A stretch of 62,025 nucleotides of DNA, filler included. It is 5 parts of 5 records of this genome, joined end to end, with 100 filler letters (N's around TTAATTAATTAA, not from the genome) between each part and the next. Parts side by side here need not be neighbours in the genome. Positions count along the whole stretch, not along the records: positions 31,228 to 49,071 come from SRR31156797_2070; 4 more parts are not named here. One strand, 5' to 3'. Below, piece after piece: positions 1 to 62,025 of the stretch. Numbering within the stretch: position 1 is the stretch's first letter; every line of letters starts with the position of its first letter. The position numbers and the translations under genes are program-made. Below the pieces are notes generated by a model. It was not told the origin of the DNA and ran no database searches. It saw nothing but the letters and a program-made list of their open reading frames with translations.

Positions 1-369
1 AGCCAAATATGAATCGGTATATTCACCCGGCAGACACCCCTTACATCTGAAAGACCATATTGTCCAGTACCAATATAGTGGTGTCAAAATCACCTCACAT
101 AGGTGTCCTGAAAGAATATTTTTATATTTTGAAGCACCCAATAATAATTTTTAGGTTCTTTTCACCTATGCCTAAATTAAATGAGAAAAAACTGAGCGAC
201 TCTCCTGACGTCAGTTGATAAAAGTAAGCAGCGATCTGATTCAGGCAAAAAGATAACCAGGGGATATTCATCAACTACAAGTCTGAAGCTGAAAAGCATG
301 GCCAGAATTTGTATGATTATTTACAATCAGCCGGAAGGCTACTTGCAAAAACAGCCGCACCCCATCCCC

Positions 370-2553
370 CTATAGAGCGGTGATGGTGATCAGTGAGTCT
401 GTATAAAATTGATCGGTGATCTTAACTTCAATCTGGCGGGTACGGGGTGCTGACAATATTGCTTTGGAGACCGGCAGCAGAAATTCTCTTTCCAGTATTT
501 TATTGATTTCCCTGGCACCGGCCCCGGAAGTATTCACCTGATCCAGAATAAACTGCACCAGTTTATGCCGGTCGGCATTGAGGCGGATATTCTTTTTTAG
601 AAACCGCTGTTCCGCCTCATCCAGCCTCAGCAAAATAATCTTCCGGTAAGCATCTGTCCCCAGGGATCTGAACAGAAGCAGTTCATCAAACCGGTTTAAA
701 AATTCCGATGAAAAATATTCCTGGAGCATGGGTGTTATGTCAATGGGACCAGAATCACTCCGCCCAAAACCGATCCGACTTTTATTGATCTGCCTTTCGG
801 TTACGGCATTTGTGGTTGCAATGATAATACATTGTTTTGCATCCATGGTTTCACCATTGGAACTGGTGATCCGTCCATTGTCCAAGAGCCCGAGAAGCCC
901 CTGACATACAGCAGGATGGGCTTTTTCAATCTCGTCGAGTAAAATCACCCCTGATCCTTTCCGCCGCAGCCATAGTACAAGTTCGCCGGGACTGTCTTCA
1001 TGGCCGACATACCCGGGTGCTGCTCCCACCAATTTTGAAAATGAGCCCACCTCATTGTACTCGGCCATATCAAGGTATAACAAGGCATCGGGGCTGCCGT
1101 AAAACCGCCTGGCCAAAAGCTGAGCCAATGTTGTTTTTCCAACACCGGATTTACCGGATACCATAAATACCCCCATCGGGCGGTCACGGTTTCCCACACC
1201 CAGCCGCCTATAAATAATGGTATCGCAAACCTTGGCAACACTTTCCTTCTGCCCGATCAGCTCTTTATTTATTTTTTCTTCCAGGCCTAGAAGCCTGGAT
1301 CTGTTATCAGAAGATAGACACTCAATATCACGGCCTGTTATCCTTGCGCATTCAGCCAGAAGACGCTGCCGCGTTAATTGCTTACCATCCTTTGTCCTCT
1401 CCGCTGCGCAGGAGATATCCAGCAGGTCAATGGATTTATCCGGCTGGCATCGGTTGGGGATGTGAAGGGTTGTCAAGTCAATGGCCGCCTCTATCATCCC
1501 CTCTCCGATTTCAATACCGTGGTAATCCGCAAGTACTCCGGCCTGGAAGGATACGATTCTGCCTGTCAACCTCTTGTCGGGTTCGCTCACCGGCAAGTGC
1601 ACAAACCGCCGGGCAAATGCCCTGTCCCTGGCGATGAACTGATGGTATTCGTCAACGGTTGTTGCCCCAATGACGCTGAATTGTTTATCAATCAGATAGG
1701 GTTTCAGGATGTTGGCCCCATCTGTGTTGACATGATTGGCAGAGCCGGCCCCGATAATCATGTGGATCTCATCCATGAAAATGATGACCTGGGTTTCCAA
1801 ATTGATTATGGCAGCTAATATTTTTTTCAGCCGCTCCTCAAACTGCCCCCTGTACATGGTGCCCGCTACTATTCCGGGGATATCCAATTCCAGGATTACG
1901 GCCTCTTTAAGCCCTGCAGGTACATGTCCCTGAGTCATTTGTTTGGCCAGCAGCCTGACAATAACGGTTTTGCCGACCCCTGGCTGGCCCGTTAAAATGA
2001 CATTGCTTTTCTTTTGTCGAAGCATGATATTTGACAATGCATTGACCTCATTTTCCCTTCCGACCAAATCGTCAAAGCAGCCATCCATGGCAAGGGTATT
2101 CAAATTTCGCGAGTATTTTTCCAGATATGTCTCAACTCCAGCACTTTCAACGGGACCGCCCACTATCCCGGCGGAATCCATACGCATGTCATTGAGATTC
2201 ATGATCAGGCGTTTGAAATCCAACCCGCTGTGAAACAGCATTCTGCAGATTCGGAATGTCGGATTTTTAACTATGGTTTCCACCAGATCCAAACCCTGCA
2301 CGTTAGAGGATTGCCTGTCCAGCAGGCAGAGACTAACTATTTTGAAATCTTCGGGCCGGGGTGATTGAATCAATGGCACCAGTGCCAGGATCAGGTCCCT
2401 CTTTGACAGGCCTGTATCTAAAAGCAGTTTTTTAAGATGGCCGCCAGGGTCATGATTCGCCCAGGCAGAGAGCAGATGAGCAATACCAACCCGCGTTTCC
2501 GGGTAGTCCTGCTTTGCTAAACGTCTTATATCCTCAAAGGATGGTGTTTTCAT
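370..2553 (-). CDS. ClpA/ClpC-like Hsp100 AAA+ ATPase (two nucleotide-binding domains, no middle domain)
   Basis: NBD1 GQPGVGKT, pore loop GTMYRGQFEER, Walker B IFMDEIH, CQPDKSIDLLD. NBD2 GKSGVGKT, GAAPGYVGHE, ILLDEIEKAH, EFLNRFD, GAREI. ClpP-docking-type IGF loop (SRIGFG). RBS GGGGAG upstream. Confidence 0.9.
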   Translation of the reverse strand: MKTPSFEDIRRLAKQDYPETRVGIAHLLSAWANHDPGGHLKKLLLDTGLSKRDLILALVPLIQSPRPEDFKIVSLCLLDRQSSNVQGLDLVETIVKNPTFRICRMLFHSGLDFKRLIMNLNDMRMDSAGIVGGPVESAGVETYLEKYSRNLNTLAMDGCFDDLVGRENEVNALSNIMLRQKKSNVILTGQPGVGKTVIVRLLAKQMTQGHVPAGLKEAVILELDIPGIVAGTMYRGQFEERLKKILAAIINLETQVIIFMDEIHMIIGAGSANHVNTDGANILKPYLIDKQFSVIGATTVDEYHQFIARDRAFARRFVHLPVSEPDKRLTGRIVSFQAGVLADYHGIEIGEGMIEAAIDLTTLHIPNRCQPDKSIDLLDISCAAERTKDGKQLTRQRLLAECARITGRDIECLSSDNRSRLLGLEEKINKELIGQKESVAKVCDTIIYRRLGVGNRDRPMGVFMVSGKSGVGKTTLAQLLARRFYGSPDALLYLDMAEYNEVGSFSKLVGAAPGYVGHEDSPGELVLWLRRKGSGVILLDEIEKAHPAVCQGLLGLLDNGRITSSNGETMDAKQCIIIATTNAVTERQINKSRIGFGRSDSGPIDITPMLQEYFSSEFLNRFDELLLFRSLGTDAYRKIILLRLDEAEQRFLKKNIRLNADRHKLVQFILDQVNTSGAGAREINKILEREFLLPVSKAILSAPRTRQIEVKITDQFYTDSLITITAL

Positions 2554-2656
2554 TTTTACTCCCCCGCCGTAAATATTGCGGTTGATTAAGCCCGAGGTCT
2601 TAACTCTTTGGTTTCAGATTCTCTTGTCCGGTTTTTATCTGCCCACCGGGAACTAT

Positions 2657-2672
2657 TGCATTCAGAATGCCA
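2657..2672 (-). promoter_or_regulatory. sigma54-type -24/-12 promoter for the Clp ATPase gene
   Basis: Minus strand reads TGGCATTCTGAATGCA: GG-N10-GC, close to TGGCAC-N5-TTGCA, about 100 bp upstream of the start codon. Confidence 0.7.
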
Positions 2673-2833
2673 TCGCTTATTTACTCAAAAAAAATGGATG
2701 AATATCCGTTACTTATAAAACCGTATTGAATTGTTGAGATTCCATTCTAAATTGGTTGACATTTATTCTCAAACAGGATTAGTAAAATGAATAGATCTCT
2801 ATAATTTTTTAATTCAGGTTTGGAGACGATGCC

Positions 2834-4558
2834 ATGGAACTGATCTGTATCAAATTTTTTTTAGATTATGATAATACAAAAAAGGGACAGCTGAGCGCCC
2901 GGTTTCTTACGATTCCCTGTGATGATCCGGACAGCTTATCCAAACGGCTTAAATCGAAACAGCCTGCTGTATTTGCCGTTCCCCGGGGTGAAATACACCA
3001 ATTGACCGTGCATGAAGATATTATCAGTTTCCAGGGTGAAAAAAACAGGGATAAAGAATTGTTCAGAATCCTGATCAGTACAGATTTAGTCCCGCTGCTC
3101 ATCGGTGTATATAAATATAAAGGTAAAATTGAAAGCAGCGTTCGGGATTTTTTAAGACGATGGGACAGGGAGAGACCTGAAAAGGCCAATAAAAGGAATG
3201 CATTTATTTTAGGGGCGGATGAAACCCTGCTCATGAAAATCCTGAAGGAGCACCGTGAAGATCATCCCCTTGTTCCAGATCTCATGGTTAATCTTGAGAA
3301 AATTATACTCAATCTGAACACACGGCAAAAAGCGGCGGGCAAAAGCGTACTAAGTGCCCCTCCCAACGCGGAGGAATTAAAAAACATCCTGCTGGGCAAC
3401 TCTGAAGCCATGGATTTTGTAAGGGAACGGATCATCCAGGCCGGGCGCCATGACAGAAATATTCTGATGCTCGGAGAGACCGGCACCGGTAAAAGCATGG
3501 CGGCAAGACTGATTCACAATTACAGCACCCGCAGGAATAATCCCTTTGTCACCTTTGCCTGCGGATCGGTTACAGGCAGTCTTTTTGAGTCGGAATTGTA
3601 CGGATATGTTGAGGACTCGCACAGCCGTGCGACCTCGGACCGCAAAGGACTCTGGCAGCAGGCCGGGGAAGGCACCCTGTTTTTTGACGAGATCGGGGAT
3701 CTTCCCCTGTATCAGCAGGCCAAGATATTGGTTGCCATCGGCAGGAAAGTCATCCGCCCAGTGGGCAGCGACGAGGAGATCCCTGTCAGGGCCAGGCTTA
3801 TATTTGCCACCAACAAAGATCTGTTCGCCATGGTTAAAAAAGGTAGATTCAGGGAAGATCTCTACTGGCGGATCCGCGAGCTCCCCATTGTCATGCCCCC
3901 CTTGAGAAAACAAAAGGACGCCATCAGAGATATTGCCGTAAAATTATGGGGGAAAATCGCCAGAGATCCTGAAGACAAGCCCCTTTCCGGAGAGATACTC
4001 GATCAGCTGGAACGGGTAAGCTGGACAGGAAATGTCCGTGCGCTCAAAGCCGTATTGAACGGACTTTATTATTGGGATATCGACAAGCACTGCAAAGATC
4101 TCAATGACCTGAATATCGTTCTCGGCCAGCACCAGTTAAAAACAGATGAAACCTGCAGGGTCTGTACACCGGATCTTTCCGGCAGCACAGTGGATATGAA
4201 TCAGATCAGGTGCCTGAGACATTTAAAAAACACGGAAGAATGGCTGCTGGCCTGCCAGAAAATTTTCGAACCCTGTATGACAGATGCATCAGATGCCAAA
4301 CGCCTTGAAAATATGGACACCATCGTATTCAGACACCGTCTGAAAGAAGCCGGCAGATTGATTGCTCAACCCTTTTTATTCGGTAATAAGGAATCCTTCA
4401 TGGAAATTCATAACCTGCAGGGGAAATTGGTATATTTTAACGAAATGATTACCGGTAAATTATGGACCCAGGCCCATGAATACATGGTCACCGAACTTTC
4501 CGAACATCTGGAACGCGCCCGAAATCTGATTTTTGAGGCTGTCCGAAAAAAACAATAG
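2834..4558 (+). CDS. sigma54-activator-family (NtrC-type) AAA+ protein with non-canonical GAFTGA loop
   Basis: GETGTGKS, FESELYG, GTLFFDEIG, ATNKDL, RFREDLYWRI, WTGNVRAL. The GAFTGA position reads DSHSRA. No recognisable Fis-type HTH at the C-terminus. Confidence 0.85.
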   Translation: MELICIKFFLDYDNTKKGQLSARFLTIPCDDPDSLSKRLKSKQPAVFAVPRGEIHQLTVHEDIISFQGEKNRDKELFRILISTDLVPLLIGVYKYKGKIESSVRDFLRRWDRERPEKANKRNAFILGADETLLMKILKEHREDHPLVPDLMVNLEKIILNLNTRQKAAGKSVLSAPPNAEELKNILLGNSEAMDFVRERIIQAGRHDRNILMLGETGTGKSMAARLIHNYSTRRNNPFVTFACGSVTGSLFESELYGYVEDSHSRATSDRKGLWQQAGEGTLFFDEIGDLPLYQQAKILVAIGRKVIRPVGSDEEIPVRARLIFATNKDLFAMVKKGRFREDLYWRIRELPIVMPPLRKQKDAIRDIAVKLWGKIARDPEDKPLSGEILDQLERVSWTGNVRALKAVLNGLYYWDIDKHCKDLNDLNIVLGQHQLKTDETCRVCTPDLSGSTVDMNQIRCLRHLKNTEEWLLACQKIFEPCMTDASDAKRLENMDTIVFRHRLKEAGRLIAQPFLFGNKESFMEIHNLQGKLVYFNEMITGKLWTQAHEYMVTELSEHLERARNLIFEAVRKKQ

Positions 4559-4781
4559 CTGTATATTTATGAATTCGGAAGATTATGGCACCACCGAATT
4601 CACTTGGGGCGTTATGCATATATGAGAATCCCGTCTTTTCCAGGCTGCGTTTAATCTATCGCGGCCTGCTCAACAGCAAAATAAAATCTATGTGATTTTC
4701 TTCCGGACTTCCCATCTTCTAAATCTCAACATCTCAACAACCGACACATAACCATCTGAAACAAAACGATCAATAACCAGG

Positions 4782-4797
4782 CGGTATCTGCCTTGCT
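4782..4797 (+). promoter_or_regulatory. candidate sigma54 promoter for the EamA gene
   Basis: CGGTATCTGCCTTGCT: GG (4783-4784)-N10-GC (4795-4796) with TTGCT at -12. Confidence 0.55.
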
Positions 4798-4827
4798 CCT
4801 ATTGTTTCCAAAAGTCAGCAAGTATTT

Positions 4828-5847
4828 ATGCAACCCTTAATACTGTATGAAAAGGTGGCCAACATGTCAAAATCATTTTGGAATCAGGTCGGTCTGGTTA
4901 TCATTGCATTTATATGGGGGATCACATTCGTGGTTGTGAAAAATAATATTCAGGACATCCAGCCCTTTTGTTTTAATTTTCTGCGATTTTCTTTATCCGC
5001 TTTGCTGGTATTTTCGTTTATGCTGATCATCCGGAAACAGGAACTGACCGGGATAGGGGGTGTGGCGCTCCGGGACGGCTGCTGTCTCGGGTTCTGCCTT
5101 TTCTGCGGATTCGCCCTGTTGACATTGGGCCTGGTTCATACCAAAGCTTCTAATGCAGGCTTTATCACCGGTATGAATGTGGCCATGGTTCCATTTTTCT
5201 CAGCGGTGATGAAAAGACAAAAACCCGATTTTTTCACCCTCATGGGTGTCATCTTGGTGTCGGTTGGCCTCTACTTTTTAACCGTCAAAAGCTCTGTTTC
5301 CTTAAATAAAGGGGACCTGCTAATTTTCCTGGGCGCCGTTGCCTTTGCTTTCCATGTAATCTTTACAGAAACCTGTACACAGCGCACATCAACCGGGATT
5401 CTGGTCATGGTCCAGTTTTGTTTTGTTGGTGTGCTCAGCGGCATATGTGCGTATTACATGGAAGATCTTAGCATAATTGCTGATGCGAAAATCATACTTT
5501 CAACAAAAATGCTCACCGCACTGGCCATTGTGGTTCTCCTGGCCACATGCCTCGCTTTGCTGGTACAGACCCGTGCCCAGAAAAAGGTGGCCCCGGCCAA
5601 AGTCGCTCTGATATTTTCCCTGGAACCTGTATTTGCTGCATTGTGCGGATATTTCTGGGCTGGGGAAACCCTGGGGCCTACATCCGTGACAGGATGCGTT
5701 TTTATTTTTGCCGGAATGACCACTGCAGATTTGCCTAAACATCTTAAACACTTGGTAAAATACAAATACAATTTAAAGGAATACCTTGTCAAAAACAGAC
5801 GAAAAATTAGGACTTTCATACTTTTTTGGCAAAAAGCCTCTCCCTGA
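4828..5847 (+). CDS. EamA/DMT family transporter
   Basis: About 10 hydrophobic segments; IWGITFVVVK, NFLRF, SNAGFITG, GDLL, LEPVFA. The real start may be the second Met at 4864. Confidence 0.9.
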   Translation: MQPLILYEKVANMSKSFWNQVGLVIIAFIWGITFVVVKNNIQDIQPFCFNFLRFSLSALLVFSFMLIIRKQELTGIGGVALRDGCCLGFCLFCGFALLTLGLVHTKASNAGFITGMNVAMVPFFSAVMKRQKPDFFTLMGVILVSVGLYFLTVKSSVSLNKGDLLIFLGAVAFAFHVIFTETCTQRTSTGILVMVQFCFVGVLSGICAYYMEDLSIIADAKIILSTKMLTALAIVVLLATCLALLVQTRAQKKVAPAKVALIFSLEPVFAALCGYFWAGETLGPTSVTGCVFIFAGMTTADLPKHLKHLVKYKYNLKEYLVKNRRKIRTFILFWQKASP

Positions 5848-6006
5848 TCATCATATTTTAATGTTTATGAAGTAAGTATATGAATTTCACCTAGATTGGC
5901 CTTATTTTCAGGCGTTTTCAGGCTTGCATTTTGAAATTTCATTCGGTATGGTGGTTCGGGTGAAACTCAATGCTGTTTTATGAATCTCTCGTTTTAGGTT
6001 TTTGAA

Positions 6007-9000
6007 ATGACACAATTGTCCGATCCCCCTCCCCATGTGTGGAAAACAATCCGGGTTTTCATATCATCTACATTCCGCGATTTTCATGCGGAAAGAGATT
6101 ATCTGATTAAATATGTTTTTCCCGAACTGCGTGACTGGTGTATGCCGTATAAATTACACCTGGTGGATATCGATCTACGCTGGGGCGTCACCCAGGCAGA
6201 GGCCGAATCCGGGAAGGTGATTGACATCTGTCTTGAACAGATCGACGGCAGCCGGCCGTTTTTCGTCTGCATGCTGGGAAACCGATACGGCTGGGTTCCG
6301 GAAGATTCCGAGGTTCCGGACCACACATTTGATAGGTATAATCAGTTGCACCGGTTTTCAAAGTACTCTGTCACCCACCTGGAGATCGAACACGCGGTTT
6401 TCGGATCACTGGCGGCATCTGATAGGGTCGATGCCATTCCCCACTCTTTTTTCTATTTCAGAGATCCCCAAAGCCTGCCTGAGAAAAGCGGTCTACCCGA
6501 TAGTTTATCTTCTGACCAAAAAAAAGAGTATGAAGCGGTCTTTTTCGAATCCAATGAATCCGGCCGTAACAAGCTGGCTGTTTTAAAAGCGGATATCATT
6601 AAGCATTTCAAACGCATCGGACTAAAAAAGGAAAACCCCGATGAAGTATCTGAAAGGGTTTTCAACTACGCGCCCCGCTTTGACCCCATGCTTTCAAATC
6701 CGGAGGACCACAGGCTCATGGGCCGGATCCCCCCCCAAAGCCTTAAAGCCTTTGGCAACCGGTTAAAAAGTGACCTTAAAAATGCCATCCAACTTGAATT
6801 TCATGAGCGGATCGCATATCTGAGCGGCGCCCCCCGGCACCCCCTGGAGGAGCACGAACGTGAATTCAACGATCTGTTCGTGGAAAACCGGACGCGCTCC
6901 TTTACCGGACGCCAGGACATCCTCGCCGACCTTATGGATTACATATCCTGCCAGGAACCCCAAGCGATAATGCTCACGGGACCATCGGGATGCGGAAAAT
7001 CCGCCATACTGGCACGATTCTACCGGGACATCTCGCCTCCCCCTGAAGCGCCGACCGGCACCCGGAACCGGGAGGATACCGGGACGGCATCACCGCTGGT
7101 ATTTGCCCATTTTATCGGATCAAGCCCCAATGTGGTCACCCTTTACGATCTTTTAAGGGTGCTGTGCCGGGAAATGCTGTTCAGACGCCTGGATGCCCAG
7201 AAGGAAGATCTCATCAGTGGTATCCGGGCAGAAATTGCACAACTTTCAGAGGCCGGGAACGAATTATCCCATGAGGAAATCGCCCAAAAAAAGGAAAATC
7301 TTAAAAAATCCATTGATGCCCTGAATAACGACTATGCCGTTCCAGCGGAACTGCCGGACCTGATCATCAAACTCGATTTTTTCCTCGGTAAAATGGATCT
7401 GCCCTCCGTTTTTATTCTTGACGGCATTAACCAGCTCATCGATTTTGATAGACATGCCATAACCGATTGGCTGCCGCGTCTTCTGCCGGACAAGGTAAAA
7501 ATCATTCTCAGCCGGATGACAGAAGACAACAGCCGTGAATCCACGATTCCTGGTCTTCGGTATTTGCCCGTCTCAGAACTGACCATTTCTGAAAGCAAAC
7601 AGATCATCCGGGAACTTCCGTCTGTGTTTGCAAAATCCCTTGAGCCGGACCAAATGGATCTGCTGTTTCAAAAAAAAAGTTCAGGAAACCCGTTGTATTT
7701 AAAAATCGCGTTGGAAGAACTCCGGGTTTTCGGATCCCATGAGGGGATTTCCAACAAAATCAAATCTCTTCCCGAGGATATCTGCCAAATTTTCATTGAA
7801 TTTCTGGCCCGCCTTGAACACGATTTCGGCCGCAGCCTCACCCGGAAACTCTTCTCCTATCTTGATTGTTCCCGGCAGGGATTAACCGAAGCAGAACTTA
7901 TTGAACTGCTGAAGGATGAAGACCGGCAGAATGTGGCCAAACTCATTCTGAGGACCGCCCGGGACTACCTCATGTATCAGGGCGAGTTCATCAGGTTTTT
8001 CCACCAGACATTTTCCCGGGCCGTCCGGGAAAAATACTTTGCGGAGCCGTTATCGCGCAGAAAATGCCACGGTGAACTGGCGTGTTATTTTAAAACAAGC
8101 CCCCTGTATCTCAACCATCAGGGAAAACAGCGGGTGAATCAGCACAAGCTGGGCGAACAGATATGGCAGCAGATCAACGCAGGGCAGATAGAAGACGTTG
8201 AATCCTCTTTTCTCGATTATCCGCTGATTAACCTGATGCAACAGCATTCAGGAATAGACGCCCTGTTAACTTTGTTTGAAATGATCCCGGGACAAAAATC
8301 CCATACCATAACCGCCCTTGAAGAATGTCTTAAACAGGCGCGGTATGCCCTGCATGATGACAACACCCAACTCGGGGCCCAATTATATGCGAGGTTGAAA
8401 GGATTTCAAACACCGGATGCCGAGGCGTTGGCCGGGCACTTCAGCCAGGCCCAGACCGAGCCGTGGCTGAAACTTCTCGGGCCCCGGTTTATCACCCCAT
8501 TAAATTACCGGATGTTAAGACACCACACAGCAACCATTAGCAGCATCCATTCATTCCCCGGCGGCAACAGATTTCTTTCCACATGTTATAACGGCAAAAT
8601 CGTACTCTGGGATCTAAAAGGCGGCCGGACACTTCAGGAGACGAGGGTTCATTCGGGCCGGTGGATTATGGCGGCAGGCCTGTCGGAAACAGGAGACAGG
8701 TTTGTCTCTGCCGATCGGAACGGCCGGATGGCGATATGGGATGCTGCGGAAAAACTGGCCCCGCTTCAGGTATGGGAAAAAGAGACGGATACCAGTGAGA
8801 CCTGCGGTATATTTTCAGCCGCCCTTTCATCGGATACCGGAACGGTGTTGTATGGAAAACTGGACGGCAGTATTGTCTGCTGCGATGACAGGGGGGACGA
8901 GAAGAGCCGGGTCAATTTCCACTCGTTTTTTGCGGGCAACCCGGATGTTGATGAAAAACTTCCTGCCCGAAAACCGGTATCCGATCTGAATATCAACACC

Positions 9001-10638
9001 AAACAAGGGACGGTGATCGCGTATTCGGAGTATACGCAAACAGCCGTCCTATTGTCACTGGACACCTTTGCTCTCATTGAAAAGATTGTGATCAAAGGCC
9101 GCGGCAGAACCGCATTTGCCGCGGACCGCAGACACACCGTCTTTGCATATGGTTTTACCGACGGTGTTATCAGATATAAAACCATGGGGGCGTTGCCCCA
9201 TGCCCCGGCCCGTGAAATTAAAAATGCCCATTCCGGTAGAATCACCGTGCTTGAATTTTACAACTCCCCGGAAGACCCTCATGACATACAGCTTTGCAGC
9301 GCAGGGACCGACGGCCTGATCAAATTGTGGAAACTTTCCACCGGGGCCTGCCTGGGATCTTCGGAGCCGTTTGAAGCCCGCGTGACCTGTTTAACCCAGG
9401 TGCCTGGCACCCGGAAAGTCATCGCCGGTACCCTGTCCGGGGATATCATTCTGTGTGAAGCGTTCAAATACCGGGATACATACCAGGATTCTCCCCATGA
9501 GACCTATGGGATCGACGGGGTGGCGCTGTCACAAAATGGGAAAAAAGCGGTTTCCTTTGATGAGGCCGGCGGCATTGTGTCATGGCGTGTCCAAGGAGCT
9601 CCGGAGATAGAGGAGAGTATCTTTGTGGAAGACCGTCCCCGGTGCTGCGATATGTCCGTGAACGGTGCAAAAATAGTTTTTGGTACGGAAAGCGGCATCC
9701 TTGCCCTTTGGGATCCCCAACATGCTCAGGGGAATGAGGATGCGGTTTCAGATACCCCGATAACTTGCTGCCGGTTCTGTGATGATGATCAGACGGTTAT
9801 TATTGGAAATGAATCCGGTCGTATCTCACTGCATGATAGCGGCGAAATGAATCCCCAATGGTCTGAATACTTACACCACTCTCCTGTTACCAATTGTTTT
9901 ATGAATCAGGGGGCCATGCTTAAAATGCTGGTGTCAACGAGCTGGGAGAAATATTCCATTGCCATCGTTGCCAAAGTTCCCCATGAGTTATGGAAATTCA
10001 ACGCCCGGCCGCTGTCAATCTCCTCCCAGGGGGACCTCTGGATCCATAAAACCCGGACTGCGCTCAATGTGGTTAACACGGTCAGCGGCCAGACCGTCCA
10101 AAGTGTTAAAGGATCGTTCACAGATATTGCAGGGGCCTGCTTCTCTCCCTGTGGTGACATGGTTGCGGCATGGTCCAATGATACGGTTTACATCTGGGAG
10201 ATCTGCACCCCGGATTTATTGGGGACTCTGACACTAGTCAATCCCATCCGTTCATTGGGGTTTAACGGGAACCGGGTCATTCTCGGACACACCGGGGGAA
10301 TTGTTTCCTTTATCTCACTGGAAAATCCTATTGTGTTTGGAAAAAGGGGCCGTCACTATATCCAGACTATCAGCTTGGAATTTGCATCGCCTCCGGATGA
10401 AGCATTAAAGATCTTTAATAAGACCAAAGTCGTCCCCTTGAATGCGATTTCCCAAAAACGCGACAATGAAACCAATGATGAGGTGATGGTTCGCCTCTGG
10501 TCCGAAGCTGTGTATAGCGCAGCGGACTCATTTAGCCGCCCCCTGGCGGAAAAATGGGCCTCCCTGAAATGGCCGGATAATTATCTGGTGCTAAGATCAA
10601 CCCGGCTGTCATTTAATGCCTTCTATTTATTTATGTAA
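6007..10638 (+). CDS. DUF4062 + NACHT/STAND NTPase + WD40 repeat protein (NLR-like, TEP1/NWD-type architecture)
   Basis: N-terminal IRVFISSTFRDFHAER..DLRWGV..LGNRYGWVP..SVTHLEI (DUF4062). Walker A GPSGCGKS, Walker B FILDGINQL, GNPLYL. Many WD-type repeats (GKIVLWD, SAGTDGLIKLWK, GILALWD). Confidence 0.88.
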   Translation: MTQLSDPPPHVWKTIRVFISSTFRDFHAERDYLIKYVFPELRDWCMPYKLHLVDIDLRWGVTQAEAESGKVIDICLEQIDGSRPFFVCMLGNRYGWVPEDSEVPDHTFDRYNQLHRFSKYSVTHLEIEHAVFGSLAASDRVDAIPHSFFYFRDPQSLPEKSGLPDSLSSDQKKEYEAVFFESNESGRNKLAVLKADIIKHFKRIGLKKENPDEVSERVFNYAPRFDPMLSNPEDHRLMGRIPPQSLKAFGNRLKSDLKNAIQLEFHERIAYLSGAPRHPLEEHEREFNDLFVENRTRSFTGRQDILADLMDYISCQEPQAIMLTGPSGCGKSAILARFYRDISPPPEAPTGTRNREDTGTASPLVFAHFIGSSPNVVTLYDLLRVLCREMLFRRLDAQKEDLISGIRAEIAQLSEAGNELSHEEIAQKKENLKKSIDALNNDYAVPAELPDLIIKLDFFLGKMDLPSVFILDGINQLIDFDRHAITDWLPRLLPDKVKIILSRMTEDNSRESTIPGLRYLPVSELTISESKQIIRELPSVFAKSLEPDQMDLLFQKKSSGNPLYLKIALEELRVFGSHEGISNKIKSLPEDICQIFIEFLARLEHDFGRSLTRKLFSYLDCSRQGLTEAELIELLKDEDRQNVAKLILRTARDYLMYQGEFIRFFHQTFSRAVREKYFAEPLSRRKCHGELACYFKTSPLYLNHQGKQRVNQHKLGEQIWQQINAGQIEDVESSFLDYPLINLMQQHSGIDALLTLFEMIPGQKSHTITALEECLKQARYALHDDNTQLGAQLYARLKGFQTPDAEALAGHFSQAQTEPWLKLLGPRFITPLNYRMLRHHTATISSIHSFPGGNRFLSTCYNGKIVLWDLKGGRTLQETRVHSGRWIMAAGLSETGDRFVSADRNGRMAIWDAAEKLAPLQVWEKETDTSETCGIFSAALSSDTGTVLYGKLDGSIVCCDDRGDEKSRVNFHSFFAGNPDVDEKLPARKPVSDLNINTKQGTVIAYSEYTQTAVLLSLDTFALIEKIVIKGRGRTAFAADRRHTVFAYGFTDGVIRYKTMGALPHAPAREIKNAHSGRITVLEFYNSPEDPHDIQLCSAGTDGLIKLWKLSTGACLGSSEPFEARVTCLTQVPGTRKVIAGTLSGDIILCEAFKYRDTYQDSPHETYGIDGVALSQNGKKAVSFDEAGGIVSWRVQGAPEIEESIFVEDRPRCCDMSVNGAKIVFGTESGILALWDPQHAQGNEDAVSDTPITCCRFCDDDQTVIIGNESGRISLHDSGEMNPQWSEYLHHSPVTNCFMNQGAMLKMLVSTSWEKYSIAIVAKVPHELWKFNARPLSISSQGDLWIHKTRTALNVVNTVSGQTVQSVKGSFTDIAGACFSPCGDMVAAWSNDTVYIWEICTPDLLGTLTLVNPIRSLGFNGNRVILGHTGGIVSFISLENPIVFGKRGRHYIQTISLEFASPPDEALKIFNKTKVVPLNAISQKRDNETNDEVMVRLWSEAVYSAADSFSRPLAEKWASLKWPDNYLVLRSTRLSFNAFYLFM

Positions 10639-10677
10639 CGTTATATAGAATTTCGGCTAAAAAAGGAGACTTCACCA

Positions 10678-11607
10678 ATGTTCTGGCGGAAAAAAAGAAA
10701 AAAAACACCATCGAGTTCAACTAAAATCGTTCCGGGCAGGCATCTGTCTGAAAATCCAGGACGGGGATTTGACACGGCCCTGCCGGCCTCCGATCCGGCC
10801 CATGCCCAGGGAATTGCCAGGGAAGCCATATGCAGTGAATGCGGATGCAGCGGGGGCCATGAGGTCATTGGCGGCTCGACCTGGGTGAGAACGCTTTTGG
10901 ATCACACCCGGGAGGGATTCCGGATTCAGTTGATGGAATGCCGCCAGTGCAAGGCATTGAACCCCATTGTATTCAAAGCCTACGAAGACGGCAGCATTGA
11001 TAAACAGATAAAATCAGTTGAAGATGGGATGAAAAACCAGGATGAAAAGACCCGGGCCGGTCTCCTGGGAAGCCCGGGCGGATTTCCGGTCATGCATGTG
11101 GCCCGGGGGGGGGAACCCGGTGAATACATGCACAAGGTCATCAATCCCGAGAACTATACCACCCGGTCCAAAAAATTTCACATGTCCTATAAAATCTGTA
11201 CGTGTCCGGAATGTGACGCCATCGGAACCGTTGGATTGTTTCAGATGAAAAAATTCGGTGGCATCGGAACCATGGTTTGCGGGAATTGCGGCAATGTGGT
11301 CCGCTCTGTTGAGCACGGCAGTCTGGTTGAAAACCTGAAACCTGAAAACACGGATCACTTTATGACACTGGCGGAGAAAGAGACGGACTGGATCAAAGAA
11401 TCCCCTTTGTTTGAATCGTCAAATTTAGTCTGCAGATATTGTGACAAGGAAAAATTCATTGTGAAATACTTGAGAAGCGGTAAGGGTTCAATTGTCTGCG
11501 CCGGGTGTGGTAACGTTGCATTCCTTCTGCACGAAGGCGAAGAACTCCAGGTCTACAATCTGCCCGAAGATATTCTGGACCCCTGGTTTGAATCCGCCGG
11601 CGGATAA
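10678..11607 (+). CDS. Cys-rich hypothetical protein with three putative zinc ribbons
   Basis: Six CxxC motifs in three pairs (CSEC/CRQC, CPEC/CGNC, CRYC/CAGC); RBS AAGGAG. Confidence 0.75.
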   Translation: MFWRKKRKKTPSSSTKIVPGRHLSENPGRGFDTALPASDPAHAQGIAREAICSECGCSGGHEVIGGSTWVRTLLDHTREGFRIQLMECRQCKALNPIVFKAYEDGSIDKQIKSVEDGMKNQDEKTRAGLLGSPGGFPVMHVARGGEPGEYMHKVINPENYTTRSKKFHMSYKICTCPECDAIGTVGLFQMKKFGGIGTMVCGNCGNVVRSVEHGSLVENLKPENTDHFMTLAEKETDWIKESPLFESSNLVCRYCDKEKFIVKYLRSGKGSIVCAGCGNVAFLLHEGEELQVYNLPEDILDPWFESAGG

Positions 11608-11658
11608 TACAAAGATGTCATTGAAAAAACCAAATAGCTGAACAGGATAGGAGAGTCC

Positions 11659-14340
11659 ATGGGTAATAAAACAATGCTTATCACAGGTGATGTATCCTGC
11701 GATGTCAATATTTACAAAGGAGACAAAACCTTTTCCAAAGAATCAGGGTTAGGCACCGCCATTAAAAAGGAAGCCGGCGGCGCTCATCTTCTTTTCCGGC
11801 TGATTGAAGCGATAAAAAAACAGGAGACATCATCTTCTGACTATACACCGCATTTCGGGTTTAAAAAAGAGTTGACAAGGCGGCTGGCTTCGTTTCCCGG
11901 AAATTTAACCAGTTATGCCACCTGGCAGCCCTTTGGCAAGCGTCAGGGGTGGAAGGTATTTGATCTCCTGGGGTTTGGCAATGAGCCCTCCCCCCCTTCC
12001 CAAAAGAAAAAAGCGACTCTTTTTTTTGAAACCCACCTGGATACGGACCTGAAAAACCCGGAGATCCTTGTGGTGGATGACGGGGCTGGCCGGTTTCGGA
12101 ATCAACCCTACCTGTGGGAACATCTGTTCCAGAATGAATCTCGGTTCGAGCATATTATCCTCAAAATGGCATCACCCGTGGCCAAAGGAAAGCTGTTCAA
12201 CCGTTTGCTTAAACTTCAAACCGCACCCCCTTCCCTTTTGATCATCACATCCCTGGATGAAATCCGCCGGGAAGACGTCCTGATTTCAAAAGGGGTCTCC
12301 TGGGAGCAGACCGCCCTTGATCTGGTGTATGAACTCAACAGCAGTGCAAGGCTGCGGCACCTGCTTTTTGCAAAACACCTGATCATTACCATGGGGTCCG
12401 AGGGGGCGCTGTACATGACCCTGGAAAAGGGACGCATGGTGAAAGCACGCCTGGTGTTCGATCCTGCGGTCCAGGAAGGGGAATGGGAAATAAGCCGTGG
12501 AATGGCCGGCGGTGTGATCGGGCTGATGTCCTGTTTTACAGCCGGTGTGGTTGCCGAATTCATGTCGGGTTCCGATAATTTTGATTTTGCCGTCACCCGC
12601 GGGCTATCCGCCCAGCGCCGGTACAAGCTCACCGGACACGGGTTTGACTCCCGTGAATTCCCGTTTAAAACCATTGCCGCCGATATTGTAAATCCCAAAA
12701 CCGATTGGTTTGCATCGGCCGTGGTTCCCATTCCGAAAAATACAGCCGAAAAAACTCCCGATATCACCGGGCTGAAGTTTAAAAATCTACCCTGGACCAT
12801 TTTAGAGGGCAACTACCTGCCGGAAAAAGAGAAGCAACCGCTGTATGATGTGGGGTTCCGACTGGCCGTCATGGGAGAAAATGAGATGGCAAACGTGCCC
12901 CATCTCAAGGTCAACTATTTCATGACCTACGACCGCAGTGAAATAGAATCCCTGCGCAACCTGAACAACCTGATCAGCGACTATCTTGCAAACGATAAAG
13001 GGAAAAAACCGCTGTCCCTGGCAGTTTTTGGCGCACCCGGCGCGGGAAAATCCTTTGCCGTCAACCAGATAGCCGAATCCCGGGGCATGGCCTTTGTTGA
13101 ATTCAACCTCTCCCAGTTCGAAGATGTCAATGAGCTGACCGGGGCATTTCACCAGGTTCGGGATGTTGTGCTGACCGGGAAAACACCGATCATTTTCTGG
13201 GATGAGTTTGACTCCCAGAATTTTCGCTGGCTTCAATATCTTCTGGCGCCTATGCAGGACGGAAAATTCCAGGAAGGCCAGATCACCCACCCCATTGGCA
13301 AGTGTATTTTTATTTTCGCCGGAGGAACCAGCTATACCTTCCAGACATTCGGCACGCCTGCCCCGGATTATCCAGATGCCAAAGACAAGGAATATGATCT
13401 AAAAAAACAGGTGTATGAAAATCAGCTCAAGCGGTTCCAAGAGTTTAAACTGAAAAAAGGGCCCGATTTCAAGAGCCGGCTTACTGGATATCTCAATGTC
13501 CTGGGCCCCAACCAGCTGGAAAGACTGGATAGATTCGGTAATGTAATCCTGGATGAAAAAGAAAAAACACCGGTAAAAGACAACAATGACATTTTCTTCC
13601 CCGTACGGCGGGCCTTGTTCATCCGGGCGATCTTCGGCAAAAAAAGCAATGAGGTACTGGAAGGCGACACCGGCCTGATCTACGCACTATTGCGGGTGGA
13701 TAAATTCAAACACGGGTCCCGCTCCTTGGAAAAAATCCTGAGTCAATTAAAAATTAAAAACAACGGGCAGATCAAACGCTCCGGACTACCGGCTTTTAAT
13801 GTACTCTCCATGCTGGTGGATTATGATGAGTTTATCGGTCTTATGGATGAAAAAGACGATTTTGAGAACCAAGCCCACACCATTGCCCCCCACATTCATG
13901 CCAACTGGATGAAAATAGGTGATACAGATGGATGGAAGATGGAGTATCATAAACCCTATCCAATGCTGCCCAGCCACTTGAAAGGAGAGAATATTGCAGC
14001 GGCATCCCGAATCCGGGAAATCTTAAACCTTGCCGGACTCAAAGCTGTCCGAAAGGAGGAGGCTGATTTTTATGAGACTGTTGACTTTGAAAAAATCCTC
14101 CAAAACAAGGCCACATTAACAATGATGGCCAAGGAGGAACACGCTGGGTGGATAGCGTATAAAGAATCGCAGCAATGGGAACCGTCAAAAATCCGGAATG
14201 ACGATCAAAAAATGCATAATTGCATGGTCGAATGGGAAAAACTGTCTATAAATGAAAAAAACAAAGACAAAGACGCCGTTAGAAATTATCCTGATGGTTT
14301 AAAACGGGCAGGCTTTATCATTGTCCGGGCTGATGAATAA
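11659..14340 (+). CDS. PfkB-like N-terminal domain + AAA ATPase + C-terminal RyR (ryanodine receptor repeat) domain protein
   Basis: LITGDVSCD..EAGGA start (ribokinase-like); GAPGAGKS and IIFWDEFD; C-terminal IHANW..PYPMLP..EN and AKEEHAGW..W..MHNCMVEWEKLSINEKNKD typical of RyR repeats; RBS AGGAG. Confidence 0.8.
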   Translation: MGNKTMLITGDVSCDVNIYKGDKTFSKESGLGTAIKKEAGGAHLLFRLIEAIKKQETSSSDYTPHFGFKKELTRRLASFPGNLTSYATWQPFGKRQGWKVFDLLGFGNEPSPPSQKKKATLFFETHLDTDLKNPEILVVDDGAGRFRNQPYLWEHLFQNESRFEHIILKMASPVAKGKLFNRLLKLQTAPPSLLIITSLDEIRREDVLISKGVSWEQTALDLVYELNSSARLRHLLFAKHLIITMGSEGALYMTLEKGRMVKARLVFDPAVQEGEWEISRGMAGGVIGLMSCFTAGVVAEFMSGSDNFDFAVTRGLSAQRRYKLTGHGFDSREFPFKTIAADIVNPKTDWFASAVVPIPKNTAEKTPDITGLKFKNLPWTILEGNYLPEKEKQPLYDVGFRLAVMGENEMANVPHLKVNYFMTYDRSEIESLRNLNNLISDYLANDKGKKPLSLAVFGAPGAGKSFAVNQIAESRGMAFVEFNLSQFEDVNELTGAFHQVRDVVLTGKTPIIFWDEFDSQNFRWLQYLLAPMQDGKFQEGQITHPIGKCIFIFAGGTSYTFQTFGTPAPDYPDAKDKEYDLKKQVYENQLKRFQEFKLKKGPDFKSRLTGYLNVLGPNQLERLDRFGNVILDEKEKTPVKDNNDIFFPVRRALFIRAIFGKKSNEVLEGDTGLIYALLRVDKFKHGSRSLEKILSQLKIKNNGQIKRSGLPAFNVLSMLVDYDEFIGLMDEKDDFENQAHTIAPHIHANWMKIGDTDGWKMEYHKPYPMLPSHLKGENIAAASRIREILNLAGLKAVRKEEADFYETVDFEKILQNKATLTMMAKEEHAGWIAYKESQQWEPSKIRNDDQKMHNCMVEWEKLSINEKNKDKDAVRNYPDGLKRAGFIIVRADE

Positions 14341-14383
14341 AAAATATTGCCAAACTAGTCACCACTTGCCAATTTATGAAAAA

Positions 14384-14422
14384 AATGTGATTGGTTCTGA
14401 AATCATCAGAATCAATCACATT
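14384..14422. terminator. 17-bp stem hairpin after the RyR-domain gene (terminator or operator)
   Basis: AATGTGATTGGTTCTGA-aatca-TCAGAATCAATCACATT, one G:T pair. Confidence 0.55.
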
Positions 14423-14694
14423 ATCAGTAGAATCGGCCGGTGCAAGGGGAAATAATTATCCAACACATAATTCCAATATCATTATTCTTGTCAAAATAAT
14501 CCCGAACCTGCAAATAACAGGATACAAAAATTCTTTATTGAGATTTTGAACAAGTAAAACCTCAACAAGTCACAAACCCGATCAACACCGCTAGAAGAAT
14601 AAAAACAATAGAATCTGTTTTTCCCTGCAATTTAAACGAATTGCCGCTGATCCCAGGCGTTTTCTCAGCTTTCCAGGCATGCCTCCATTTCCGT

Positions 14695-14710
14695 TGGTTT
14701 TCAGATTGCT
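14695..14710 (+). promoter_or_regulatory. candidate sigma54 promoter for the Hsp90-like pair
   Basis: TGGTTTTCAGATTGCT: GG (14696-14697)-N10-GC (14708-14709), about 65 bp before the RBS-supported ATG at 14774. Confidence 0.62.
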
Positions 14711-14773
14711 TTGTATCAAGCTGCCATGAGAACAAAGGACTCAAAACGACGAATTCAAGCTTTAGGAGGAAGG

Positions 14774-16684
14774 ATGACAGATCAGAAAATAAGTGTTGAG
14801 GAAATCCGGAAGGATATCACAACCATTGCAGAAAAAGGAATTGGGGTGGACCGCAGGCAGCTTTTAAAAGACATGTGCACCCAGTTTACAGACTATTGGG
14901 AATGGCTCAGGGAATACTGCGTCAATGCATCGGATGCCCTGGCCGAGCACTGTATTGTCACCATTGAAGAACAGGAAGAAAAATTTTGCATTATTTTCGA
15001 AGATGATGGCCATGGCATGCCCAAGGATATGGTGCTTGTTTTTATGACCCTGTTCAAATCCGTCAAATTCGGTGAGCCCAAAAAAACAGTGGGCTGCCAC
15101 GGGGTAGGAAAACTCAGTGTATTTGCCAGCGATTATCTGACCGGCTTTGCCATGACCACATCCACCGGGAAAGAGTGCTGGCAGATGAGAACCGGCTCCT
15201 TTCTTAATGATATTCCCATAACCATCAACCAGATAGAACCCGTCCCCCGACAGGGAACCCGGTTTGAAATCGAGTATGAGAAAATGCTTTCCCTTGAACA
15301 GCTTGTATCAAAAGCCAGACAGATTCTTCAAAAGTACTGCCAGTATCTGTCCATGCAGATTCTTCTCAAGTCCAGAAGTGTTGATCCCGGCGGAGATTCC
15401 AAGGAATTGATCAAGTCAAGCTGGCATTACGGCCCCGAAAAAATGGCCCAAACATACCAGGGAGAAGATTACTGGGGAAAATACGAAGTCATTATCGGGA
15501 TCAATAAGGGGCGCCAGACTGTGTATCAAAACCGGGTGCTGGTATCTGATAATTATAATCTGCTGACCATTGACGGGACCAAAGGGCTTCATCTGCCGGG
15601 CCTGGATATCCGGGTAAACAGTTCGGATTTCACGCTCAATTTCGGGCGCAATAAGTTAACCAATGAAGTATTTTTACTCTCTATCGCATCAAAAATTCGT
15701 AAAACCTTTATCCCCGATTATTTCAACCGGCTGGCAGAACTATACACCTCCGGTGCCGGCAAAGAAATCGGCATCGGATACCCACAGATAGAATCCCTGG
15801 CCTGCGGAATCCTGAGGTACAAAATTCCATGGATCAGATCGGCACTGGAATTGCCCATTTTCAGGCTTAAAAACAGGCCCCATAGCTCTTCTTTTTCCCA
15901 GATAGAGGATCAAGTGAAACGTACCGGTAAACTCTACCTTGAGAATCCGGATTCAACCGGTATTGATTTTTCGGTATACGACGGCCCGGTATTATCCTTG
16001 AGCCAGCCCCCGGACGGTCTGAATTTTTTGAAAAACAAATTCTCCGGCTATCTCATCAATCTGGGATTGAATGATGTGGTTATGGAAATACCCGAGACAG
16101 CCGGAAAAGCACTGGGACGAAAGGAACTGGCCTTTGAAAAAAAACTGGGATTCCAACCCGGCAGTTTAAACGGGCGGATTCCGCCGGCAAAATCTAAAAA
16201 AACAGGCCAAAGGGGCAGCATCTCAAAGGCGGTTGAATTCTACACGGCACTGCAAAAGGAAGGATTTCTTGACAAAGTCTGTGAAGAATCCAGGGAGGCA
16301 CAAACCGACCTTGAGCATCTGAAATGGAAAGTCAATTATCTGGTGGAACGGGATGGTAAGACACCCAATAAAAATCATAAATTCCTGGTAAACGGCAATA
16401 CCATTGTTCTGAACCTGAACCATACTGAAATTCAGCAGCTTTTAACATTGTCCGAAAATTCAGGAAATCTGGCCGGCCACTGGGCCATGGCCATCTGTCT
16501 ATGTGAAGGAAATTGTATTCTGAAACACCTGACCCCGGAGGCACGTGAAGATTTGCTGATCATTGATGCCATGTCACGCTGCGGCAGGGACGAAAATTTT
16601 GAAACAAACGACACGCCCCCCAAGCCCTATGAAACCAATCCGGATTTCGACCTTGAACTCGATCACATAGGCCGCTGGCTTTAG
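14774..16684 (+). CDS. Hsp90/HtpG-like GHKL ATPase, paralog 1
   Basis: REYCVNASDA, EDDGHGM, GCHGVGKLS, GTRF; middle-domain LNFGRN; C-terminal LNLNHTEI. Start moved from the track's 14711 to ATG 14774, which follows AGGAGG. Confidence 0.8.
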   Translation: MTDQKISVEEIRKDITTIAEKGIGVDRRQLLKDMCTQFTDYWEWLREYCVNASDALAEHCIVTIEEQEEKFCIIFEDDGHGMPKDMVLVFMTLFKSVKFGEPKKTVGCHGVGKLSVFASDYLTGFAMTTSTGKECWQMRTGSFLNDIPITINQIEPVPRQGTRFEIEYEKMLSLEQLVSKARQILQKYCQYLSMQILLKSRSVDPGGDSKELIKSSWHYGPEKMAQTYQGEDYWGKYEVIIGINKGRQTVYQNRVLVSDNYNLLTIDGTKGLHLPGLDIRVNSSDFTLNFGRNKLTNEVFLLSIASKIRKTFIPDYFNRLAELYTSGAGKEIGIGYPQIESLACGILRYKIPWIRSALELPIFRLKNRPHSSSFSQIEDQVKRTGKLYLENPDSTGIDFSVYDGPVLSLSQPPDGLNFLKNKFSGYLINLGLNDVVMEIPETAGKALGRKELAFEKKLGFQPGSLNGRIPPAKSKKTGQRGSISKAVEFYTALQKEGFLDKVCEESREAQTDLEHLKWKVNYLVERDGKTPNKNHKFLVNGNTIVLNLNHTEIQQLLTLSENSGNLAGHWAMAICLCEGNCILKHLTPEAREDLLIIDAMSRCGRDENFETNDTPPKPYETNPDFDLELDHIGRWL

Positions 16685-16716
16685 CCTCCCTCATATTTCA
16701 ATGGAAAGGAAAAAAA

Positions 16717-18654
16717 ATGAAAAATAATACAACAATAATCGACACGATTACCTTGAAACGCGGAATGAAAATCGACCGGAATGAGGCATGGCGTAAACTG
16801 ACCCACAGGCAGCACGGCGGGAATCCGGCCAGGGGCATGGGAGAGCTTGCCCAGAACGGCTTTGACGGCTATGATTCCGATGTGGACTGGCTGGATCGCA
16901 AACTGGAGATCAACTCCGGCGCCGGGTCCATCAGCATCGTTGACTATGGTGCAGGAATGAGCCGGGAAAAACTAAAGCTTCTGGTGACACTGGGGGGAAC
17001 GGACAAGACCAACGATAAGACAAAACTCGGCCAATTCGGAATCGGCTTTTGCAGCATGTTTCATCCCGCGCTGGGGACACAGAACGTGGTCGTCCAGACC
17101 AGGTGCGAAGGCCATGCTGTCGAGCTTATGTTTACGGTAATTGAGCAGGGAAAAATCCCGAAAATAGAAGCCCGCCTCCTGGAAAAAAAACTGCCATTTG
17201 CCACCCGGATCGCAGTGACCTTTGACAACTTCGGTTCCCCCGATGACTGCCTGGAATATGCCCGGAAATGGTTAAAAAGCCTTCCATGCAATGTGAGAAT
17301 CAACGGAAAGGTATACCCGTCCATCTGGGAGGAGGCACGGCAGCAGGGACTTCCTGTCTTTGAATCCGGGCAATGCATGGGATTTGTCAAGCCGAGCAGC
17401 TGGCGCTGCGGTCAGGTCGCACTACTTAGAAGATTTGAAAAGGTGATGGATTTATCCATAGAAGCCTTGATGACCGGCGGCCACAGCATTAAATACGACT
17501 TGCGGGACTGGGCTCGTAAGGAAACACCATTTGTGGACGATGTCACCATCACCATCAACTGCAACGACCTGAGCGTGCCCATCAGCAGGGACGGATTTTA
17601 CCTGGACGCCGCCTACACCCGGATGACACGTGTTGTCAACGAGCAATTGCTTCTCCGACTTGCGGAGAAGCTCGAGTTTCAGCAAGATCATGCCGTTGTC
17701 AGGGCCAATCATTATGTGCTGAAAAATAAAATTGGAAACTATGTAAACCGGAAATTAAAAAAGGCGGATACCAGCGACATTGACCCCGTTATTAAAACTC
17801 TGGCAAAGGCAAAAATATACCCGGTCAATGGAAAAGCGGAAAAATATTCTCTTCTGGATATCGCGATAAAAAGGACCGATGACCTGCCTGTTTTTTACTC
17901 TCCGAAGCAGACGAACCTTAGGTGGCTTGGCGGGGCGTTCAAACATGATTTTATTGTCCTGCCGCCCTGGCAGGGTACCGGAAGCATTTCGGCACCTGGT
18001 TTTTATGATACGTTTTTCAGACGGATTTTCTCCGATGTGGTAAACCTTGATGAAGTCGAATATGACCACGATAAAATGGCGGATCTGGTGAAGCGGGATA
18101 TCATCTGCAAAGAATCTTTATCTCCCAACCTCCATTTGACAAAAATCAGAAAACTAAATGAGAAGGAACTGGGCTGTATCCGTAAAATTGACCGGGTACT
18201 CTCCCATGATGCCGTTAAAAAAGCCATAGCCAAAAATCTCAACCTTCAGGTCTCTGAAATCAAGGCTGCTTTTTTTGAACTTGAACAATCCGGGGGCGTA
18301 ATTGCCACGGGATTTCTGGATGAAGACGGCACACCCCTTGAAGAAGAGTATTACACCAATTTTGCCCAGCAGGATGACACCCGAACCACTGAAACGGCAA
18401 AACCCATCCTGCTGGGACTGCAGAAGGACAACCCCCTGATTGACTCCCTGATCGGTACCGGAGACCCGGATATGCCGTATTACCTGCTTATGTACCTTGT
18501 TCAGGAGCTTTCGATGTGCCAAAAATTGCTTGTTCCTTATTCCAGGTATTTCCATGTGGTTAAAACTCGGCTTGCCAAAGATCTTCGCCAGGCACTGATT
18601 GATCAGTTTCTATCCGAAATGACGGAGGATAGAAAAATGGAAACCGTCAAATAG
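16717..18654 (+). CDS. Hsp90/HtpG-like GHKL ATPase, paralog 2
   Basis: ELAQNGFD, VDYGAGM, GQFGIGFCS; middle-domain VPISRDG; C-terminal LQKDNPLI. Confidence 0.82.
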   Translation: MKNNTTIIDTITLKRGMKIDRNEAWRKLTHRQHGGNPARGMGELAQNGFDGYDSDVDWLDRKLEINSGAGSISIVDYGAGMSREKLKLLVTLGGTDKTNDKTKLGQFGIGFCSMFHPALGTQNVVVQTRCEGHAVELMFTVIEQGKIPKIEARLLEKKLPFATRIAVTFDNFGSPDDCLEYARKWLKSLPCNVRINGKVYPSIWEEARQQGLPVFESGQCMGFVKPSSWRCGQVALLRRFEKVMDLSIEALMTGGHSIKYDLRDWARKETPFVDDVTITINCNDLSVPISRDGFYLDAAYTRMTRVVNEQLLLRLAEKLEFQQDHAVVRANHYVLKNKIGNYVNRKLKKADTSDIDPVIKTLAKAKIYPVNGKAEKYSLLDIAIKRTDDLPVFYSPKQTNLRWLGGAFKHDFIVLPPWQGTGSISAPGFYDTFFRRIFSDVVNLDEVEYDHDKMADLVKRDIICKESLSPNLHLTKIRKLNEKELGCIRKIDRVLSHDAVKKAIAKNLNLQVSEIKAAFFELEQSGGVIATGFLDEDGTPLEEEYYTNFAQQDDTRTTETAKPILLGLQKDNPLIDSLIGTGDPDMPYYLLMYLVQELSMCQKLLVPYSRYFHVVKTRLAKDLRQALIDQFLSEMTEDRKMETVK

Positions 18655-18658
18655 AATA

Positions 18659-19270
18659 ATGCCCCACCTTTTACCGCCATATAAGCCATGGATCATTCCC
18701 GCGGTCTGCAGTATGCTCTATATCAGGTGTATGATCCTGATAAGCCGGCACCTGAAGCTGGCTGTCATTAACAACTGCCTTGACGTGGACTACCTTACCC
18801 ATTGGAAACTTGGAAGCCCGTTTGAAACCCTGGATAATTTGGACGCCCTGGTATTCTGGGGCGCCCATATCATATACTGGGGACTGGAAATCATCTTATT
18901 TGCATGGTGCTTCAATACAACCAAGGCAAAAAACAATTGGCGGGAATCTGTATCCAATGTATGTATATTCACGGCCACCGGAATGATGATTTTCTATATG
19001 GTTCTTATCTTCTGCATGTTTTCGCTTGCCGTCCATGAAGGTTATCACCCCACAGCGGATACCATATACAGGACGAATCACGGGCCGTGGCATTCTGTTT
19101 CCCACCTGGGGTTCATGGTGTTTTATGAATTACTCATCATGGCCGGCGGAACAATCATTGCCCTGGGCGGTCTGCTTATCCGGTTCACCCTTCAGGGCAT
19201 GGTAATCTCTTTCATGGGTATTGTACTGCTCTGGTTTCATGTGAGCAATCTGCTATGGCTAATTGATTAG
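18659..19270 (+). CDS. hypothetical integral membrane protein (about 5 TM segments)
   Basis: Hydrophobic segments throughout; starts 4 nt after the upstream stop codon. Confidence 0.6.
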   Translation: MPHLLPPYKPWIIPAVCSMLYIRCMILISRHLKLAVINNCLDVDYLTHWKLGSPFETLDNLDALVFWGAHIIYWGLEIILFAWCFNTTKAKNNWRESVSNVCIFTATGMMIFYMVLIFCMFSLAVHEGYHPTADTIYRTNHGPWHSVSHLGFMVFYELLIMAGGTIIALGGLLIRFTLQGMVISFMGIVLLWFHVSNLLWLID

Positions 19271-19440
19271 ATCAATTGTCAAACAGACATTAAATCATAA
19301 TTCATGCTGTTCTTCCTTTGATCAGATTAATTCCCTTGCCAAAGCTCCATAAAATTTAAGGGGAATATAAGATTCATATTTGAGTTGATAGATAATACCG
19401 AGATCTGTTAGCCTGCCTGCAATAATGGGAGGATACAACA

Positions 19441-19512
19441 ATGAGATCGACAAATGGCCTAACATCACCACCAAAAGCAAATTTGGCTTTCCGTACCGGC
19501 ATAGTCGGCCAC
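19441..19512 (+). CDS. partial CDS truncated by the contig end, possible SLOG/YpsA-like N-terminus
   Basis: RBS GGGAGG then MRSTNGLTSPPKANLAFRTGIVGH; resembles the hRhGhxGHR start motif. Only 24 codons visible. Not in the ORF track. Confidence 0.45.
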
Positions 19513-19612
19513 NNNNNNNNNNNNNNNNNNNNNNNNNNNNNNNNNNNNNNNNNNNNTTAATTAATTAANNNNNNNNNNNNNNNNNNNNNNNNNNNNNNNN
19601 NNNNNNNNNNNN
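19513..19612. other. artificial contig spacer
   Basis: N-run + TTAATTAATTAA (stops in all six frames) + N-run. Confidence 0.98.
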
Positions 19613-20340
19613 GCCGATTGCGATCCAAGGTCATCACTTTCTGAGACCACATTTATTTTATGTGAATTTCCTGTTTCGATTGCCCAATCGATTACAGCAT
19701 CCCAATAACGAATTTTATCTTCAACAATAATATCCAATAAGCCTTCAACTCCGTATGGATCCATCATAGTATCTAAAAACCAGTTTTCATAACCTCTTAT
19801 TCTTAAACTGTTTTCTGTTAAACCAGCTGTATTCCGGTCCGCAATCCAGCAAAAATCGCCAACTTTCATTATCTGTTTGTCCAAATCACTATTTAGTTCA
19901 GACACATAATAATCCCAGTCATAACGAGGTATTAAATCCAATGAATCCAATAAAGATGTGCTATTCTCAATTGGAGATGAAACCATGTTGAAATACACAT
20001 CCTTTCCTTTCTCATACCTCCACGTACAACCATAAAAATCGGTTACTTCGGTTATATTTCCATTAATCCTTTTGTTCTTACTAAGTTCAGGAATACGTTT
20101 CGCTCCTAACCTTCGGGTGTCTGATTTTAACTTAAGCAGATTCCCTTCCGATGGAGTTACTATCTGTTGAATGGGATCAATCTCGTCATTACCAATCTCA
20201 GGAGATAAATCGCGAAACTGCATTGCACGTACATATGCATTTCGGGTTATTGTTGTAACATTTGTTCCCCCTAAATCATAAGGAACCCGGTCTGGCTCCT
20301 GATGATCCAAACTCTTTAACACTCTTTCTCTACTATTCAT
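19613..20340 (-). CDS. uroporphyrinogen decarboxylase (UroD/MtaA/CmuA)-family protein, 3' truncated
   Basis: MNSRERVLKSLDHQEPDRVPYDLGG, TDFYGCTW, RGYENWFLD..DP, SDDLGSQ. Start set at ATG 20340. Confidence 0.85.
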
Positions 20341-20347
20341 AATAGTT

Positions 20348-21613
20348 TTATATTTTAACAACTTTAATTTTAGGGACTAATAAATGAACTGTTAAAAGAG
20401 CAATTAAATATCCGCATCCTGCAACCGCAAAAGGGATAGCATAACCACTCGTTCCAATATCCTGTAGAATTTTTCCTACACCAAATGCTACAATGGCACC
20501 ACCAACTGCACCGGCAAAACCTCCAAATCCGGCAACAGAAGCAGTGGCTTTTTTCGGAAAAATATCTGACATCAGGCTAAAAACATTTGCAGACCAACCA
20601 CAGTGTCCTCCGGCAGCCAGGGCAATTAATCCAACCGCCAGCCACATATTCGACACATGCGGTACCAAAGCCACAGGCAAAGCAAAAAGTGCACAGCTTA
20701 GTAGTCCTAACTTACGCCCCTTGTTTAGCCCAAATCCTACTTTCATAAATTTGGACGATAACCACCCCAAAAATATGCCAATGCCCCATGAAACCAAGTA
20801 AATAGTAAAAAATGGCAATCCAATTTCTTTTAGGTTCAGACCAAATTTCTCATTCAAAAATTTGGCTCCCCAGAATAAATAGAACCACCAAATCGGATCT
20901 GCCATAAATTTGGCAACAGCAATTGCCCATGCTCCGCGGTGTGGTAATATATCTTTCCATTTTATTTTCTCTGAAAGCTCTTCAGTATCACTATCAGAAT
21001 TTATATATTGAATTTCATTTGTTGAAACGTGAGAACTCTCCTCAGGCTTTCTGTAATATTTTAGCCATAGGAAAATCCAGATTATACTAATTGGAAATGT
21101 CCAAAGAAAACCCACCCTCCAATCGTTAAAACAAAGTACTAATGGAGGAATTACAAGAGGAGAAAGGATTGTACCAACATTAGCACCACCATTAAAAATT
21201 CCAATGGCCAATGCGCGTTCTTTTTTGGGAAACCACTCGGCAACAGCCTTTATAGCTGTTGGGAAACTCCCCGATTGCCCTACAGCCAAATTAAAACGTG
21301 CTATTGCAAATCCTACCCACGAACGAGCCAGGACATGCCCCAGAGTTGCCAAACTCCAGACAATTATTGATATAAGATAACCTTTCCGGGTTCCTATGTT
21401 ATCAATAATCTTTCCCATAAACAGGAAACATATTGCGTAGGCAATCATAAAAACACTGTTAATTATGCCATACTGTTGTTCGGTCCACCCTATACTTTTT
21501 TGCAGATCGGGAGCCAAAATTCCCAATGCCGATCGATCGATATACAAAATAGTTGTTGCCAAAAACAGCAATGAAAGTATTATCCAACGAAAGTTAATTT
21601 GTTTCCTTATCAT
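20348..21613 (-). CDS. MFS transporter, ExuT/hexuronate (ACS) family
   Basis: RWIILSLLFLATTILYIDR, AVAEWFPKKERALAIGIFNGG, DPIWWFYLFW; about 12 TM segments. Confidence 0.9.
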   Translation of the reverse strand: MIRKQINFRWIILSLLFLATTILYIDRSALGILAPDLQKSIGWTEQQYGIINSVFMIAYAICFLFMGKIIDNIGTRKGYLISIIVWSLATLGHVLARSWVGFAIARFNLAVGQSGSFPTAIKAVAEWFPKKERALAIGIFNGGANVGTILSPLVIPPLVLCFNDWRVGFLWTFPISIIWIFLWLKYYRKPEESSHVSTNEIQYINSDSDTEELSEKIKWKDILPHRGAWAIAVAKFMADPIWWFYLFWGAKFLNEKFGLNLKEIGLPFFTIYLVSWGIGIFLGWLSSKFMKVGFGLNKGRKLGLLSCALFALPVALVPHVSNMWLAVGLIALAAGGHCGWSANVFSLMSDIFPKKATASVAGFGGFAGAVGGAIVAFGVGKILQDIGTSGYAIPFAVAGCGYLIALLTVHLLVPKIKVVKI

Positions 21614-21667
21614 TGTTTATTAGGTTTAGTTGGTTTTCTTAATCTATATTTTTATTCAAACCAGATG

Positions 21668-22678
21668 TTAAAGTGATTTCCTGTAAATTATTCCCGGCGA
21701 AAAAACCTTATTTCGATAAGATGGATTAATGATAAATTCAGCTATTGCCTGTCCCATCTTTATAAAATCAGCACTTACTACAGTAATTCCATTTCGAATG
21801 ATTTCTTTCATTGGAGTCTCGTTATAAGATAAAATTCCGATTTCATTCCCAATCTTCATTCCTGCTTCTTCACTTAGTTTGATCAGGGAAATGAGATGAG
21901 CATCATCAATTACCCAAAATGCAGTTCCTTTTGTAACTAAATCTTTGCTTACTTTATTTTCAATGGAATAAAAAATATTGTTTTCCTCACAATACTGCTT
22001 AAAGATTAATTGAATTTCATCGGGATGCCCCATCCGAGGAGGAAAAACAAGAACAAACCGCTTGTACTTTTGCAACCTTTCGGTTAACATATCAAGCGAT
22101 TTCTTCAATTTCAAATAAAAATCCTGGTTAATTGAAGCACCCCCCTCCAATACTGGCGGACGAATTATTTGCAGCAATTTATTTTTGGGGATCTTCGATA
22201 ACAATGGTGCTACCGTAGGATGATTAAATCCGGTTATTACGTACAAACCATAAATCCCCAGGTTTTCTTGCAAAACCGATTTAAATATTTTAGGATTACA
22301 ATGATGAAAAAATAAGTCGATTGTAATGTTCGGATCCATTATCTCTTCAATTATTTTGTTGTATAAAATCTCTTGATAAGAATTAAATTCTGTAAGAAAA
22401 ACAAAAACTTTTAATTCCCTTTTAACATTTACATCCCTTACAAAATAGCCGACTTTATCTTCTGAAATAATAATTCCCCGTTCTTTAAGTACATTAAGGG
22501 CTTTTACAACGGTCATACGAGCTACGCCCAGTTTACTTATAAATTTATTTACAGAGGGTAAAGGATCATTTTTGGAAAGGACATTTTTTTCAATTGCTTC
22601 TAAAACGCCATTCACAATTGCATCCTTTTTCGATTTCCCCTGTGACTCAATATTTATGTAATCAAAAACGCCTGGCAT
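21668..22678 (-). CDS. GntR-family regulator with periplasmic-binding-protein-like C-terminal domain
   Basis: LPSVN..LGVARMTVVKALNVLKERGII..GYFV helix-turn-helix; DLFFHH; GILSYNETPMK. Confidence 0.88.
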   Translation of the reverse strand: MPGVFDYINIESQGKSKKDAIVNGVLEAIEKNVLSKNDPLPSVNKFISKLGVARMTVVKALNVLKERGIIISEDKVGYFVRDVNVKRELKVFVFLTEFNSYQEILYNKIIEEIMDPNITIDLFFHHCNPKIFKSVLQENLGIYGLYVITGFNHPTVAPLLSKIPKNKLLQIIRPPVLEGGASINQDFYLKLKKSLDMLTERLQKYKRFVLVFPPRMGHPDEIQLIFKQYCEENNIFYSIENKVSKDLVTKGTAFWVIDDAHLISLIKLSEEAGMKIGNEIGILSYNETPMKEIIRNGITVVSADFIKMGQAIAEFIINPSYRNKVFSPGIIYRKSL

Positions 22679-22699
22679 ATTCTATTCTATTCTACCCAA

Positions 22700-22707
22700 C
22701 AAATGTA
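22700..22707 (-). promoter_or_regulatory. Bacteroidota -7 promoter box upstream of the GntR gene
   Basis: Minus strand TACATTTG matches TAnnTTTG. Confidence 0.5.
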
Positions 22708-22792
22708 TTTTGTATTGCCTTTAAAGAACTTACTAATATAATAGATACTAATTAATAGAACAGTAATTTAGAACCCATATTAATTACTGGCA

Positions 22793-25660
22793 TTAGTATA
22801 AACTTACAGGTCCTAACAATCCCATAGACTGTATAGGTTGGTTCTTACTACCTTTCATTGTATATTTTTGTGCAGTTTTATTATCTGTCAATGTTTTCAT
22901 ATAGTTGCCCATTGAGGTTATCACATGTACCTCTATTTCATTTTCACCGTCTTTTAAAACATCAGAAAGGTTGTATATGCGGTCTCCATACCATTTAACA
23001 CCTAAGGATTTGCCATTGATAAAAAGTTCCGACACCCCCCAAACCTTACCAAGATTCAGGTAATTTGCCCCAGCTTTATTTTTGTTAATTTTTTTACGGT
23101 ATATAGCAGTTCCGGTAAAACTTACATGTTTGGTTTCTTTTAAATCTGTTAAAGCATACATTTTTACTACTTTAACCGTATGTTCCCGGCTATGGCGAAG
23201 TTCAAGTTCCCAATCGTTATTCAAGTCCTCAACACAACCACCGGTAACAGGCACAGGTTTCCACAGTTGACCATTTTTCTCTTTATTAAATACAACAATG
23301 CGCGATTCAGCAGGGCCAAGCTCCATATCAAAACTGTTATTATGGAGTTCTATTCGGAACCGTTCTCCGGTTTCAGGTTCCCAAATCCATGGATACAAAC
23401 CTTTTGTTACAGATTGAGAAAACTTCACCTCCGTTTTATAACGTTTGTGCATATGAACATTCTGAAAAAAGAAAATTTCACTTCCATTATCAGCCTGGTA
23501 ACGTGTTTGCATAAAAAAACGATCAGGCTTTTCTATATCAATGTAGAAAGGCAACTTATACTGCTCCTTTACTTGCCCATACCATTCGAGGAAACGATTA
23601 TCGGTTGGTTTGCGCAACAGCATAAACCGATCTTCGTATTTTTTCATTTTTGAAACAAGTCTTGTAACCTCTTTATTCCTTTCTTCCCAATCTTTTAAGC
23701 CTAATGATTTTTCAGGATATTTCTCGATACAAAATATACGTCCTCCTGAAGAAACAAACTCAAGCAGTTTTTTTAGCGTTGAAATACCAATACTTGTTAC
23801 TTCGGGAAGAAAAAGTACTCCATATTCTTTTTCCCCGTAACAAAGTTTTCCTTTTTTTATTTCCGAATCATTGATAACAATTTCAGTTATATAATCAGCA
23901 GCGCCACCTGTTTTATTAATCGATTCCCAGAGAATAGAGGTATAAGGAACATTTAGTTTGGCGGGGAAAGGATCGGTTTGTACCCCTATTTCTCCCCACA
24001 TGTCGTAATTTGCCGGCATTATTGCCATATCGGTATACATATCGGCATTTTGCAACAAAGACGAAATACGTGCTTTATATTGATTTAGGTACTCGAAATA
24101 AGGCCACCAATTGTTGTTTTCGTTGTAATATGATCCGTATTGCACCCACCCGGGGAAAGGTGCTTCAGGTGGAGAGTAATTGAAACCATGCCAAACAGAA
24201 TGAGTTACCCCTGACATAATACTCATATCAGATCCAATCTTGAGTTTCTCAAGGGTAACGTTAAAAACGTCATAGGTGTTCGTCATTTCTTCGCAACTAA
24301 CAACACGTTGACCAGAAAGATGAGCTGCCGATGAAACGTATTTATTAATCATGGTATAACCGCGTCCGCGACGGTAATCATTGTCCGACATTTCTTCGCC
24401 AACACGATGTTTTAACCAGTTGGTTGTCCACGACTCGCCTTCAGGAATATCGTAGCCCAGGCTTGTTTCCAGGGGAAAGAATGCTCGTCCGTAAGCCTGT
24501 GCCCTCGATTTCACATTGTTGTCCTTACACCACTCAAGGTAAGTTTGCGTAAACCGTTCGTGTAATAATTCAGCTTTTGTAAGTTCAAAATCAAAACGAA
24601 CACGTTTTATAATTTCATCAAACTCCTCCGTTCGTTTTACTCCATAATTATAGTTCCTCACATCTCCCAATCTCCCGGTTTTAAACATGGTAAAAGGAAG
24701 ATAGGGCAGTAAGTCATACCCCCGTCGTTTTTTAAATTCCGAAGGAAGGTCTTTATTCCAATTGCATCCTTCCAGTTCCATCGAGTCAGTAAAAAACGAC
24801 CTTAAATGATTGGATAGTGGTCCTGTACGCTTCTGAATAGTATCCGACATATGGTCGAGATATTTTCGAACAGCTTTTTTATCCATGTGGTTAAGAATTG
24901 GTCCGGCTGCACCGGGAGCCCCATTAATTACGCTGGCAAACGAATCTACTTTTACTAGAGCATAAAAAACATGTTTTCCCTTGGGGACATCAATTTTTAT
25001 TACCTCTTCGTCTTTCTTATCGGTAAGTTCAATTACCTGCTCCAGGTTATTCATTGGCTCAGGAACCAACTTTAGCGACAAAATTTCAAATGTCCGCCCG
25101 GGAAACGGGACACTAACTCCCGGGTCCGCATGATCGAAGATATTAAATCTAGAGGTTTCGAATACCGTTGGTCCTTCCAGGTGCTCAGCATAGATTAATG
25201 CCACTTGTGCTCTTTCGTTACGAGACAGGATTTCTGCACCAAAAGGCCAGCCTGATCCAACAATTAGATCACAGGTCATATCCAGCTTTTTTGCTTCTTT
25301 AAAAGTTACCTGCAACATATCCAGCCACTCATCGCTGAGCCATGTTAACGACTTTTTCCCAACATCGTCGCCAGTTCCCGGAAACTCTATTGGATTTATT
25401 TCTACACCTCCTATTCCGGCTTCTTTGAGCAAGTGTAACTCACGTATAAGCTCCTTTTCTTCTATTTTATTGCCATTCCACCACCATCGAACAAATGGAT
25501 GATAACAAGACTCTGTATTTCTAAATACGGAATACAAACCTATATTTCTTTCATCGGTACGGTTGACAGATGAGTTAATACCCATAACCGGTAGGGATCC
25601 AAATAAAACTGATCCCGCTGATAATACTGTACCTTGCTTAATGAAATTCCTTCGCTTCAT
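22793..25660 (-). CDS. GH106-like glycoside hydrolase with Tat signal peptide
   Basis: MKRRNFIK twin-arginine signal; PFVRWWWNG, GIGGVEINPI, GSGWPFG, TDSMELEG; C-terminal beta-sandwich ending MGLLGPV. Confidence 0.8.
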   Translation of the reverse strand: MKRRNFIKQGTVLSAGSVLFGSLPVMGINSSVNRTDERNIGLYSVFRNTESCYHPFVRWWWNGNKIEEKELIRELHLLKEAGIGGVEINPIEFPGTGDDVGKKSLTWLSDEWLDMLQVTFKEAKKLDMTCDLIVGSGWPFGAEILSRNERAQVALIYAEHLEGPTVFETSRFNIFDHADPGVSVPFPGRTFEILSLKLVPEPMNNLEQVIELTDKKDEEVIKIDVPKGKHVFYALVKVDSFASVINGAPGAAGPILNHMDKKAVRKYLDHMSDTIQKRTGPLSNHLRSFFTDSMELEGCNWNKDLPSEFKKRRGYDLLPYLPFTMFKTGRLGDVRNYNYGVKRTEEFDEIIKRVRFDFELTKAELLHERFTQTYLEWCKDNNVKSRAQAYGRAFFPLETSLGYDIPEGESWTTNWLKHRVGEEMSDNDYRRGRGYTMINKYVSSAAHLSGQRVVSCEEMTNTYDVFNVTLEKLKIGSDMSIMSGVTHSVWHGFNYSPPEAPFPGWVQYGSYYNENNNWWPYFEYLNQYKARISSLLQNADMYTDMAIMPANYDMWGEIGVQTDPFPAKLNVPYTSILWESINKTGGAADYITEIVINDSEIKKGKLCYGEKEYGVLFLPEVTSIGISTLKKLLEFVSSGGRIFCIEKYPEKSLGLKDWEERNKEVTRLVSKMKKYEDRFMLLRKPTDNRFLEWYGQVKEQYKLPFYIDIEKPDRFFMQTRYQADNGSEIFFFQNVHMHKRYKTEVKFSQSVTKGLYPWIWEPETGERFRIELHNNSFDMELGPAESRIVVFNKEKNGQLWKPVPVTGGCVEDLNNDWELELRHSREHTVKVVKMYALTDLKETKHVSFTGTAIYRKKINKNKAGANYLNLGKVWGVSELFINGKSLGVKWYGDRIYNLSDVLKDGENEIEVHVITSMGNYMKTLTDNKTAQKYTMKGSKNQPIQSMGLLGPVSLY

Positions 25661-25684
25661 ATAAAATTCTTATTGATAGCTATT

Positions 25685-28600
25685 TTAATTTTTAACCAAC
25701 TGAAGTGGTCCTATTATTCCCGAAGGTTTTAATTCTGAGTCTTTATCCAGAAACCTTCCTATTGGCCCAGCTGTCCATATATTACGTAACTCTCCGTATT
25801 CTCTTAAATCTCCGATTATCCGGTTACGAACAGTTGTGCCAAGAATTATTTTTAAATGATTCTGTTCTTTTAATAATTCACCAACGCAAAACTTATTGTC
25901 CGACGACCATGCTGTGCCAAGCATATGGTTATTTAAAACAACTTCTGTAGTTGCATCAAATTCTCCCAGCGACAAACAAACCTGCTTTTTATGGCGCAGA
26001 TAGTCAGTTGGCAGATTAAAATCAATCTCGTAAATTGCTGTGCCTGAGAAAAATTTAATCTTTCGATCAGAGTAATTGGTAAATGATTTAAATTCGTTTA
26101 TTTCAATTGTATCTATTTCGCCATAATTAATAGGCTGGAATATTACCCTTCCTTTAAAGTCGGTTACCACATAAGTTTCATGGGGCTTACTTTCTGTTTC
26201 CAACTTTGTCTTTTCCTTTTTTGAAAATATTAAAAACAATGATTGTTGTGGTTTGAACTCTATTGATACGGTAACCGTACCCGCTTCATTCGTAAAAAAC
26301 GGAACATTCTTTATCTCCCCAGTTATAGGATCCCAAATTTCGGGTGTACTCTTGTCTGATACCTTAAAAACACAGTCTCTGGAATATGCTGAATCTTTTT
26401 GATTGACCACATAAAATACATCGTTATTTGCGGTTGTTTTATGAATGTACATCAGGTTTAAAGAATCGGGTTGGTTGGTTGTAAAATCAGGATTTATATT
26501 ATACCTGCTAATGGTTTGAGTTAATGGTTCACCCCAAATCATCGTACCTTTTCCATAATTGTTTTCTCCGGTTTTATCATTGTTGTATCCGGTCCATATT
26601 TCATCGGCCAGTTTTTTAAATTCTGCTCCCCTATTCATTCGTGCATTTAAAGAAAACATTTGCACAGGCTTTTTTCCATAAATTAATGCCCCTTGACTTA
26701 ATAAACGCCCAAGCTCTATTAAGCTATTGAACTCAAGCATGGGTTTATCGGGTAATACCAGAATAGAAAATTCCTGATGCCCCGAATATGTTAACTTTCC
26801 ATTTTTAACGGAAAGTTTTGTAAGCACATCGTAATTACACGGAATAGTCTGATAAGCGGCAGACAAGCTTTCTACTTCCTTATTTTCAAAAAACTGGGGT
26901 AATTGATCACCTAAATAATACAAAATTTCTGAAGCGATTACACCTTTTTGAAGAATATATTGTCCTCGTGCCAGGTAATCTGTCCAGCTTTTGCTGTGCT
27001 GCCACGAAGGATAATGCCGATTAAAATGCGAACCGTGTTGCCCCAAGGTTAAACCGGGCTGTTTCTCTGCAGGTTGATGCACATAGCTATGTAAAATCAT
27101 TTGGTTTATGCCCGAACAAAAAGCCCTGTCACCAAACAACTTCAAATCAGAAGGTGACTCACTATAATGGGCAAAGCCTGTAAATGCTTCGGTACCAATT
27201 ACTGGCTTATTGTAAAAATTAGCCGCATAAACAGGGAAATTCAGGATAGGAGTTGGTAAAGGCTTATATTCAACGAATTGTTCCTCGTTTCTGTCTGCCC
27301 AAAATTCAAACATGGGCATATCCATATAGTCATTGGTTTTTAATACATCAACCGGAGGAAATGGACCAGTATCGCCATAAATTACTTCACCATGCAGTTC
27401 TAATCCGTTTTTATGGCACAAAGTATTAAAATGATTGTAGTAATTAAGCTCAAATAAGTCGGCAATTGTTTTTCTGAAATCGTATAAAAAACCTTCCGAT
27501 GCTTCTGTACTTTCAACAGTCTCACCACATAATGCCGGAATCCATGAGAATAATTCATATCCCCGTAATTTCATAAATTCTTCAGGCATTGCTTTTGTCC
27601 ATGTCTGGTAGCCTCGCTCCCAACTATCAATCAGGAAAAACTTAAAAGTGTTTCCTGTATAAGTTCCGGCGTGGTCAATCAACTTCTGCGGGAAATGACT
27701 AAAATGGAAATTTAATGCTGTTGTATCCATTTTATCGCACTCAAGTCCTCTTCCTTCTTTTGTAGCCGGACCATTTTCTGCCCCCGTAGTTGTATACCCG
27801 AAACGAATAACACACCAGTTTCCCTCTGGTTTTTCCCAGTTTAAGACACCATCTGATGTCATTTTTCCGGTTAAGTTGATAATATCTTTTTTCTCGATTA
27901 TTTTATCCTGACTGATTTTGGAATTGGAAGTATACAGTTTATCAATGTCTATTATTCTTGCCGATGCTGCTTTTTCAAGCGGATAAAACACACTTGGATT
28001 ATAAGCCGGTTCCTCTTTGGTACTCAGCAGTTGTAGTTCGGCTAATGCGGCATGATGCCACGGCCGAAGTTGATGAATTTTTTTCACCTCAACCTGAAAA
28101 TATTTAGCCTCAGTTGAAGGAATATCAATTATATCAGTTACGTAAAATTTATTTGAAGAAACCTCTGTAATTTTCTTAAAATGTATACCATCATTCGACG
28201 CTTTAATGGTGTACTCAATGGTTTTAGGTCCCGGAAAATAAAATGCCCCCTTAAAATTCTGCAATAAAGAAACTTTTGTAATCAACTTTTTAGTTGGATA
28301 GGAAATATTAAAAACATGACCTTCCCGAACCTCCAGCATACTTTCAGGATTACCATCAACCAAAGACTTCCCTTCGATAGTGCCATTGAGGTTTACCTTT
28401 GGTAATTCACTTTCCGTTAAAAATCCATTTGGATTCTTTTTATATGCAATTACAGCCACATCACAATAAAAGTCAGTCTCGCAAATTGGTTTTTGCAGTA
28501 TTACTTTATTGGTACTATTAGAAATATTAGTTTTGCTAAAAACAAATTTCTTCATCGACATTTCAGGGGTAATCCATGGGCCTCCGCTTTCGCTCCAACC

Positions 28601-28966
28601 ATCGCAATTGTGCATTCCAATGGTAATGCCCAACCTGTTAGCTTCTTTTAATGCCCATTTGAACATTTCATACCACTCTGCGGAATTAAAAATAACTTTT
28701 TCAACTCCTAAATTCTGCCCCGTGCCCATACCAATATTAAGTATAGTTGCCTGGCTTACTCCCTGTTTCTTCATCGACTCAAGATCTTTTGTAATGCCAT
28801 CGCGGGAGATACGCCCACCCATCCAATGCCACCAGGTATGTACAGCAACATCGCTTTTAGGTTCCTTAAAAAGTTCCTCATCAAAATCAGAATCAGTTCT
28901 TTTCGAACCACAACTGCAGATAAAAAATATTAGGAACATGAATAAGAAAGTTCTTGTATTTCTCAT
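25685..28966 (-). CDS. GH106 alpha-L-rhamnosidase-like lipoprotein with discoidin-like insertion
   Basis: Lipobox ICSC; TWWHWMGG, GITKDLESMK, HNCDGWSESGGPWITPE, GLECDKM, IDSWE, EAFT, SGIIGP. Confidence 0.88.
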   Translation of the reverse strand: MRNTRTFLFMFLIFFICSCGSKRTDSDFDEELFKEPKSDVAVHTWWHWMGGRISRDGITKDLESMKKQGVSQATILNIGMGTGQNLGVEKVIFNSAEWYEMFKWALKEANRLGITIGMHNCDGWSESGGPWITPEMSMKKFVFSKTNISNSTNKVILQKPICETDFYCDVAVIAYKKNPNGFLTESELPKVNLNGTIEGKSLVDGNPESMLEVREGHVFNISYPTKKLITKVSLLQNFKGAFYFPGPKTIEYTIKASNDGIHFKKITEVSSNKFYVTDIIDIPSTEAKYFQVEVKKIHQLRPWHHAALAELQLLSTKEEPAYNPSVFYPLEKAASARIIDIDKLYTSNSKISQDKIIEKKDIINLTGKMTSDGVLNWEKPEGNWCVIRFGYTTTGAENGPATKEGRGLECDKMDTTALNFHFSHFPQKLIDHAGTYTGNTFKFFLIDSWERGYQTWTKAMPEEFMKLRGYELFSWIPALCGETVESTEASEGFLYDFRKTIADLFELNYYNHFNTLCHKNGLELHGEVIYGDTGPFPPVDVLKTNDYMDMPMFEFWADRNEEQFVEYKPLPTPILNFPVYAANFYNKPVIGTEAFTGFAHYSESPSDLKLFGDRAFCSGINQMILHSYVHQPAEKQPGLTLGQHGSHFNRHYPSWQHSKSWTDYLARGQYILQKGVIASEILYYLGDQLPQFFENKEVESLSAAYQTIPCNYDVLTKLSVKNGKLTYSGHQEFSILVLPDKPMLEFNSLIELGRLLSQGALIYGKKPVQMFSLNARMNRGAEFKKLADEIWTGYNNDKTGENNYGKGTMIWGEPLTQTISRYNINPDFTTNQPDSLNLMYIHKTTANNDVFYVVNQKDSAYSRDCVFKVSDKSTPEIWDPITGEIKNVPFFTNEAGTVTVSIEFKPQQSLFLIFSKKEKTKLETESKPHETYVVTDFKGRVIFQPINYGEIDTIEINEFKSFTNYSDRKIKFFSGTAIYEIDFNLPTDYLRHKKQVCLSLGEFDATTEVVLNNHMLGTAWSSDNKFCVGELLKEQNHLKIILGTTVRNRIIGDLREYGELRNIWTAGPIGRFLDKDSELKPSGIIGPLQLVKN

Positions 28967-29127
28967 TTAATTATCTTTTAAAAAGGTATTTTCTTACTTT
29001 CTAAATTCTATTTCAATCTTAAAATTTGTTCTATACTTTTTATTCACTAAAAGTAAAACACCAAAGGACTACCAAATAAATTTATAGAACAGGTTTTCAT
29101 GAAGCAGAACACATTTTTAGTTTGATT

Positions 29128-31125
29128 TTAGTTCTTTACACCGATCTCCCTGACCGGAATTTGTTTAAAACCAGGTAATTTTTTAAATACCTCAGAAGAT
29201 TCTTTAAGCCTAAAATCCTCATTCTTTTTATCGATAAAACCGGGATCATCCATCGTAGCAAAATTATTATCCGGAAGAACAAATAGATCTTTCTTATTTT
29301 CCCAGATCAACTGCTCTGTACTTACAAACACATTGTTTTCAAATACATTTCGTTTGGGTTGTGCAGGGTTCTCATCCCAATAATTGATTAACCTGGGATA
29401 GCGCTCACTATAAGGTGGTTGGTTATAATTTATTTCATACAACTGTCGATCAATAATCCCTCCTTCCTGAACCATATTTTTGGCCCAATCGTAGCTTAAA
29501 AATCGATCATCTATTTTAATGCCAATAGCATTATCGATAAAAATATTATTGATGTAAACATTATCGCTTCCTCCGCCAATTTGAGAAGCAAAAGAACCTG
29601 CTTTGTATAAGATATTGCCAATTAAGGTTAAGGCGCAGGCACCATCGTCGTGATAAATACCAGCCGACCTGAATCCTTCTCTTCCAATGTGATGGAAATA
29701 ATTGTAACGAAGGATATTTCCCCTTTCCGAAGGATTTCTTCCATAATAAAAAGCTCCTACATCATCGGTCGACAGGCAGACATCATGAATATTGTTATAC
29801 TCAATTAAATGCTCGTTTCCGTTTAGCAAAATAGCATTATGAGAAGCATTAAATATCTCATTATGAGAAATACGGTTACCAACCCCGGTTATTTTAACAC
29901 CGGGGCAATACGTTTTATAAATACGATTGTAACCGTAAATTCTACAATTACTTACAAAATTACCCGCAGCTTCTAATGTTTTACGATCGCCTCCAAACAA
30001 GCGTACTCCTCCAGCCCCTGTATGTTTAATGATGCAATTTACAACGCCGTTATTTTTACTTAATAAGGATTTTTCATCATTATTATCAATCTCAACGGCA
30101 TAGCAACCAACATTTTTTAAGGTACAATCAGATAAAAAACAGTTCTTTGATCCGTACATTTCAACAGCCACTGCCCTTGTACAGTCGAAAGTAATCCCTT
30201 TAATGGTAATATTTGATGAACCTTTTATTTGAACAAATGGGACTTTAAGCATTGAAACTTTAAGCGACTGAATATTGCCAGGACTATAAAAGTAAAGTAT
30301 TCCCTCCTTCCTGTCGATAAAATATTCTTTAATCATATCAAGTTCTGCAGCAATGTTACAGGCGTACCACCTTGTAACAACTTTATCTGAATTAAAACCA
30401 TAACGATTCGCTTTTCCGGTTTTAAAAGTTTTATTTTTCAAATCGATAGATGCCAGAGGCAACGCATCATCGGCCCATCCAGCCTTAAAATATCCATACA
30501 ACCAAATATCTTCAGTTCCTTTCCAGGTTTCAGGGTGCTTCATAATATACTTAAACTCCCCGCCAGTGTCACTGCTATCACCTTCAATTATAATAGAGCA
30601 ATCTTCTATTACTTCCCCCATTTTTACGTAAGAATCGTCGGGCCATCTCGACAAATGAAAAGGAATGTCGTTTACAAAAAGTTCCATCCAAACCGGGATT
30701 ATAGGACGCATGTACCCCACAGAGCGAAGCTTTCCGTAATCAGTAATCCCATTTTTCTTTAGTTGAACCATTGAAATTGCTTCACGGCTTTTTTCAGGAA
30801 ATAATTTTTCTTTATCCGTACCCGCCACTGGCATTACCAATTTTGGATCGATTGATAATCCTCCGGAAAAGCAAACCTTCTCGTTCTGATAAGGAGCAAT
30901 TGTAATATTGCTGTCTTTGGCTGTTAATTCAACCGTTTGCTCAAAAAAATACTCGCCTTCCCGAATTAGAATATTATAAGGGCTGTTTTCTCCACCTGCC
31001 CTTTGTTCCCGCACAAAATCAACAGCTCTCTGAATGGTTAGAAACGGGCTATCAATTGTTCCGCTTCCCTGATCGTTGCCCTGCTGTGATACAAAAACAT
31101 CTGCTTTGGTTGAACACGATATTAA
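29128..31125 (-). CDS. right-handed parallel beta-helix protein (pectin-lyase fold), 5' truncated
   Basis: The frame stays open beyond the track's start to the contig edge: LISCSTKADVFVSQQGNDQGSGTIDSPFLTIQRA. Beta-helix repeats (GVGNRISHNEI, HLIEYNNIHDV, DVGAFY, GIYHDDG). Confidence 0.85.
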   Translation of the reverse strand, partial: LISCSTKADVFVSQQGNDQGSGTIDSPFLTIQRAVDFVREQRAGGENSPYNILIREGEYFFEQTVELTAKDSNITIAPYQNEKVCFSGGLSIDPKLVMPVAGTDKEKLFPEKSREAISMVQLKKNGITDYGKLRSVGYMRPIIPVWMELFVNDIPFHLSRWPDDSYVKMGEVIEDCSIIIEGDSSDTGGEFKYIMKHPETWKGTEDIWLYGYFKAGWADDALPLASIDLKNKTFKTGKANRYGFNSDKVVTRWYACNIAAELDMIKEYFIDRKEGILYFYSPGNIQSLKVSMLKVPFVQIKGSSNITIKGITFDCTRAVAVEMYGSKNCFLSDCTLKNVGCYAVEIDNNDEKSLLSKNNGVVNCIIKHTGAGGVRLFGGDRKTLEAAGNFVSNCRIYGYNRIYKTYCPGVKITGVGNRISHNEIFNASHNAILLNGNEHLIEYNNIHDVCLSTDDVGAFYYGRNPSERGNILRYNYFHHIGREGFRSAGIYHDDGACALTLIGNILYKAGSFASQIGGGSDNVYINNIFIDNAIGIKIDDRFLSYDWAKNMVQEGGIIDRQLYEINYNQPPYSERYPRLINYWDENPAQPKRNVFENNVFVSTEQLIWENKKDLFVLPDNNFATMDDPGFIDKKNEDFRLKESSEVFKKLPGFKQIPVREIGVKN

Positions 31126-31127
31126 TA

Positions 31128-31227
31128 NNNNNNNNNNNNNNNNNNNNNNNNNNNNNNNNNNNNNNNNNNNNTTAATTAATTAANNNNNNNNNNNNNNNNN
31201 NNNNNNNNNNNNNNNNNNNNNNNNNNN
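31128..31227. other. artificial contig spacer
   Basis: N-run + TTAATTAATTAA + N-run. Confidence 0.98.
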
Positions 31228-31277
31228 AAAATTTGCAAAAGAGTGCAATTTTTGCCATCGCTTCGAAAAAGAAATTT

Positions 31278-31285
31278 TACATTTG
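31278..31285 (+). promoter_or_regulatory. Bacteroidota -7 promoter box for the HerA-NurA-MTase-Liv operon
   Basis: TACATTTG matches TAnnTTTG, 20 nt before ATG 31306. Confidence 0.55.
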
Positions 31286-31305
31286 ATATTTAAATATTTT
31301 TCATT

Positions 31306-33417
31306 ATGGGAATTGAACAAGGACTTAATTCACGTTTAGACAAAGACAGAAAGGTTGAAACCCAACAATGGTTTAAAAAACTGATTCAACCTGACGAATA
31401 TGTTGGCGACCTGTATTCAATTAATTACGAAACTGCAAGAGTTATTATTCATGACTTCTACCGTGAAAAAGTTGGAGGGATTCCCAGTTTAAGTTTTTTA
31501 ATTGCTTCGAGGGTTGACCCAAATTCAGATGATATTGATTACAAAGAGGAAGACTCTTCTTTTATTTTACTACGAGTTATGGATTCTGCCTCATTACCCC
31601 AAGATAAAGAAGCGGAAAGAATTAGAGTTGAAACTGCACAAAGAATAAGTGGCGAAACAGAAAAACATTGGGACGATTCCGGCACAATGGATTTAAGAAC
31701 AAAAAACTTACTTGGATTTGCTGGTGTTCAATGCCGTATTATTGGGACTTTTTACCTGGAAGAGAATACAGGTAACGGTGAAGCTCCGCTTAATTTGAAA
31801 TTTGGAAGCGATATTTCAAATTATTATCCAAATCGTGGATTAAAGGTTTTCAAACCAAACGGAGCAGCACTTGAATCAATAGTAAATTACTGTGACCCTG
31901 CAAATATCCAAATAAATAATGAAAACTATAACAATACCGAAAGAGTTAAGCTCGGATTTATACGGTATGCTTCAACAAACAGAAAACACCAAAATATTGA
32001 TGATGTACCTGTTTACATATATCCGGCAGATTTATTATCACAAAAATCTGCATTATTTGGGATGACAAGGACAGGTAAATCTAATACTACAAAGATTATC
32101 GCAAAATCAGTCTTTGAATTAAGAAAAACGGAAAAACCAGAAGATAAACCTTTGAGAATTGGGCAAATCATTTTTGACCCAAATGGAGAATATGCTAATG
32201 AAAATCCACAAGACGTTGATGGAAGCAATAACCCAAATGCTTTGAAAAATGTTTGGAAGGTTCTGCCTGATACAAATAAGGAAGATGAAGTGATTACATA
32301 TGGCATTACCCCCCATCCAAATGACCCCGACAGAAATTTAATGCTTCTGAATTTCTATACAAATGAAAATTTGCAAATGGGAAAGTCCATTATTGATGGA
32401 ATTTTGAGTGAAGACCCAGCAACATACATCAAAAATTTCCTTCAAGTAGATTTTGAAGAACCAGACCAAAATGACCGAAGCGCAGTTACAAGATACAATA
32501 GGCGCATTTTGGCTTATAGGGCAATCTTGAGCCGAGCCGGATTTACTCCCCCTTCCAATATTACACCAAACACAAATAGACTGTTTAACAGAGAACTTAT
32601 TCAAGCATTAGAAAATTACGAAGGTGATAACGAAGCAGAATATCAATCAGCAGCAAGAATCTTTTCCACTCAAAGACCTAATTGGGGACAGTTAGCAAAT
32701 GCCTTTGAATCATTGGAGAAATTCATGCGCGAAAGGAATTCGGGATATTCTGATTTTGAATCAAATTATGTTAGCAGACCCAATGGTTCAGGTGAGAGGT
32801 GGGCTGATGAAAACTTTAAAAAGATTCTTGGTTTGTTTCAATATCCGAATGGAATTAGAAAAATTGGTAAAGCAGCCGAACAACATAGTCCTGATACAAG
32901 CAGGGATTATGCAGATGATATATACGAAAACCTTACACAAGGGAAACTAGTCATCATTGACCAATCAAGCGGTGAGCCTGAATTGAATAAATCGTCTGCA
33001 GAAAGAATAATGTGGCACATTTTCCGGGCAAATCAAAACCTATTCAGAAGTGGAGAGACGCCAACGGAGATATTAGTTTATGTAGAAGAAGCTCATAATA
33101 TTTTACCTGCGGGAAGCGACTTAGATTTATCGGATGTTTGGGTACGCACGGCCAAAGAAGGCTCAAAGTATCGGATTGGGATGGTGTATGCAACGCAGGA
33201 AGTCAGTAGTATTCAAAGAAATATTTTAAAAAATACTGCAAACTGGTTTATCAGCCATTTGAATAACACCGATGAAACAAAGGAGTTATGCAAATATTAT
33301 GATTTCCAAGATTTCGAGCCATCAATCAGGAGGGCACAGGATAAAGGCTTTTTGAGAGTAAAAACCTTAAGTAATTTATTTGTAATCCCTGTTCAGGTTG
33401 ACAGGTTCAGCGTTTAA
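31306..33417 (+). CDS. HerA/FtsK-superfamily ATPase (DUF87), HerA-like
   Basis: N-terminal barrel-like region; Walker A GMTRTGKS; IFDPNGEY; Walker B YVEEAH; AKEGSKY..YATQ; QDKGF. Confidence 0.88.
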   Translation: MGIEQGLNSRLDKDRKVETQQWFKKLIQPDEYVGDLYSINYETARVIIHDFYREKVGGIPSLSFLIASRVDPNSDDIDYKEEDSSFILLRVMDSASLPQDKEAERIRVETAQRISGETEKHWDDSGTMDLRTKNLLGFAGVQCRIIGTFYLEENTGNGEAPLNLKFGSDISNYYPNRGLKVFKPNGAALESIVNYCDPANIQINNENYNNTERVKLGFIRYASTNRKHQNIDDVPVYIYPADLLSQKSALFGMTRTGKSNTTKIIAKSVFELRKTEKPEDKPLRIGQIIFDPNGEYANENPQDVDGSNNPNALKNVWKVLPDTNKEDEVITYGITPHPNDPDRNLMLLNFYTNENLQMGKSIIDGILSEDPATYIKNFLQVDFEEPDQNDRSAVTRYNRRILAYRAILSRAGFTPPSNITPNTNRLFNRELIQALENYEGDNEAEYQSAARIFSTQRPNWGQLANAFESLEKFMRERNSGYSDFESNYVSRPNGSGERWADENFKKILGLFQYPNGIRKIGKAAEQHSPDTSRDYADDIYENLTQGKLVIIDQSSGEPELNKSSAERIMWHIFRANQNLFRSGETPTEILVYVEEAHNILPAGSDLDLSDVWVRTAKEGSKYRIGMVYATQEVSSIQRNILKNTANWFISHLNNTDETKELCKYYDFQDFEPSIRRAQDKGFLRVKTLSNLFVIPVQVDRFSV

Positions 33418-33428
33418 AATCATTTTTT

Positions 33429-34796
33429 ATGGGATTTGAAGGAGAATTTGCAAGTTATGAACCATTAAGGCGTTTGCTGGATAGTGATAAAGTTAAAGCA
33501 CTTGAAAGTCGTCTTAGAATAAGGAAACAAGATGAATCAGATGAACAAGATTTTGAATCATCAATAACACATAAAAAAGACTTAAAAGAAAGTCCTATTA
33601 AGCCAGACCTAGTTCTTGCAATTGATGGAAGTAATATTGCAGCCAAAGCTGAAAATGGATTCCCAGGAGCTGAATTTGGCTATATCACAATAGCATCAGT
33701 TCTCATTGACTTAAAACTAATTAAAGAGCTTGAGAAAGTAGATTTTATAGAGCCTAAAAAATTCCGCGAAACGGAAAAAGCATCGACAATTGATAGCGTA
33801 TTCCCCGGTTGCAATGTAATTATCGACACTGAAAAAGATGCTAAGGCATCACTAAGGAGGGCATTGTTCGAGGAACTAAAAAGCAACACTGTTTTCTCAG
33901 AAGGAGAAACTTTACTTGAAACTTATGAGCATCTTTTAAGGATAAAGAGAGAACACTTTTCAGATAGCCGCCCACCAAGAAGTCCGATTGAGGGTTTTGA
34001 AGGAGATATGGTTTATGGATATGGAGAGTATAAATGCCCAAAAACTGGTGAACCACTATATTCAACTGACGCTTTACGACTCCATGAATTGATGAACCCA
34101 AGCGGAAGTAATGGTGAATTGTTCGGACAAATAATGGCTACCATTGAGAAATTATGGCTTGTTCACATTTTAAGGGCATTTGAATATAAAGGCTGGTTAC
34201 CTACCCTACGTAGGGTTGCTTTTATAATGGATGGTCCACTTGCCGTTTTTAGCACTTCATCATGGCTGACTAAAGCAATAAACTATGAAATTACGAGAAT
34301 TAATGAAATTCAAAAAAAGGTCAATGGACAGGATTTATTAATTATCGGAATTGAAAAATCCGGCACATTTTACAACCATTTCATTGACATTGACACAACT
34401 AAGGACGGGATAACAGATAAGTTCCCAAAACAATCTGCTTTACTTCTGAATGATAGCTATATTAAAAGAAATATCATCTTTTCGGAAAGCACAAAACCGT
34501 ATGGTCAGGATACTTATTTTGGTAGAAAATTTTTCTATAAAACTTCTACTGGACAGAAAATTGTACCTGTAGTTGCCTATTTCAATAAACATCAGCTAAA
34601 TATGGATACCGCAAAACCGGAACAGTTTTCCAGATTAGCAGATGTGATGCATCTGCTTGACAAGTTAGTTTCAAGTAGATATCCAAATTCTGTTTCTCCA
34701 CTTGTTTCTGCTCATGCTGAAGCAGCAATTCCATTAAATTTGGGGAAAAGAATTTTTGAAGATATTGCCAGAGAAATACGAGATAAATCTGAATGA
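33429..34796 (+). CDS. NurA-like nuclease
   Basis: LAIDGS, FIMDGPL, IGIEKSG and C-terminal PLVSAH..A match the NurA motif order; directly downstream of HerA. Confidence 0.8.
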   Translation: MGFEGEFASYEPLRRLLDSDKVKALESRLRIRKQDESDEQDFESSITHKKDLKESPIKPDLVLAIDGSNIAAKAENGFPGAEFGYITIASVLIDLKLIKELEKVDFIEPKKFRETEKASTIDSVFPGCNVIIDTEKDAKASLRRALFEELKSNTVFSEGETLLETYEHLLRIKREHFSDSRPPRSPIEGFEGDMVYGYGEYKCPKTGEPLYSTDALRLHELMNPSGSNGELFGQIMATIEKLWLVHILRAFEYKGWLPTLRRVAFIMDGPLAVFSTSSWLTKAINYEITRINEIQKKVNGQDLLIIGIEKSGTFYNHFIDIDTTKDGITDKFPKQSALLLNDSYIKRNIIFSESTKPYGQDTYFGRKFFYKTSTGQKIVPVVAYFNKHQLNMDTAKPEQFSRLADVMHLLDKLVSSRYPNSVSPLVSAHAEAAIPLNLGKRIFEDIAREIRDKSE

Positions 34797-35917
34797 TAGC
34801 GATAGAAAAAATATTAAAAGGTTTTTCAACAGCCGAATCCCGCTGGGCAAGGTTCGGCCCCTATTATGCTATGTTCCCTTTAGACTTTGCTTTTGAAATT
34901 GTAAACAAATATTCAAAGGAAGGAGACTATATCATCGACCCCTTTGCAGGAAGGTGCAGCAGTATTTATGCAGGAGGTGTGTTAGGTAGAAATAGTTTAG
35001 GGATTGAGATTAACCCTGTTGGATGGTTATTTGGTACTGTAAAATTACAACCTGCTGAAAAAAGCGAAGTAATTGACCGTTTGCTTGAGATTTATTTAAA
35101 AAGAGAAGATTACAGTGGTGTAATAAAAGCAATGCCCGAGTTTTATCACATTTGTTACAGTGATGAAGTACTAAAATTTTTATTGGCAATACGGGATTTA
35201 TTGGATTGGCAGAAAAGTAATGTTGATGCAACTTTAATGTCCATTGTACTGGTTTATCTTCATGGAAAACTTGGTGAGGGTTTTTCCAATCAAATGCGTA
35301 TGACCAAATCAATGGGGATGAATTATTCGGTTGAATGGTGGAAGAAAAATGGCTTTACAAAACCACCTCAACTTAATCCTTATGAATTTATGTTGAAAAA
35401 GATTGAATGGCGCTATGCAAAAGGGAAACCGGAAGTAACAGAAAGCGCTGTTGTTTTTGGAGATAGCTCCACTGAGTTAGAAAAAATTGCAGAACGGGCT
35501 ATTCAAAATGACATAAAGTTCTCATTACTTTTTACTTCACCGCCTTATTATTCTATAACAGATTATCATGCTGACCAATGGTTACGATTATGGTTATTGG
35601 GAGGTCCTGAAAACCCACAAACATTAAAGGACAAACACAAAGGCCGTTTTATAAACAAACAAGAATACTATGAATTGCTGGATAGTGTTTTCGGACATAG
35701 TGCTAAACTAATGAAAACCCATAGCACAGTTTACGTAAGAACAGACAAACGTGAATTTACCTTTAATTCGACTGTAGAAATACTCAAAAAATATTTTCCT
35801 AATCATTCAATGCAAATTATTGAGAAACCATTAAAAAGCGATACAAAAACGCAAACAAAATTATTTGGGGATAAATCAATGAAACCCGGTGAAGTAGATT
35901 TAATCTTAACGAATTAA
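34793..35917 (+). CDS. DNA amino-methyltransferase (probably N4-cytosine)
   Basis: PYYAMFP, SAM-binding DPFAG, GIEINP, catalytic TSPPY; ATGA overlap with the NurA stop. Confidence 0.85.
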   Translation: MIAIEKILKGFSTAESRWARFGPYYAMFPLDFAFEIVNKYSKEGDYIIDPFAGRCSSIYAGGVLGRNSLGIEINPVGWLFGTVKLQPAEKSEVIDRLLEIYLKREDYSGVIKAMPEFYHICYSDEVLKFLLAIRDLLDWQKSNVDATLMSIVLVYLHGKLGEGFSNQMRMTKSMGMNYSVEWWKKNGFTKPPQLNPYEFMLKKIEWRYAKGKPEVTESAVVFGDSSTELEKIAERAIQNDIKFSLLFTSPPYYSITDYHADQWLRLWLLGGPENPQTLKDKHKGRFINKQEYYELLDSVFGHSAKLMKTHSTVYVRTDKREFTFNSTVEILKKYFPNHSMQIIEKPLKSDTKTQTKLFGDKSMKPGEVDLILTN

Positions 35918-35921
35918 ACTT

Positions 35922-36668
35922 ATGCTTGAAATAATAAACATACACAAATCATTTGGAGAACAGATAGTTCTTCAAGGAATTGATATGTCTTTTGAGCAAG
36001 GAAAAATTCATACAATTGTTGGAGGTAATGGAAGCGGAAAAACAACGCTATTTAATTTAATCACGGGTTTTTTGCGCCCAGACCAAGGTGAAATAAAATT
36101 AGAAGGGAAAAGGATAGAAAAGTATTCACCAGTCAGCATCAATAAAAAAGGAATTACCCGCACATTTCAGGATTTAAGGATAATCACCGAGGTTTCAGTC
36201 AAAGAAAATATTCTTTTAGCATTTAAAAACAATCCGGGAGAAAAAATCCTGAATTCCATTTTACCATCAAGGTTATTCAAAGACCAATATCAGAGGACTT
36301 CAAGGCAAGCAGAACAAATAATTGAGAAAGTTTCTCTGAAACCTGTGATAAACAGTTTGGCTGGTGAAATATCGTATGGTCAACAAAAGCTCTTAACTAT
36401 TGGATGCTGCCTTGCCAATAATGCTGATATATTACTCCTTGATGAACCTGTAGCGGGTATTGACAAGAATAATTATCAAAAAATATTTGAATTACTGGAA
36501 AAACTCAGGGAAGAAGGAAAAACAATTATCCAGATAGAACACAATCATGGCTTTGTTGAGAGTCTTGGTGATGATATCTGGTTTCTTCATGCCGGTAAAT
36601 CTTATTATTTTAGCGATTATCAATCGTTTATCAATGATAAAATTGTAAAAGAAACATACCTGAATTGA
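35922..36668 (+). CDS. Liv-type ABC transporter ATP-binding subunit (LivG-like)
   Basis: GGNGSGKTTLFNLITG, RTFQ, ISYGQQK, LLDEPVAG, IEH. Confidence 0.9.
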   Translation: MLEIINIHKSFGEQIVLQGIDMSFEQGKIHTIVGGNGSGKTTLFNLITGFLRPDQGEIKLEGKRIEKYSPVSINKKGITRTFQDLRIITEVSVKENILLAFKNNPGEKILNSILPSRLFKDQYQRTSRQAEQIIEKVSLKPVINSLAGEISYGQQKLLTIGCCLANNADILLLDEPVAGIDKNNYQKIFELLEKLREEGKTIIQIEHNHGFVESLGDDIWFLHAGKSYYFSDYQSFINDKIVKETYLN

Positions 36669-37315
36669 TGTTAGAAGTCAAACACATATCATCCGGTTAT
36701 GGAAAGAAGCAAGTGCTTTTTGATGTTTCGCTTACTGTGGAAAAAGGGGATGTTGTTTTGCTTACTGGTGGGAATGGTTCAGGAAAATCAACTTTATTGA
36801 AAAGTATTTATAATCTTCTACCTTGCTGGAATGGCGAAATCATTTTTGAAGAAAAAAAACTAAATGGTTTAAAACCATCAGATTTGATTCAAATAGGAAT
36901 TGTTTACATTCCACAAAAAGACTTTTATTTTGAAAATCTTTCCGTTGATGAAAATTTAAAAATTTCAGGTAATGTACTCAATAAAGATATCATAAAACAA
37001 AGAATTGAAGAGGTTTATGAATTAACAGGATTGGGAAAATTCAAGAAACGTAAGCCATTCAATTTAAGTGGTGGCGAAAGAAAAATTCTTGCATTTGGCA
37101 TGGGATTAATGCACAAACCACAACTCCTTTTATTTGATGAACCGTTTGCTGGTGTTGACGCCAAAAACTCTGAGATACTTAACCGTCTATTCAAGGAAAC
37201 AGTTATTAAACCAGAAAATATGATAATTCTTGTTGAGCATAAAGATGATGCGAAACAATTATATAATCGGAAAATTAAAATGGAATTAGGAACCCTAAAA
37301 AATTCAATAATATGA
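36668..37315 (+). CDS. Liv-type ABC transporter ATP-binding subunit (LivF-like)
   Basis: SGYGKKQVL, GGNGSGKST, LSGGERK, FDEPFAG, VEH. ATG at 36668 (TTG at 36665). Confidence 0.9.
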   Translation: MLEVKHISSGYGKKQVLFDVSLTVEKGDVVLLTGGNGSGKSTLLKSIYNLLPCWNGEIIFEEKKLNGLKPSDLIQIGIVYIPQKDFYFENLSVDENLKISGNVLNKDIIKQRIEEVYELTGLGKFKKRKPFNLSGGERKILAFGMGLMHKPQLLLFDEPFAGVDAKNSEILNRLFKETVIKPENMIILVEHKDDAKQLYNRKIKMELGTLKNSII

Positions 37316-38406
37316 GAAAGTTTGTTGTAATCTTTATTTCATTGTTATTCTTTTTTGGTTGCGTTAACCAACAAAAGAAAAAAAACCAATTTAAAATTGG
37401 CGTAATATCACCCTTAACTGGTGAGGTAGCCAGTTGGGGACAAATTCAAAAAAATGCAACGGATTTAGCAGTTGGTAAAATCAATTCTTCTGGTGGTATT
37501 AATGGAAAAAAAGTAACAGTAATATATGAGGATAGTAAAGCCTCACCTAAAGAAGGAGTGGCAGCTTTCCGAAAGTTATATGAGTTGGATTCATGTGATA
37601 TAGTGATTGGTGTTCCAGCTAGCAATGTTACCTTGGCAATTGCTCCTGTGGCTAATAAGATGGAGAGAGTTTTATTAACTTCCGGTTCAACCGCAACAGA
37701 GGTAGGTAATGCTGGGCCTTATGTGTTTCGAATTATGCCATCTGATGAGGAACAATCCAAAGTTATGAGTGAATGGGCTCAAGAACTTGGTTACAAAAAA
37801 ATAGCTGTGATTTACGTACAAAATTCATGGGGAAAAGGATTAGCTGATAAGTTTATTGAAGACTTTAAAGAAAAGGTTGGTGAAATAGTTGCTAGTATCG
37901 GAACAAAACAGGAAGCTACAGACTTTAAGACGCAACTGTTGAAAATAAAAGGTACAAATGCCGAGGCGATATATGCTCCTTTGTATACCAGAAATGCAGG
38001 ATTAATGATACGACAAGCAAGAGAAATTGGCATTGACTTACAAATTTTGGGCGCTGATGTTTATAACACACCTGACTTGATTGAAGCAGGAGGCAAAGCG
38101 GTAAATGGAGTTTTATATACTCAGTTCAACCAAGGAGAAGGTAAATTATATGAAAGTTTTGCAGAAGAGTATGAAAAGGCATTTGGTAATGCACCGGAAA
38201 CATATGCAGGTTATTGCTATGATGCAGTGATGATTGCTGCAGAAGCTTTAAAAAAAGACAAAATGAGTACACGAGAAGCTCTATTGAATATAGTTAATTA
38301 TAAGGGAATTACCGGGATATCAAATTTTGATGGAAAAACGAATGCAACTGGTAAAACCTTTGAAAAGTGGACAGTAGAAAAAGGCAAACATGTAAAATAT
38401 GAATAG
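37312..38406 (+). CDS. LivJ/K-type substrate-binding lipoprotein
   Basis: Lipobox FFGC; KIGVISPLTG, GGINGKKV..ED, YVFRIMPSD, DFKTQL, YDAV. Confidence 0.9.
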   Translation: MRKFVVIFISLLFFFGCVNQQKKKNQFKIGVISPLTGEVASWGQIQKNATDLAVGKINSSGGINGKKVTVIYEDSKASPKEGVAAFRKLYELDSCDIVIGVPASNVTLAIAPVANKMERVLLTSGSTATEVGNAGPYVFRIMPSDEEQSKVMSEWAQELGYKKIAVIYVQNSWGKGLADKFIEDFKEKVGEIVASIGTKQEATDFKTQLLKIKGTNAEAIYAPLYTRNAGLMIRQAREIGIDLQILGADVYNTPDLIEAGGKAVNGVLYTQFNQGEGKLYESFAEEYEKAFGNAPETYAGYCYDAVMIAAEALKKDKMSTREALLNIVNYKGITGISNFDGKTNATGKTFEKWTVEKGKHVKYE

Positions 38407-39682
38407 GAATTATAAAGCCATAATATCATTAATTCTCAGTTTTTTGGCAGTGTTTTGGTACTTTAATGTTGGTGCAGAACCTACTATAATAGATTTTGAA
38501 AAAATCGAAATCAAAATTTCATTAGTAATTGCTATTTTGTCTTTTTTGATTGCTTTACACTTTTTCTCTATTAAAGTAGTTGGATTTCGGGACTTTGAAG
38601 TATTTGAAAAAATTAGATATTTGATTACACTCAACTTTTACAATAAGAAAAACAAATATAAATCTAGGGTTTATACTCAAAGGGCTGTATGTCCTGAAAT
38701 TGAATTCAAATTCAAAGAAAAAAGAAAAATAGATAATAACACCATTTTTTTATTTAGAAGTAATGAGGAAATTCTAAAGAATGATACTTATAGCTTCATA
38801 GATTTAGAGAAAAGAGATTATCAAAAATATACAAAATTGTTAAAACGTAAAAGCAGGTATAAAGTAATTACATATAAAGATATACATATTTGGACACTCA
38901 GTTTTTATGATGACTTACTATATTATATTAACGATTTTAAGAAGTTTAAACATGAACCCTGTTTGTTAAATCGTTTATTCGTTTTAGACGACAATATATC
39001 TAATACCGATTTTACGAATTTTGTCAAGTTATTAAGAGATAATACAAAATTAGATTTAAAGCAAATATTAAATAATATATTAAAAAAGGATAAAAATGGA
39101 AGAAAGGCTTTAGATTTCAACGGTTTAGTCAACAGAGTTATTGAACCATCTAAAGTAAAACAGGAATATAAGATTAAATTACTCTTTTTATATTTTGCAC
39201 TATTTGTTCAAAATCGCTTAGGAATAAATTGTTATGTAATTTCAAAAGAAAAATTTGAAAAACAGACTGCTATAAGTTCAATGAATGATTTTTGGGAGTT
39301 TTCGGGCCTTGGAGTATTTGATGACCACATGACAGCTCTTGTTTATAAAGGACCTTCGAGGATTTATAATGAAAATACAGAAAAAATCAAAAACGATGAA
39401 TTAATCATAAAATATAAATTTCAGTTTAAAAACAATCAGGACATAAATGATTTATTTGACGATAATAGTTTTGATGAAAAAAACATTAAAGCACACAGTG
39501 GTCTAAATTCTGAAAACCAAGACTTACTTATAAAAATGAGTAAAGATGAAGCTTTTCTTAGAATAGTTGAGTTTTATGCTGAATTAATAAACTATCTATC
39601 ATTAAACAAATTGATTAGAAAATTTAAGTTTAAGAAAAAGAAGAATTTGAAAACTTTAATAGAAAATATTAATCATGGTTGA
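38399..39682 (+). CDS. hypothetical protein with two N-terminal TM segments
   Basis: 427-aa ORF overlapping both neighbours; two hydrophobic helices then a Lys/Asn-rich soluble region; visibly very AT-rich. Confidence 0.75.
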   Translation: MNRNYKAIISLILSFLAVFWYFNVGAEPTIIDFEKIEIKISLVIAILSFLIALHFFSIKVVGFRDFEVFEKIRYLITLNFYNKKNKYKSRVYTQRAVCPEIEFKFKEKRKIDNNTIFLFRSNEEILKNDTYSFIDLEKRDYQKYTKLLKRKSRYKVITYKDIHIWTLSFYDDLLYYINDFKKFKHEPCLLNRLFVLDDNISNTDFTNFVKLLRDNTKLDLKQILNNILKKDKNGRKALDFNGLVNRVIEPSKVKQEYKIKLLFLYFALFVQNRLGINCYVISKEKFEKQTAISSMNDFWEFSGLGVFDDHMTALVYKGPSRIYNENTEKIKNDELIIKYKFQFKNNQDINDLFDDNSFDEKNIKAHSGLNSENQDLLIKMSKDEAFLRIVEFYAELINYLSLNKLIRKFKFKKKKNLKTLIENINHG

Positions 39683-41705
39683 TATATATTTCCCACCCCA
39701 CTTTTCATATTATCAACCATACATTGCTTTGCCTTCACTCAAAGCTTTTTTGGAGGGCAATAATATTCACTGCAATATTCATGATTTAAACATTCGTTCA
39801 TTTCACTACTTAATTAATCCCAATTATATAAAAAAATGCTTCAAAAAAATAGAAGAACAAATTTCAGCTTTTGAATCAAAATCAGAATTAGATGAAAAGG
39901 AATTTAGTTATTATGAACAATTAATTCAAGGCCGATTAGCCTATCCGTTAGTGGCTGAATTTATTGAAAAGGCAATCACTTTTTTTCAGGATGAAGAGCA
40001 AATTTTAGATTTTAAAAAATACCAATTATTTGAACGGGTTGTTGACAATGCGTTTAAAATTATTTCAACAGCGTTTTACCCTACATTAATTTCACTCTCT
40101 GATTTTTCTATGGAGTATAGCTTTGAATCATCCATTGAAATTGAAGCAGCTATTGCAGATGAGGAAGAAAATCCATTTATCGGTTATTTTCAAAACTATT
40201 TAAAAGAAAATGAGCTTAAGCAAGATGATAAATTATTGGGAATATCAATTACTGCCACAAGTCAAATGATACCTGCGTTTACGTTGGCAAAAATATTACG
40301 TAAAAAATATCCCGAAAAAAAGATTGTATTGGGCGGAGTAATTTCAAATCATCTTGCAGTAAAATTTACAAGAAGCCAATCTCTTAATAAATACTTTGAT
40401 TTTTTAATAAGCGGTGAGGGTGAAACAGCTCTTTTAGGATTAACAAAACACTTAGAAAATGGATTTGAGATTGAACAAATTCCAAATTTGTACTATAAAT
40501 CAAACGGGCAATGGCGTTCAAACAATAAATTAATCGTTGAACAGGTTGAAAAAATCCCTACTCCTAATTACGATGGTTTTCCTCTTGATGCATACTTAGC
40601 TCCAAAACCGATTCTATCCATTGAACCTGGCAGAGGCTGTTATTATCGAAAATGTACTTTTTGCAACCAACATTCAATTCATAAAGGACATTTTAACATA
40701 AAGAAGGTTGATTCAATATTCAATCAAATTAGAGTTTTAAAGAAAAAATACAATAGTAATTATTTTAACCTATCCAATGAAGGTATTCCAATTCTTCATT
40801 TAAAAAAACTTGCTCTCAAATTAATTGAGGAAAAAACAGATATTTACTGGTATGCTGGGGCACGGTTATCAGATAAACTGGATGTAGAGACATGCCAGAC
40901 ACTATACAAATCAGGATGCCGTAAACTTTTATTTGGTTTAGAATCCGGTAATCAAAGAATACTGGATTTAATGAAAAAAGATGTTAATCTTGATAAAGTA
41001 CCGTACATATTTAATAATTGTAAAAAAGCAGGTATTGATATTGTTACTTATTTAATGATAGGCTTCCCGACAGAAAAAGAACATGAAATAAATGACACCA
41101 CACAATTCATAATTAAAAACTTGCCCAATATTCTTCCTGAGGGTTTCGTTTTCTATATCAGTGTGTTTCAAGCCATGATTGATTCTCCAATATTGGAATT
41201 ATTGCCTGAATACGGTTACGAGCTAATAGAAAAGGATGGCTATGACTTAATTTATATTTATACCCATAAAAAAACAAAAGATGATTCCAAGTATACAAGA
41301 GTTTTTTATGAGGATAAAATCAAGGAAATGAATTCCTTAATTTATGAAAAGTTACCACCTCAGTCTTTACCTCTGAATATTTCCCATTATATGGCTTATA
41401 AGGCGCATAAACACAGTGTTAAAGCAGATGATAAAAATAATGTTGATTTAGAAAGTACTAGAATAAAAACAAGCCAATGGATATCATTTGGAGATGCAAA
41501 ATTTATTTGCTCAAATGGCGATAAATTAGTTTATTCATTATTGACTAATAAAAGCTATCTTATAAACGCTGACGGCAAGGAAATTCTTGATTATCTTCAA
41601 CGTCCATGCGATATTAAAGAAATAAAAAAAGAATTTAATGAGGTAGTGTCAATTGATGATTATCTTAAATTTGTAATTAATAACAAAATATGTATTCAAG
41701 TATGA
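39675..41705 (+). CDS. cobalamin-binding radical SAM enzyme with C-terminal RRE/PqqD-like domain
   Basis: PYIALPSL, GISIT..Q..IVLGG, GEGE (B12-binding domain); RGCYYRKCTFC cluster motif; GLESG, YLMIGFPTE; tail LVYSLLTNKSYLINADGKEILDYL..IKEI..L.FVINNKI. Confidence 0.88.
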   Translation: MVDIYFPPHFSYYQPYIALPSLKAFLEGNNIHCNIHDLNIRSFHYLINPNYIKKCFKKIEEQISAFESKSELDEKEFSYYEQLIQGRLAYPLVAEFIEKAITFFQDEEQILDFKKYQLFERVVDNAFKIISTAFYPTLISLSDFSMEYSFESSIEIEAAIADEEENPFIGYFQNYLKENELKQDDKLLGISITATSQMIPAFTLAKILRKKYPEKKIVLGGVISNHLAVKFTRSQSLNKYFDFLISGEGETALLGLTKHLENGFEIEQIPNLYYKSNGQWRSNNKLIVEQVEKIPTPNYDGFPLDAYLAPKPILSIEPGRGCYYRKCTFCNQHSIHKGHFNIKKVDSIFNQIRVLKKKYNSNYFNLSNEGIPILHLKKLALKLIEEKTDIYWYAGARLSDKLDVETCQTLYKSGCRKLLFGLESGNQRILDLMKKDVNLDKVPYIFNNCKKAGIDIVTYLMIGFPTEKEHEINDTTQFIIKNLPNILPEGFVFYISVFQAMIDSPILELLPEYGYELIEKDGYDLIYIYTHKKTKDDSKYTRVFYEDKIKEMNSLIYEKLPPQSLPLNISHYMAYKAHKHSVKADDKNNVDLESTRIKTSQWISFGDAKFICSNGDKLVYSLLTNKSYLINADGKEILDYLQRPCDIKEIKKEFNEVVSIDDYLKFVINNKICIQV

Positions 41706-41821
41706 AAAACAAAGATGTAAAAAAACCAATCATTAGGGAATATGAATTCAAAAACATTCATAGTGCTCTTTATGATATTAAAAAGAAACACCCGGTTGTG
41801 ACTAAAGGTAGCAGAGGGTAA
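41702..41821 (+). CDS. 39-aa small ORF, candidate RiPP precursor peptide
   Basis: MKNKDVKKPIIREYEFKNIHSALYDIKKKHPVVTKGSRG*. ATGA overlap with the radical SAM stop; ends 5 nt before the LivH start. Below the ORF-track size cutoff. Confidence 0.7.
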   Translation: MKNKDVKKPIIREYEFKNIHSALYDIKKKHPVVTKGSRG

Positions 41822-41826
41822 TTATT

Positions 41827-42705
41827 ATGTGGGTTCAATTATTCATAAATATTACTCTTTCGTTTTCGATTTACCTTTTAATATCATACTCCTTTTCACT
41901 GATATATAGCACAGAAGGTTTTTTTAATATTTCGCAAGCTGCAGTAATTACTTTAGGAGCCTATTTAACTTTCTTTTTAAAGGTTCAAATTGGTTTATCT
42001 TTAGCAACATCAATTATCATAGCTATAATTTTATCATCGGTAATTGGGCTTTTTATTGAGGTTGGTGTTTATAAATTCTTTCGAAAAAAGAAAAGTCATT
42101 CTTTCGTCTTATTGCTTTCTTCATTAGGGATATACATAATTTTACAGAATCTTATCGCGCTATTTTGGGGCGACAGGAATCTATCAATAAGGGATAACTC
42201 TTCGGAAATTGGCAACAAAATAGCTGGCGGATATATTACAGATATTCAGTTAATAACCATTGTAATTAGTATCATAGTCATTTCCTTAGCCGTTATCTTC
42301 ATGAACAAATCAAAGCTCGGTAAAAAAATAAGAGCAATTTCATCGAATAACCAATTAGCCATTAATTTTGGTATTAACGTGAATAAAGTTATCGCAATAA
42401 CAGTATTAATTAGTTCATCTATTGCATCATTAGTTGGTATTTTAGTTGCACTTGATACTGATATGGTTCCTACAATAGGTTTCGACCTACTCGTATTTGG
42501 TATTGTAGCAATGATAATTGGCGGTATTGGAAGCACTTGGGGTTTAATTATTGGTTCATTTGTTCTCGCCAGTGCTCAACATTTTGGAGCATATTTTATA
42601 GATAGCAATTGGATGGATGCAATTACATACATTATTTTAATCCTGTTTTTGATATGGAAACCATTGGGTTTTAGTGGCAAACAACTAAAAAAAGTTGAAA
42701 TATAA
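41827..42705 (+). CDS. Liv-type ABC transporter permease (LivH-like)
   Basis: SLIY..GFFNISQA, SKLGKKIRAISSN..A..GINV, IIGGIGS..G, KPLGFSG. Confidence 0.9.
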   Translation: MWVQLFINITLSFSIYLLISYSFSLIYSTEGFFNISQAAVITLGAYLTFFLKVQIGLSLATSIIIAIILSSVIGLFIEVGVYKFFRKKKSHSFVLLLSSLGIYIILQNLIALFWGDRNLSIRDNSSEIGNKIAGGYITDIQLITIVISIIVISLAVIFMNKSKLGKKIRAISSNNQLAINFGINVNKVIAITVLISSSIASLVGILVALDTDMVPTIGFDLLVFGIVAMIIGGIGSTWGLIIGSFVLASAQHFGAYFIDSNWMDAITYIILILFLIWKPLGFSGKQLKKVEI

Positions 42706-43586
42706 TGGAATACATCCTCCACATAGTCATAATGATTTTACTCTACGTAATGCTTTCCCAAAGCCTTACAATTACGTCTGGCTATTCCGGCTTGATTTCA
42801 CTGGCTCATGCAGGATTTTATGGAATTGGTGCGTACGCTTCAGCAATTCTATCTGTAAATTTCAGTATGCCATTTCTTTTAACGCTTCCAGTTGCAATGG
42901 TTGTTAGTGGCGTTATCGCTGTATTTGTATCCACTATAGCTTTACGTACGGTAGATGATTATTTCATAATAATCACTTTAGGAGTACAGGTAGTTGCATT
43001 CTCTATTATGAACAACTGGATGGATTTAACTAATGGCCCTCTGGGTATTCCGGGTATTCCGGCAATTACAATTTTGGATTTTGAGTTTTCTAGCAAAATT
43101 TCATTTTTGCTACTTACCTTATTTTTAACAGCTATTGTGTTTTTAATTTTAAGAAACATTACCAAATCACCTTTTGGCAGGATTTTAATTGCATTGAGCG
43201 AGGACGAAATTTTCACCAAAAGTCTTGGAAAAAAAGTCTACCAGGCAAAAATTATCAGTTTTACAATTGGAGGCATGTTTGCTGCAATTCCGGGTGTTCT
43301 TTATGCGCATTACATCAGCTACATTGACCCTACAAGTTTCACCATAGATGAATCCATCTTTATTTTATCAATAGTAATTATAGGAGGCATGAGATATTTA
43401 TGGGGGTCAGCTATTGCAGCAGCAGTACTGGTTATTTTACCGGAAGCATTAAGATTTTTAGGTATGCCAAGTAACATTGCTGCAAACATAAGACAGATAA
43501 TTTATGGATTGGCACTCGTAATAATGATGTTTAAATTCAGCAAAGGCTTTATATCAAAAAACTATGTTGGACAGGAAAACAAATAG
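42705..43586 (+). CDS. Liv-type ABC transporter permease (LivM-like)
   Basis: GYSGLISLAHAGFYGIGAY, DYFIIITLG, TNGPLGI, SPFGR..A..EDE, YIDPTSF, LPEALR. Confidence 0.9.
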   Translation: MEYILHIVIMILLYVMLSQSLTITSGYSGLISLAHAGFYGIGAYASAILSVNFSMPFLLTLPVAMVVSGVIAVFVSTIALRTVDDYFIIITLGVQVVAFSIMNNWMDLTNGPLGIPGIPAITILDFEFSSKISFLLLTLFLTAIVFLILRNITKSPFGRILIALSEDEIFTKSLGKKVYQAKIISFTIGGMFAAIPGVLYAHYISYIDPTSFTIDESIFILSIVIIGGMRYLWGSAIAAAVLVILPEALRFLGMPSNIAANIRQIIYGLALVIMMFKFSKGFISKNYVGQENK

Positions 43587-43782
43587 GCCAGCCCTAATTG
43601 CATACACATTGGCAAAACCCACAAAGCCAACGCTCAAACCAAATTTTGCCAAAGAGTATGCAATTGCCACCCCTTTCTTGCCGACCCTAAAAACTAATTT
43701 TTTCAGCAACAGTAGTGCTTCGATTGAACGATTTTTTAATTGTAATAAGCTGATAATGAAACGATAATGAATAAAGCCCAGC

Positions 43783-43912
43783 ATACAACATCGTGTATAG
43801 TGCATTTGGCGGATAGTGCTAATTTCAAGGGCGTTACAACTAATAAAATTTGTAGCGATTTGACAGGTTTGTACTCCGAAATGCTAAACGTTTCATATAC
43901 TCGCCGTTGTGC
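43783..43912 (+). mobile_element. attC-like integron cassette recombination site 1 (130 bp)
   Basis: ATACAAC ... GTTGTGC ends; imperfect terminal inverted repeat ACAACatCGtGTATA / TATACtCGccGTTGT; inner stem CGTTACAA/TTGTAGCG. Confidence 0.7.
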
Positions 43913-44037
43913 TTAATTTAACAGTGAGACTCAAACTGTGCTTATAGAAAAGATTGGAAAGTGTAAGCGAGAAAAAATAGAAAATACCAGAAAATGGATT
44001 TCAACTAAAATCATAATTTCAAAGAGGGACTTATCAA

Positions 44038-44439
44038 ATGGAATACTTCGGTTCTTGTTTATGTAAAGGAATTAAATTTAAAGTTATAGGTGACTTTGAG
44101 CGTTTTTATTTATGCCATTGCAGATATTGTAGGAAAGACACAGGGTCTGCTCATGCGGCAAATTTGTTTTCCACTACAGCTAAACTTGAATGGATAAAAA
44201 CGGAAACTGAAATTAAAATATTTCAACCACATAAGAGTAATCATGTGAAAGCCTTTTGTACAAATTGTGGTTCAGCTTTGCCCAATTTACAAATGGACGG
44301 TAAACTTTTAGTAGTTCCAGCAGGATGTTTAGATACAAAATTAGAAAAACGACCTAATGCACATATTTTTATCTCAAACAAAGCAAGTTGGGATGATTCG
44401 TTGGAAGAAATAAATAAATTTGGACGCTTCCCAGAATAA
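44038..44439 (+). CDS. GFA/CENP-V family zinc-binding protein (probable gene cassette)
   Basis: GSCLC, CHCRYCRK, FCTNCGS, HIF..KASW; lies between two attC-like sites. Confidence 0.92.
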   Translation: MEYFGSCLCKGIKFKVIGDFERFYLCHCRYCRKDTGSAHAANLFSTTAKLEWIKTETEIKIFQPHKSNHVKAFCTNCGSALPNLQMDGKLLVVPAGCLDTKLEKRPNAHIFISNKASWDDSLEEINKFGRFPE

Positions 44440-44538
44440 AATATAGATAAAGAGATTTGCTCCAGTTTTTTGATATAAATAGATATCGAGAAACAACTTA
44501 ATGGAGATTAATATAAAAGAAAAATTTTAAAAAACTAA

Positions 44539-44668
44539 GCACAGAAATGTTTATAGCAAGCAGGCCTAATAGTAGTAAACTCAAGGGTTATGGCCTGCTT
44601 CAATTTTCTTGTGACTTGACAGGAAACCGCCATGCAGTCGACTACTATTCTTATACTCACCGTTAACC
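44539..44668 (+). mobile_element. attC-like site 2 (130 bp, degenerate left core)
   Basis: GCACAGA ... GTTAACC; shares TCAAGGG, TTGACAGG and TATACTCRCCGTT with site 1; perfect 9-bp stems AATAGTAGT/ACTACTATT and AAGCAGGCC/GGCCTGCTT. Confidence 0.65.
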
Positions 44669-44694
44669 CAAAACAAAAATAAAACCCAAAAAGC

Positions 44695-45558
44695 ATGATT
44701 AAAATTAACCTTACAACCCTTTTTTTAGTAATTGCTATGTGTCTTGCTGGCCAGGGCACAGACTTTAAACCCATTTCGATCAAAGAAGGAGTGGAGCTGG
44801 CTAAATCGCAGGATAAAAACCTTTTTTTGTACTTTGGTACCACGCATTGTCCTTATTCACAAACTATGTTTACTTATTTATTAAACGATGAAACAATTGG
44901 TGATTTTTTTAATAAAAATTATATCAATATTGGGTATGGCGATTCAACCACCCAGGACAGGGTGAAATGGTACTATAGTGATACACGCAAGCAGTTTCAT
45001 AGATTAGAGACTGAATTGGAAGCCGTGTTGTGTAACTATTTTGTTTGGCCTAACTATTTTTTCATCAACAAACAAGGAAAAATTTCTTTCATGAATACTG
45101 GTATGCGTTCACCTGAGCAAATTCTGGAATATGCCAAAATGGTTAATAATGGTGAAAGTAAATTGCCTTTGTGGTTCAGAATTAAATTTAATAACCGGGT
45201 GTATCCTAAAAATAAGAAGACATTTGGAATGCTCACCCATTGCCTCAATGCCTATGTGAAAATGGATGTACCCGAGAATATTGATTATAATAATGATAGT
45301 ACTTTCCATTTGACAGATTTTACATTTGAGGAGCATAATCTTACGAATGCTCAAAAGGATATTGAGGCTTCACTACAATACAACGAGTATTACTTTAATT
45401 GCTTTTTGGCTTCGGTAATCTATTACAAGTCTGAACAATTGGAAAAAGCCCAACGATATGCCCAAAAAGGGTTGAATGATTTTCCGAAACACTGGTTTGA
45501 TTCAAGAAAGCTACCCGATCAATTGATGCGTGAGATATTGGAATATGAAACGGATTAA
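44695..45558 (+). CDS. exported thioredoxin-fold protein (CxxS) with helical C-terminus
   Basis: Signal peptide; ELAKSQDKNLFLYFGTTHCPYS; WPNYFFINKQG. Confidence 0.7.
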   Translation: MIKINLTTLFLVIAMCLAGQGTDFKPISIKEGVELAKSQDKNLFLYFGTTHCPYSQTMFTYLLNDETIGDFFNKNYINIGYGDSTTQDRVKWYYSDTRKQFHRLETELEAVLCNYFVWPNYFFINKQGKISFMNTGMRSPEQILEYAKMVNNGESKLPLWFRIKFNNRVYPKNKKTFGMLTHCLNAYVKMDVPENIDYNNDSTFHLTDFTFEEHNLTNAQKDIEASLQYNEYYFNCFLASVIYYKSEQLEKAQRYAQKGLNDFPKHWFDSRKLPDQLMREILEYETD

Positions 45559-45974
45559 TTATTAGTTTTCTGAACACTGATAATACTTTTACTGGGATGA
45601 TGAATTTTTATGTCTTTAGTTTATTCAGAATGATTTTTAGCTGCGCTTTCAACAATACGTCTTTAGTATATACTCCTCGGTTTTTTTGATTTTGTTTGAA
45701 CAAATAAAATACGGATGAGGCGGATGAAACAGATAATCACGGATATTTGCGCGAATCTGTTTGTCTTTAGACATCATTTTTAACGCTTAAAAAGGATAAT
45801 TTTATTTATTCATAATTTGCCTTTATCAATGTGTTTTATAATACGTTTTATCAGCGTAATCAGTGTTCTATTCTTTTATCACAAAGCTTAAGTTATTTTT
45901 TATAAAGCGAAATCAATCGAAAGATACGTTTGAGCTTTTTAAAGAGAAACTGAATTGAAAACTGAGGTGAAAGA

Positions 45975-46033
45975 GGGTGTTCGAAAAGTATTCGAAGACG
46001 TCATTGACGTTTTCAAACTCATTTCGAACACCC
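45975..46033. terminator. inverted repeat downstream of the SecD-like gene (terminator or REP-like)
   Basis: GGGTGTTCGAAA ... TTTCGAACACCC, perfect 12-bp arms with a 35-nt spacer. Confidence 0.5.
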
Positions 46034-46044
46034 CCTTTATTTTG

Positions 46045-46914
46045 CTATTGCTTTACAGTAAAATGTAAAGGAAGATCATCATTATTAGCTAATGCGCTAA
46101 TGAGTTTAAGATCGTTTTCAGAGAAATTACCTGAAATCATGGCTTTTCCTCCTGTAATTTGAGCCATCACTTGTGGGGAGCTTAATACACGATCATCCAA
46201 TGTAATGGTAATATTTTTCCCAATATTATGTTTGGTGATTTTACTCCACAACTCAGCACCTGCTTTATTAAATTCAATGTTGAGCTGGTAGGCATTACTG
46301 CGCTTTTCATGTACAACTTTGGTTTTTTCAATTGAGTTTTTGTCAATTGCAGCTTCTTTGCTGAGCATGTGTAGTACAAATTGTCCTTCATGATAAGGAA
46401 CATCGCTCCAAAGAAACTTTAATGTCATCCCATGGTCATTGGCAACTTTCTCAATGAGTTTGTTGGCTGCCTCAATGTTCTCCGGTTTGCAAAATCCAAT
46501 GATTGATGAGTATTCGTTTTTATTTTGATCAACTTTCACTAAATCAATTAGTTTGGTTAATTCCGCGTTTGCTTCAAAAGCTTTTATTACATCCGTGCTG
46601 TTGTGTGTTTCATAAAAGTCAATACTTCCTTTTGAAAGCAGTAGAAAGCCTAAATTAGAATTATCTAATTCGGCTTTCATGGTAAATTGAATGCTACCAT
46701 TTTCACTAATTTTTACTGTTTGAAGGCCTTTCATCCCATAATCATCCAATCTGGACTCAATTATGTTGGCAGATTTTTCCAATTGCGTTGCGCTAAAATC
46801 CGTGTCTGTGGTTTGAATGGTGATTACTTTTTGTTTCGTCTTTGTTTGTGGAACAGCAGTAAACAGAATTGAACCTGCAAAAACTGCAATTAATATATAT
46901 ACGATTGATTTCAT
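46045..46914 (-). CDS. stand-alone SecD/SecF periplasmic (P1) domain protein
   Basis: ANIIESRL..G, GSIDFYET, FNKAGAELWSKIT..NIGK.I.I.LD..V.SSP.V...ITGGKAMISGNF..LP; no SecD TM region. Confidence 0.75.
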   Translation of the reverse strand: MKSIVYILIAVFAGSILFTAVPQTKTKQKVITIQTTDTDFSATQLEKSANIIESRLDDYGMKGLQTVKISENGSIQFTMKAELDNSNLGFLLLSKGSIDFYETHNSTDVIKAFEANAELTKLIDLVKVDQNKNEYSSIIGFCKPENIEAANKLIEKVANDHGMTLKFLWSDVPYHEGQFVLHMLSKEAAIDKNSIEKTKVVHEKRSNAYQLNIEFNKAGAELWSKITKHNIGKNITITLDDRVLSSPQVMAQITGGKAMISGNFSENDLKLISALANNDDLPLHFTVKQ

Positions 46915-46987
46915 AATTATAATATTTTAAATTTGAATATTGTGTGTTTTAAGGATGCTCGTTTGAGCAAAAGGGTGCGAGTAAAAT

Positions 46988-47374
46988 CTATGAAATCAAA
47001 GGGTAAGTTTTGCGGTTGGTGCGATTGCTAACTAACTGTGTAAATAATAGGTTATGTTTATAATTGTTGTAAACTTCTAATGCAAGCTTTAACTTAATCT
47101 GAGTTTGACTTCCTACAAATTGACTTACAAGCTTAACATTCTTTTGATTCAGATATGGAAGTGCGTTTCCACAGTAAAAGTTTTGGTTTGATGAATTTTG
47201 AGGGTCAGCTGTTACACCTACAATATTGACATTTTCTGAAAAGCCAATATTGTCGATTTTATTTACGGAAGACGAATTCTTTTTATCCTGCGAAACCGAA
47301 ACAATCAACACAAAGGAAAACAGTAGCGTAATGCTTCCTATCCAGTTTTTCATATGTTCGTTTCGTTTCATCAA
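46988..47374 (-). CDS. hypothetical protein
   Basis: 128-aa ORF with an N-terminal hydrophobic stretch, co-oriented with the SecD-like gene. Confidence 0.5.
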   Translation of the reverse strand: MMKRNEHMKNWIGSITLLFSFVLIVSVSQDKKNSSSVNKIDNIGFSENVNIVGVTADPQNSSNQNFYCGNALPYLNQKNVKLVSQFVGSQTQIKLKLALEVYNNYKHNLLFTQLVSNRTNRKTYPLIS

Positions 47375-47587
47375 TTTAAAGATACGTAAATTATTTAATC
47401 ATTCAATGTATTACAATTACCAGCCCTATTTATATCCGGCTGCCATATTTTCCGAACAATTATTTGCAGGTGTTTTTTGTTAATTGTTTTTAGAGGAGTT
47501 TTTGTTACTTTTTTGAGTACTGTTTGTCGAAAAACCTTATATTTATTGTGATTAAGGATTCCGAAATATTTAAAAGATATTTCAAAA

Positions 47588-48040
47588 ATGACAAGAAAAA
47601 GCTTATTTCAAATATTACCTGATCATAAATTGATTATAGAGTATTACTCAGGAGACATCAAGCTGGACGATATTTTTAATACAAAAATATTGATGGCAAA
47701 CACTGATAACTATGATCCAACTTTCAGTGTTATTCATGATTTTAGAGATACACAGTTAAGCATTCATGAAAGCGATATTAAAAGGGTAGAAGGATTTCTT
47801 TCGGAAAACAGAAGAATTATAGACAAAAGAAAAGGTGCCTGTATAACAAACAATCCTCATGATGTAGCGATAACCATGCTCATGTCATTTGTGTTAGATA
47901 ATTTTCCAATCAAAGTGGAGACTTTTTCTACCATTGGTTCAGCTTTGTGGTGGTTAGATATTACAGCATTAACAGTAGGTGATATTGAAAAAATTATTGA
48001 ACGCCTTAAAAATAAGATGCAACATTCAATAGTAGAGTAG
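47588..48040 (+). CDS. hypothetical protein, STAS/SpoIIAA-like fold possible
   Basis: 150 aa; VIHDFRD..KGACIT..FSTIGSALWWL pattern. Confidence 0.6.
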   Translation: MTRKSLFQILPDHKLIIEYYSGDIKLDDIFNTKILMANTDNYDPTFSVIHDFRDTQLSIHESDIKRVEGFLSENRRIIDKRKGACITNNPHDVAITMLMSFVLDNFPIKVETFSTIGSALWWLDITALTVGDIEKIIERLKNKMQHSIVE

Positions 48041-48110
48041 GTCTTGAATAGTTGTTCAGTTAATCAGTATATTACACTTTAGTTTTAAACAAGTTTATCT
48101 GTTTGTTAAT

Positions 48111-48719
48111 ATGCGATTTGTGTTGATTTCAATATCATTTATGCTTATGATTTCACTGCTGTTTGGTCAAACGTCAGAGGATGAATTTGAAATTCGCATA
48201 ATTCAGGCCGGCTGGCATACAGGTATTGTGATCAAAACTATTGATTTACCGCCAGGTTTACTTAAAGATTTTCCAAAAGCCATAAAGCATAAATATGTAG
48301 ATTTCAGTTGGGGCGACGAGAAATATTATCAAATTCCTGAACCAAATCTTTTTATCGCTGCCAGGTCTGTTTTATGGCCAACGCAATCTGTAATTAATGT
48401 GAGCGCTTTTTCCCGAAATTTTGAAAGCAATTATCGTAAACCAGAGATCTACGCTATTCAAATGGATAGACAAAAGTTCGTTGCTTTATGCCACTTTTTA
48501 ACTGAAAGCTTTGAGCGCGATACTTCAGGCAATGTAATTGAAAGTACTTTTTACCGCAATCCCAGTGGTTTCTATTTATCGAAACGTAAATATTTCGCAT
48601 TTAGAACTTGTAATACATGGGTGGCCATTGCGCTAAAGCGCTCCGGATACAAAATAAACCCTTTTATGCTATCAACTGCTAATCAATTAAAGCGTAGGAT
48701 AAATCGAATGAAACGATGA
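48111..48719 (+). CDS. DUF2459-family exported protein
   Basis: Signal peptide; GWHTGIV, FSWGDEKYY, YFAFRTCNTWV. Confidence 0.75.
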   Translation: MRFVLISISFMLMISLLFGQTSEDEFEIRIIQAGWHTGIVIKTIDLPPGLLKDFPKAIKHKYVDFSWGDEKYYQIPEPNLFIAARSVLWPTQSVINVSAFSRNFESNYRKPEIYAIQMDRQKFVALCHFLTESFERDTSGNVIESTFYRNPSGFYLSKRKYFAFRTCNTWVAIALKRSGYKINPFMLSTANQLKRRINRMKR

Positions 48720-49071
48720 GTTAATTAGAACACGGATTATACTATTTTATTTACACTATGCTTAAACTTCTAAATGATATTTTTTCTATCTGTTTTTTTT
48801 TCAATAAATAACTTTGATAAGCGGATAAAGGCGGATTCTGTTCCAATAGATTTTTTTCAACATTCTAATTTAGATTTTATTTGGAATGTATTTATTCTTT
48901 CTTTTGCCTGGTAATGAAAGCACAGACTGCAAAGTATGCGGCCTTGAATTATTTAGTAATTGGATTAAAAGGTTAATAACATGATTTGTTAAAGCGGAGG
49001 CTAATTATTGTAGTAATGGTTAATTTTAGTTGGCATGAGTGTTTTAAGCGGGCACCTTCTACTTGAAGATT

Positions 49072-49171
49072 NNNNNNNNNNNNNNNNNNNNNNNNNNNNN
49101 NNNNNNNNNNNNNNNTTAATTAATTAANNNNNNNNNNNNNNNNNNNNNNNNNNNNNNNNNNNNNNNNNNNN
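49072..49171. other. artificial contig spacer
   Basis: N-run + TTAATTAATTAA + N-run. Confidence 0.98.
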
Positions 49172-49523
49172 GCGAGGGGAGTCGAACCCCTGTCCGAAAC
49201 CAGTACCCTACTGTTTTCTACGAGTATAGTTATTCTGTAAAATTTCCTACATAGTTACGACAAAATAACAAGCATTAACTATAAGTAGCTTCATAAATCT
49301 TAGGTTGTGGCAAAGCTTACACAACCGCAACTAACATTTTTTAGTCACCCTATCGCCTTATGTTAGTCTAGGACAATATGGGTGGCAGGCTTAATTAAGC
49401 AGCTGCTAACGCAAAATTATTGTTATTGTTTGCATTTAAATTGTTTGTCTATTTTAACGTAGCTAGACATCTACGACCCGCTTACAATAGTCCCCCGACC
49501 CCGTCGAAAGCCATTACGCCCCC
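49172..49523 (-). ncRNA. ssrA: tmRNA, 3' end truncated by the contig edge; tag peptide ANNNNNFALAAA
   Basis: 5' GGGGGCGTAATGGCTTTCGACGGGG; 3' T-arm GGGGTTCGACTCCCCTCGC; tag reading frame 49433-49395; downstream of smpB. Confidence 0.95.
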
Positions 49524-49841
49524 AGGTAATTATTGATTTTATATCACTTTCAAATAATTATCAAGTGATAAATCTTTCTAACACAAGCAAATCTAACTCC
49601 AATAAGTTTCTTCTCAGATACTTAATAAGAAAATCCCTAAGTCAACAAAGTCAACTATTTGTCGAAACTCGATTTCGCAAATCGATGACGAAATGGTTTT
49701 TCGCCTTTATGGTGAAAAAGACACATTGGATTTTCACATCAGAGGATGCTTCTTTCTTTATTTCGTTTCTTTATTTCATCCTTAAAAGAAAGAAATGAAA
49801 AAACCAATACTAATATTATAATGCATGCTTACCAACCTAGC

Positions 49842-50306
49842 TTAATAACGTTGATTCCTACTAAACGCCCTATCCATATCACGCTTCGCATCAGCCTTTT
49901 TCTTGCTGTCACGCTTGTCATACATCTTCTTACCCTCTGCAATAGCAACTTCCAGTTTTACCTTTCCGTTTTTCAAGTACATACGCAAGGGGATTAGCGT
50001 CATGCCATCCTTTTGCTGCGACTGCAAAAGCTTTAATATCTCTCTTTTATGAAGCAGAAGCTTCCTGTCACGCTCTGGTTCCGGATTGTAAACACTGCCC
50101 TTTTCATATGGCGAAATATGTGACCCTACCAAAAAAGCCTCCATATTCCGTATACTAATATATCCATCCTTAAAGTTAGCTCTACCCATCCTGATAGATT
50201 TAACCTCTGAGCCTTTCAACTCAATTCCAGCTTCATACGTCTCTTTAATAAAATATTCATGTCGCGCTTTTCTATTCTGCACAACTGTCTTTTCGCCCTG
50301 TGCCAT
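49842..50306 (-). CDS. smpB: SsrA-binding protein
   Basis: NRKARHEY, EAGIELKGSEVKS, RKLLLHKREI, GKKMYDKR. Start set at MAQGEK (50306). Confidence 0.97.
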   Translation of the reverse strand: MAQGEKTVVQNRKARHEYFIKETYEAGIELKGSEVKSIRMGRANFKDGYISIRNMEAFLVGSHISPYEKGSVYNPEPERDRKLLLHKREILKLLQSQQKDGMTLIPLRMYLKNGKVKLEVAIAEGKKMYDKRDSKKKADAKRDMDRAFSRNQRY

Positions 50307-50409
50307 ATAAGCACTCCTTTCATATTTCATATTTCTGATATTTCCTTGTTAGTCAAGGATAATAATTATATCACAAAAAATTTTAGTGTCAAATACACAG
50401 CAGATAGTA

Positions 50410-50880
50410 CTACAGCTTTATATGACAATAACCATTTGGATTTTTCTTTAAATAATCCTGATGATATTCCTCAGCGGAAAAATAATTCGCCAGCTTCATT
50501 ACTTCCACTACGATTTGTTTATCATATTCCTTTTGCTTATCCTTAATGTATTCATCTATTACAGACTTATCCTCATAATCCACATAATAAATTCCAGTCC
50601 TGTACTGAGTACCTGCATCATTACCCTGTCTATTTAATATTGTTGGGTCAATCACAGCAAAATACTTGTCCAATATTCTCTTAAGCGGTATTACACTTTC
50701 ATCATATTTAATGTGTACAGTCTCAGCCGCATTGGTTGTACCTGTACACACCTGCTTATAACTAGGGTAGGGGATATTCGAATTTGCGTAGCCAACATCA
50801 GTATTAGTTACACCTTCAATTCTAGAAAAGTATTCTTCCACTCCCCAGAAACATCCGCCGGCTAAATATATTTCTTTCAT
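50410..50880 (-). CDS. msrA: peptide methionine sulfoxide reductase A
   Basis: [39 protein letters not shown]. Confidence 0.96.
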
Positions 50881-50930
50881 AGAAGTCTCCTGATTAATAA
50901 TTTGCTAAACAAATCTACACATATATTATA

Positions 50931-51359
50931 TCACTTTTTATTGTTTTTACCTCTAAATTTATTAAGTTTAGGTAGTGTTCTGTTATAATACTTATAATTT
51001 TTCGGAAATACATCGTCATACAATGCTTTATCAGCCTGCACTTTATCTTTTTCTTTCTTAGCTTTTCCCTCAATTTTAATAATACGCTTAATAAGGCCTT
51101 GAATAATGTCATTTTGCTCATTATTTATAGCTCTTAATTGCTCAAAATACGCTTCCAGATTATCCAGTGCAATCCCTAGCTTTTGAGGTTCAACGAAATT
51201 ATTTGATCTAACATTTCTCAGTATATTGCATATTTTATTGGTAAGTCTGTTCTGCCTTTTGTTAAGTAATTTTATCTCACTCTTTAGCTGCGGACTAATA
51301 TATTCTTTATCAAGCATCTTCTCAAAATCATCCATAAAATACCTCCATCCTATATACAA
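50931..51359 (-). CDS. hypothetical coiled-coil protein
   Basis: Helical, charged sequence; the real start is probably MDDFEK after GGAGG. Confidence 0.55.
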   Translation of the reverse strand: MYIGWRYFMDDFEKMLDKEYISPQLKSEIKLLNKRQNRLTNKICNILRNVRSNNFVEPQKLGIALDNLEAYFEQLRAINNEQNDIIQGLIKRIIKIEGKAKKEKDKVQADKALYDDVFPKNYKYYNRTLPKLNKFRGKNNKK

Positions 51360-51432
51360 GCAACAAAAAAACGTAGGCTATTAGCTTACGTCTATTTATT
51401 ATATTATATGAATTTTTAACGCTTTATATTCG

Positions 51433-51822
51433 CTATAGTAAAATTGTAACCTGTACCCTGTTACCTGTTTTATTGTAAACAATACTTTCTGAAAAAGCAT
51501 CCACTAATACCAAACCACGACCGCACTCACTATTTACATCTGTATAGCCATGCTGACTGCTAGCATCGAATCCAATACCCTTATCATCTACAGTTATTAC
51601 AAGAGAATTATCACTATTTAATTGTACAATAACCTCAATAGAATCAGAATTATTCCTGCTATGAGTAAATCCATTAATAACAAGCTCAGATATAACCAGC
51701 TTAACGTTATATTGGGTTTTTTCATCCATGCTTAGATTTTCTGCCAAGCTCTCAATAACATTATCAACAACTTCCCCTAAATTATCCAGAGACTGCAGAT
51801 TGTATGTTTTTCCTAGTATCAT
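51433..51822 (-). CDS. RsbW/SpoIIAB-like anti-sigma serine kinase (HATPase_c_2)
   Basis: SELVINGFTH, VDDKGIGFD, GRGLVLV..GN. Confidence 0.88.
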   Translation of the reverse strand: MILGKTYNLQSLDNLGEVVDNVIESLAENLSMDEKTQYNVKLVISELVINGFTHSRNNSDSIEVIVQLNSDNSLVITVDDKGIGFDASSQHGYTDVNSECGRGLVLVDAFSESIVYNKTGNRVQVTILL

Positions 51823-51863
51823 TGTACTTAATATCCTTAACTAATCTTAAATCCTATAATTAT

Positions 51864-52595
51864 CTACATTTTGTGTCTTAGTTTATCAAATATTTTTCTC
51901 TCAGCACGGGAAATATACATTTGAGACACATTCAGAGAATCTGCCACCTCACGCTGTGATTTTTTCATAAAAAATCGTTGAGTGATAATATATTTTTCCT
52001 TTTCTTCCAAGGATCTAAGTGCTCTAACTATAGCATCTCTCTTTTCTATCAATTCATACCCTTCATCTTCATTACCCACCAGATCAGCTAAAGTATATGT
52101 ATTTTCACCTGTATAAACAATGTCCAGAGACGTTGAGTTGGAGTTTTCCATTGTCTCCAGCATTTCAATAACATGTTCCTGCTCCATATCTACAGACTCT
52201 GATACCTCTTTAGCAGTCGGCAGTCTACCCAAATCAACAGAAAGCTGATTTATAGCAAGTTTTATCTTTGTAATATCAGCTAATGATCTCCTCGATATTT
52301 TTATACTGTTACCATATGAGCGAAAGTAGTTCTTTATCTCACCCACAATTGTAGGTGCTGCAAAACTCTGAAGCCGTACTCCTCTTGACAAGTCGAATCT
52401 CTCAATACACTTTAATAGAGCCATCCTCGCAACCTGAAGTATATCTTCATAATCTATCCCCCGACCAATATACTTCTTTGCTATCATTTGTGCAACATAC
52501 GAATATCGTTCGTAGATTTTATTGCGCAACTCAATGCTAGGCTTATTCGCATAAGCCTCCAGAAGCTGTTCATTTGTTATTGATTCATTTTGCAT
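51864..52595 (-). CDS. SigB/SigF/SigG-family RNA polymerase sigma factor
   Basis: YEDILQVA..IERFD..G..FAAPTIVGEIKNYFR; LGRLPT; SQREVADSLNVSQMYISR. Confidence 0.92.
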   Translation of the reverse strand: MQNESITNEQLLEAYANKPSIELRNKIYERYSYVAQMIAKKYIGRGIDYEDILQVARMALLKCIERFDLSRGVRLQSFAAPTIVGEIKNYFRSYGNSIKISRRSLADITKIKLAINQLSVDLGRLPTAKEVSESVDMEQEHVIEMLETMENSNSTSLDIVYTGENTYTLADLVGNEDEGYELIEKRDAIVRALRSLEEKEKYIITQRFFMKKSQREVADSLNVSQMYISRAERKIFDKLRHKM

Positions 52596-52597
52596 TC

Positions 52598-52972
52598 TTA
52601 TACTTGTAGTCCAGACTTTGTAAACTTAACGAAGTCTACTACATTATTTTCTTTATGTATTTCCAATTTATTTGTAATTGCTTCCAAAATATATTCGCTT
52701 AATTCGCTTACCTCAGCATCATCTTTCTTTTCGCACTCATTGATACCTCGGACTGTGCACTCAGATGTGTTATCATCTATAGTGTATTCAATTACTATAT
52801 CATTGTATTTACCTTCACCAATAAGCATTATGCATGATTCTGCAATAGCTGTCTTTAGGTCATCAACATCCCCAATAGTCATATTCAGTCTTGCACCAAC
52901 TGCTGACGATGCTAATCTTGCAGTTAATAAGTAACGTGCTTTTGCAGGAATAATTAACTTAATTGTATCCAT
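52598..52972 (-). CDS. degenerate RsbW-like anti-sigma factor
   Basis: IKLIIPAKARYLLTARL..DDLKTAIAESC resembles the RsbW N-terminus; ATP-binding motifs absent. Confidence 0.7.
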   Translation of the reverse strand: MDTIKLIIPAKARYLLTARLASSAVGARLNMTIGDVDDLKTAIAESCIMLIGEGKYNDIVIEYTIDDNTSECTVRGINECEKKDDAEVSELSEYILEAITNKLEIHKENNVVDFVKFTKSGLQV

Positions 52973-52973
52973 A

Positions 52974-53297
52974 TCAAACCTCGCTAACTATGTTAAACAC
53001 TGTTTCGAGACCTGTAATAGTAAAGATTTTTTGTATATGAGGTTTTAGACCTACAATTGTAACTACACCATTGTATACTTTAATATGTTTATTAACACTT
53101 ACCAAGACTCCCAATCCTGTTGAGTCAATGTAGTCCATAGATGTACAGTCAAGAGTAAAATTGCTTTTATGCTCACTAATACAATCCAGCATCAATTCTT
53201 TTAATTTTGGCACTGAATACAAATCCATGTCTGCATCAATAACGATGGTCCATAAATCCTGTGCACTGTCATATGATTTGTTCATATACGCCTCCAT
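52974..53297 (-). CDS. RsbV/SpoIIAA-like anti-anti-sigma factor (STAS)
   Basis: DYIDSTGLGVLV, KIFTITGL. Confidence 0.9.
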   Translation of the reverse strand: MEAYMNKSYDSAQDLWTIVIDADMDLYSVPKLKELMLDCISEHKSNFTLDCTSMDYIDSTGLGVLVSVNKHIKVYNGVVTIVGLKPHIQKIFTITGLETVFNIVSEV

Positions 53298-53478
53298 TGG
53301 ATATTTTCACTAATTCGAATATTTCAATATATTGTTATTTTACATCTTTGTATATAATTTTTCAATGATTATTCGAAGAAAATGACACTTTTTTTACCAA
53401 ATTCAAAAGATTAAATCAATTTTTAATATATTTTTTTAGGTTTTTTTAAAAAAGTTGTTTTAAAGAGACTAAAAATGA

Positions 53479-54099
53479 TTATTTTGTAAAGATAACTTTA
53501 TTATTAATAACTTCAATTTTACCCTTACACAAATGGGCAACAGCCTCAGTTATGGCTTCGTGTTCATACGGTAAAATTCTCTCTGCCAGAGATGCAGCAG
53601 TATCACTGTCTTTAACTTCAACCCACTTTTGAATGATAATTGGTCCGGTATCGTAGTTATTATCCACCAAATGAACTGTACATCCAGATACCTTTACTCC
53701 CTTATCAATAACTGCTTGATGTACTTTTTCCCCATAATAACCTTCTCCGCAGAACATAGGAATAAGGGATGGGTGAGTGTTTATTATCTTGTTTTTATAT
53801 TCTTCAACGACATTATCGCCGATTTTTTCCAGATAACCAGCTAATACAATAATATCAATACTGTTTTCTATCAACGCATTGTAGACTTCTTGCTGCATCT
53901 TTTTTATACCACCTGATACTATTCTATTTATGTATAATGATTTAATATTATGTTTTTTCGCTCTCTCTTTCGCAAAGGCATCTTTTCTGTTGTATATCAA
54001 GAGAGCTATCTCGCCGTCAATAGTACCATTCTCACATGCATCAATCAAGGCCTGAAAGTTAGTGCCTGAGCCGCTAGCTAATACTGCAATTTTTTTCAT
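53479..54099 (-). CDS. purN: phosphoribosylglycinamide formyltransferase
   Basis: [33 protein letters not shown]. Confidence 0.96.
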
Positions 54100-55103
54100 C
54101 CCAATATTACTTCCTTGCTGCCGCTTACTATCTCTCCGATAATCTTTCCGCCGGATAATTCACATGCTTTGCCTGCATCATCCTTTTTTACACACATCAT
54201 CATGCCAATCCCCATATTAAATGTGTTGTATGCTGATATATCCTCAATTCCTGCCTTTTTTTGGATAATATCAAAAATAGGATTTCTATCTATTGCATTA
54301 AGTACTATTTTAGCATTCACTTTATCATTAAGCATCCTTGGTACATTCTCAATGAAACCACCGCCTGTAATATGTGCAATACCATTCACTTTAACTTCAT
54401 TAATAGTATTAAGAACGTTCTTTACATATATTTTTGTTGGTGTCAGAAGTGCTTCACCAAAAGTCATTCCTAGTTCCTCTGAATAAACTGACAAGCTATC
54501 CTTGTCATCACCTAACACTTTTCTTACCAAAGAAAAACCATTACTGTGTACGCCTGATGATGCTAATCCGATAATCACATCGCCTGCAGATACATCTTCA
54601 CCTGTGATAATCTGCTTTTTATCAACAATGCCTACAGAAAATCCTGCCAAATCATATTCACCTTCTGGGTAAAATCCTGGCATCTCTGCGGTCTCACCGC
54701 CTACTAATGCACAGCCTGACTGTACACATCCTTCACTAACCCCTTTTACTATCTGCTCTGCTATCTCAGGATACAGCTTTCCTGTTGCCAGATAATCCAA
54801 GAAGAACATAGGACTGGCACCCTGACATACAATATCATTTACACACATAGCAACGCAGTCAATGCCTACAGTATCATGCTTATCCATAGCAAATGCTATC
54901 TTCAGCTTTGTACCGACACCGTCAGTACCAGATATTAGTACTGGCTCACTATAACCTTTTGGCAGAGCATATGCACCACCGAATGAACCTAAACCAGTCA
55001 GTACATTTTCATTAAAAGTTCTTCCAACATGTTTTTTCATAAGGCTCACAGCCTCATAGCCGGCTTCAACATCTACGCCTGCTTGTTTATAATTAATTTG
55101 CAT
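54096..55103 (-). CDS. purM: AIR synthetase
   Basis: [49 protein letters not shown]. Confidence 0.97.
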
Positions 55104-55152
55104 TTTTACTCCTTGTATAATATTTACTTATTCGTTAACATTTCATGTTAAC

Positions 55153-55252
55153 NNNNNNNNNNNNNNNNNNNNNNNNNNNNNNNNNNNNNNNNNNNNTTAA
55201 TTAATTAANNNNNNNNNNNNNNNNNNNNNNNNNNNNNNNNNNNNNNNNNNNN
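55153..55252. other. artificial contig spacer
   Basis: N-run + TTAATTAATTAA + N-run. Confidence 0.98.
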
Positions 55253-55261
55253 TATCCTGCA

Positions 55262-55744
55262 TTAAGGCATCACCGCCAATCTAGAGTCAGTTTTTTCTGT
55301 AGTATCCATAGTTACGCCATTTTCCTTATATTTTTTTAGTAAGAAGTGTGTTGAAGTACTGTTAATACAATCCAGTGTTGATAATTTTTCCGATACAAAC
55401 ATCGCTACGTCCTTTAGAGAATCTCCCTCTACAACTATTAGAAAGTCAAATCCTCCGGACATTAAAAATAGTGACTTAACTTGAGGGAATTTATAGATTC
55501 TCTCTGCAATTGCATCAAATCCCATTTCTCTTTCGGGAGTTACCTTTACTTCAATAAATGACTGAACTTTATCTTTGTTCCATTTCTCTTCATTTATTAT
55601 AGTAGTATATTTTAATATAATATTATCCTCTTCCAGACTTTTTATCTTCTCAATTACTTCTTCCTCGGTAATACCGAGCATAATGGCTATATCTTTAGGA
55701 GTCGCTCTCGCATCTTCTTTTAAAATTTCTAATACTTTTTCCAT
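55262..55744 (-). CDS. Lrp/AsnC family regulator
   Basis: N-terminal HTH; IEVKVTPER..GFDAIAERIY.FPQV.S..LMSGGFD; THFLLKKYK. Confidence 0.9.
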   Translation of the reverse strand: MEKVLEILKEDARATPKDIAIMLGITEEEVIEKIKSLEEDNIILKYTTIINEEKWNKDKVQSFIEVKVTPEREMGFDAIAERIYKFPQVKSLFLMSGGFDFLIVVEGDSLKDVAMFVSEKLSTLDCINSTSTHFLLKKYKENGVTMDTTEKTDSRLAVMP

Positions 55745-56178
55745 AAATAGTACCTCCTAATATTAATTGTTTATTATTAAAGTTTTAAAAATCATCAGTG
55801 TTTCTTTGATTATTTTTAAAATCTTTCTACATGATGTTTTCAATTCATAGCATTTTGAGATAAATTTTTATATATGAAATTTATTCTTTTTTAATGATTA
55901 TTAAATTAAGAATAAATGAACAAAAATAAATTTATTACTAATATTAATTGTTTATTAGCGCAGTTTTCTGAATATTCCATATATTATATAGTCAAAAATA
56001 TCGCTTGTCAATAAAACAAATTTTGAAGCTTTCTATATTTTGTGTAAAAAGGGCTTCGCCGTCAAAACAAAATCAAAATAGGCGAAACCTTTAAAATATT
56101 CAAGTTTATACTCTCCCAATGTGTAAAAAAACTCACGAAATTTTGAATATTAAATTCCAGTATAGTTCAGATTTTTAC

Positions 56179-58407
56179 TTAATAATTGTTTTCCTGTGTT
56201 ATATTTTCACTAATAACAGTAGAATTTTCCAGAGCTCTGATATAACCTTTTTTGTCAGCTGAGTAATTATTAAAAAAATATGTATCAGTTATTTTCAGCT
56301 CTAAATCAGAAATCAAAACTAACGCAGCACCTGTTTTAGACTCACTATCACTTATTATAGAATCATAAAGAATATGCTCATTATTAATTCCGTTATTTAC
56401 ATAATCTGCCAAATAAACTGAACCTCCATAGTTTTTACTTTTATTGTATCTAAAATCAACATTTGTAAATTTGATCCTTGAGCCATTATCACTATAAAAT
56501 GCTCCTCCGTTAAATTTAGCTCTATTTTGCTCAAATATGGAATCCTTTAATTCTGTATCTCCATCTACTCTGCTAACAAGAGCCCCACCATATTTTGCAG
56601 AATTCAATTTAAATTTTACATTATCAAGTTCTAGTTTTCCTTCACCAAATACATAGACTGCTCCGCCGTAATCAGCATGACTATATTCGAATACAGAATT
56701 TTTTATTATTACTTCATCTCCGTATTTAGTTGAGCTATATAAAGCTCCTCCTTTAGTTATATTCTCAGGCGAATCAGCATTCCCCCAACCTATAACCAAA
56801 CCATCTAAATAAACATCTCCGTTACTTGTCAGAGTATGATAGACATTGTCTGTAATTAGTTTTCTATCACCTATGTTTCCACTTAAAATTGTTTTATGCC
56901 ATAAATAGCTACGCTGAGTTAATTTCTTTTCCGTTCCTCTAAATCCTCCGAAAATTTTGAGCCCGTCATATATTATAAATGAATTCGTTCTTTTATCACC
57001 TTTAGGTCTATAAATACCTTCTTGTATCCAAATGTTTTTTATTCTTGATTGATATGCATAATCCAGTGCCTTTTGTAAATCCCGAAAAGCTGTTTCCCAG
57101 TTTTTCCCATCCCATTCACCTTCTAAATTATCATTTACTACATGGATTATTTTTTGATTTAAAGTTTTGGATTTTTTTATATCGGGTTTTACAAATAATA
57201 ACTCTGTAAGCTTTTTTGATTTTCTCTTCAAATCATCAAATTGATAATCATAAATATTCAAATCAAAATCATTATAAATATTACTTTGATTTTCTATAAA
57301 TCCTCTTTTAAATAATTTTTTATTTAAAGAATTCTTTATATGATCTTCGCTAATTAAATTTTCATCCCATGAGAAAATCTGAATATCACTAAATTTAGCG
57401 CTATTTTTTTTAATTTCACTACCATTTAATTCAATGTAATTATTATTAGTTTTTTCTTGATAAATAGCAGCTCCTGTTAATTTTGCACTATTCTCAATTA
57501 ATGAACTCGAATTAAGCATTGTAGCTGATTTTTCATTTGTTGCAATAGCACCGCCTAGTTCAGCTGAATTTTCTTCAAATAAAGTATTCTCTAAAATCTG
57601 GTATGAGTATTCTCCATTATAAATTGCTCCGGCTTTATTAGCAGATCTATTTTTTAAGAATTTCGAATTTAAAATTAATAATTTATTTATAAATGAGTTT
57701 GTTATTGCTCCACCTTTTATTTGGGAGAAGTTATTTTTAAAAATTGCATTATTATATATTATAGGACTTTCTTTAGAATATAAAGAATTGTATGCAGCTC
57801 CTCCGTATAAAGCATGATTATTTCTAAAAATTACATTTTTTATAGTCATTGATACATTGTTATTGAAAATCCCACCACCGTAATAATTCAGATTAATATC
57901 TTTAATCACTGAGTCCGTTTCAGGTAATGCATATCCGTTTTCAACTATAAAGCCATCAAGAAGAGCATCATCGTTTCCTATAACTACATGATAGGAGTTA
58001 TCACTCATTTCATCTTTAAGGCCTATATCTCCGGATAAGATCGTCTTATTATTATTAATATCCCTTTGTTCCAGTTTCGTTTCCCAGCCTTTAAAACCTC
58101 CATACAATTTTGTATTTTTCTTAATCTCGAAGCTGCTATTTCTAGCTAAACTCTCTAAAGGAAAATATAATCCTTCAGCGACCCAAATCTCCTCTGTTTC
58201 ATTGGAAAATGCAATCGCATCAACAAGGCTCGTAAAAGCATTTTGCCAATTTTTACCTGTATTTTCTCCTTGAGCTTTTGAATTAACAAAAATGATATTA
58301 TTTTTATTTTCGTAAATTTCAATTTTTTCTTTTTTATTTTGAGCACAACTTTGAAATAAAATATTAACCAAAAGTATAAAAATCAAATATTTTTTCATAA
58401 TCTTCAC
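56179..58407 (-). CDS. beta-helix / polymorphic-membrane-protein-repeat lipoprotein, internally duplicated
   Basis: Lipobox FQSC; repeated F..N.A..GGA(I/V/L); two copies of GKNW..AF..L..A..IW..EG.Y.P..GGF.G.E..L.QR..TILSG.IG..DN.YH. Start may be ATG 58398. Confidence 0.8.
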   Translation of the reverse strand: MKIMKKYLIFILLVNILFQSCAQNKKEKIEIYENKNNIIFVNSKAQGENTGKNWQNAFTSLVDAIAFSNETEEIWVAEGLYFPLESLARNSSFEIKKNTKLYGGFKGWETKLEQRDINNNKTILSGDIGLKDEMSDNSYHVVIGNDDALLDGFIVENGYALPETDSVIKDINLNYYGGGIFNNNVSMTIKNVIFRNNHALYGGAAYNSLYSKESPIIYNNAIFKNNFSQIKGGAITNSFINKLLILNSKFLKNRSANKAGAIYNGEYSYQILENTLFEENSAELGGAIATNEKSATMLNSSSLIENSAKLTGAAIYQEKTNNNYIELNGSEIKKNSAKFSDIQIFSWDENLISEDHIKNSLNKKLFKRGFIENQSNIYNDFDLNIYDYQFDDLKRKSKKLTELLFVKPDIKKSKTLNQKIIHVVNDNLEGEWDGKNWETAFRDLQKALDYAYQSRIKNIWIQEGIYRPKGDKRTNSFIIYDGLKIFGGFRGTEKKLTQRSYLWHKTILSGNIGDRKLITDNVYHTLTSNGDVYLDGLVIGWGNADSPENITKGGALYSSTKYGDEVIIKNSVFEYSHADYGGAVYVFGEGKLELDNVKFKLNSAKYGGALVSRVDGDTELKDSIFEQNRAKFNGGAFYSDNGSRIKFTNVDFRYNKSKNYGGSVYLADYVNNGINNEHILYDSIISDSESKTGAALVLISDLELKITDTYFFNNYSADKKGYIRALENSTVISENITQENNY

Positions 58408-58512
58408 CTGTATTTTTTCTTTATATTTTACCTAATCCTCAGCTGGATAGCAAATATTTCTTGCATTAAGAATTCTTTAACTATAAAATAGAATATAAGA
58501 CTTATTCAAAGG

Positions 58513-58911
58513 GTGATTAAAATGAATAATAAAAACAATAAAGATATAAACTCTTGTGAATGCCATATAATTCATCAAGATGTTGTTGAAAAAGTAAAGA
58601 AAAAAATGCAATCTGAAAACCTTATTACTGATCTGGCAAGTTTTTTCAAAGTATTTTCTGATAAAACAAGATTAAAAATCATCACTATGCTTTTGGAAGC
58701 AGAAATGTGTGTATGTGATATCTCCCATTTACTGGGAATGAGCCAGTCAGCTACTTCGCATCAGCTGAGAGTACTTAGACAATATAAAATTGTTAAAAAT
58801 AGAAAAGAGGGTAAAACAGTATATTATTCACTTGATGATGAACACATTGATAATATTTTAAAGCAAGGAATTGAGCACCACATCCACAAAGCAAACGAAA
58901 ACTTATACTAA
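58513..58911 (+). CDS. ArsR/SmtB (CadC-like) metal-responsive repressor
   Basis: CECHIIH, FKVFSDKTRLKI, EMCVCDI, QSATSHQLRVL, YSLDDEHI..EH. Confidence 0.92.
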   Translation: MIKMNNKNNKDINSCECHIIHQDVVEKVKKKMQSENLITDLASFFKVFSDKTRLKIITMLLEAEMCVCDISHLLGMSQSATSHQLRVLRQYKIVKNRKEGKTVYYSLDDEHIDNILKQGIEHHIHKANENLY

Positions 58912-59074
58912 TTTTTTGTCATAACAGCATTCCAGATTCTCTCACCGCTAAAAGATACTTTTTCTAAATTTTATTTTTTTTTGAAATTTTTAAAGAGGAA
59001 ATTTAATTTTATTTCAAATACTATATTTGTAAATAAGTATAATACTTTGTTGTGATGAATTGAGGTGAACTGCT

Positions 59075-60166
59075 ATGACAGAGAAAGAAGAGGGAAAACT
59101 AATGGCACTTCAAGAAAAAAATGGTGAATTACAATTTCGCGTTGACGAACTTAGAAAGAATTTCCTCACTTTAAAAGTGGAAATGGATATCCAACAAGAA
59201 CATATGAAAAGAGTCATAGAACTAAATAAACTATTAGTTCCAAAATTAGATGTTGAAAACATTGCGAACTCTTTTTTTACCTACCTCAAGGAAGTCCTTG
59301 GGTATGACCAGTGTGGAATAATTGTTAAAAATGAAAAATATTTCTTTTTAAATGATATTCAAGAAGACAAACTTGAGCTGCAAAAAACATTGAAAGATGA
59401 AGAAACAAGTAAAGTAATTACTTTTTTGTATGATAAATTAAAATTAACTAAAAAACCTGTTATTTTAGAAAAAGAGAAAGTAAATGAAATAACTAATAAT
59501 AAAATTAACTCCTTAGTTGCTTTGCCTTTAATTAGCCACGACGAATTACTGGGATTAATTATACTGGAATCAACACAAGAAAATGTATATACGCAAAGTG
59601 AACTAAATTTAATAATTGAATTAACGGAATCTATGCCGGAAATAATAGAGAATGCGATCCATTTTTCTGAAATTAATCAAATAGCTATTAAAGATCCAAT
59701 TACCGGGCTTTACAATAGAGAATTTTTTGATACCAGAATGGAAGCTAAATATATTAATTTCAATCTACCATTTGCAATTATATTTTTAGATATTAATAAA
59801 CTAAAACGTATCAATTCACTATATGGAAATAATATCGGTGATCAGGCTCTAAGAGAGCTTGGTAAAATATTAAAACTTTTTTCGCACAAAAAATTTGTTG
59901 TTTCAAGATATGAGGGTGGAAAATTCTCCGTGCTTTTACCAAATTATTCTCTTGAAAATGGAAAAGAAGCCGCTATAAAAATTAAAAACTATTTAATTGA
60001 AAAAAATATATTAAAACTTGGTATGGAATATTCATTAGGAGTTGCTCATTATGAAGAGGACTCTGAGCTAAGTACAGAAAAAATTATCTCAAATGCTGAT
60101 ACTGCGCTTTATTCAGCAAAACTACTCGGTACAAATAAAGTTGTTGCATTCAAAACTCCTAAATAA
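59075..60166 (+). CDS. coiled-coil + GAF + degenerate GGDEF protein, paralog 1
   Basis: DPITGLYNR, FLDINKLKRINSLYG..GDQAL, active-site loop RYEGGKF, ADTALYSAK..G.N. Confidence 0.85.
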   Translation: MTEKEEGKLMALQEKNGELQFRVDELRKNFLTLKVEMDIQQEHMKRVIELNKLLVPKLDVENIANSFFTYLKEVLGYDQCGIIVKNEKYFFLNDIQEDKLELQKTLKDEETSKVITFLYDKLKLTKKPVILEKEKVNEITNNKINSLVALPLISHDELLGLIILESTQENVYTQSELNLIIELTESMPEIIENAIHFSEINQIAIKDPITGLYNREFFDTRMEAKYINFNLPFAIIFLDINKLKRINSLYGNNIGDQALRELGKILKLFSHKKFVVSRYEGGKFSVLLPNYSLENGKEAAIKIKNYLIEKNILKLGMEYSLGVAHYEEDSELSTEKIISNADTALYSAKLLGTNKVVAFKTPK

Positions 60167-60182
60167 TTTAGGAGTTTTTTTA
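60152..60182 (+). terminator. intrinsic terminator overlapping the stop codon
   Basis: AAAACTCCTAAA-taa-TTTAGGAGTTTT followed by more T. Confidence 0.7.
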
Positions 60183-60282
60183 TTGTTTTAGTCAATTGTG
60201 TATTGTCATATCTTGATTTTCATGATACATTTAATTTAAGTCAAATTATAGTGAACTATAACATAAATTTTGTGAGGTAAGA

Positions 60283-61371
60283 TTGATGACAATTTCAAAT
60301 GAAGAGAAAATAGAAAATTTAGAAATAGAAAATAAAGAATTAAAAAGAAAAATGGATCAGCTTCGTAAAAACTTTTTGAACCTAAAAGTTGAGATGGAAA
60401 TCCAACAGGAACATGTTAAACGTGTATTTGAATTAAATAAACAATTAATAGAAAGCTTAGACATAGAGAGTATCGCTAATTCCTTTTTTACATATCTAAA
60501 AGATGTTTTGGGATATGATCGATGCGGTATTGTTTTAAAAGATTCAAATTTTTTCTTTTTAAATGATATTGAGCAAACAGAGCAAGAGCTCCATAATATT
60601 TCTCCGGATGAATCAACTAACAAATATATTAATGCTTTATATAGCAAACTGGAAAAAGTAATGAAACCAATCATTTTAACAAATGAAGAGTTAAAATTAG
60701 CTACAAATAATCAAATTAAATCATTAGTTGCTCTTCCATTAATCAAAAAAAACATATTGCTTGGATTAATCGTTTTAGAATCAAAACAAGAGAATATGTA
60801 TACACAGAGCGAACTGGAAATAATTCAGGAATTAACAGTTTCAATGCCTGAGATTATTCAAAATGCTTTAAATTTCTCAGAAATGAATCATGCAGCAACA
60901 GTTGACTCTCTTACAGGGCTCATTAATCGAGATCATTTTGAAACTGAAGTAAAAAAGAAATATGTTGAAAAAAACTGTGCTTTTTCTCTTATTTTTTTGG
61001 ATATTAATAATTTAAAAAGAATTAATTCTTTATATGGTAATCATACCGGAGATAAAGCTCTAGTTAAATTAGCAAAGGTTTTAAAATTATTCTCTCAAAA
61101 TAAGTATTTAGTTGCAAGTTATGGTGGTGGTAAATTCTCTATGCTTTTACCTAAATTTACTCTTAACAATGCTGAACAAGCAGCTAATAAAATAAAGAAC
61201 TATTTAGTAGAAAAAAACATCTTAAACCTTGAGCTGGAGTATTCATTTGGAATTGCACATTTTGAAGAAAACTCTGACTTGACTACTGAGAAAATTATCT
61301 CAAATGCTGATACTGCTCTTTCATCAGCAAAATTAATAGGAACTAATAAAGTAATACCGTTTAAGACATAA
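60283..61371 (+). CDS. coiled-coil + GAF + degenerate GGDEF protein, paralog 2
   Basis: DSLTGLINR, FLDINNLKRINSLYGNHTGD, active-site loop SYGGGKF; colinear with paralog 1. Confidence 0.85.
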   Translation: MMTISNEEKIENLEIENKELKRKMDQLRKNFLNLKVEMEIQQEHVKRVFELNKQLIESLDIESIANSFFTYLKDVLGYDRCGIVLKDSNFFFLNDIEQTEQELHNISPDESTNKYINALYSKLEKVMKPIILTNEELKLATNNQIKSLVALPLIKKNILLGLIVLESKQENMYTQSELEIIQELTVSMPEIIQNALNFSEMNHAATVDSLTGLINRDHFETEVKKKYVEKNCAFSLIFLDINNLKRINSLYGNHTGDKALVKLAKVLKLFSQNKYLVASYGGGKFSMLLPKFTLNNAEQAANKIKNYLVEKNILNLELEYSFGIAHFEENSDLTTEKIISNADTALSSAKLIGTNKVIPFKT

Positions 61372-61427
61372 AAAAATAAAATTCGTATTACTATTGTCAT
61401 ATAAATCAAATCGTGATATTATTTATT

Positions 61428-61456
61428 AAGCTTTGCATGCTATACATGCAAAGCTT
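61428..61456. terminator. perfect 12-bp stem hairpin
   Basis: AAGCTTTGCATG-ctata-CATGCAAAGCTT followed by a T-rich tract. Confidence 0.55.
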
Positions 61457-61624
61457 TACTTTTATATAGTACATTTTAAAGTTTAAAGAGTTTTTTTATA
61501 GGAAAAAAAATTAAGGCGGAAGATTCGTTTATTCTTTCGGAGTAATAATTTAAATAAATTTATGTGATACTTACAGAGATGAGAGGAGGAATTTATCTCA
61601 ATTAACGAGATAAATATATTGAAT

Positions 61625-62025
61625 ATGAATATTTGGGATAATATAGAAATAGAAGTTAAAAAACACAGGAGGGCTTTACATCAAATTCCTGAACTTGGTT
61701 TTGAGGAGTTTAAAACTCAGAAGTATTTAAAAAATGCACTTACTGAATATGGTTTTGAGCCAATTGAGATTTGCAAAACAGGTGTATATGTCTTCATAGA
61801 GGGAAACTCAGATGAAACAATAGCATTTAGAACAGATATAGATGCTTTATCAATTAAAGAAGAAAGCAGTGTTGATTTCAAGTCAACGCATGAAGGAAAA
61901 ATGCATGCTTGCGGTCATGACGGACATATGGCAACTTTATTAGGTTTTGCTAAATATCTTTCAACTGTTGAAAATTTAGATAAAAATATTTTATTAATTT
62001 TCCAACCTGCTGAAGAGGGACCTGG
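61625..62025 (+). CDS. M20 family amidohydrolase (N-acyl-diaminopimelate deacylase-like), 3' truncated
   Basis: MNIWDNIEIEVKKHRRALHQIPELGFEE..TG..AFRTDIDAL..MHACGHDGH..IFQPAEEGP. Absent from the ORF track because no stop codon is in the window. Confidence 0.9.
   Translation, partial: MNIWDNIEIEVKKHRRALHQIPELGFEEFKTQKYLKNALTEYGFEPIEICKTGVYVFIEGNSDETIAFRTDIDALSIKEESSVDFKSTHEGKMHACGHDGHMATLLGFAKYLSTVENLDKNILLIFQPAEEGP

Follow-up and report, generated by a model that had tools for sequence, protein, structure and literature searches.

A recurrent gene pair of an NLR-like DUF4062 protein and a RyR-domain AAA+ ATPase that may signal through an NAD-derived nucleotide

The locus reported here lies in a window of 62,025 nucleotides, by which we mean the whole stretch of DNA that was analysed. 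Its + strand carries three ORFs, gene 1 (6007-10638, 1543 aa), gene 2 (10678-11607, 309 aa) and gene 3 (11659-14340, 893 aa), and these coordinates bear out the three co-oriented genes that the first-pass annotation had described, with gaps of 39 nt between genes 1 and 2 and 51 nt between genes 2 and 3. Genes 2 and 3 are each preceded by a GGAG-type ribosome-binding site. The features of the locus and its surroundings are as follows.

2834..4558, +, sigma-54-type AAA+ protein of 574 aa (Pfam Sigma54_activat, 1.2e-51), a possible associate
6007..10638, +, gene 1, NLR-like sensor gene, 1543 aa: NIR/DUF4062 head, STAND (NACHT-clade) NTPase and WD40 propellers (Pfam)
6052..6384, +, NIR (DUF4062) domain, residues 16-126 (Pfam 50.8 bits, cut-off 24.7)
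6877..8106, +, STAND NTPase and winged helix, residues ~291-700 (AAA_16 36.3 bits, cut-off 32.6)
8509..9909, +, WD40 beta-propeller region, residues ~835-1301 (WD40 47.3 bits, cut-off 27)
10678..11607, +, gene 2, orphan protein of 309 aa whose CxxC motifs form three zinc-ribbon-like CxxC...CxxC pairs, from motif positions
11659..14340, +, gene 3, the RyR ATPase, 893 aa
11659..12726, +, ribokinase/PfkB-fold domain, residues 1-356 (AlphaFold2 model, Foldseek, VIA)
12946..13518, +, classic AAA+ module, residues ~430-620 (Pfam AAA 28.4 bits, cut-off 21.2)
13861..14058, +, first RyR-like repeat, residues ~735-800, from the helix pattern of the model; uncalled by Pfam
14107..14337, +, second RyR repeat, residues 817-893 (Pfam RyR 33.4 bits, cut-off 27.4)
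14384-14422, no strand assigned, hairpin with a 17-bp stem and a 5-nt loop, 44 nt past the stop codon of gene 3
14711..18654, +, two paralogous HATPase_c_3/sacsin-like proteins of 657 and 645 aa (Pfam, NCBIfam), possible associates

By its domain content, gene 1 is a DUF4062(NIR)-STAND-WD40 NLR-like protein, with the N-terminal DUF4062, P-loop STAND NTPase and C-terminal WD40 repeats of the NLR-like/Avs-type plan. It had initially been read as DUF4062-NACHT-WD40. DUF4062, WD40 and AAA_16 exceed their Pfam cut-offs, but NACHT itself stays below (19.8 bits, cut-off 26.7), as do HTH_NWD1 (23.6, cut-off 27) and nSTAND1 (20.8). Relatives that share about 30% identity over some 750 residues exceed the cut-offs of both NACHT (L027, 30.8; L072, 33.6) and HTH_NWD1 (L080, 51.4 bits). 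The closest relatives, L036, L072 and L027, share 31-32% identity with gene 1 over 613-777 residues. Many further propeller families match the WD40 region, each below its own cut-off. With an HMM built in this analysis, the DUF4062 domain scores 1.1e-47. A motif in this domain, S121-x-T123-x-x-E126, aligns with both subgroups of 27 relatives, and from its position in the motif E126 may be the catalytic Glu, which is E97, E98, E103 or E108 in the NIR proteins studied by others. The locus had been regarded as wholly uncharacterised; this no longer applies to the DUF4062 half, since three 2026 preprints identify DUF4062 as a TIR-like NADase in anti-phage defence (10.64898/2026.09.04.749371, 10.64898/2026.05.01.722283, 10.64898/2026.06.25.731849). 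By analogy with these proteins, the gene 1 sensor probably destroys NAD+.

Gene 3 combines three kinds of domain. Its AlphaFold2 model (pLDDT 85.3, pTM 0.85) places residues 1-356 in the ribokinase/PfkB fold (Foldseek E 6e-9), and in VIA the domain aligned to 7c1x with Z 19.2 (288 residues, rmsd 4.8) and to 2awd with Z 18.6. Among the VIA matches listed, 50 out of 50 were kinases of the ribokinase fold; this domain filled the list and left little room there for matches to the AAA+ and RyR parts. No PfkB match was found in gene 3 with Pfam at E <= 0.01, and a profile of the domain built from 27 sequences retrieved nothing significant from the PDB sequences (best E 0.22). Thus, of the PfkB-like/AAA/RyR composition proposed at first, the AAA and RyR calls stand above their Pfam cut-offs, and the PfkB-like part is seen in the model but not by HMM. 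The Walker A (458-465) and Walker B (513-518) motifs of gene 3 have residues invariant in 28 sequences, and the Walker motifs of both NTPases are intact, including Walker A of gene 1 at residues 325-332. Foldseek against viral models gave generic AAA+ matches only.

The Pfam RyR match spans residues 817-885, and phmmer retrieved 6uhi (8e-11) and 6uag (5.5e-5), as well as 3nrt and RyR3 Repeat12. In the second repeat the pocket consists of H828, W831, R846, H853, K869 and D870; in 28 sequences H853 is conserved at 90% or more and the other five residues are invariant. The spacing of these residues (+3, +18, +25, +41, +42) equals that of H129/W132, K147/H154 and K170/D171 in RyR Tad (10.64898/2026.06.04.730250) and of H75/W78/H100/D117 in RyDEP (PMC13232231); the residues were matched by their identical spacing, together with an alignment to RyR domains other than these two. 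The first repeat keeps H747 and W750 and has Asn778 in place of the Asp; H747 and N778 are invariant in the 28 sequences. According to the same two reports, phage RyR-domain proteins bind or cleave cyclic ADP-ribose isomers (PMC13232231; 10.64898/2026.06.04.730250), and the His/Asp pair is catalytic in RyDEP, a phage glycosidase (PMC13232231). The pocket residues are no proof of enzymatic activity, because the sponge-type phage RyR proteins keep them without catalysis (PMC13232231). We infer that the RyR part of gene 3 is a pocket for ADP-ribose-type signals.

Gene 2 differs from its neighbours in having no relatives. The CxxC motif occurs in it six times, in three pairs (residues 52, 88, 176, 201, 252 and 274), and its GC1/GC2/GC3 pattern is the same as that of the neighbouring genes. 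It matched no Pfam family, and a word-indexed search gave no match, while a set of 1.84 billion representatives yielded none at E <= 0.001; the Atlas search returned unnamed clusters only (0.88). Its single-sequence fold model was unusable (pLDDT 34.6). No CxxC-rich analogue adjoins the RyR ATPase in 80 related loci. In relatives the two large genes are adjacent, with a gap too small for a zinc-ribbon gene (104 nt in L112). On these sequence comparisons gene 2 is a local, lineage-specific insert, and since it has no homologue the conserved unit is the pair and not the trio. The three genes had been proposed as a unit; what remains of this is the wide co-occurrence of the NLR-like gene with the RyR ATPase.

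The gene run was also said to be closed by a long hairpin. A stable stem is indeed present (dG -23.1 kcal/mol, z -5.9, with an equally stable fold in 0 of 200 shuffles). On the + strand A7 lies before it but there is no T run behind it, and it is not among the 14 sites found by a terminator scan (13.3 expected), so that a role as a + strand terminator is not supported. Matches to the sigma-54 promoter consensus were not enriched (24, with 26.3 expected).

G+C content is 0.43-0.52 over positions 1-19000 and 0.25-0.41 in the remainder of the window. The core of the locus is best explained as a conserved pair, gene 1 and gene 3, on a laterally acquired island. In 6 of 80 loci a homologue of the sigma-54-type AAA+ protein lies close to the RyR ATPase, directly adjoining it in L001. 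Homologues of both HATPase_c_3/sacsin-like paralogues adjoin it in 2 of 80 genome loci (L001 and L039 only) and in none of 80 metagenome loci. These genes are possible members of the system, although their membership is uncertain. The same island encodes a Clp-like double AAA+ protein that matches PADLOC PDC-M37B at 6.6e-33 and is a candidate defence gene. Neither PADLOC 2.0.0 nor NCBIfam gave a meaningful or above-cut-off match for any of the three proteins of the gene run.

The gene 3 family is large. At least 593 loci were confirmed in species genomes from many phyla, including one archaeon, and three members are on plasmids. None was found in 2.9 million viral contigs or in 50,697 phage records; the family is host-encoded. 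In the metagenome scan the closest relative had 48% identity. The neighbourhood of the RyR ATPase was analysed in two collections of 80 loci each, of which 77 genome loci and 64 metagenome loci had an AAA-core homologue. A DUF4062 or TIR ORF was present in 50 of the 77 genome loci (28/32 where the sequence was at least 20 kb) and in 29 of the 64 metagenome loci, with ORFs called crudely, as longest ORF or in six frames. TIR genes flank the RyR ATPase in 40/77 genome loci. In the genome set, density per 100 kb was 17.2 at 0-1 kb versus 1.0 at 7.5-10 kb for TIR, 8.6 versus 1.0 for DUF4062, and 12.9 versus 0.5 for a SLATT-like family (C2); these HMMs were built from the same loci, and the fall with distance is the one internal control. 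For DUF4062 in the metagenome set, the corresponding values were 25.6 and 3.1. Over both, the drop in DUF4062/TIR density with distance was 4- to 17-fold, and most of the hits in the genome set lay on the same strand as the RyR ATPase (DUF4062 21/30, TIR 41/58). The association of DUF4062 and TIR genes with the RyR ATPase is specific, distance-dependent and replicated in a second collection, and conservation of the neighbourhood, named at the outset as a check on the locus, was found for the pair of genes 1 and 3.

The identity of the neighbours points in the same direction. Among 55 neighbouring STAND/repeat proteins the N-terminal head was DUF4062 in 25 and TIR in 13; the other 17 were repeat-only, truncated or unassigned, and no effector head other than DUF4062 and TIR was seen. 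Scanning 67 other nearest neighbours gave five further TIR fusions and one ADP-ribosylglycohydrolase, the rest being mostly housekeeping proteins or without a family, so the nearest neighbours are not a generic mix of defence genes. In one family member, P0034, an N-terminal TIR domain is fused to the RyR ATPase itself. C2 was present in 25/77 genome loci and 15/64 metagenome loci; five of 16 scanned members matched SLATT_1 or DUF4231 at E <= 1e-4, and three exceeded the cut-off. DUF4062, TIR and C2 were all absent from 22/77 genome loci, many of them short, and also from beside an annotated Clostridium plasmid copy of the RyR ATPase. In the window, no ORF matched the TIR HMM at E <= 1e-5 or the C2 HMM, and none of the proteins scanned with Pfam had a TIR match.

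What could such a pair do? We favour, by a modest degree, a conflict module that works through an NAD-derived nucleotide, with the sensor's product being read by the RyR ATPase. The WD40 propellers of gene 1 would recognise a cue derived from an invader, the STAND NTPase would then oligomerise, and the N-terminal NIR domain would cleave NAD+. The tandem RyR pocket of gene 3 would read an ADP-ribose-type product of this reaction, possibly joined by the ribose-binding ribokinase-fold domain, and the classic AAA+ module would turn ligand binding into ATP-driven work. In relatives, one RyR ATPase may serve several TIR/NIR sensors, often together with a SLATT-type membrane protein. The present analysis shows the domains, the conserved motifs and the linkage in genomes. 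That DUF4062 is an NADase and that RyR domains bind cyclic ADP-ribose isomers was shown by others, for relatives only, and we infer NIR activity here, binding of its product by RyR, a substrate for the AAA+ motor and an anti-phage outcome. A broader form of this reading, which we put forward tentatively and hold to be rather less than an even chance, is that RyR-domain proteins of the host are the receivers still missing, on the cell's side, for TIR-/NIR-made ADP-ribose signals and make up a widespread, undescribed Thoeris-like class. In this form NLR-like NIR/TIR-STAND sensors would, besides consuming NAD+, send a diffusible nucleotide signal to an AAA+ machine gated by that ligand and, in many genomes, to a SLATT pore.

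Gene 1 could work alone, since those NIR domains that have been characterised are terminal effectors, which deplete NAD+ and yield linear ADP-ribose, and this leaves room for gene 3 as a regulator. The RyR ATPase might thus be a brake or reset factor that prevents self-killing, and not the output. Unfolding proteins or taking them apart is a common task of classic-clade AAA+ modules, and the motor of gene 3 might dismantle activated TIR/NIR-STAND assemblies. Alternatively, basal ADP-ribose-type signals might be sequestered, or hydrolysed via the RyR His/Asp pair as in RyDEP, whose catalytic pair is kept in the second repeat as H828/D870, although the sponge-type proteins have the same residues and no catalysis (PMC13232231). 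Precedent exists in Vesta and Metis, in which signal-damping host phosphatases accompany NIR and related effectors (10.64898/2026.09.04.749371). The frequent SLATT-like partner (25/77, 15/64) and the several sensors per ATPase, however, fit an output module better, and we consider a brake unlikely, at perhaps one chance in several.

Still somewhat less probable is that the two genes are functionally independent neighbours on an island, gene 1 killing alone by NAD+ depletion and the RyR ATPase being part of a different system, if of any. Protection by a single protein is known for NIR-Avs and NIR-repeat systems (10.64898/2026.09.04.749371), defence genes cluster in islands, this one holds another candidate in the Clp-like double AAA+ gene, and some members of the RyR ATPase family have no TIR/NIR neighbour. 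Chance neighbourhood, however, does not account well for an association that is specific to TIR/NIR and not to defence genes generally, that is strongest at distances below 1 kb, with most hits on the same strand, and that recurs in a second collection; moreover, a TIR fusion exists (P0034) and the pairing matches the known class of RyR ligands. A purely metabolic or housekeeping role for the RyR ATPase, with no part in signalling, for example as a kinase of nucleosides or ADP-ribose in the salvage of NAD+ breakdown products, is highly improbable: nucleoside and sugar kinases are the best matches to the modelled fold (Z 19.2) and G10, D11, G40 and G41 are invariant, where we would place the Gly-Asp and Gly-Gly motifs that bind the sugar, but PfkB membership is not detected at the sequence level (best profile E against PDB 0.22), the position of the anion-hole motif, which with its base is presumably the catalytic site of PfkB kinases, seems not to be conserved as in kinases (weak alignment, E 0.89), and fusion to an AAA+ motor and RyR, patchy distribution, an island setting and TIR/NIR/SLATT neighbours are untypical of housekeeping genes.

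The preferred reading, a sensor whose NAD-derived product is read by the RyR ATPase, can be set against several known systems. Gene 1 shares its three-part plan with the NIR-bearing Avs protein PsAvs2 (10.64898/2026.09.04.749371), Swarozyc (10.64898/2026.05.01.722283) and Evangelion (10.64898/2026.06.25.731849), and its Glu-bearing motif may correspond to theirs; the repeats of PsAvs2 are TPR whereas those of gene 1 are WD40, and the PADLOC Avs models do not detect gene 1. Unlike those proteins as described, gene 1 is genomically tied to a RyR ATPase. A RyR ATPase partner is not mentioned in the Results and abstracts of 10.64898/2026.09.04.749371 and 10.64898/2026.05.01.722283, and the text of the Evangelion preprint contains neither 'RyR' nor 'ryanodine'. 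Animal TEP1, NWD1 and NWD2 (NIR-NACHT-WD40) have the domain order of gene 1. This resemblance, drawn in the first-pass annotation, holds at the level of shared domains, and relatives of gene 1 pass HTH_NWD1 and show sub-threshold TEP1 propeller matches; gene 1 itself, however, has no TROVE domain and is below the HTH_NWD1 and NACHT cut-offs.

On the receiver side, phage RyDEP (PMC13232231) and RyR Tad (10.64898/2026.06.04.730250) belong to the same Pfam family, PF02026, and have the same pocket residues and spacing as gene 3. They are small homodimeric anti-defence proteins of phages, whereas in gene 3, a host protein, two repeats share a single chain with an AAA+ motor and a kinase-fold domain. 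The proposed logic is like that of Thoeris types I-XI, in which one or more NAD+-processing sensors act with a partner that has a pocket for an ADP-ribose-derived ligand (survey 10.64898/2025.12.03.692087). In Thoeris one effector is served by several TIR sensors, as is proposed for the RyR ATPase in relatives, and type VII has a SLATT protein (same survey), a type often near the RyR ATPase in relatives and not seen in the window. Thoeris requires a TIR (ThsB-type) producer, whereas the window has no TIR but a NIR head on a STAND protein, and the putative receiver, a RyR/AAA+/ribokinase-fold protein, is unlike the Thoeris effectors in the main text of the survey. The survey sets the STAND-borne class aside, and in its main text 'RyR' and 'AAA' occur in no place and 'ryanodine' once, for animal channels. 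By term search a host RyR partner is also absent from PMC7159879, 10.64898/2026.10.19.760177 and 10.64898/2026.06.25.731849, and no description of one was found in the literature searched, which covers part of what is published.

In conclusion, the pairing of a NIR/TIR sensor with a RyR ATPase is widespread and we found no published description of it, the NADase role of DUF4062 being already known. If the proposed reading is true, RyR would join NAD+-derived immune signalling as a new receiver domain and the ribokinase-fold/AAA+ protein as a new output machine, and NLR-like NIR/TIR sensors could feed a second component rather than act alone. The genes concerned are now named merely 'AAA family ATPase' or 'RyR domain-containing protein', and because members occur in at least 593 species genomes, one positive assay would annotate many of them.

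What is conserved is the pairing of gene 1 with gene 3. The first-pass annotation had described a run of three genes, and the three co-oriented open reading frames, separated by gaps of 39 and 51 nt, were confirmed by ORF calling; GGAG-type ribosome-binding sites precede genes 2 and 3.

6007-10638, + strand, gene 1: DUF4062(NIR)-STAND-WD40 NLR-like gene, 1543 aa
10678-11607, + strand, gene 2: zinc-ribbon gene, 309 aa
11659-14340, + strand, gene 3: RyR ATPase gene, 893 aa

As a unit, the trio is not supported: no relative of gene 2 was found, and in 80 related loci no CxxC-rich analogue of it adjoins the RyR ATPase. Relatives of gene 2 turned up neither in a word-indexed search nor in 1.84 billion representatives scanned in full, and it matches no Pfam, PADLOC or NCBIfam family. 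Its six CxxC motifs form three pairs, its codon-position G+C pattern is the same as that of the neighbouring genes, and its single-sequence fold (pLDDT 34.6) was unusable. Gene 2 looks real but lineage-specific. The hairpin that had been taken to close the run (17 bp, 14384-14422) has A7 before its stem (14377-14422 with the A7) and, on the minus strand, reads as a hairpin followed by a T run; no minus-strand gene ends at it.

In Pfam searches, gene 1 exceeded the cut-offs for DUF4062 (50.8 bits, cut-off 24.7, residues 16-126), AAA_16 (36.3 bits, cut-off 32.6) and WD40 (47.3 bits, cut-off 27), which bears out the proposed DUF4062 and WD40 domains. It scored under those for NACHT (19.8 vs 26.7) and HTH_NWD1 (23.6 vs 27). 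The proposed NACHT domain is probable from relatives: L027 and L072 pass the NACHT cut-off, and more distant relatives pass that of HTH_NWD1. The relatives in L036, L072 and L027 (31-32% identity over 613-777 residues) are close enough to assign gene 1 to this class. Its Walker A motif spans residues 325-332. Aligned to 27 DUF4062 heads of related loci, its NIR domain keeps the invariant core and Ser-x-Thr-x-x-Glu, a motif common to both subgroups of DUF4062 relatives; by position, the glutamate of this motif, E126, is the putative catalytic residue. According to the available text of three 2026 preprints (10.64898/2026.09.04.749371; 10.64898/2026.05.01.722283; 10.64898/2026.06.25.731849), DUF4062 is a TIR-like NADase that yields ADP-ribose and nicotinamide, and it operates in the defence systems Avs, Vulcan, Vesta, Swarozyc and Evangelion as well as in human TEP1. 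Because NLR-like proteins with various repeats are described there as bearing NIR heads (10.64898/2026.09.04.749371), gene 1 is a further member of an already known NIR-NLR kind.

The RyR and AAA domains proposed for gene 3 were likewise above the Pfam cut-offs (33.4 vs 27.4 and 28.4 vs 21.2). In a model built from 28 sequences (pLDDT 85.3, pTM 0.85), residues 1-356 are predicted to adopt a ribokinase fold (Foldseek E 6e-9); the VIA Z score to pseudouridine kinase 7c1x was 19.2, and 50 of the 50 matches listed were kinases of this fold. The proposed PfkB-like domain thus stands as a fold and not as a sequence family, since neither Pfam nor a comparison of the domain profile with PDB sequences gave PfkB membership. 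Among the 28 sequences, G10, D11, G40 and G41 are invariant at the Gly-Asp and Gly-Gly positions, which would be sugar-binding motifs, and by a weak alignment the catalytic anion-hole position is apparently not kept. In the AAA+ domain, Walker A (458-465) is invariant, and so is Walker B (513-518). The C-terminus is predicted to consist of two helix-helix-strand repeats, the second of which aligns to a Bacteroides RyR-like protein and to RyR3 Repeat12. The pocket residues of this repeat 2 are H828, W831, R846, H853, K869 and D870; across the 28 sequences none of them varies except H853, which is kept in at least 90%. The small phage anti-defence proteins RyDEP and RyR Tad bind or cleave 2'cADPR, 3'cADPR and cADPR, as far as the available text describes (PMC13232231; 10.64898/2026.06.04.730250). 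Ligand contacts given there are H75, W78, H100 and D117 in RyDEP, with H75/D117 as the glycosidase pair (PMC13232231), and H129/W132, K147/H154 and K170/D171 in RyR Tad (10.64898/2026.06.04.730250). Judged from spacing, which is equal, and from the alignment to other RyR domains, the repeat 2 residues may correspond to these contacts.

Of 7998 candidates scored in a word-indexed search, 628 were homologues of the RyR ATPase at E ≤ 0.001; among these, the 120 listed share 36-59% identity with it, most of them over the full length. When one genome per species was scanned, at least 593 loci were confirmed of at least 601 matched stretches, spanning many bacterial phyla and one archaeon, and 80 of these were kept for neighbourhood work. 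The family was absent from 2.9 million viral contigs and 50,697 phage records and was present on three plasmids. On plasmid pA of Methylobacterium sp. FF17 (L161, 1314-11691), it lies next to a 2082-aa SIR2 protein with two IS genes between, which makes SIR2 the third type of NAD+-consuming head, after DUF4062 and TIR, to be seen close to the RyR ATPase; a copy on a Clostridium plasmid lacks any neighbour of this kind. In the homologue P0034, a fused N-terminal TIR domain takes the place of the first ~135 residues, where the kinase fold begins, and the region around Walker B is changed.

HMMs for DUF4062, TIR and C2 (a family of ~600 aa) were built from the 80 species-genome loci and run on six-frame ORFs, giving matches in 23, 41 and 27 loci, respectively; in the window, only gene 1 was matched. 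DUF4062 or TIR was found in 50 of the 77 genome loci with an AAA-core homologue; of the 32 such loci that span at least 20 kb, 28 have at least one of the two. None of the three was found in 22 of the 77, and 24 of the 77 are shorter than 12 kb. Between 0-1 kb and 7.5-10 kb from the RyR ATPase, densities per 100 kb fell from 17.2 to 1.0 for TIR, from 8.6 to 1.0 for DUF4062 and from 12.9 to 0.5 for C2. The same strand as the RyR ATPase was used by 41/58 TIR, 21/30 DUF4062 and 19/28 C2 matches. Because the HMMs derive from the genome set itself, the count was repeated on 80 metagenome loci. Among the 64 with an AAA-core homologue, DUF4062 occurred in 23, TIR in 12 and C2 in 15; 29 of the 64 had DUF4062 or TIR, and of the 22 that are at least 12 kb long, 14 did. 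Over the same distances DUF4062 density fell about 8-fold (25.6 vs 3.1), that of TIR from 10.0 to 1.6 and that of C2 from 13.3 to 0. Close relatives of gene 1 directly adjoin the RyR ATPase in either order, for example upstream in L112 (104-nt gap) and downstream in L103 and L159.

Crude ORF calling and clustering of neighbours in the 80 loci placed a STAND/repeat cluster beside the RyR ATPase in 36 and C2 in 23, and several TIR clusters also recurred. Pfam scans found TIR in 12/14 members of C3 (14/14 scanned), 6/6 of C5 (6/6) and 3/3 of C6 (3/3), DUF4062-NB-ARC-TPR in 3/3 of C7 (3/4 scanned), and SLATT_1 or DUF4231 in 5/16 of C2 (16/19 scanned), only 3 of them above the cut-off; 4/5 members of C4 were also scanned. 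The short RyR cluster (12/29 scanned) held seven TrkA_N-RyR proteins of ~590 aa (L007, L032, L042, L065, L067, L071, L079), one RelA_SpoT-RyR and one SLOG-RyR (loci listed for the latter two, L013 and L067:8735-10522). Up to 800 N-terminal residues were scanned in each of 55 STAND-cluster proteins of at least 300 aa: 25 had DUF4062, 13 had TIR and 17 were repeat-only, truncated or unassigned, with no other effector type seen. The other nearby ORFs numbered 173, and 67 of them were scanned, nearest first: five were additional TIR fusions (to PEGA, LRR, ankyrin or HATPase_c, or with the TIR at the C-terminal end), one was an ADP-ribosylglycohydrolase (L057:152-1090) close both to the RyR ATPase and to a TIR-Kelch gene, 26 had no family and the remainder were mostly housekeeping; no restriction, CBASS or CRISPR families were seen in these 67.

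Genes 1-3 lie within an initial stretch of ~19 kb (1-19300) whose G+C is 0.43-0.52 vs 0.25-0.41 elsewhere in the window, where smpB, purM, purN and a sigma-70 factor are ordinary chromosomal genes. From these two features, the island looks foreign and fits lateral acquisition, with its left end beyond the window; no integrase was seen at it and there are no tRNA genes in the window. Other genes in the window are as follows.

370-2553, - strand: Clp-like protein, 727 aa, two AAA+ modules
2834-4558, + strand: sigma-54-type AAA+ protein, no HTH detected
14711-16684 and 16717-18654, + strand: two paralogous HATPase_c_3/sacsin-like proteins
31306-35917, + strand: HerA-like (DUF87) ATPase, NurA nuclease and N6/N4 DNA methylase in a row
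59075-61371, + strand: tandem pair of GAF-GGDEF diguanylate cyclase genes of almost the same length

The Clp-like protein scores under the ClpA, ClpB and ClpV cut-offs and matches the PADLOC candidate defence model PDC-M37B (6.6e-33). Homologues of the sigma-54-type and HATPase_c_3/sacsin-like genes adjoin the RyR ATPase, in different order and orientation, in L001 (delta-proteobacterial MAG) and L039 (Fibrobacteres MAG) and are absent from the metagenome locus set; they may be a further module of a subclade or a co-travelling system. The HerA-like/NurA/methylase row is possibly a separate defence-type trio.

Since the linkage is specific to NAD+-processing heads, tight in distance, replicated, backed by a fusion and matched to the ligand class of RyR domains, we think that the NIR head of gene 1 would make an ADP-ribose-type product and that gene 3 would read it. 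Gene 3 could be either the output or a brake: the His/Asp pair in RyR repeat 2 could hydrolyse the signal, and NIR heads characterised to date deplete NAD+ as terminal effectors. That genes 1 and 3 are independent within a defence island is possible but fits poorly with the specificity of the linkage.

The first-pass interpretation is partly supported, with a pair in place of the trio. The run had been called an uncharacterised module; the NIR half is now known from the three 2026 preprints, and for a host RyR partner we found no description in the papers searched. The main text of the study of Thoeris types I-XI mentions neither RyR nor AAA, and TIRs on Avs-type proteins were left out of it, as its available text indicates (10.64898/2025.12.03.692087). 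The RyR ATPase loci, where several sensors accompany one ATPase and frequently a SLATT-like protein as well, resemble Thoeris loci in which several TIR sensors serve one effector.

Follow-up and report, generated by a model that had tools for sequence, protein, structure and literature searches.

Here, we describe a block of eleven genes on the plus strand at positions 31306-43586 of the window, i.e., of the whole stretch of DNA that was analysed (62,025 nucleotides). The window consists of five contigs with spacers N44-TTAATTAATTAA-N44 between them; the contig that carries the block extends from 31228 to 49071, and the start of the HerA gene lies only 78 nt from its edge. The genes follow each other in the order HerA, NurA, SPPY DNA methyltransferase, LivG, LivF, lipoprotein substrate-binding protein (SBP), 427-aa membrane protein, B12 radical SAM enzyme (rSAM), 39-aa ORF, LivH and LivM. 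They are tightly packed, with successive intergenic gaps from HerA to LivM of 11, -4, 4, -4, -4, -8, -8, -4, 5 and -1 nt, where the third value is the spacing between the methyltransferase (MTase) and LivG; direct reading finds ATGA overlaps at 34793, 37312 and 41702 and a TAATG at 42703-42707. A previous sequence-only reading had listed eleven same-strand ORFs that overlap or lie no more than 11 nt apart, which the ORF list and direct reading confirm, and its gene identifications agree with the Pfam domain calls (Table 1). We infer that all eleven genes are co-transcribed.

Table 1. Genes and sequence elements of the eleven-gene block, in positions of the window.
Feature	Position	Strand	Evidence and remarks
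Right half of hairpin element with GCCAxCGC box	31228..31261	+	truncated by the contig start
Bacteroidota-type promoter-like match	31251..31285	+	TTTG-N-TACATTTG; sole consensus match of the block; 21 nt upstream of the HerA start codon (ATG)
HerA-type ATPase, 703 aa	31306..33417	+	Pfam DUF87; Walker A GMTRTGKS at residue 252
NurA-domain nuclease, 455 aa	33429..34796	+	Pfam NurA, full profile
DNA methyltransferase, 374 aa	34793..35917	+	Pfam N6_N4_Mtase; motif I before motif IV (SPPY)
ABC ATPase, LivG/UrtD-like	35922..36668	+	Pfam ABC_tran
ABC ATPase, LivF/UrtE-like	36665..37315	+	Pfam ABC_tran; start TTG 36665 or ATG 36668
HAAT-family substrate-binding lipoprotein	37312..38406	+	Peripla_BP_6, 213 bits; lipobox FFGC
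Unknown 427-aa protein	38399..39682	+	N-terminus with two or three hydrophobic helices
Class B (cobalamin-type) radical SAM enzyme, 676 aa	39675..41705	+	Pfam; C-terminal RRE-like domain, about residues 590-676
39-aa small ORF, candidate precursor peptide	41702..41821	+	leader PIIREYEF, core KHPVVTKGSRG
LivH-type permease	41827..42705	+	BPD_transp_2
LivM-type permease	42705..43586	+	BPD_transp_2
Full hairpin element	43588..43682	+	inverted repeat I11; about 20-bp stem, 26-nt conserved loop, flanking GCCAxC boxes

The pattern TTTG-N17-23-TAnnTTTG, which we take to be the Bacteroidota promoter consensus, has a single match on the plus strand of 31228-44100 (shuffle mean 0.26), and the site in front of HerA is a promoter candidate as a match to this consensus only. 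Scans for sigma-70 promoters and for terminators remained at chance level (52 promoter-like sites where 59 are expected, and 7 terminator-like sites where 7.7 are expected). One promoter box in front and no evident internal terminator had also been noted from the sequence, and both statements hold in so far as one Bacteroidota-type match exists and no terminator-like site within the block rises above chance.

Copies of one conserved hairpin element are located at both ends of the whole block. In three other loci (L093, L005 and L003) this element precedes HerA, and the truncated half at the start of the block aligns with these copies as well as with the full copy behind LivM. Folding with RNAalifold yields 20 pairs, of which nine show compensatory changes. 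In L003, L093 and L094 the element directly follows the stop codon of the MTase, here that of LivM. The element normally ends a cassette of HerA, NurA and MTase (in the following, the trio); the Liv/rSAM genes come after the MTase stop but ahead of the hairpin, so that they would be read from the promoter of the trio cassette.

All three genes of the trio score above the Pfam cut-offs. HerA reaches 49.3 bits with DUF87 (cut-off 23.2) and, with its Walker A motif, is a HerA/FtsK-type ATPase; NurA reaches 103.9 bits (cut-off 21) over profile positions 2-254 of 254, and the MTase 47.1 bits with N6_N4_Mtase (cut-off 26.7). The latter also matches PADLOC MTase_II (E 6e-18), and its motif I (DPFAGRCS) and motif IV (TSPPYY), both read directly, mark it as an amino-methyltransferase. 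NurA has no match in PADLOC, NCBIfam or, by sequence search, the PDB. The best 120 HerA homologues listed are 76-99% identical, and those with a name come from several Bacteroidota lineages, Chlorobaculum and Aegiribacteria.

The same order HerA-NurA-MTase recurs in six of six genome loci and in three further loci at 61-81% identity; NurA adjoins HerA in all nine, and the MTase, 63-80% identical, is found in every one of them. Homologues of the SBP, LivH, LivM, the rSAM or the 427-aa protein occur in the flanks of none of the nine, and none of the five trio-bearing genomes holds an rSAM orthologue anywhere; this synteny sample is small (nine trio loci, four rSAM loci) and covers no flanks of the nearest HerA homologues, those of 81-99% identity. 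An all-against-all comparison revealed no flanking protein common to the six genome loci, and L003 and L004 carry trios that are 98-99% identical within unrelated flanks. Close HerA orthologues are patchily distributed; of 401 genomes sampled from the phylum, only four carry one. Immediately upstream of the trio, L002 encodes a Gabija-like pair of an AAA_15/OLD-TOPRIM and a UvrD protein, and a UvrD-PD-(D/E)XK protein is encoded upstream of the trio in L001. The trio looks like a self-contained, horizontally mobile three-gene cassette that resembles a restriction system. HerA as a hexameric translocase and NurA as its nuclease would form an ATP-driven machine that degrades DNA, while the SPPY amino-methyltransferase would mark the host DNA; the trio may thus provide a defence similar to restriction-modification, with HerA-NurA in place of the restriction endonuclease.

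Several known systems share parts of this organisation. TdpABC is likewise a three-gene cassette, in which one modification enzyme marks self, and unmarked DNA is attacked by a hexameric ATPase of the HerA type and its nuclease partner (TdpA, the HerA-like ATPase, and TdpB). TdpA is also the best solved-structure sequence match of the present HerA (8wet, E 4.9e-15), but the likeness is limited to the C-terminal ATPase part (residues 544-661) and HerA is the only member of the trio that resembles TdpA. The tdpC gene alone is described as making the phosphorothioate modification (PMC12914056). Here, the modification gene encodes an SPPY N6_N4 DNA methylase and no TdpC-type phosphorothioation enzyme, and the nuclease is a NurA-domain protein; membership in TdpABC was therefore rejected. 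SIR2-HerA and DUF4297-HerA also pair HerA with an effector in defence-island contexts, and weak PADLOC and NCBIfam HerA_antiphage matches cover the C-terminal ATPase region. In contrast to these systems, the effector here is NurA and a methyltransferase is present; the anti-phage HerA models NF042943 and NF042944 score 31.3 bits against a cut-off of 800 and 25.9 against 850, and the candidate was dismissed. As in the archaeal HerA-NurA systems, a HerA (DUF87) gene lies directly upstream of a gene for a full-length NurA-domain nuclease, whereas here the pair is invariably accompanied by a methylase, and its distribution is patchy and mobile. The models of archaeal double-strand break repair HerA were rejected as well (NF040819, 35.1 bits against 970; NF040937, 31.1 against 800).

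The remaining eight genes, 35922-43586, are referred to as module 2. They contain a full HAAT importer set above the Pfam cut-offs, i.e., two ATPases, two BPD_transp_2 permeases and a Peripla_BP_6 SBP, whose closest counterparts of known structure are binding proteins of the Leu/Ile/Val type (E 1e-36). In this, module 2 resembles LivJ/K-HMGF, but its order is GF-K-[unknown-rSAM-peptide]-HM, where three foreign genes interrupt the set. Orthology to LivJ/K-HMGF was tried with the NCBIfam equivalogs and rejected, all five proteins being below cut-off (LivG 171.8 against 362, LivF 116.9 against 441, SBP 131.2 against 477, LivH 97 against 379 and LivM 160 against 366). The 427-aa protein has no match in Pfam, NCBIfam or PADLOC and only two among 1.84 billion representatives (E 9e-7 and 2.6e-5); its AF2 model (pLDDT 40) is unusable.

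The rSAM enzyme exceeds the Pfam Radical_SAM cut-off (63.5 bits against 29.5), and its cysteine motif C322-x4-C327-x2-C330 is invariant in ten of ten family members. A B12-binding domain is found in the same ten members at E values up to 0.1, where the protein of the window scores 19.6 against a cut-off of 32.1. Foldseek matches at E 1e-12 to 1e-10 include OxsB, TokK, TsrM and the protein methylase MgmA. All NCBIfam matches are far under their cut-offs, and membership in a named RiPP rSAM family was rejected (TIGR03975, rSAM_ocin_1, 112.7 bits against 281.85; ApyD 114.8 against 750). In the predicted structure, the C-terminal domain consists of beta strands and three helices at pLDDT 80-93.

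A small ORF follows directly 3' of the rSAM gene in five of five loci (here and in L007, L008, L009 and L010). Its core motif is KHPxxxTGxRG, with H30 and P31 invariant and KHPxxxTGxR present in four of the five, as expected of a precursor gene. Models of the peptide in complex with the rSAM enzyme scored 0.69 in three runs, the best control 0.01, although the value may reflect likeness to solved RRE-leader complexes, and small molecules were part of the job and of none of the calibration. Of 78 solved complexes, 51 reach the mark used for such models, compared with 2 of 108 mismatched pairs. The runs share at least 46% of their contacts, with a partner pLDDT of at least 46, and place peptide residues 6-18 on rSAM residues 626-637 and 654-667. 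Accordingly, the leader PIIREYEF would anchor the 39-aa peptide on the RRE-like C-terminal domain, and the enzyme most likely methylates the conserved core. Cobalamin rSAM and RRE pathways of RiPPs (rSAM_ocin_1, ApyD, proteusin-type C-methylases) are similar in that a short precursor gene adjoins a class B rSAM gene, and in the C-terminal beta-strand and three-helix domain, onto which the leader is modelled as in RRE-leader complexes. They differ in that neither an exporter nor a dedicated leader protease is encoded in the window, and the cluster here is embedded in an SBP-dependent Liv-type importer, a combination for which our literature search found no description.

Relatives of module 2 occur apart from the trio. 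Four metagenome loci hold an rSAM orthologue of 38-42% identity, followed by a small ORF in all four and accompanied by LivH in three; in L007, L008 and L009 the rSAM gene (40-42% identity) precedes both. L008 and L009 additionally encode LivM (43-45% identity), and L008 also the SBP (55% identity) and LivGF. The rSAM profile retrieved 80 metagenome loci, of which four hold the orthologue; HerA, NurA and the MTase were found in none of the 80.

The junction of both parts was observed a second time. A contig of X2, from an independent study and about 92% identical, spans 35363-37290, i.e., MTase-LivG-LivF, and thus bridges the MTase-LivG junction, which is therefore genuine and not an assembly artefact; another contig of X2 extends from LivM across the hairpin element. 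The arrangement is retained in relatives of about 85-94% identity from other studies, namely in X2 and probably in X3. In this sample the fusion is lineage-specific. Since the trio exists elsewhere without module 2 and module 2 without the trio, we regard the halves as independent modules that were fused only in this lineage and in the close relatives just mentioned. The block thus probably represents two separately conserved modules, each of them uncharacterised, which became one transcription unit in this lineage, rather than one system. As part of the same reading, with the same good but not full confidence, module 2 is taken as a RiPP-like cluster of rare occurrence that sits inside a HAAT (Liv-type) ABC importer. 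The joining itself looks like a fusion or capture event and not like evidence of functional dependence.

From the sequence alone, a single composite defence or signalling system had been proposed. In such a system, restriction by the trio and the rSAM peptide/Liv transporter would act jointly in this lineage, e.g., through a peptide signal or an antiviral small molecule coupled to DNA restriction, and the hairpin element would delimit all eleven genes as a single mobile unit. The 4-nt junction, the single promoter-like site, the lack of terminator-like sites above chance, the same element at both block ends and the retention in X2 and probably X3 are all in line with this, as is a weak match of the rSAM enzyme to the PADLOC candidate PDC-M51A (E 1.5e-7). 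Module 2 also has defence-related neighbours elsewhere, with AbiTii upstream of the SBP in L008 and two ParE pairs and a PIN gene downstream in L010. A defence-related role of module 2 is thus conceivable, but location in a defence island is frequent and no indication that genes cooperate. The synteny that the proposal itself had named as its check speaks against it: module 2 is absent from all nine trio loci, the trio from all 80 rSAM-profile loci and an rSAM orthologue from all five trio genomes, and each half is complete and conserved alone. We consider a joint function of the two modules unlikely and the composite system as such quite improbable. What did hold is the remark that no named system has this gene set; PADLOC returns weak HerA and generic MTase_II matches and none for NurA. 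That the trio is unnamed in this defence library would also suit a role in DNA repair or end resection, the methylase then being an orphan, and archaeal HerA-NurA is described as an end-resection machine, with a HerA-NurA pair also reported from Deinococcus (PMC12977600, PMC4663267). Against such a role stand the scarcity of close orthologues, the near-identical trio copies in differing contexts, the unrelated flanks at every locus, the Gabija-like genes adjoining the trio in L002 and the methylase linkage without exception; moreover, no Mre11 or Rad50 gene was found on the contig of the operon. We therefore give repair little credence and keep to the restriction-like cassette.

With respect to module 2, the Liv genes might instead import an amino-acid-like compound which the B12 rSAM enzyme modifies by C- or P-methylation or rearrangement, the small ORF being accessory, regulatory or non-functional. 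The SBP likeness is to amino-acid binders and not to peptide binders, a poor fit with the import of a whole modified peptide. The best NCBIfam match of the rSAM enzyme is the PhpK P-methyltransferase family (129.9 bits), its Foldseek matches include the small-molecule enzymes OxsB, TokK, AprD4 and CysS, and Pfam PqqD is detected in just one of ten family members (E 0.0075). Yet the PhpK match, like every other in NCBIfam, is far under its cut-off, the C-terminal domain is predicted with confidence, the small ORF follows the rSAM gene at every locus with conserved leader and core motifs, and the complex models dock this leader on that domain with scores far exceeding those of the controls. Uptake and modification of a small molecule is for these reasons rather unlikely, and the RiPP-like cluster is preferred; in this cluster, the product, or an amino-acid-like ligand related to it, may be taken up by the lipoprotein SBP together with LivHM and LivGF. 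The remark that Liv-type systems are atypical of Bacteroidota holds only weakly, as permeases of PF02653, a family that also includes sugar importers, exceed the cut-off in 77 of 201 genomes sampled from the phylum.

We read the eleven-gene block on the third contig as a probable lineage-specific fusion of two modules, a HerA-NurA-methyltransferase (MTase) trio and a group of Liv transporter, radical SAM (rSAM) and small-peptide genes (module 2), judging by gene content and comparison loci. The window contains four spacers of the form N44-TTAATTAATTAA-N44 and hence represents five draft-assembly or MAG contigs that were joined artificially, so that adjoining pieces provide no genomic context for one another. 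The GC content is approximately 0.48 in the first piece versus 0.26-0.37 in the others. Both the ORF list and direct reading bear out the eleven tightly coupled plus-strand ORFs (31306-43586) described in the sequence-only reading: three gaps measure 11, 4 and 5 nt, and the remaining junctions overlap by 1-8 nt. GC3 is alike over all eleven genes (0.22-0.32). Pfam assigns DUF87 to HerA, NurA (profile covered in full) to NurA, N6_N4_Mtase to the MTase, ABC_tran to both the LivG-like and the LivF-like protein, Peripla_BP_6 to the substrate-binding protein (SBP), Radical_SAM with a weak B12-binding match to the rSAM protein, and BPD_transp_2 to both the LivH-like and the LivM-like protein; the 427-aa protein has no Pfam match. 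In the methylase, motif I (DPFAGRCS) lies around residue 50 and motif IV (TSPPYY) around residue 250. No tRNA was found in the window, and in 31228-49071 Rfam (E up to 0.1) matched neither a riboswitch nor any other known RNA, only eukaryotic families at chance level.

Coordinates of features in the window and in fetched comparison loci (L numbers)
Sequence	Position	Strand	Feature
Window	1-19512; 19613-31127; 31228-49071; 49172-55152; 55253-62025		contig pieces
Window	19513-19612; 31128-31227; 49072-49171; 55153-55252		spacers
Window	31228-31261		right half of hairpin element with box
Window	31251-31285	+	promoter-like match
Window	31306	+	HerA ATG, 78 nt from contig start
Window	31306-35917	+	HerA, NurA, MTase
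Window	35922-43586	+	module 2
Window	34793; 37312; 41702	+	start/stop overlap ATGA
Window	42703	+	start/stop overlap TAATG
Window	43588-43682		full hairpin element
Window	43800-43890		high-depth stretch
Window	45970-46038		inverted repeat
Window	46045-46914	-	SecDF-P1-head gene
L003 (Winogradskyella MAG)	10001-14644		trio
L003	14640-14725		hairpin element
L004 (MAG labelled Alteromonas)	10001-14632		trio
L006 (Bacteroidetes MAG)	12109-13476		NurA in two ORFs
L008	4935-5582		AbiTii-family gene
L008	13440-13982		aspartyl-protease-like ORF
L010	3542-5966		toxin-antitoxin region
L093	7412-7500	-	hairpin element
L099 (Nostoc cf. commune plasmid pANSO36C)	5617-10425		HTH regulator, distant HerA, NurA, 352-aa protein
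L122	10015-10105	-	hairpin element

Generic sigma-70 and terminator scans gave nothing above chance level. Promoters of the Bacteroidota type follow the pattern TTTG, 17-23 nt, TAnnTTTG. This consensus has a single plus-strand match in 31228-44100, which lies 21 nt upstream of the HerA start (mean 0.26 matches in shuffled sequence) and, as a consensus match only, agrees with the one promoter box proposed in front of the operon. Gene spacing suggests that all eleven genes are co-transcribed. An assembly chimera is ruled out by two contigs. In the probable source run, one Logan contig spans 31228-44094 with zero differences, and a 1976-nt contig from X2, an independent metagenome study, crosses the MTase-LivG junction at about 92% identity, running from a point within the MTase gene (35363) to where LivF ends (37290). 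A second X2 contig (42577-43694) contains LivM and the element behind it, and in a further study, X3, both halves are present in pieces (about 85-95% identical). The fusion is thus present in a clade of close relatives. Contigs with apparent joints between ~31250 and ~43664-43673, having short sides of 21-35 nt, were rejected as empty sites; we read them as cross-matches between the two hairpin copies.

In the loci compared, the trio is a self-contained mobile cassette. HerA has thousands of homologues, and the best 120 listed are 76-99% identical, about 700 aa long, and by source name come from several Bacteroidota lineages and Chlorobaculum. Scanned species genomes yielded six trio loci (Pedobacter, Aegiribacteria, Winogradskyella, an 'Alteromonas' MAG, Cyclobacteriaceae and a Bacteroidetes MAG), all with the identical order HerA-NurA-MTase at 61-77% identity, without a match to any of the eight downstream proteins; in an all-against-all comparison of their ORFs of at least 80 aa, only the three cassette proteins are common. 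The trios of L003 and L004 are 98-99% identical within unrelated flanks. This near-identity without a common flanking protein points to a recent move of the cassette, whatever the label of L004, which may be a binning error given the SusC-like TonB receptor gene on that contig. Of 401 genomes sampled from the phylum, four have close HerA orthologues (73-79% identity) and three have distant ones (39-43%). The three new close loci contain the trio and lack SBP, permease and rSAM matches; the distant loci contain HerA-NurA without this methylase. No relative of HerA was found in viral contigs, and the plasmid collection holds distant relatives only (31-36% identity). One of these, L099, encodes an HTH regulator ahead of a HerA with 35% identity and a NurA; behind the pair comes no methylase but an unannotated 352-aa protein, whose N-terminus resembles AbiTii by eye, so HerA-NurA may take different third genes in different subfamilies. 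In L006 NurA is split into ORFs of 309 and 138 aa, and the nuclease may be inactivated there.

The trio's neighbours include, in L002, a Gabija-like AAA_15/OLD-TOPRIM and UvrD pair and another DUF87 protein; in L001, a UvrD-PD-(D/E)XK protein; and in L006, a Bro-N protein. PADLOC returned weak HerA matches, generic MTase_II matches and none for NurA, and scores for the NCBIfam HerA equivalogs were far below cut-off; neither resource names the trio, and the sequence-only reading likewise knew of no named system with the gene set of the whole block. Among solved structures, HerA comes closest by sequence to TdpA, from the phosphorothioate system TdpABC (E 4.9e-15, C-terminal ATPase part); NurA has no PDB sequence match. 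We infer a restriction-modification-like system, in which the SPPY methylase would mark self DNA and HerA-NurA would translocate along unmarked DNA and degrade it. The trio would then be a methylation-based counterpart of TdpABC, with the HerA-NurA machine in place of the restriction endonuclease. No description of a HerA-NurA-methylase system was found in the literature, mainly open-access main texts. Widespread, very strongly conserved, mobile and nameless in PADLOC and NCBIfam, the trio, like module 2, is worth study in its own right.

A conserved hairpin element marks the 3' end of these cassettes. It consists of a GCCAACGC box, a stem of about 20 bp (arms CATACACATTGGCAAG and CTTGCCAAAGAGTATG, with unpaired positions), a 26-nt conserved loop and a second GCCAACGC box. 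RNAalifold on five copies gave 20 pairs, 9 of them with compensatory changes, so that covariation supports the stem. The element lies 5-25 nt past the MTase stop in L003, L093 and L094, and L005 retains the right arm only; a right half with box also stands upstream of HerA in the window, L093, L005 and L003. In the 1.49 Mb of fetched DNA, paired arms are confined to those trio loci and the window. Genomes G075, G163 and G005 each have one exact match to the pattern. Genome G003 has one exact copy at a different locus, after an SMC_N-like gene and near GMT-wHTH, DUF5131 and Cas4/PD-(D/E)XK-RNaseH genes, where it marks the 3' end of another cassette. Candidate roles are a terminator, a recombination site or a structured RNA, and the element may act in cassette exchange among Bacteroidota and their relatives, as a signal for recombination or termination. 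An integron attC was dismissed, as by eye there is no fit to the R-box consensus. Behind the hairpin, a stretch of about 90 nt reaches a metagenome depth of 2298 in one X1 contig, versus 157 for the operon, and is found in nine X2 contigs; it is a repeat common to many organisms or loci, without an Rfam match.

In the window, the full copy of the element is located 15 nt past the LivM stop and not past the MTase. Eight Liv/rSAM genes lie between the MTase stop, after a 4-nt gap, and the hairpin with which the trio cassette ordinarily ends. This arrangement is consistent with two histories: the Liv/rSAM block was inserted between MTase and hairpin, or the hairpin between two adjoining cassettes was lost. 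Under either one, tight coupling and a single promoter need no functional link.

Module 2 is separately conserved. The closest homologue of the rSAM protein is 66% identical; its small group comprises nine proteins of about 700 aa (38-43% identical), followed by 585-aa enzymes of anammox bacteria (about 34%). No orthologue was found in 401 sampled genomes of the phylum, where the single match with E of at most 1e-50 is 25% identical, and the closest protein in viral contigs is 29% identical. A scan of metagenome contigs with an rSAM profile provided 80 fetched loci, four of them orthologous (L007-L010). L008, the best covered, encodes the SBP (55% identical), a TPR-repeat protein of 704 aa with several membrane passes, a helical ORF of 74 aa, rSAM, the small ORF, LivH, a 180-aa aspartyl-protease-like ORF, LivM, LivG and LivF. 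L007 has rSAM, small ORF and LivH, L009 the same with LivM, and L010 a membrane/TPR protein, rSAM and small ORF, with toxin-antitoxin genes (ParE, PIN) behind them. Directly downstream of its rSAM/small-ORF pair, L010 carries two tandem copies of an ORF pair (82 aa, then 86 aa) and a PIN-domain gene; the one 86-aa ORF scanned belongs to the ParE family. Upstream of the SBP, L008 has a gene of the AbiTii family, and its aspartyl-protease-like ORF between LivH and LivM, without counterpart in the window, could be a leader peptidase.

The small ORF is kept in all five loci, with a basic N-terminus, a leader-like motif (PIIREYEF, PKIVEYRF, PEIDELKI, PDIDEPRI) and a C-terminal core KHPxxxTGxR(G) with invariant H and P. 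In the AF2 model of rSAM (pLDDT 74.5), a confident C-terminal domain (~590-676) has four short strands followed by three helices, an order which we take to be the topology of PqqD-like RRE domains; Pfam PqqD matches one of ten family members (E 0.0075). Foldseek relates the core to the cobalamin radical SAM enzymes OxsB, MgmA (a protein methylase), TokK, AprD4, TsrM and CysS. Modelled with 4Fe-4S and SAM, rSAM and peptide scored 0.69 (runs 0.70, 0.69, 0.69; best control 0.01), beyond a mark that 51 of the 78 solved complexes and 2 of the 108 mismatched pairs in the calibration attained; that calibration lacked the small molecules that our job included. Own alignments were not used by the tool, and since RRE-leader complexes are already solved, the pass denotes likeness, not proof of binding. 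The model places residues 6-18 of the peptide against the C-terminal domain, at rSAM residues 626-637 and 654-667, with at least 46% of contacts agreeing between runs and a partner pLDDT of at least 46, so the peptide's own fold is uncertain.

The SBP has a lipoprotein signal (FFGC), and its nearest solved relatives are Leu/Ile/Val-type binders; every score of the transporter genes against the Liv equivalogs is below cut-off. That Liv-type systems are atypical of Bacteroidota, as had been stated, proves a weak claim: 77 of 201 sampled genomes have PF02653 above cut-off. The 427-aa protein has two weak relatives only among 1.84 billion representatives (full HMMER search), no homologue by word-indexed search, Atlas scores of at most 0.88 to unnamed clusters only, and an unusable AF2 model (pLDDT 40). 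Module 2 is probably a RiPP-like cluster: rSAM is predicted to hold the leader through the RRE-like domain and would most likely methylate the peptide core, and the importer may take up the product or a related amino-acid-like ligand. It is unusual for a RiPP-like maturase to be paired with an SBP-dependent importer in place of an exporter, and the pairing could point to a peptide-derived ligand taken up by cells; mainly open-access main texts contained no description of a RiPP rSAM cluster with a Liv-type importer. That module 2 alone forms a new RiPP class, with a product imported by a HAAT importer and a tendency to defence or toxin-antitoxin neighbourhoods, is a tentative proposal, less far-reaching but more probable than a composite of both modules.

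The sequence-only reading had suggested that the block may be one composite defence or signalling system. With the hairpins taken into account, such a system would be one mobile cassette bounded by them on both sides, with one promoter and functionally joined modules. An rSAM-made, Liv-handled peptide or small molecule would work with HerA-NurA-MTase restriction, as infection signal, antiviral metabolite or nuclease regulator; if true, this would be a new kind of defence system. The composite reading is in line with the retention of the fusion in relatives from other studies, the copies of one hairpin element flanking the entire block, and the location of module 2 beside AbiTii or toxin-antitoxin genes in two other loci. 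However, the trio adjoins neither module 2 nor other liv genes in any of nine trio loci, a pattern that the sequence-only reading itself had named as refuting it; HerA, NurA or MTase matches are absent from all 80 metagenome loci, and none of five trio-bearing genomes has an rSAM orthologue anywhere (best match 28% identical). The composite system is therefore not supported and, in our opinion, very unlikely; we favour the lineage-specific fusion.

Two further features of the window were observed. The minus strand of the second contig encodes two GH106 alpha-L-rhamnosidases, a beta-helix protein, a GntR-type regulator and an MFS transporter, a rhamnose-polysaccharide utilisation cluster with no relation to the eleven-gene block. 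Just past the start of the SecDF-P1-head gene lies a near-perfect inverted repeat (34-nt arms, 82% complementary, 1 nt between), whose Rfam matches are chance-level only, to a plant miRNA family.

Follow-up and report, generated by a model that had tools for sequence, protein, structure and literature searches.

The window analysed here (the whole stretch of 62,025 nucleotides, filler included) contains a tight operon on the plus strand in which the genes of a binding-protein-dependent ABC importer flank three further genes. The first gene encodes a livG-like ABC ATPase (35922-36668; Pfam ABC_tran, E-value: 6.9e-32). It is followed by a livF-like ABC ATPase gene (36665-37315; ABC_tran, E-value: 1.3e-29), which overlaps livG by 4 nt, and by a gene for a livK-like substrate-binding lipoprotein (37312-38406; Peripla_BP_6, E-value: 1e-62). 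Next are the genes for a 427-aa protein, here called Protein X (38399-39682; 8-nt overlaps with both livK and the gene that follows), for a 676-aa radical SAM enzyme of class-B-like type, with a B12 domain and an RRE domain at its C-terminus (39675-41705; assigned from Pfam, NCBIfam, AF2, Foldseek and VIA-align) and for a 39-aa precursor-like peptide (41702-41821, stop codon included). A livH-like permease gene (41827-42705; BPD_transp_2, E-value: 3.9e-38) begins 5 nt past the peptide stop codon, and a livM-like permease gene (42705-43586; BPD_transp_2, E-value: 4.1e-41) overlaps livH by 1 nt. From livG to livM, all junctions are overlaps of 1-8 nt or 5-nt gaps.

A Peripla_BP_6 protein, two BPD_transp_2 permeases and two ABC ATPases encoded in a single operon identify the flanking genes as those of a HAAT/LIV-type ABC importer. 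The livG-like protein is similar to the UrtD/LivG-like models of NCBIfam at scores below their equivalog cut-offs, and none of the LIV proteins reaches an NCBIfam equivalog cut-off. The N-terminus of the livK product ends in ...FFGC, and the presence of this lipoprotein indicates that the transporter is an importer and not an exporter. Like LIV-I/HAAT importers (LivJ/K-HMGF and UrtABCDE), the system has all five components with the expected Pfam domains, and the best PDB relatives of LivK are branched-chain amino-acid binding proteins (4gnr, E-value: 1.4e-36). Unlike those systems, the window operon has three extra genes inserted between livK and livH, an arrangement that a literature search did not find described. 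The preliminary description of this locus did not use the LIV genes in its reading.

Protein X is a putative membrane-anchored protein, judging by two N-terminal hydrophobic segments recognized by eye in its sequence. It has no match in Pfam or NCBIfam, no homolog at an E-value of 1 or below and no ESM Atlas match above 0.88. It shows a weak match (E-value: 0.021) to the upstream protein of L084, a related locus with an enzyme 38% identical to that of the window; this upstream protein has sub-threshold TPR matches and is in turn similar to a 704-aa protein of a second related locus, L082 (E-value: 6e-10). Between Protein X and the L082 protein directly, no conservation is detectable.

The enzyme has the conserved domain Radical_SAM (Pfam; 63.5 bits against a cut-off of 29.5, E-value: 3.5e-17) at residues 316-479. 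Its cluster-binding cysteine triad, C322-x4-C327-x2-C330 (40638-40664), is conserved without exception in all 70 aligned relatives, and the CX4CX2C spacing is a variant of the canonical radical SAM [4Fe-4S] cluster motif, CX3CX2C. Residues ~1-262 (39675-40460) are predicted from AF2 secondary structure and VIA matches to form a Rossmann-type cobalamin-binding domain, interrupted in the AF2 model by a helical insert of ~140 residues (38-178). Although the Pfam B12-binding model scores below threshold on the window enzyme itself (19.6 bits against a cut-off of 32.1), it matches 69 of the 70 relatives at E-values of 0.01 or lower. The AF2 model (pLDDT 94.3) was matched by Foldseek to OxsB, MgmA, TsrM, AprD4, CysS and TokK (E-values: 3e-15 to 2e-12) and gave VIA-align Z values of 22-18; residues 1-261/286 of the model aligned to the B12-binding domains of AerR (Z 10.9), MetH (1bmt, Z 9.5) and MtaC (Z 9.2). 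On this model the enzyme has a class B radical SAM fold, and cobalamin use is predicted. Fold alone is no proof of B12 use because AprD4, a top structural match, is a radical SAM diol-dehydratase; according to PDB titles and NCBIfam names, neither OxsB nor AprD4 is a methyltransferase.

Among NCBIfam models, the enzyme is most similar to the PhpK family of small-molecule P-methyltransferases (TIGR04479; 129.9 bits against a cut-off of 600), followed by ApyD (NF050148; 114.8 bits, cut-off 750) and the RiPP maturation radical SAM C-methyltransferases (TIGR03975; 112.7 bits, cut-off 281.85). None of these three cut-offs is reached, and no curated family model covers this enzyme.

The C-terminal tail of the enzyme (residues 591-676; 41445-41702) is RRE/PqqD-like, as judged by VIA-align, hhalign and the occurrence of Pfam PqqD in relatives. 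In the full-length AF2 model, where its pLDDT is 85-97, strands at 596-599, 603-606, 617-621 and 626-630 are followed by helices at 632-640, 647-653 and 660-669; modelled by itself, the tail is poor (pLDDT 51). It aligns to MibB (5ehk_B 191-285; Z 9.9, rmsd 1.7 A, 76 aligned) and TbtB (6ec8_A 251-352; Z 9.6, rmsd 2.2 A). An hhalign comparison of 13 tails from the enzyme's own clade with 23 other tails gave a probability of 94.4% (E-value: 9e-8), both sets having been cut from the 70-member alignment, in which 12 members are PqqD-positive (best E-value: 5.4e-7); an earlier comparison of only 5 with 5 tails was weak (probability 3.1%, E-value: 0.014). The window tail itself has no match to Pfam PqqD (PF05402) even at an E-value of 10, whereas two of five clade tails do (best E-value: 3.7e-4), and one tail also matches Lant_dehydr_N (E-value: 0.0013). 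In silico, then, the tail has an RRE fold. It has the winged-helix-like, strands-then-three-helices arrangement of RRE/PqqD domains, including the leader-binding regions of MibB and TbtB, but it is too diverged for the Pfam model and additionally carries a hairpin at its N-terminus (596-606) and a short strand at its end (673-675). The B12 domain, the cluster motif and the RRE-like segment of strands then helices had all been proposed in the preliminary description, and the fold, the relatives and the alignments above uphold each of them.

The start codon of the small ORF and the stop codon of the enzyme gene overlap as ATGA, and the ORF occupies 116 of the 121 nt between the enzyme gene and livH. 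A 43-aa version starting at an in-frame upstream ATG (41690) was rejected because homologous peptides begin at the position of the 39-aa form. The peptide contains KPII at residues 8-11. A putative leader motif, P-I-I-R-E-Y-E-F (residues 9-16; 41726-41749), was recognized by alignment and corresponds to the family pattern P-x-I-x-E-[YD]-x-[FL], its leading proline being leucine in one of seven aligned peptides. Nearer the C-terminus lies a conserved core, K-H-P-V-V-T-K-G-S-R (residues 29-38; 41786-41815), the presumed modification site; the K, H, P, G and R of its pattern, K-H-P-x4-G-x-R, are invariant in all seven. Cysteine and tryptophan are absent from the entire peptide. Neither motif has a match in curated families (Pfam, NCBIfam), and in a six-frame translation of the window the two occur together just once.

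Small ORFs with both motifs overlap or abut the enzyme stop codon in three metagenome loci, L081, L082 and L083, whose enzymes share 40-42% identity with that of the window. The conserved small ORF thus adjoins the enzyme gene in four of four loci of this clade, window counted, while L084 has a variant, degenerate HP-containing ORF. In a set of 160 fetched loci, only L081-L083 have a short ORF with the core motif beside the enzyme gene. The invariant residues are encoded by varying synonymous codons (CAC/CAT, CCG/CCA, GGT/GGA, AGA/AGG/CGC). GAGGAGG-like Shine-Dalgarno sites are present 6-8 nt upstream of the small ORF in L081, L082 and L083; no such site was found upstream of the window ORF. 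A word-indexed search of 5.8 billion proteins returned six peptide clusters, and an exhaustive profile search of 1.84 billion representatives returned five true family members. The sixth match of the profile search was a 926-aa repeat protein unrelated to the family. One peptide (P0125) is a one-residue variant of the window peptide, found elsewhere by gene callers. The N-terminus is Lys/Arg-rich in every member, and the stretch after the core block is between 1 and 25 residues long. A frame that stays open for 40 codons is by itself weak evidence, because shuffling this AT-rich region leaves 3.1% of 40-codon windows open; the ORF stands above chance because it is conserved across loci. By this conservation, the 39-aa ORF is a real gene, with its translation predicted. 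The earlier account of a 39-aa ORF nearly filling the gap to livH, with an ATGA overlap, a KPII motif near its start and a core lacking Cys and Trp, holds, as does its expectation of a similar peptide beside homologous enzymes. Its proposal of a C-terminal core, HPVVTKGSRG, fits the invariant block, but the block need not be C-terminal, since in two of the six family peptides further residues follow it, 13 in the L083 peptide and 25 in P0130.

Co-folding of the peptide with the enzyme gave ipSAE values of 0.66, 0.65 and 0.68, against 0.01 for the best control; 51 of 78 solved complexes pass the mark used for this scoring, against 2 of 108 mismatched pairs. Peptides lie outside the validated cases of the method, and supplied alignments were not used. 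The runs had at least 48% of contacts in common, and the partner pLDDT of 46-49 leaves the peptide fold uncertain. Peptide residues 6-19, which include the first motif, are predicted to contact enzyme residues 626-631, 633-637 and 654-672 (the last strand and the third helix of the tail), and residues 78-85 of the B12-domain insert also touch the peptide. As in RRE/PqqD domains, the peptide is predicted to lie as an added strand beside the last RRE strand, packed on helix 3, which is the canonical RRE mode; the contacts from the B12-domain insert are not a feature of those domains. The core (residues 20-39) is not confidently placed by the co-fold, which does not put it near any active site. 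The pass may reflect likeness to solved complexes, since RRE-leader complexes are in the PDB. The modelling supports the prediction that the tail binds the leader motif of the peptide, as suggested previously.

The module of Protein X, enzyme and peptide lies between livK and livH in four of four loci with visible neighbours. LIV genes flank it in the window, L081, L082 and L083 and at none of the 157 other loci; the synteny evidence consists of four loci only. The peptide gene is directly upstream of livH in each, at a distance of 5 to ~100 nt. LivK of the window is 56% identical to that of L082 (tblastn), and the enzymes of the same pair are 40% identical.

The 39-aa product is likely to be a substrate of the B12-domain radical SAM enzyme encoded next to it, bound by the RRE, modified in its core and linked to the importer. 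The proposed model is as follows. The RRE tail and part of the helical insert in the B12 domain would grip P-x-I-x-E-[YD]-x-[FL], the leader motif adding a strand beside the last RRE strand and packing on the third helix. This grip would tether the K-H-P-x4-G-x-R block, 16-19 residues downstream, such that the block could reach the [4Fe-4S]/SAM/cobalamin site and undergo radical chemistry there. The likeliest reaction would be a cobalamin-dependent C-methylation at a single His, Pro, Arg or Lys among the invariant residues, methylation being a prior expectation; a cross-link or other rearrangement of the core block is possible. That the core is modified, by what chemistry, and that it is tied to the importer are inferences. 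The three-gene module appears to be inherited together with a LIV/HAAT-type amino-acid importer, always between livK and livH, which makes it most likely that the peptide, once modified, or a piece of it acts together with this importer. Its role would be that of a ligand taken up, or of a modified small partner of the transporter, rather than of a free-standing antibiotic. More specifically, we tentatively suggest that the enzyme modifies K-H-P-x4-G-x-R of a small basic peptide tied to the importer, which could serve either as the cognate ligand of LivK, itself unusually conserved (as a peptide or amino-acid-like fragment), or as a regulatory subunit. If so, RiPP-type chemistry would serve nutrient uptake or its control and not antibiosis, and the locus would represent a precursor family not seen before and perhaps a modified residue that is likewise new.

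A possible but doubtful alternative is that the modified peptide is not a natural product at all but a small basic intracellular protein that serves the LIV importer as accessory subunit or as regulator, in parallel with radical SAM modification of protein subunits rather than with RiPP biosynthesis. The constant position of the peptide gene upstream of livH in a tightly coupled operon is consistent with this, as are the basic N-termini, the variable stretch after the core (unlike a trimmed product) and the structural relative MgmA, whose PDB title describes modification of a protein subunit. The conserved module also has no recognizable protease, exporter or second tailoring enzyme in Pfam or NCBIfam, in keeping with the earlier statement that no protease gene is visible. 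However, an RRE that binds an N-terminal leader-like motif is what typifies the recognition of RiPP precursors, the peptide lacks a membrane segment, and the literature search found no precedent for such a subunit.

It is rather unlikely that the product is a classical secreted RiPP (an antimicrobial or signal) with leader removal and export by Protein X or by proteins encoded elsewhere, the LIV genes being neighbours for an unrelated reason or re-importing the product. The precursor plus radical-SAM/RRE layout is as expected of such a system, Protein X reads as membrane-anchored, its L082 counterpart has sub-threshold TPR matches (best E-value: 7e-5), and one relative with an upstream small ORF (L001, described below) has no LIV genes. 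Against this, the LivK lipoprotein marks an importer, the conserved genes encode no peptidase or exporter domain, the alignment has no conserved cleavage motif between leader and core, and the LIV association is found at every locus of the four with visible neighbours.

More improbable still is a small-molecule substrate (e.g., a LIV-imported amino acid), with the peptide merely a regulatory or scaffolding binder of the tail. PhpK is the best NCBIfam match, though far below its cut-off; PDB titles indicate small-molecule or carrier-bound substrates for OxsB, AprD4, TokK and CysS; about half of the wider enzyme family is tail-less; and the operon encodes an amino-acid-type binding protein. For a mere binder, however, the second invariant block, away from the predicted tail-binding part, is hard to explain, and the two peptide-modifying families, ApyD and TIGR03975, score almost as high as PhpK. 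The very improbable reading of the ORF as a chance open frame or untranslated spacer, with some other role for the tail, would accord with the shuffling result and the lack of a Shine-Dalgarno site in the window, but it is contradicted by the motif alignment and by protein-level conservation with synonymous codon changes between loci of ~30% and ~50% GC, as well as by the constant spacing of the two motifs, the Shine-Dalgarno sites at three homologous loci and independent gene calls in public assemblies.

We return to the preferred reading, in which the peptide is the substrate of the enzyme. The precursor-maturase pair of the preliminary description is supported in silico by the conserved adjacent peptide, the modelled RRE fold and the co-folding prediction, and a conserved tiny gene, an RRE-bearing enzyme and a constant importer operon together point to a probable new system of peptide modification, one of the radical-SAM/RRE precursor-maturase kind, with the modification predicted. 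The literature search found no description of this enzyme-peptide system. In common with the B12 radical SAM RiPP pairs (ApyD, TIGR03975 and PbsB), it combines a B12-type domain and a radical SAM core with a short adjoining precursor gene, and its similarity to ApyD and TIGR03975 covers enzyme residues ~180-480. It differs from these pairs in scoring far below the ApyD and TIGR03975 cut-offs, in having the RRE fused to the enzyme C-terminus, the helical insert in the B12 domain, the CX4CX2C cluster motif and precursor motifs outside curated families, and in having no protease and no additional tailoring enzyme. Methylation is not the sole activity of B12-radical SAM enzymes: PbsB of biphenomycin-like peptides is reported (PMC12257519) to form a C-C cross-link and not to methylate, and to need a separate RRE protein.

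The PQQ (PqqA/D/E) and mycofactocin (MftA/B/C) systems are also similar in that a short peptide, conserved in a block close to its C-terminus, is paired with a PqqD-like binder and a radical SAM enzyme. The products of these pathways are used by the cell and not secreted as antibiotics, their enzymes are SPASM-type and not B12-type, and their clusters encode proteases and oxidases. The window module has neither; its partners are an ABC importer and a putative membrane protein.

Wider relatives of the enzyme include tail-less homologs of 585-600 aa from anammox bacteria and Nitrospina and tailed 719-aa homologs from Methanoperedens. Across the B12 and radical SAM domains these are 31-37% identical to the window enzyme, and they share its invariant cysteine triad, but they have no adjacent LIV genes or K-H-P-x4-G-x-R peptide. 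The tails of the Methanoperedens homologs are Pfam PqqD-positive. One Methanoperedens locus (L040) has different neighbours, and conserved small zinc-ribbon-like ORFs are found on the opposite strand in three of five Methanoperedens loci. The tailed relative L001 is more distant; a 35-aa ORF with a similar acidic P-E-V-I-E motif lies immediately upstream of its enzyme gene.

The radical SAM gene lies within a single, tightly packed plus-strand operon that runs from livG to livM. The genes, in order, are livG (35922-36668), livF (36665-37315), livK (37312-38406), the gene for protein X, a predicted membrane protein (38399-39682), the radical SAM gene (39675-41705), the 39-aa ORF (41702-41821), livH (41827-42705) and livM (42705-43586), all on the plus strand. 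Neighboring genes overlap by 1-8 nt at every junction except that between the small ORF and livH, where there is a 5-nt gap, and the small ORF begins with an ATGA that spans the stop codon of the enzyme. No riboswitch was found near the operon in an Rfam scan of the window, the sole match being a tmRNA gene (49171-49523, minus strand; RF00023, 142.9 bits) that ARAGORN missed. Promoter and terminator sites predicted by scanning are no commoner than in shuffled sequences.

The enzyme (676 aa) has the Pfam domain Radical_SAM (E-value: 3.5e-17) and a match to a B12-binding domain that falls below threshold. Its best NCBIfam matches are to the PhpK family (129.9 bits), ApyD (114.8 bits) and the RiPP C-methyltransferase TIGR03975 (112.7 bits). 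Because each of these scores is far below its cut-off, the enzyme is placed outside every curated family tested. An AF2 model built from an alignment of 70 relatives is confident (pLDDT 94.3), and its neighbors in Foldseek and VIA-align are OxsB, AprD4, MgmA, TsrM, TokK and CysS (E-values to 3e-15; Z 22-18). All but AprD4, which is named a diol-dehydratase, are solved class B enzymes. Over the first ~260 residues of the window enzyme there are also matches to stand-alone cobalamin-binding domains (VIA-align, Z 9-11), and in the AF2 model the B12 domain is split by a helical insert of ~140 residues (38-178). The CX4CX2C spacing recorded in the preliminary description, a variant of the cluster motif, is found at C322/C327/C330, and these cysteines are kept in all 70 relatives.

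The C-terminal segment of the enzyme (residues 591-676) had been described as strands followed by helices and as RRE-like. The first point holds for this tail, and the second is borne out by PqqD matches among relatives, profile alignment, structural superposition and co-folding. The window enzyme's own tail has no Pfam PqqD match; such matches are found in two of the five close-clade tails and in 12 of the 70 relatives, and a homolog of the Methanoperedens type (P0025) scores over the gathering threshold. One tail also touches the Pfam domain Lant_dehydr_N. When 13 clade tails are aligned by hhalign with 23 other tails, the probability is 94.4% (E-value: 9e-8, 70 columns); a smaller alignment of 5 against 5 tails is weak (probability 3.1%). 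In VIA-align, residues 591-676 of the full-length model superpose on MibB 191-285 (Z 9.9, rmsd 1.7 Å, 76 residues) and on TbtB 251-352 (Z 9.6), which we take to be the leader-binding regions of those dehydratases. A PDB profile search with the tail sequence returned nothing meaningful and the tail modelled in isolation is poor (pLDDT 51); the fold assignment is that of the full-length model. Computation shows the enzyme tail to have an RRE fold.

Open frames of 40 codons occur in 3.1% of windows in shuffles of the surrounding 30% GC DNA, and because such a frame is not rare, the small ORF had to be compared across loci. Among 5.8 billion proteins, the nearest enzymes are one at 66% identity and approximately ten at 38-44% identity, and four metagenome loci (L081-L084) were fetched for close enzymes. 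As would be expected of a precursor gene, a similar small ORF does accompany the homologous enzymes: in L081, L082 and L083 (enzymes 40-42% identical), an ORF of 54-63 aa with an upstream GAGGAGG-like ribosome-binding site overlaps or abuts the enzyme stop. These three peptides and that of the window have two blocks in common, P-x-I-x-E-[YD]-x-[FL] and, 16-19 residues later, I/K-K-H-P-x4-G-x-R. The K, H, P, G and R of the second block are invariant though synonymous codons differ among the loci compared. In L084 (enzyme 38% identical), a 45-aa ORF in the same position retains just H-P and the terminal R. The two motifs occur together once in the window. This comparison of loci shows, computationally, that the peptide gene is genuine and is inherited together with the enzyme gene.

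The peptide family is rare, with seven clusters recovered by two profile searches combined: six from a word-indexed collection and five true members from an exhaustive search of 1.84 billion representatives. A sixth match in the exhaustive search is an unrelated repeat protein. Among the matches are a peptide that differs from that of the window at one residue, gene-called in another assembly, and a 76-aa member carrying both motifs. Neither Pfam nor NCBIfam has a family for the peptide, and the precursor family is covered by no curated model. The KPII reported near the start of the window peptide is present at residues 8-11, and the peptide does lack Cys and Trp. The suggested core, a C-terminal HPVVTKGSRG, coincides with the second conserved block, but this block lies near rather than strictly at the C-terminus, being followed by 1-25 variable residues.

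When the full enzyme was co-folded with the 39-aa peptide, the leader motif was docked on the tail with ipSAE values of 0.66, 0.65 and 0.68; the highest-scoring of three controls gave 0.01. Of 78 solved complexes, 51 attain the ipSAE mark used, as do 2 of 108 mismatched pairs. Agreement of contacts between runs is at least 48%, with a partner pLDDT of at least 46. The confident interface consists of peptide residues 6-19 (that is, the first conserved motif), which contact the last tail strand (626-631), helix 1 (633-637), helix 3 (654-672) and the B12-domain insert (78-85) of the enzyme. Placement on the last strand and helices of the tail is the canonical RRE binding mode. Core residues 20-39 are not placed in the co-fold. 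Because RRE-leader complexes have already been solved, this result indicates likeness to known complexes and is not proof of binding. The leader motif is thus predicted to dock on the tail, and the B12-domain insert is predicted to help hold it.

Among 160 fetched loci, genes of the LIV system (a LivGFKHM-type ABC amino-acid importer) adjoin the enzyme gene only in L081, L082 and L083. In these loci and in the window, the module of protein X, enzyme and peptide is found between livK and livH, a synteny that rests on four loci. The position of livG and livF varies: they are ahead of livK in the window and behind livM in L082. Between the window and L082, the LivK proteins share 56% identity, which exceeds the values for the enzyme (40%) and for the permeases (35-45%). 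Both LivK proteins have N-termini that read as lipoprotein-like and have branched-chain amino-acid binders as their closest solved relatives, and for these reasons the LIV system looks like an importer. Each locus encodes a membrane-anchored protein upstream of the enzyme, of 427 aa in the window and of 704 aa, with below-threshold TPR matches, in L082. The L082 and L084 proteins are related (E-value: 6e-10); protein X is marginally similar at best to its L084 counterpart (E-value: 0.021) and shows no BLASTP similarity to the 704-aa protein. Protein X has no Pfam or NCBIfam family, ESM Atlas scores of 0.88 at most, and no homologs at E ≤ 1 in a search whose candidate list may have been filled by low-complexity words. 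The conserved gene set contains no protease, as the preliminary description had remarked, and no exporter.

The following mechanism is proposed. The RRE tail would dock the leader motif, and the K-H-P-x4-G-x-R block would then reach the active site, where it would be modified. Based on the nearest named NCBIfam families, cobalamin-type methylation is taken as the prior expectation for the reaction. The top structural matches of the enzyme include non-methylases, and PbsB, a B12-radical SAM enzyme, is described as a cross-linking enzyme (PMC12257519). Because the pair is conserved together with an importer and a membrane protein and not with a protease or exporter, the modified product would serve the transporter, as a ligand or a modified partner. 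We think that it works with the transporter and not as a classical secreted antibiotic, which is the weakest step of the model.

In its workings the system would be like radical-SAM/RRE precursor-maturase pairs, which are a main source of new peptide chemistry; the window enzyme misses the membership score of every curated family tested. Its features are the uncurated precursor family, an enzyme far below all NCBIfam cut-offs, the variant CX4CX2C and the large B12-domain insert. The module is unusual in lying within the operon of an amino-acid importer. Among the titles and abstracts listed by full-text literature searches, none describes a B12-radical SAM/RRE fusion paired with this peptide, and none a LIV-embedded module. 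The system is compact (one enzyme, one 39-aa peptide, two clear motifs), and the importer placement provides a direct handle on function because LivK can be screened for binding of the core peptide in its modified and unmodified forms.

Wider relatives differ in their surroundings. Among the matches listed for GTDB representatives, the best relatives are 31-35% identical and are mostly tail-less (anammox bacteria, Nitrospina), together with tailed proteins of Methanoperedens. A phylum-wide search around one genome, G001 (E ≤ 1e-80), matched 1 of 206 genomes, namely G001 itself. Neither LIV genes nor the motif peptide was found at the fetched loci of these relatives outside the clade, and no clear precursor is present at five Methanoperedens loci. 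At three of these five, where homologs have a PqqD-positive tail, a conserved 58-62-aa zinc-ribbon-like protein is encoded downstream on the opposite strand (L040 8194-8373, L034 8184-8360 and L039 5313-5501, all minus strand). In another locus, L001, a 35-aa ORF (5789-5896, plus strand) precedes a tailed 746-aa enzyme of 33% identity (5989-8229) by ~90 nt and contains an acidic P-E-V-I-E-V-E-D-L stretch resembling the window leader motif. This locus has a sigma-54-type activator-like gene upstream and lacks LIV genes. The ORF may represent a different precursor family of the same enzyme superfamily.

Several loci carry additional genes. L082 alone has further genes between livH and livM (9363-9982, plus strand), one for a DUF5678 protein and one for an aspartyl protease of the retropepsin-like kind (Asp_protease_2, 26.2 bits; cut-off 24.3); they lie outside the conserved module. 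In L082 (5723-5947) and L081 (599-814), the gene for the large membrane protein is separated from that of the enzyme by an Ala/Lys/Glu-rich ORF of 71-74 aa on the plus strand, which has no counterpart in the window; the ORF of L082 has many weak coiled-coil family matches. In L084, an exact duplication of a ~0.6 kb block, which contains small plus-strand ORFs of 82 and 86 aa, lies downstream of the enzyme (3491-4054 and 4474-5037), where other loci have LIV genes.

In the window, a defense-like trio lies directly upstream of livG (31306-35917, plus strand), encoding a HerA-like ATPase (DUF87, E-value: 8.6e-13), a NurA nuclease (E-value: 1.3e-29) and a DNA methylase-domain protein; the trio stops 4 nt short of livG. 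Downstream of livM, after a gap of ~450 nt, are genes for a GFA-family protein (44038-44439, plus strand; E-value: 2.2e-24) and a thioredoxin-like protein (44695-45558, plus strand). A search of the window for tRNA genes found none. GC content is ~0.44-0.52 in the first 18 kb and ~0.28-0.37 in the remainder (1-20000 versus 20000-62025), a shift that could reflect horizontal acquisition of a block or a join made in assembly. Two neighboring GH106 alpha-L-rhamnosidase paralogs (955 and 1093 aa) are encoded at 22793-28966 (minus strand), adjoining a beta-helix protein (29128-31014).
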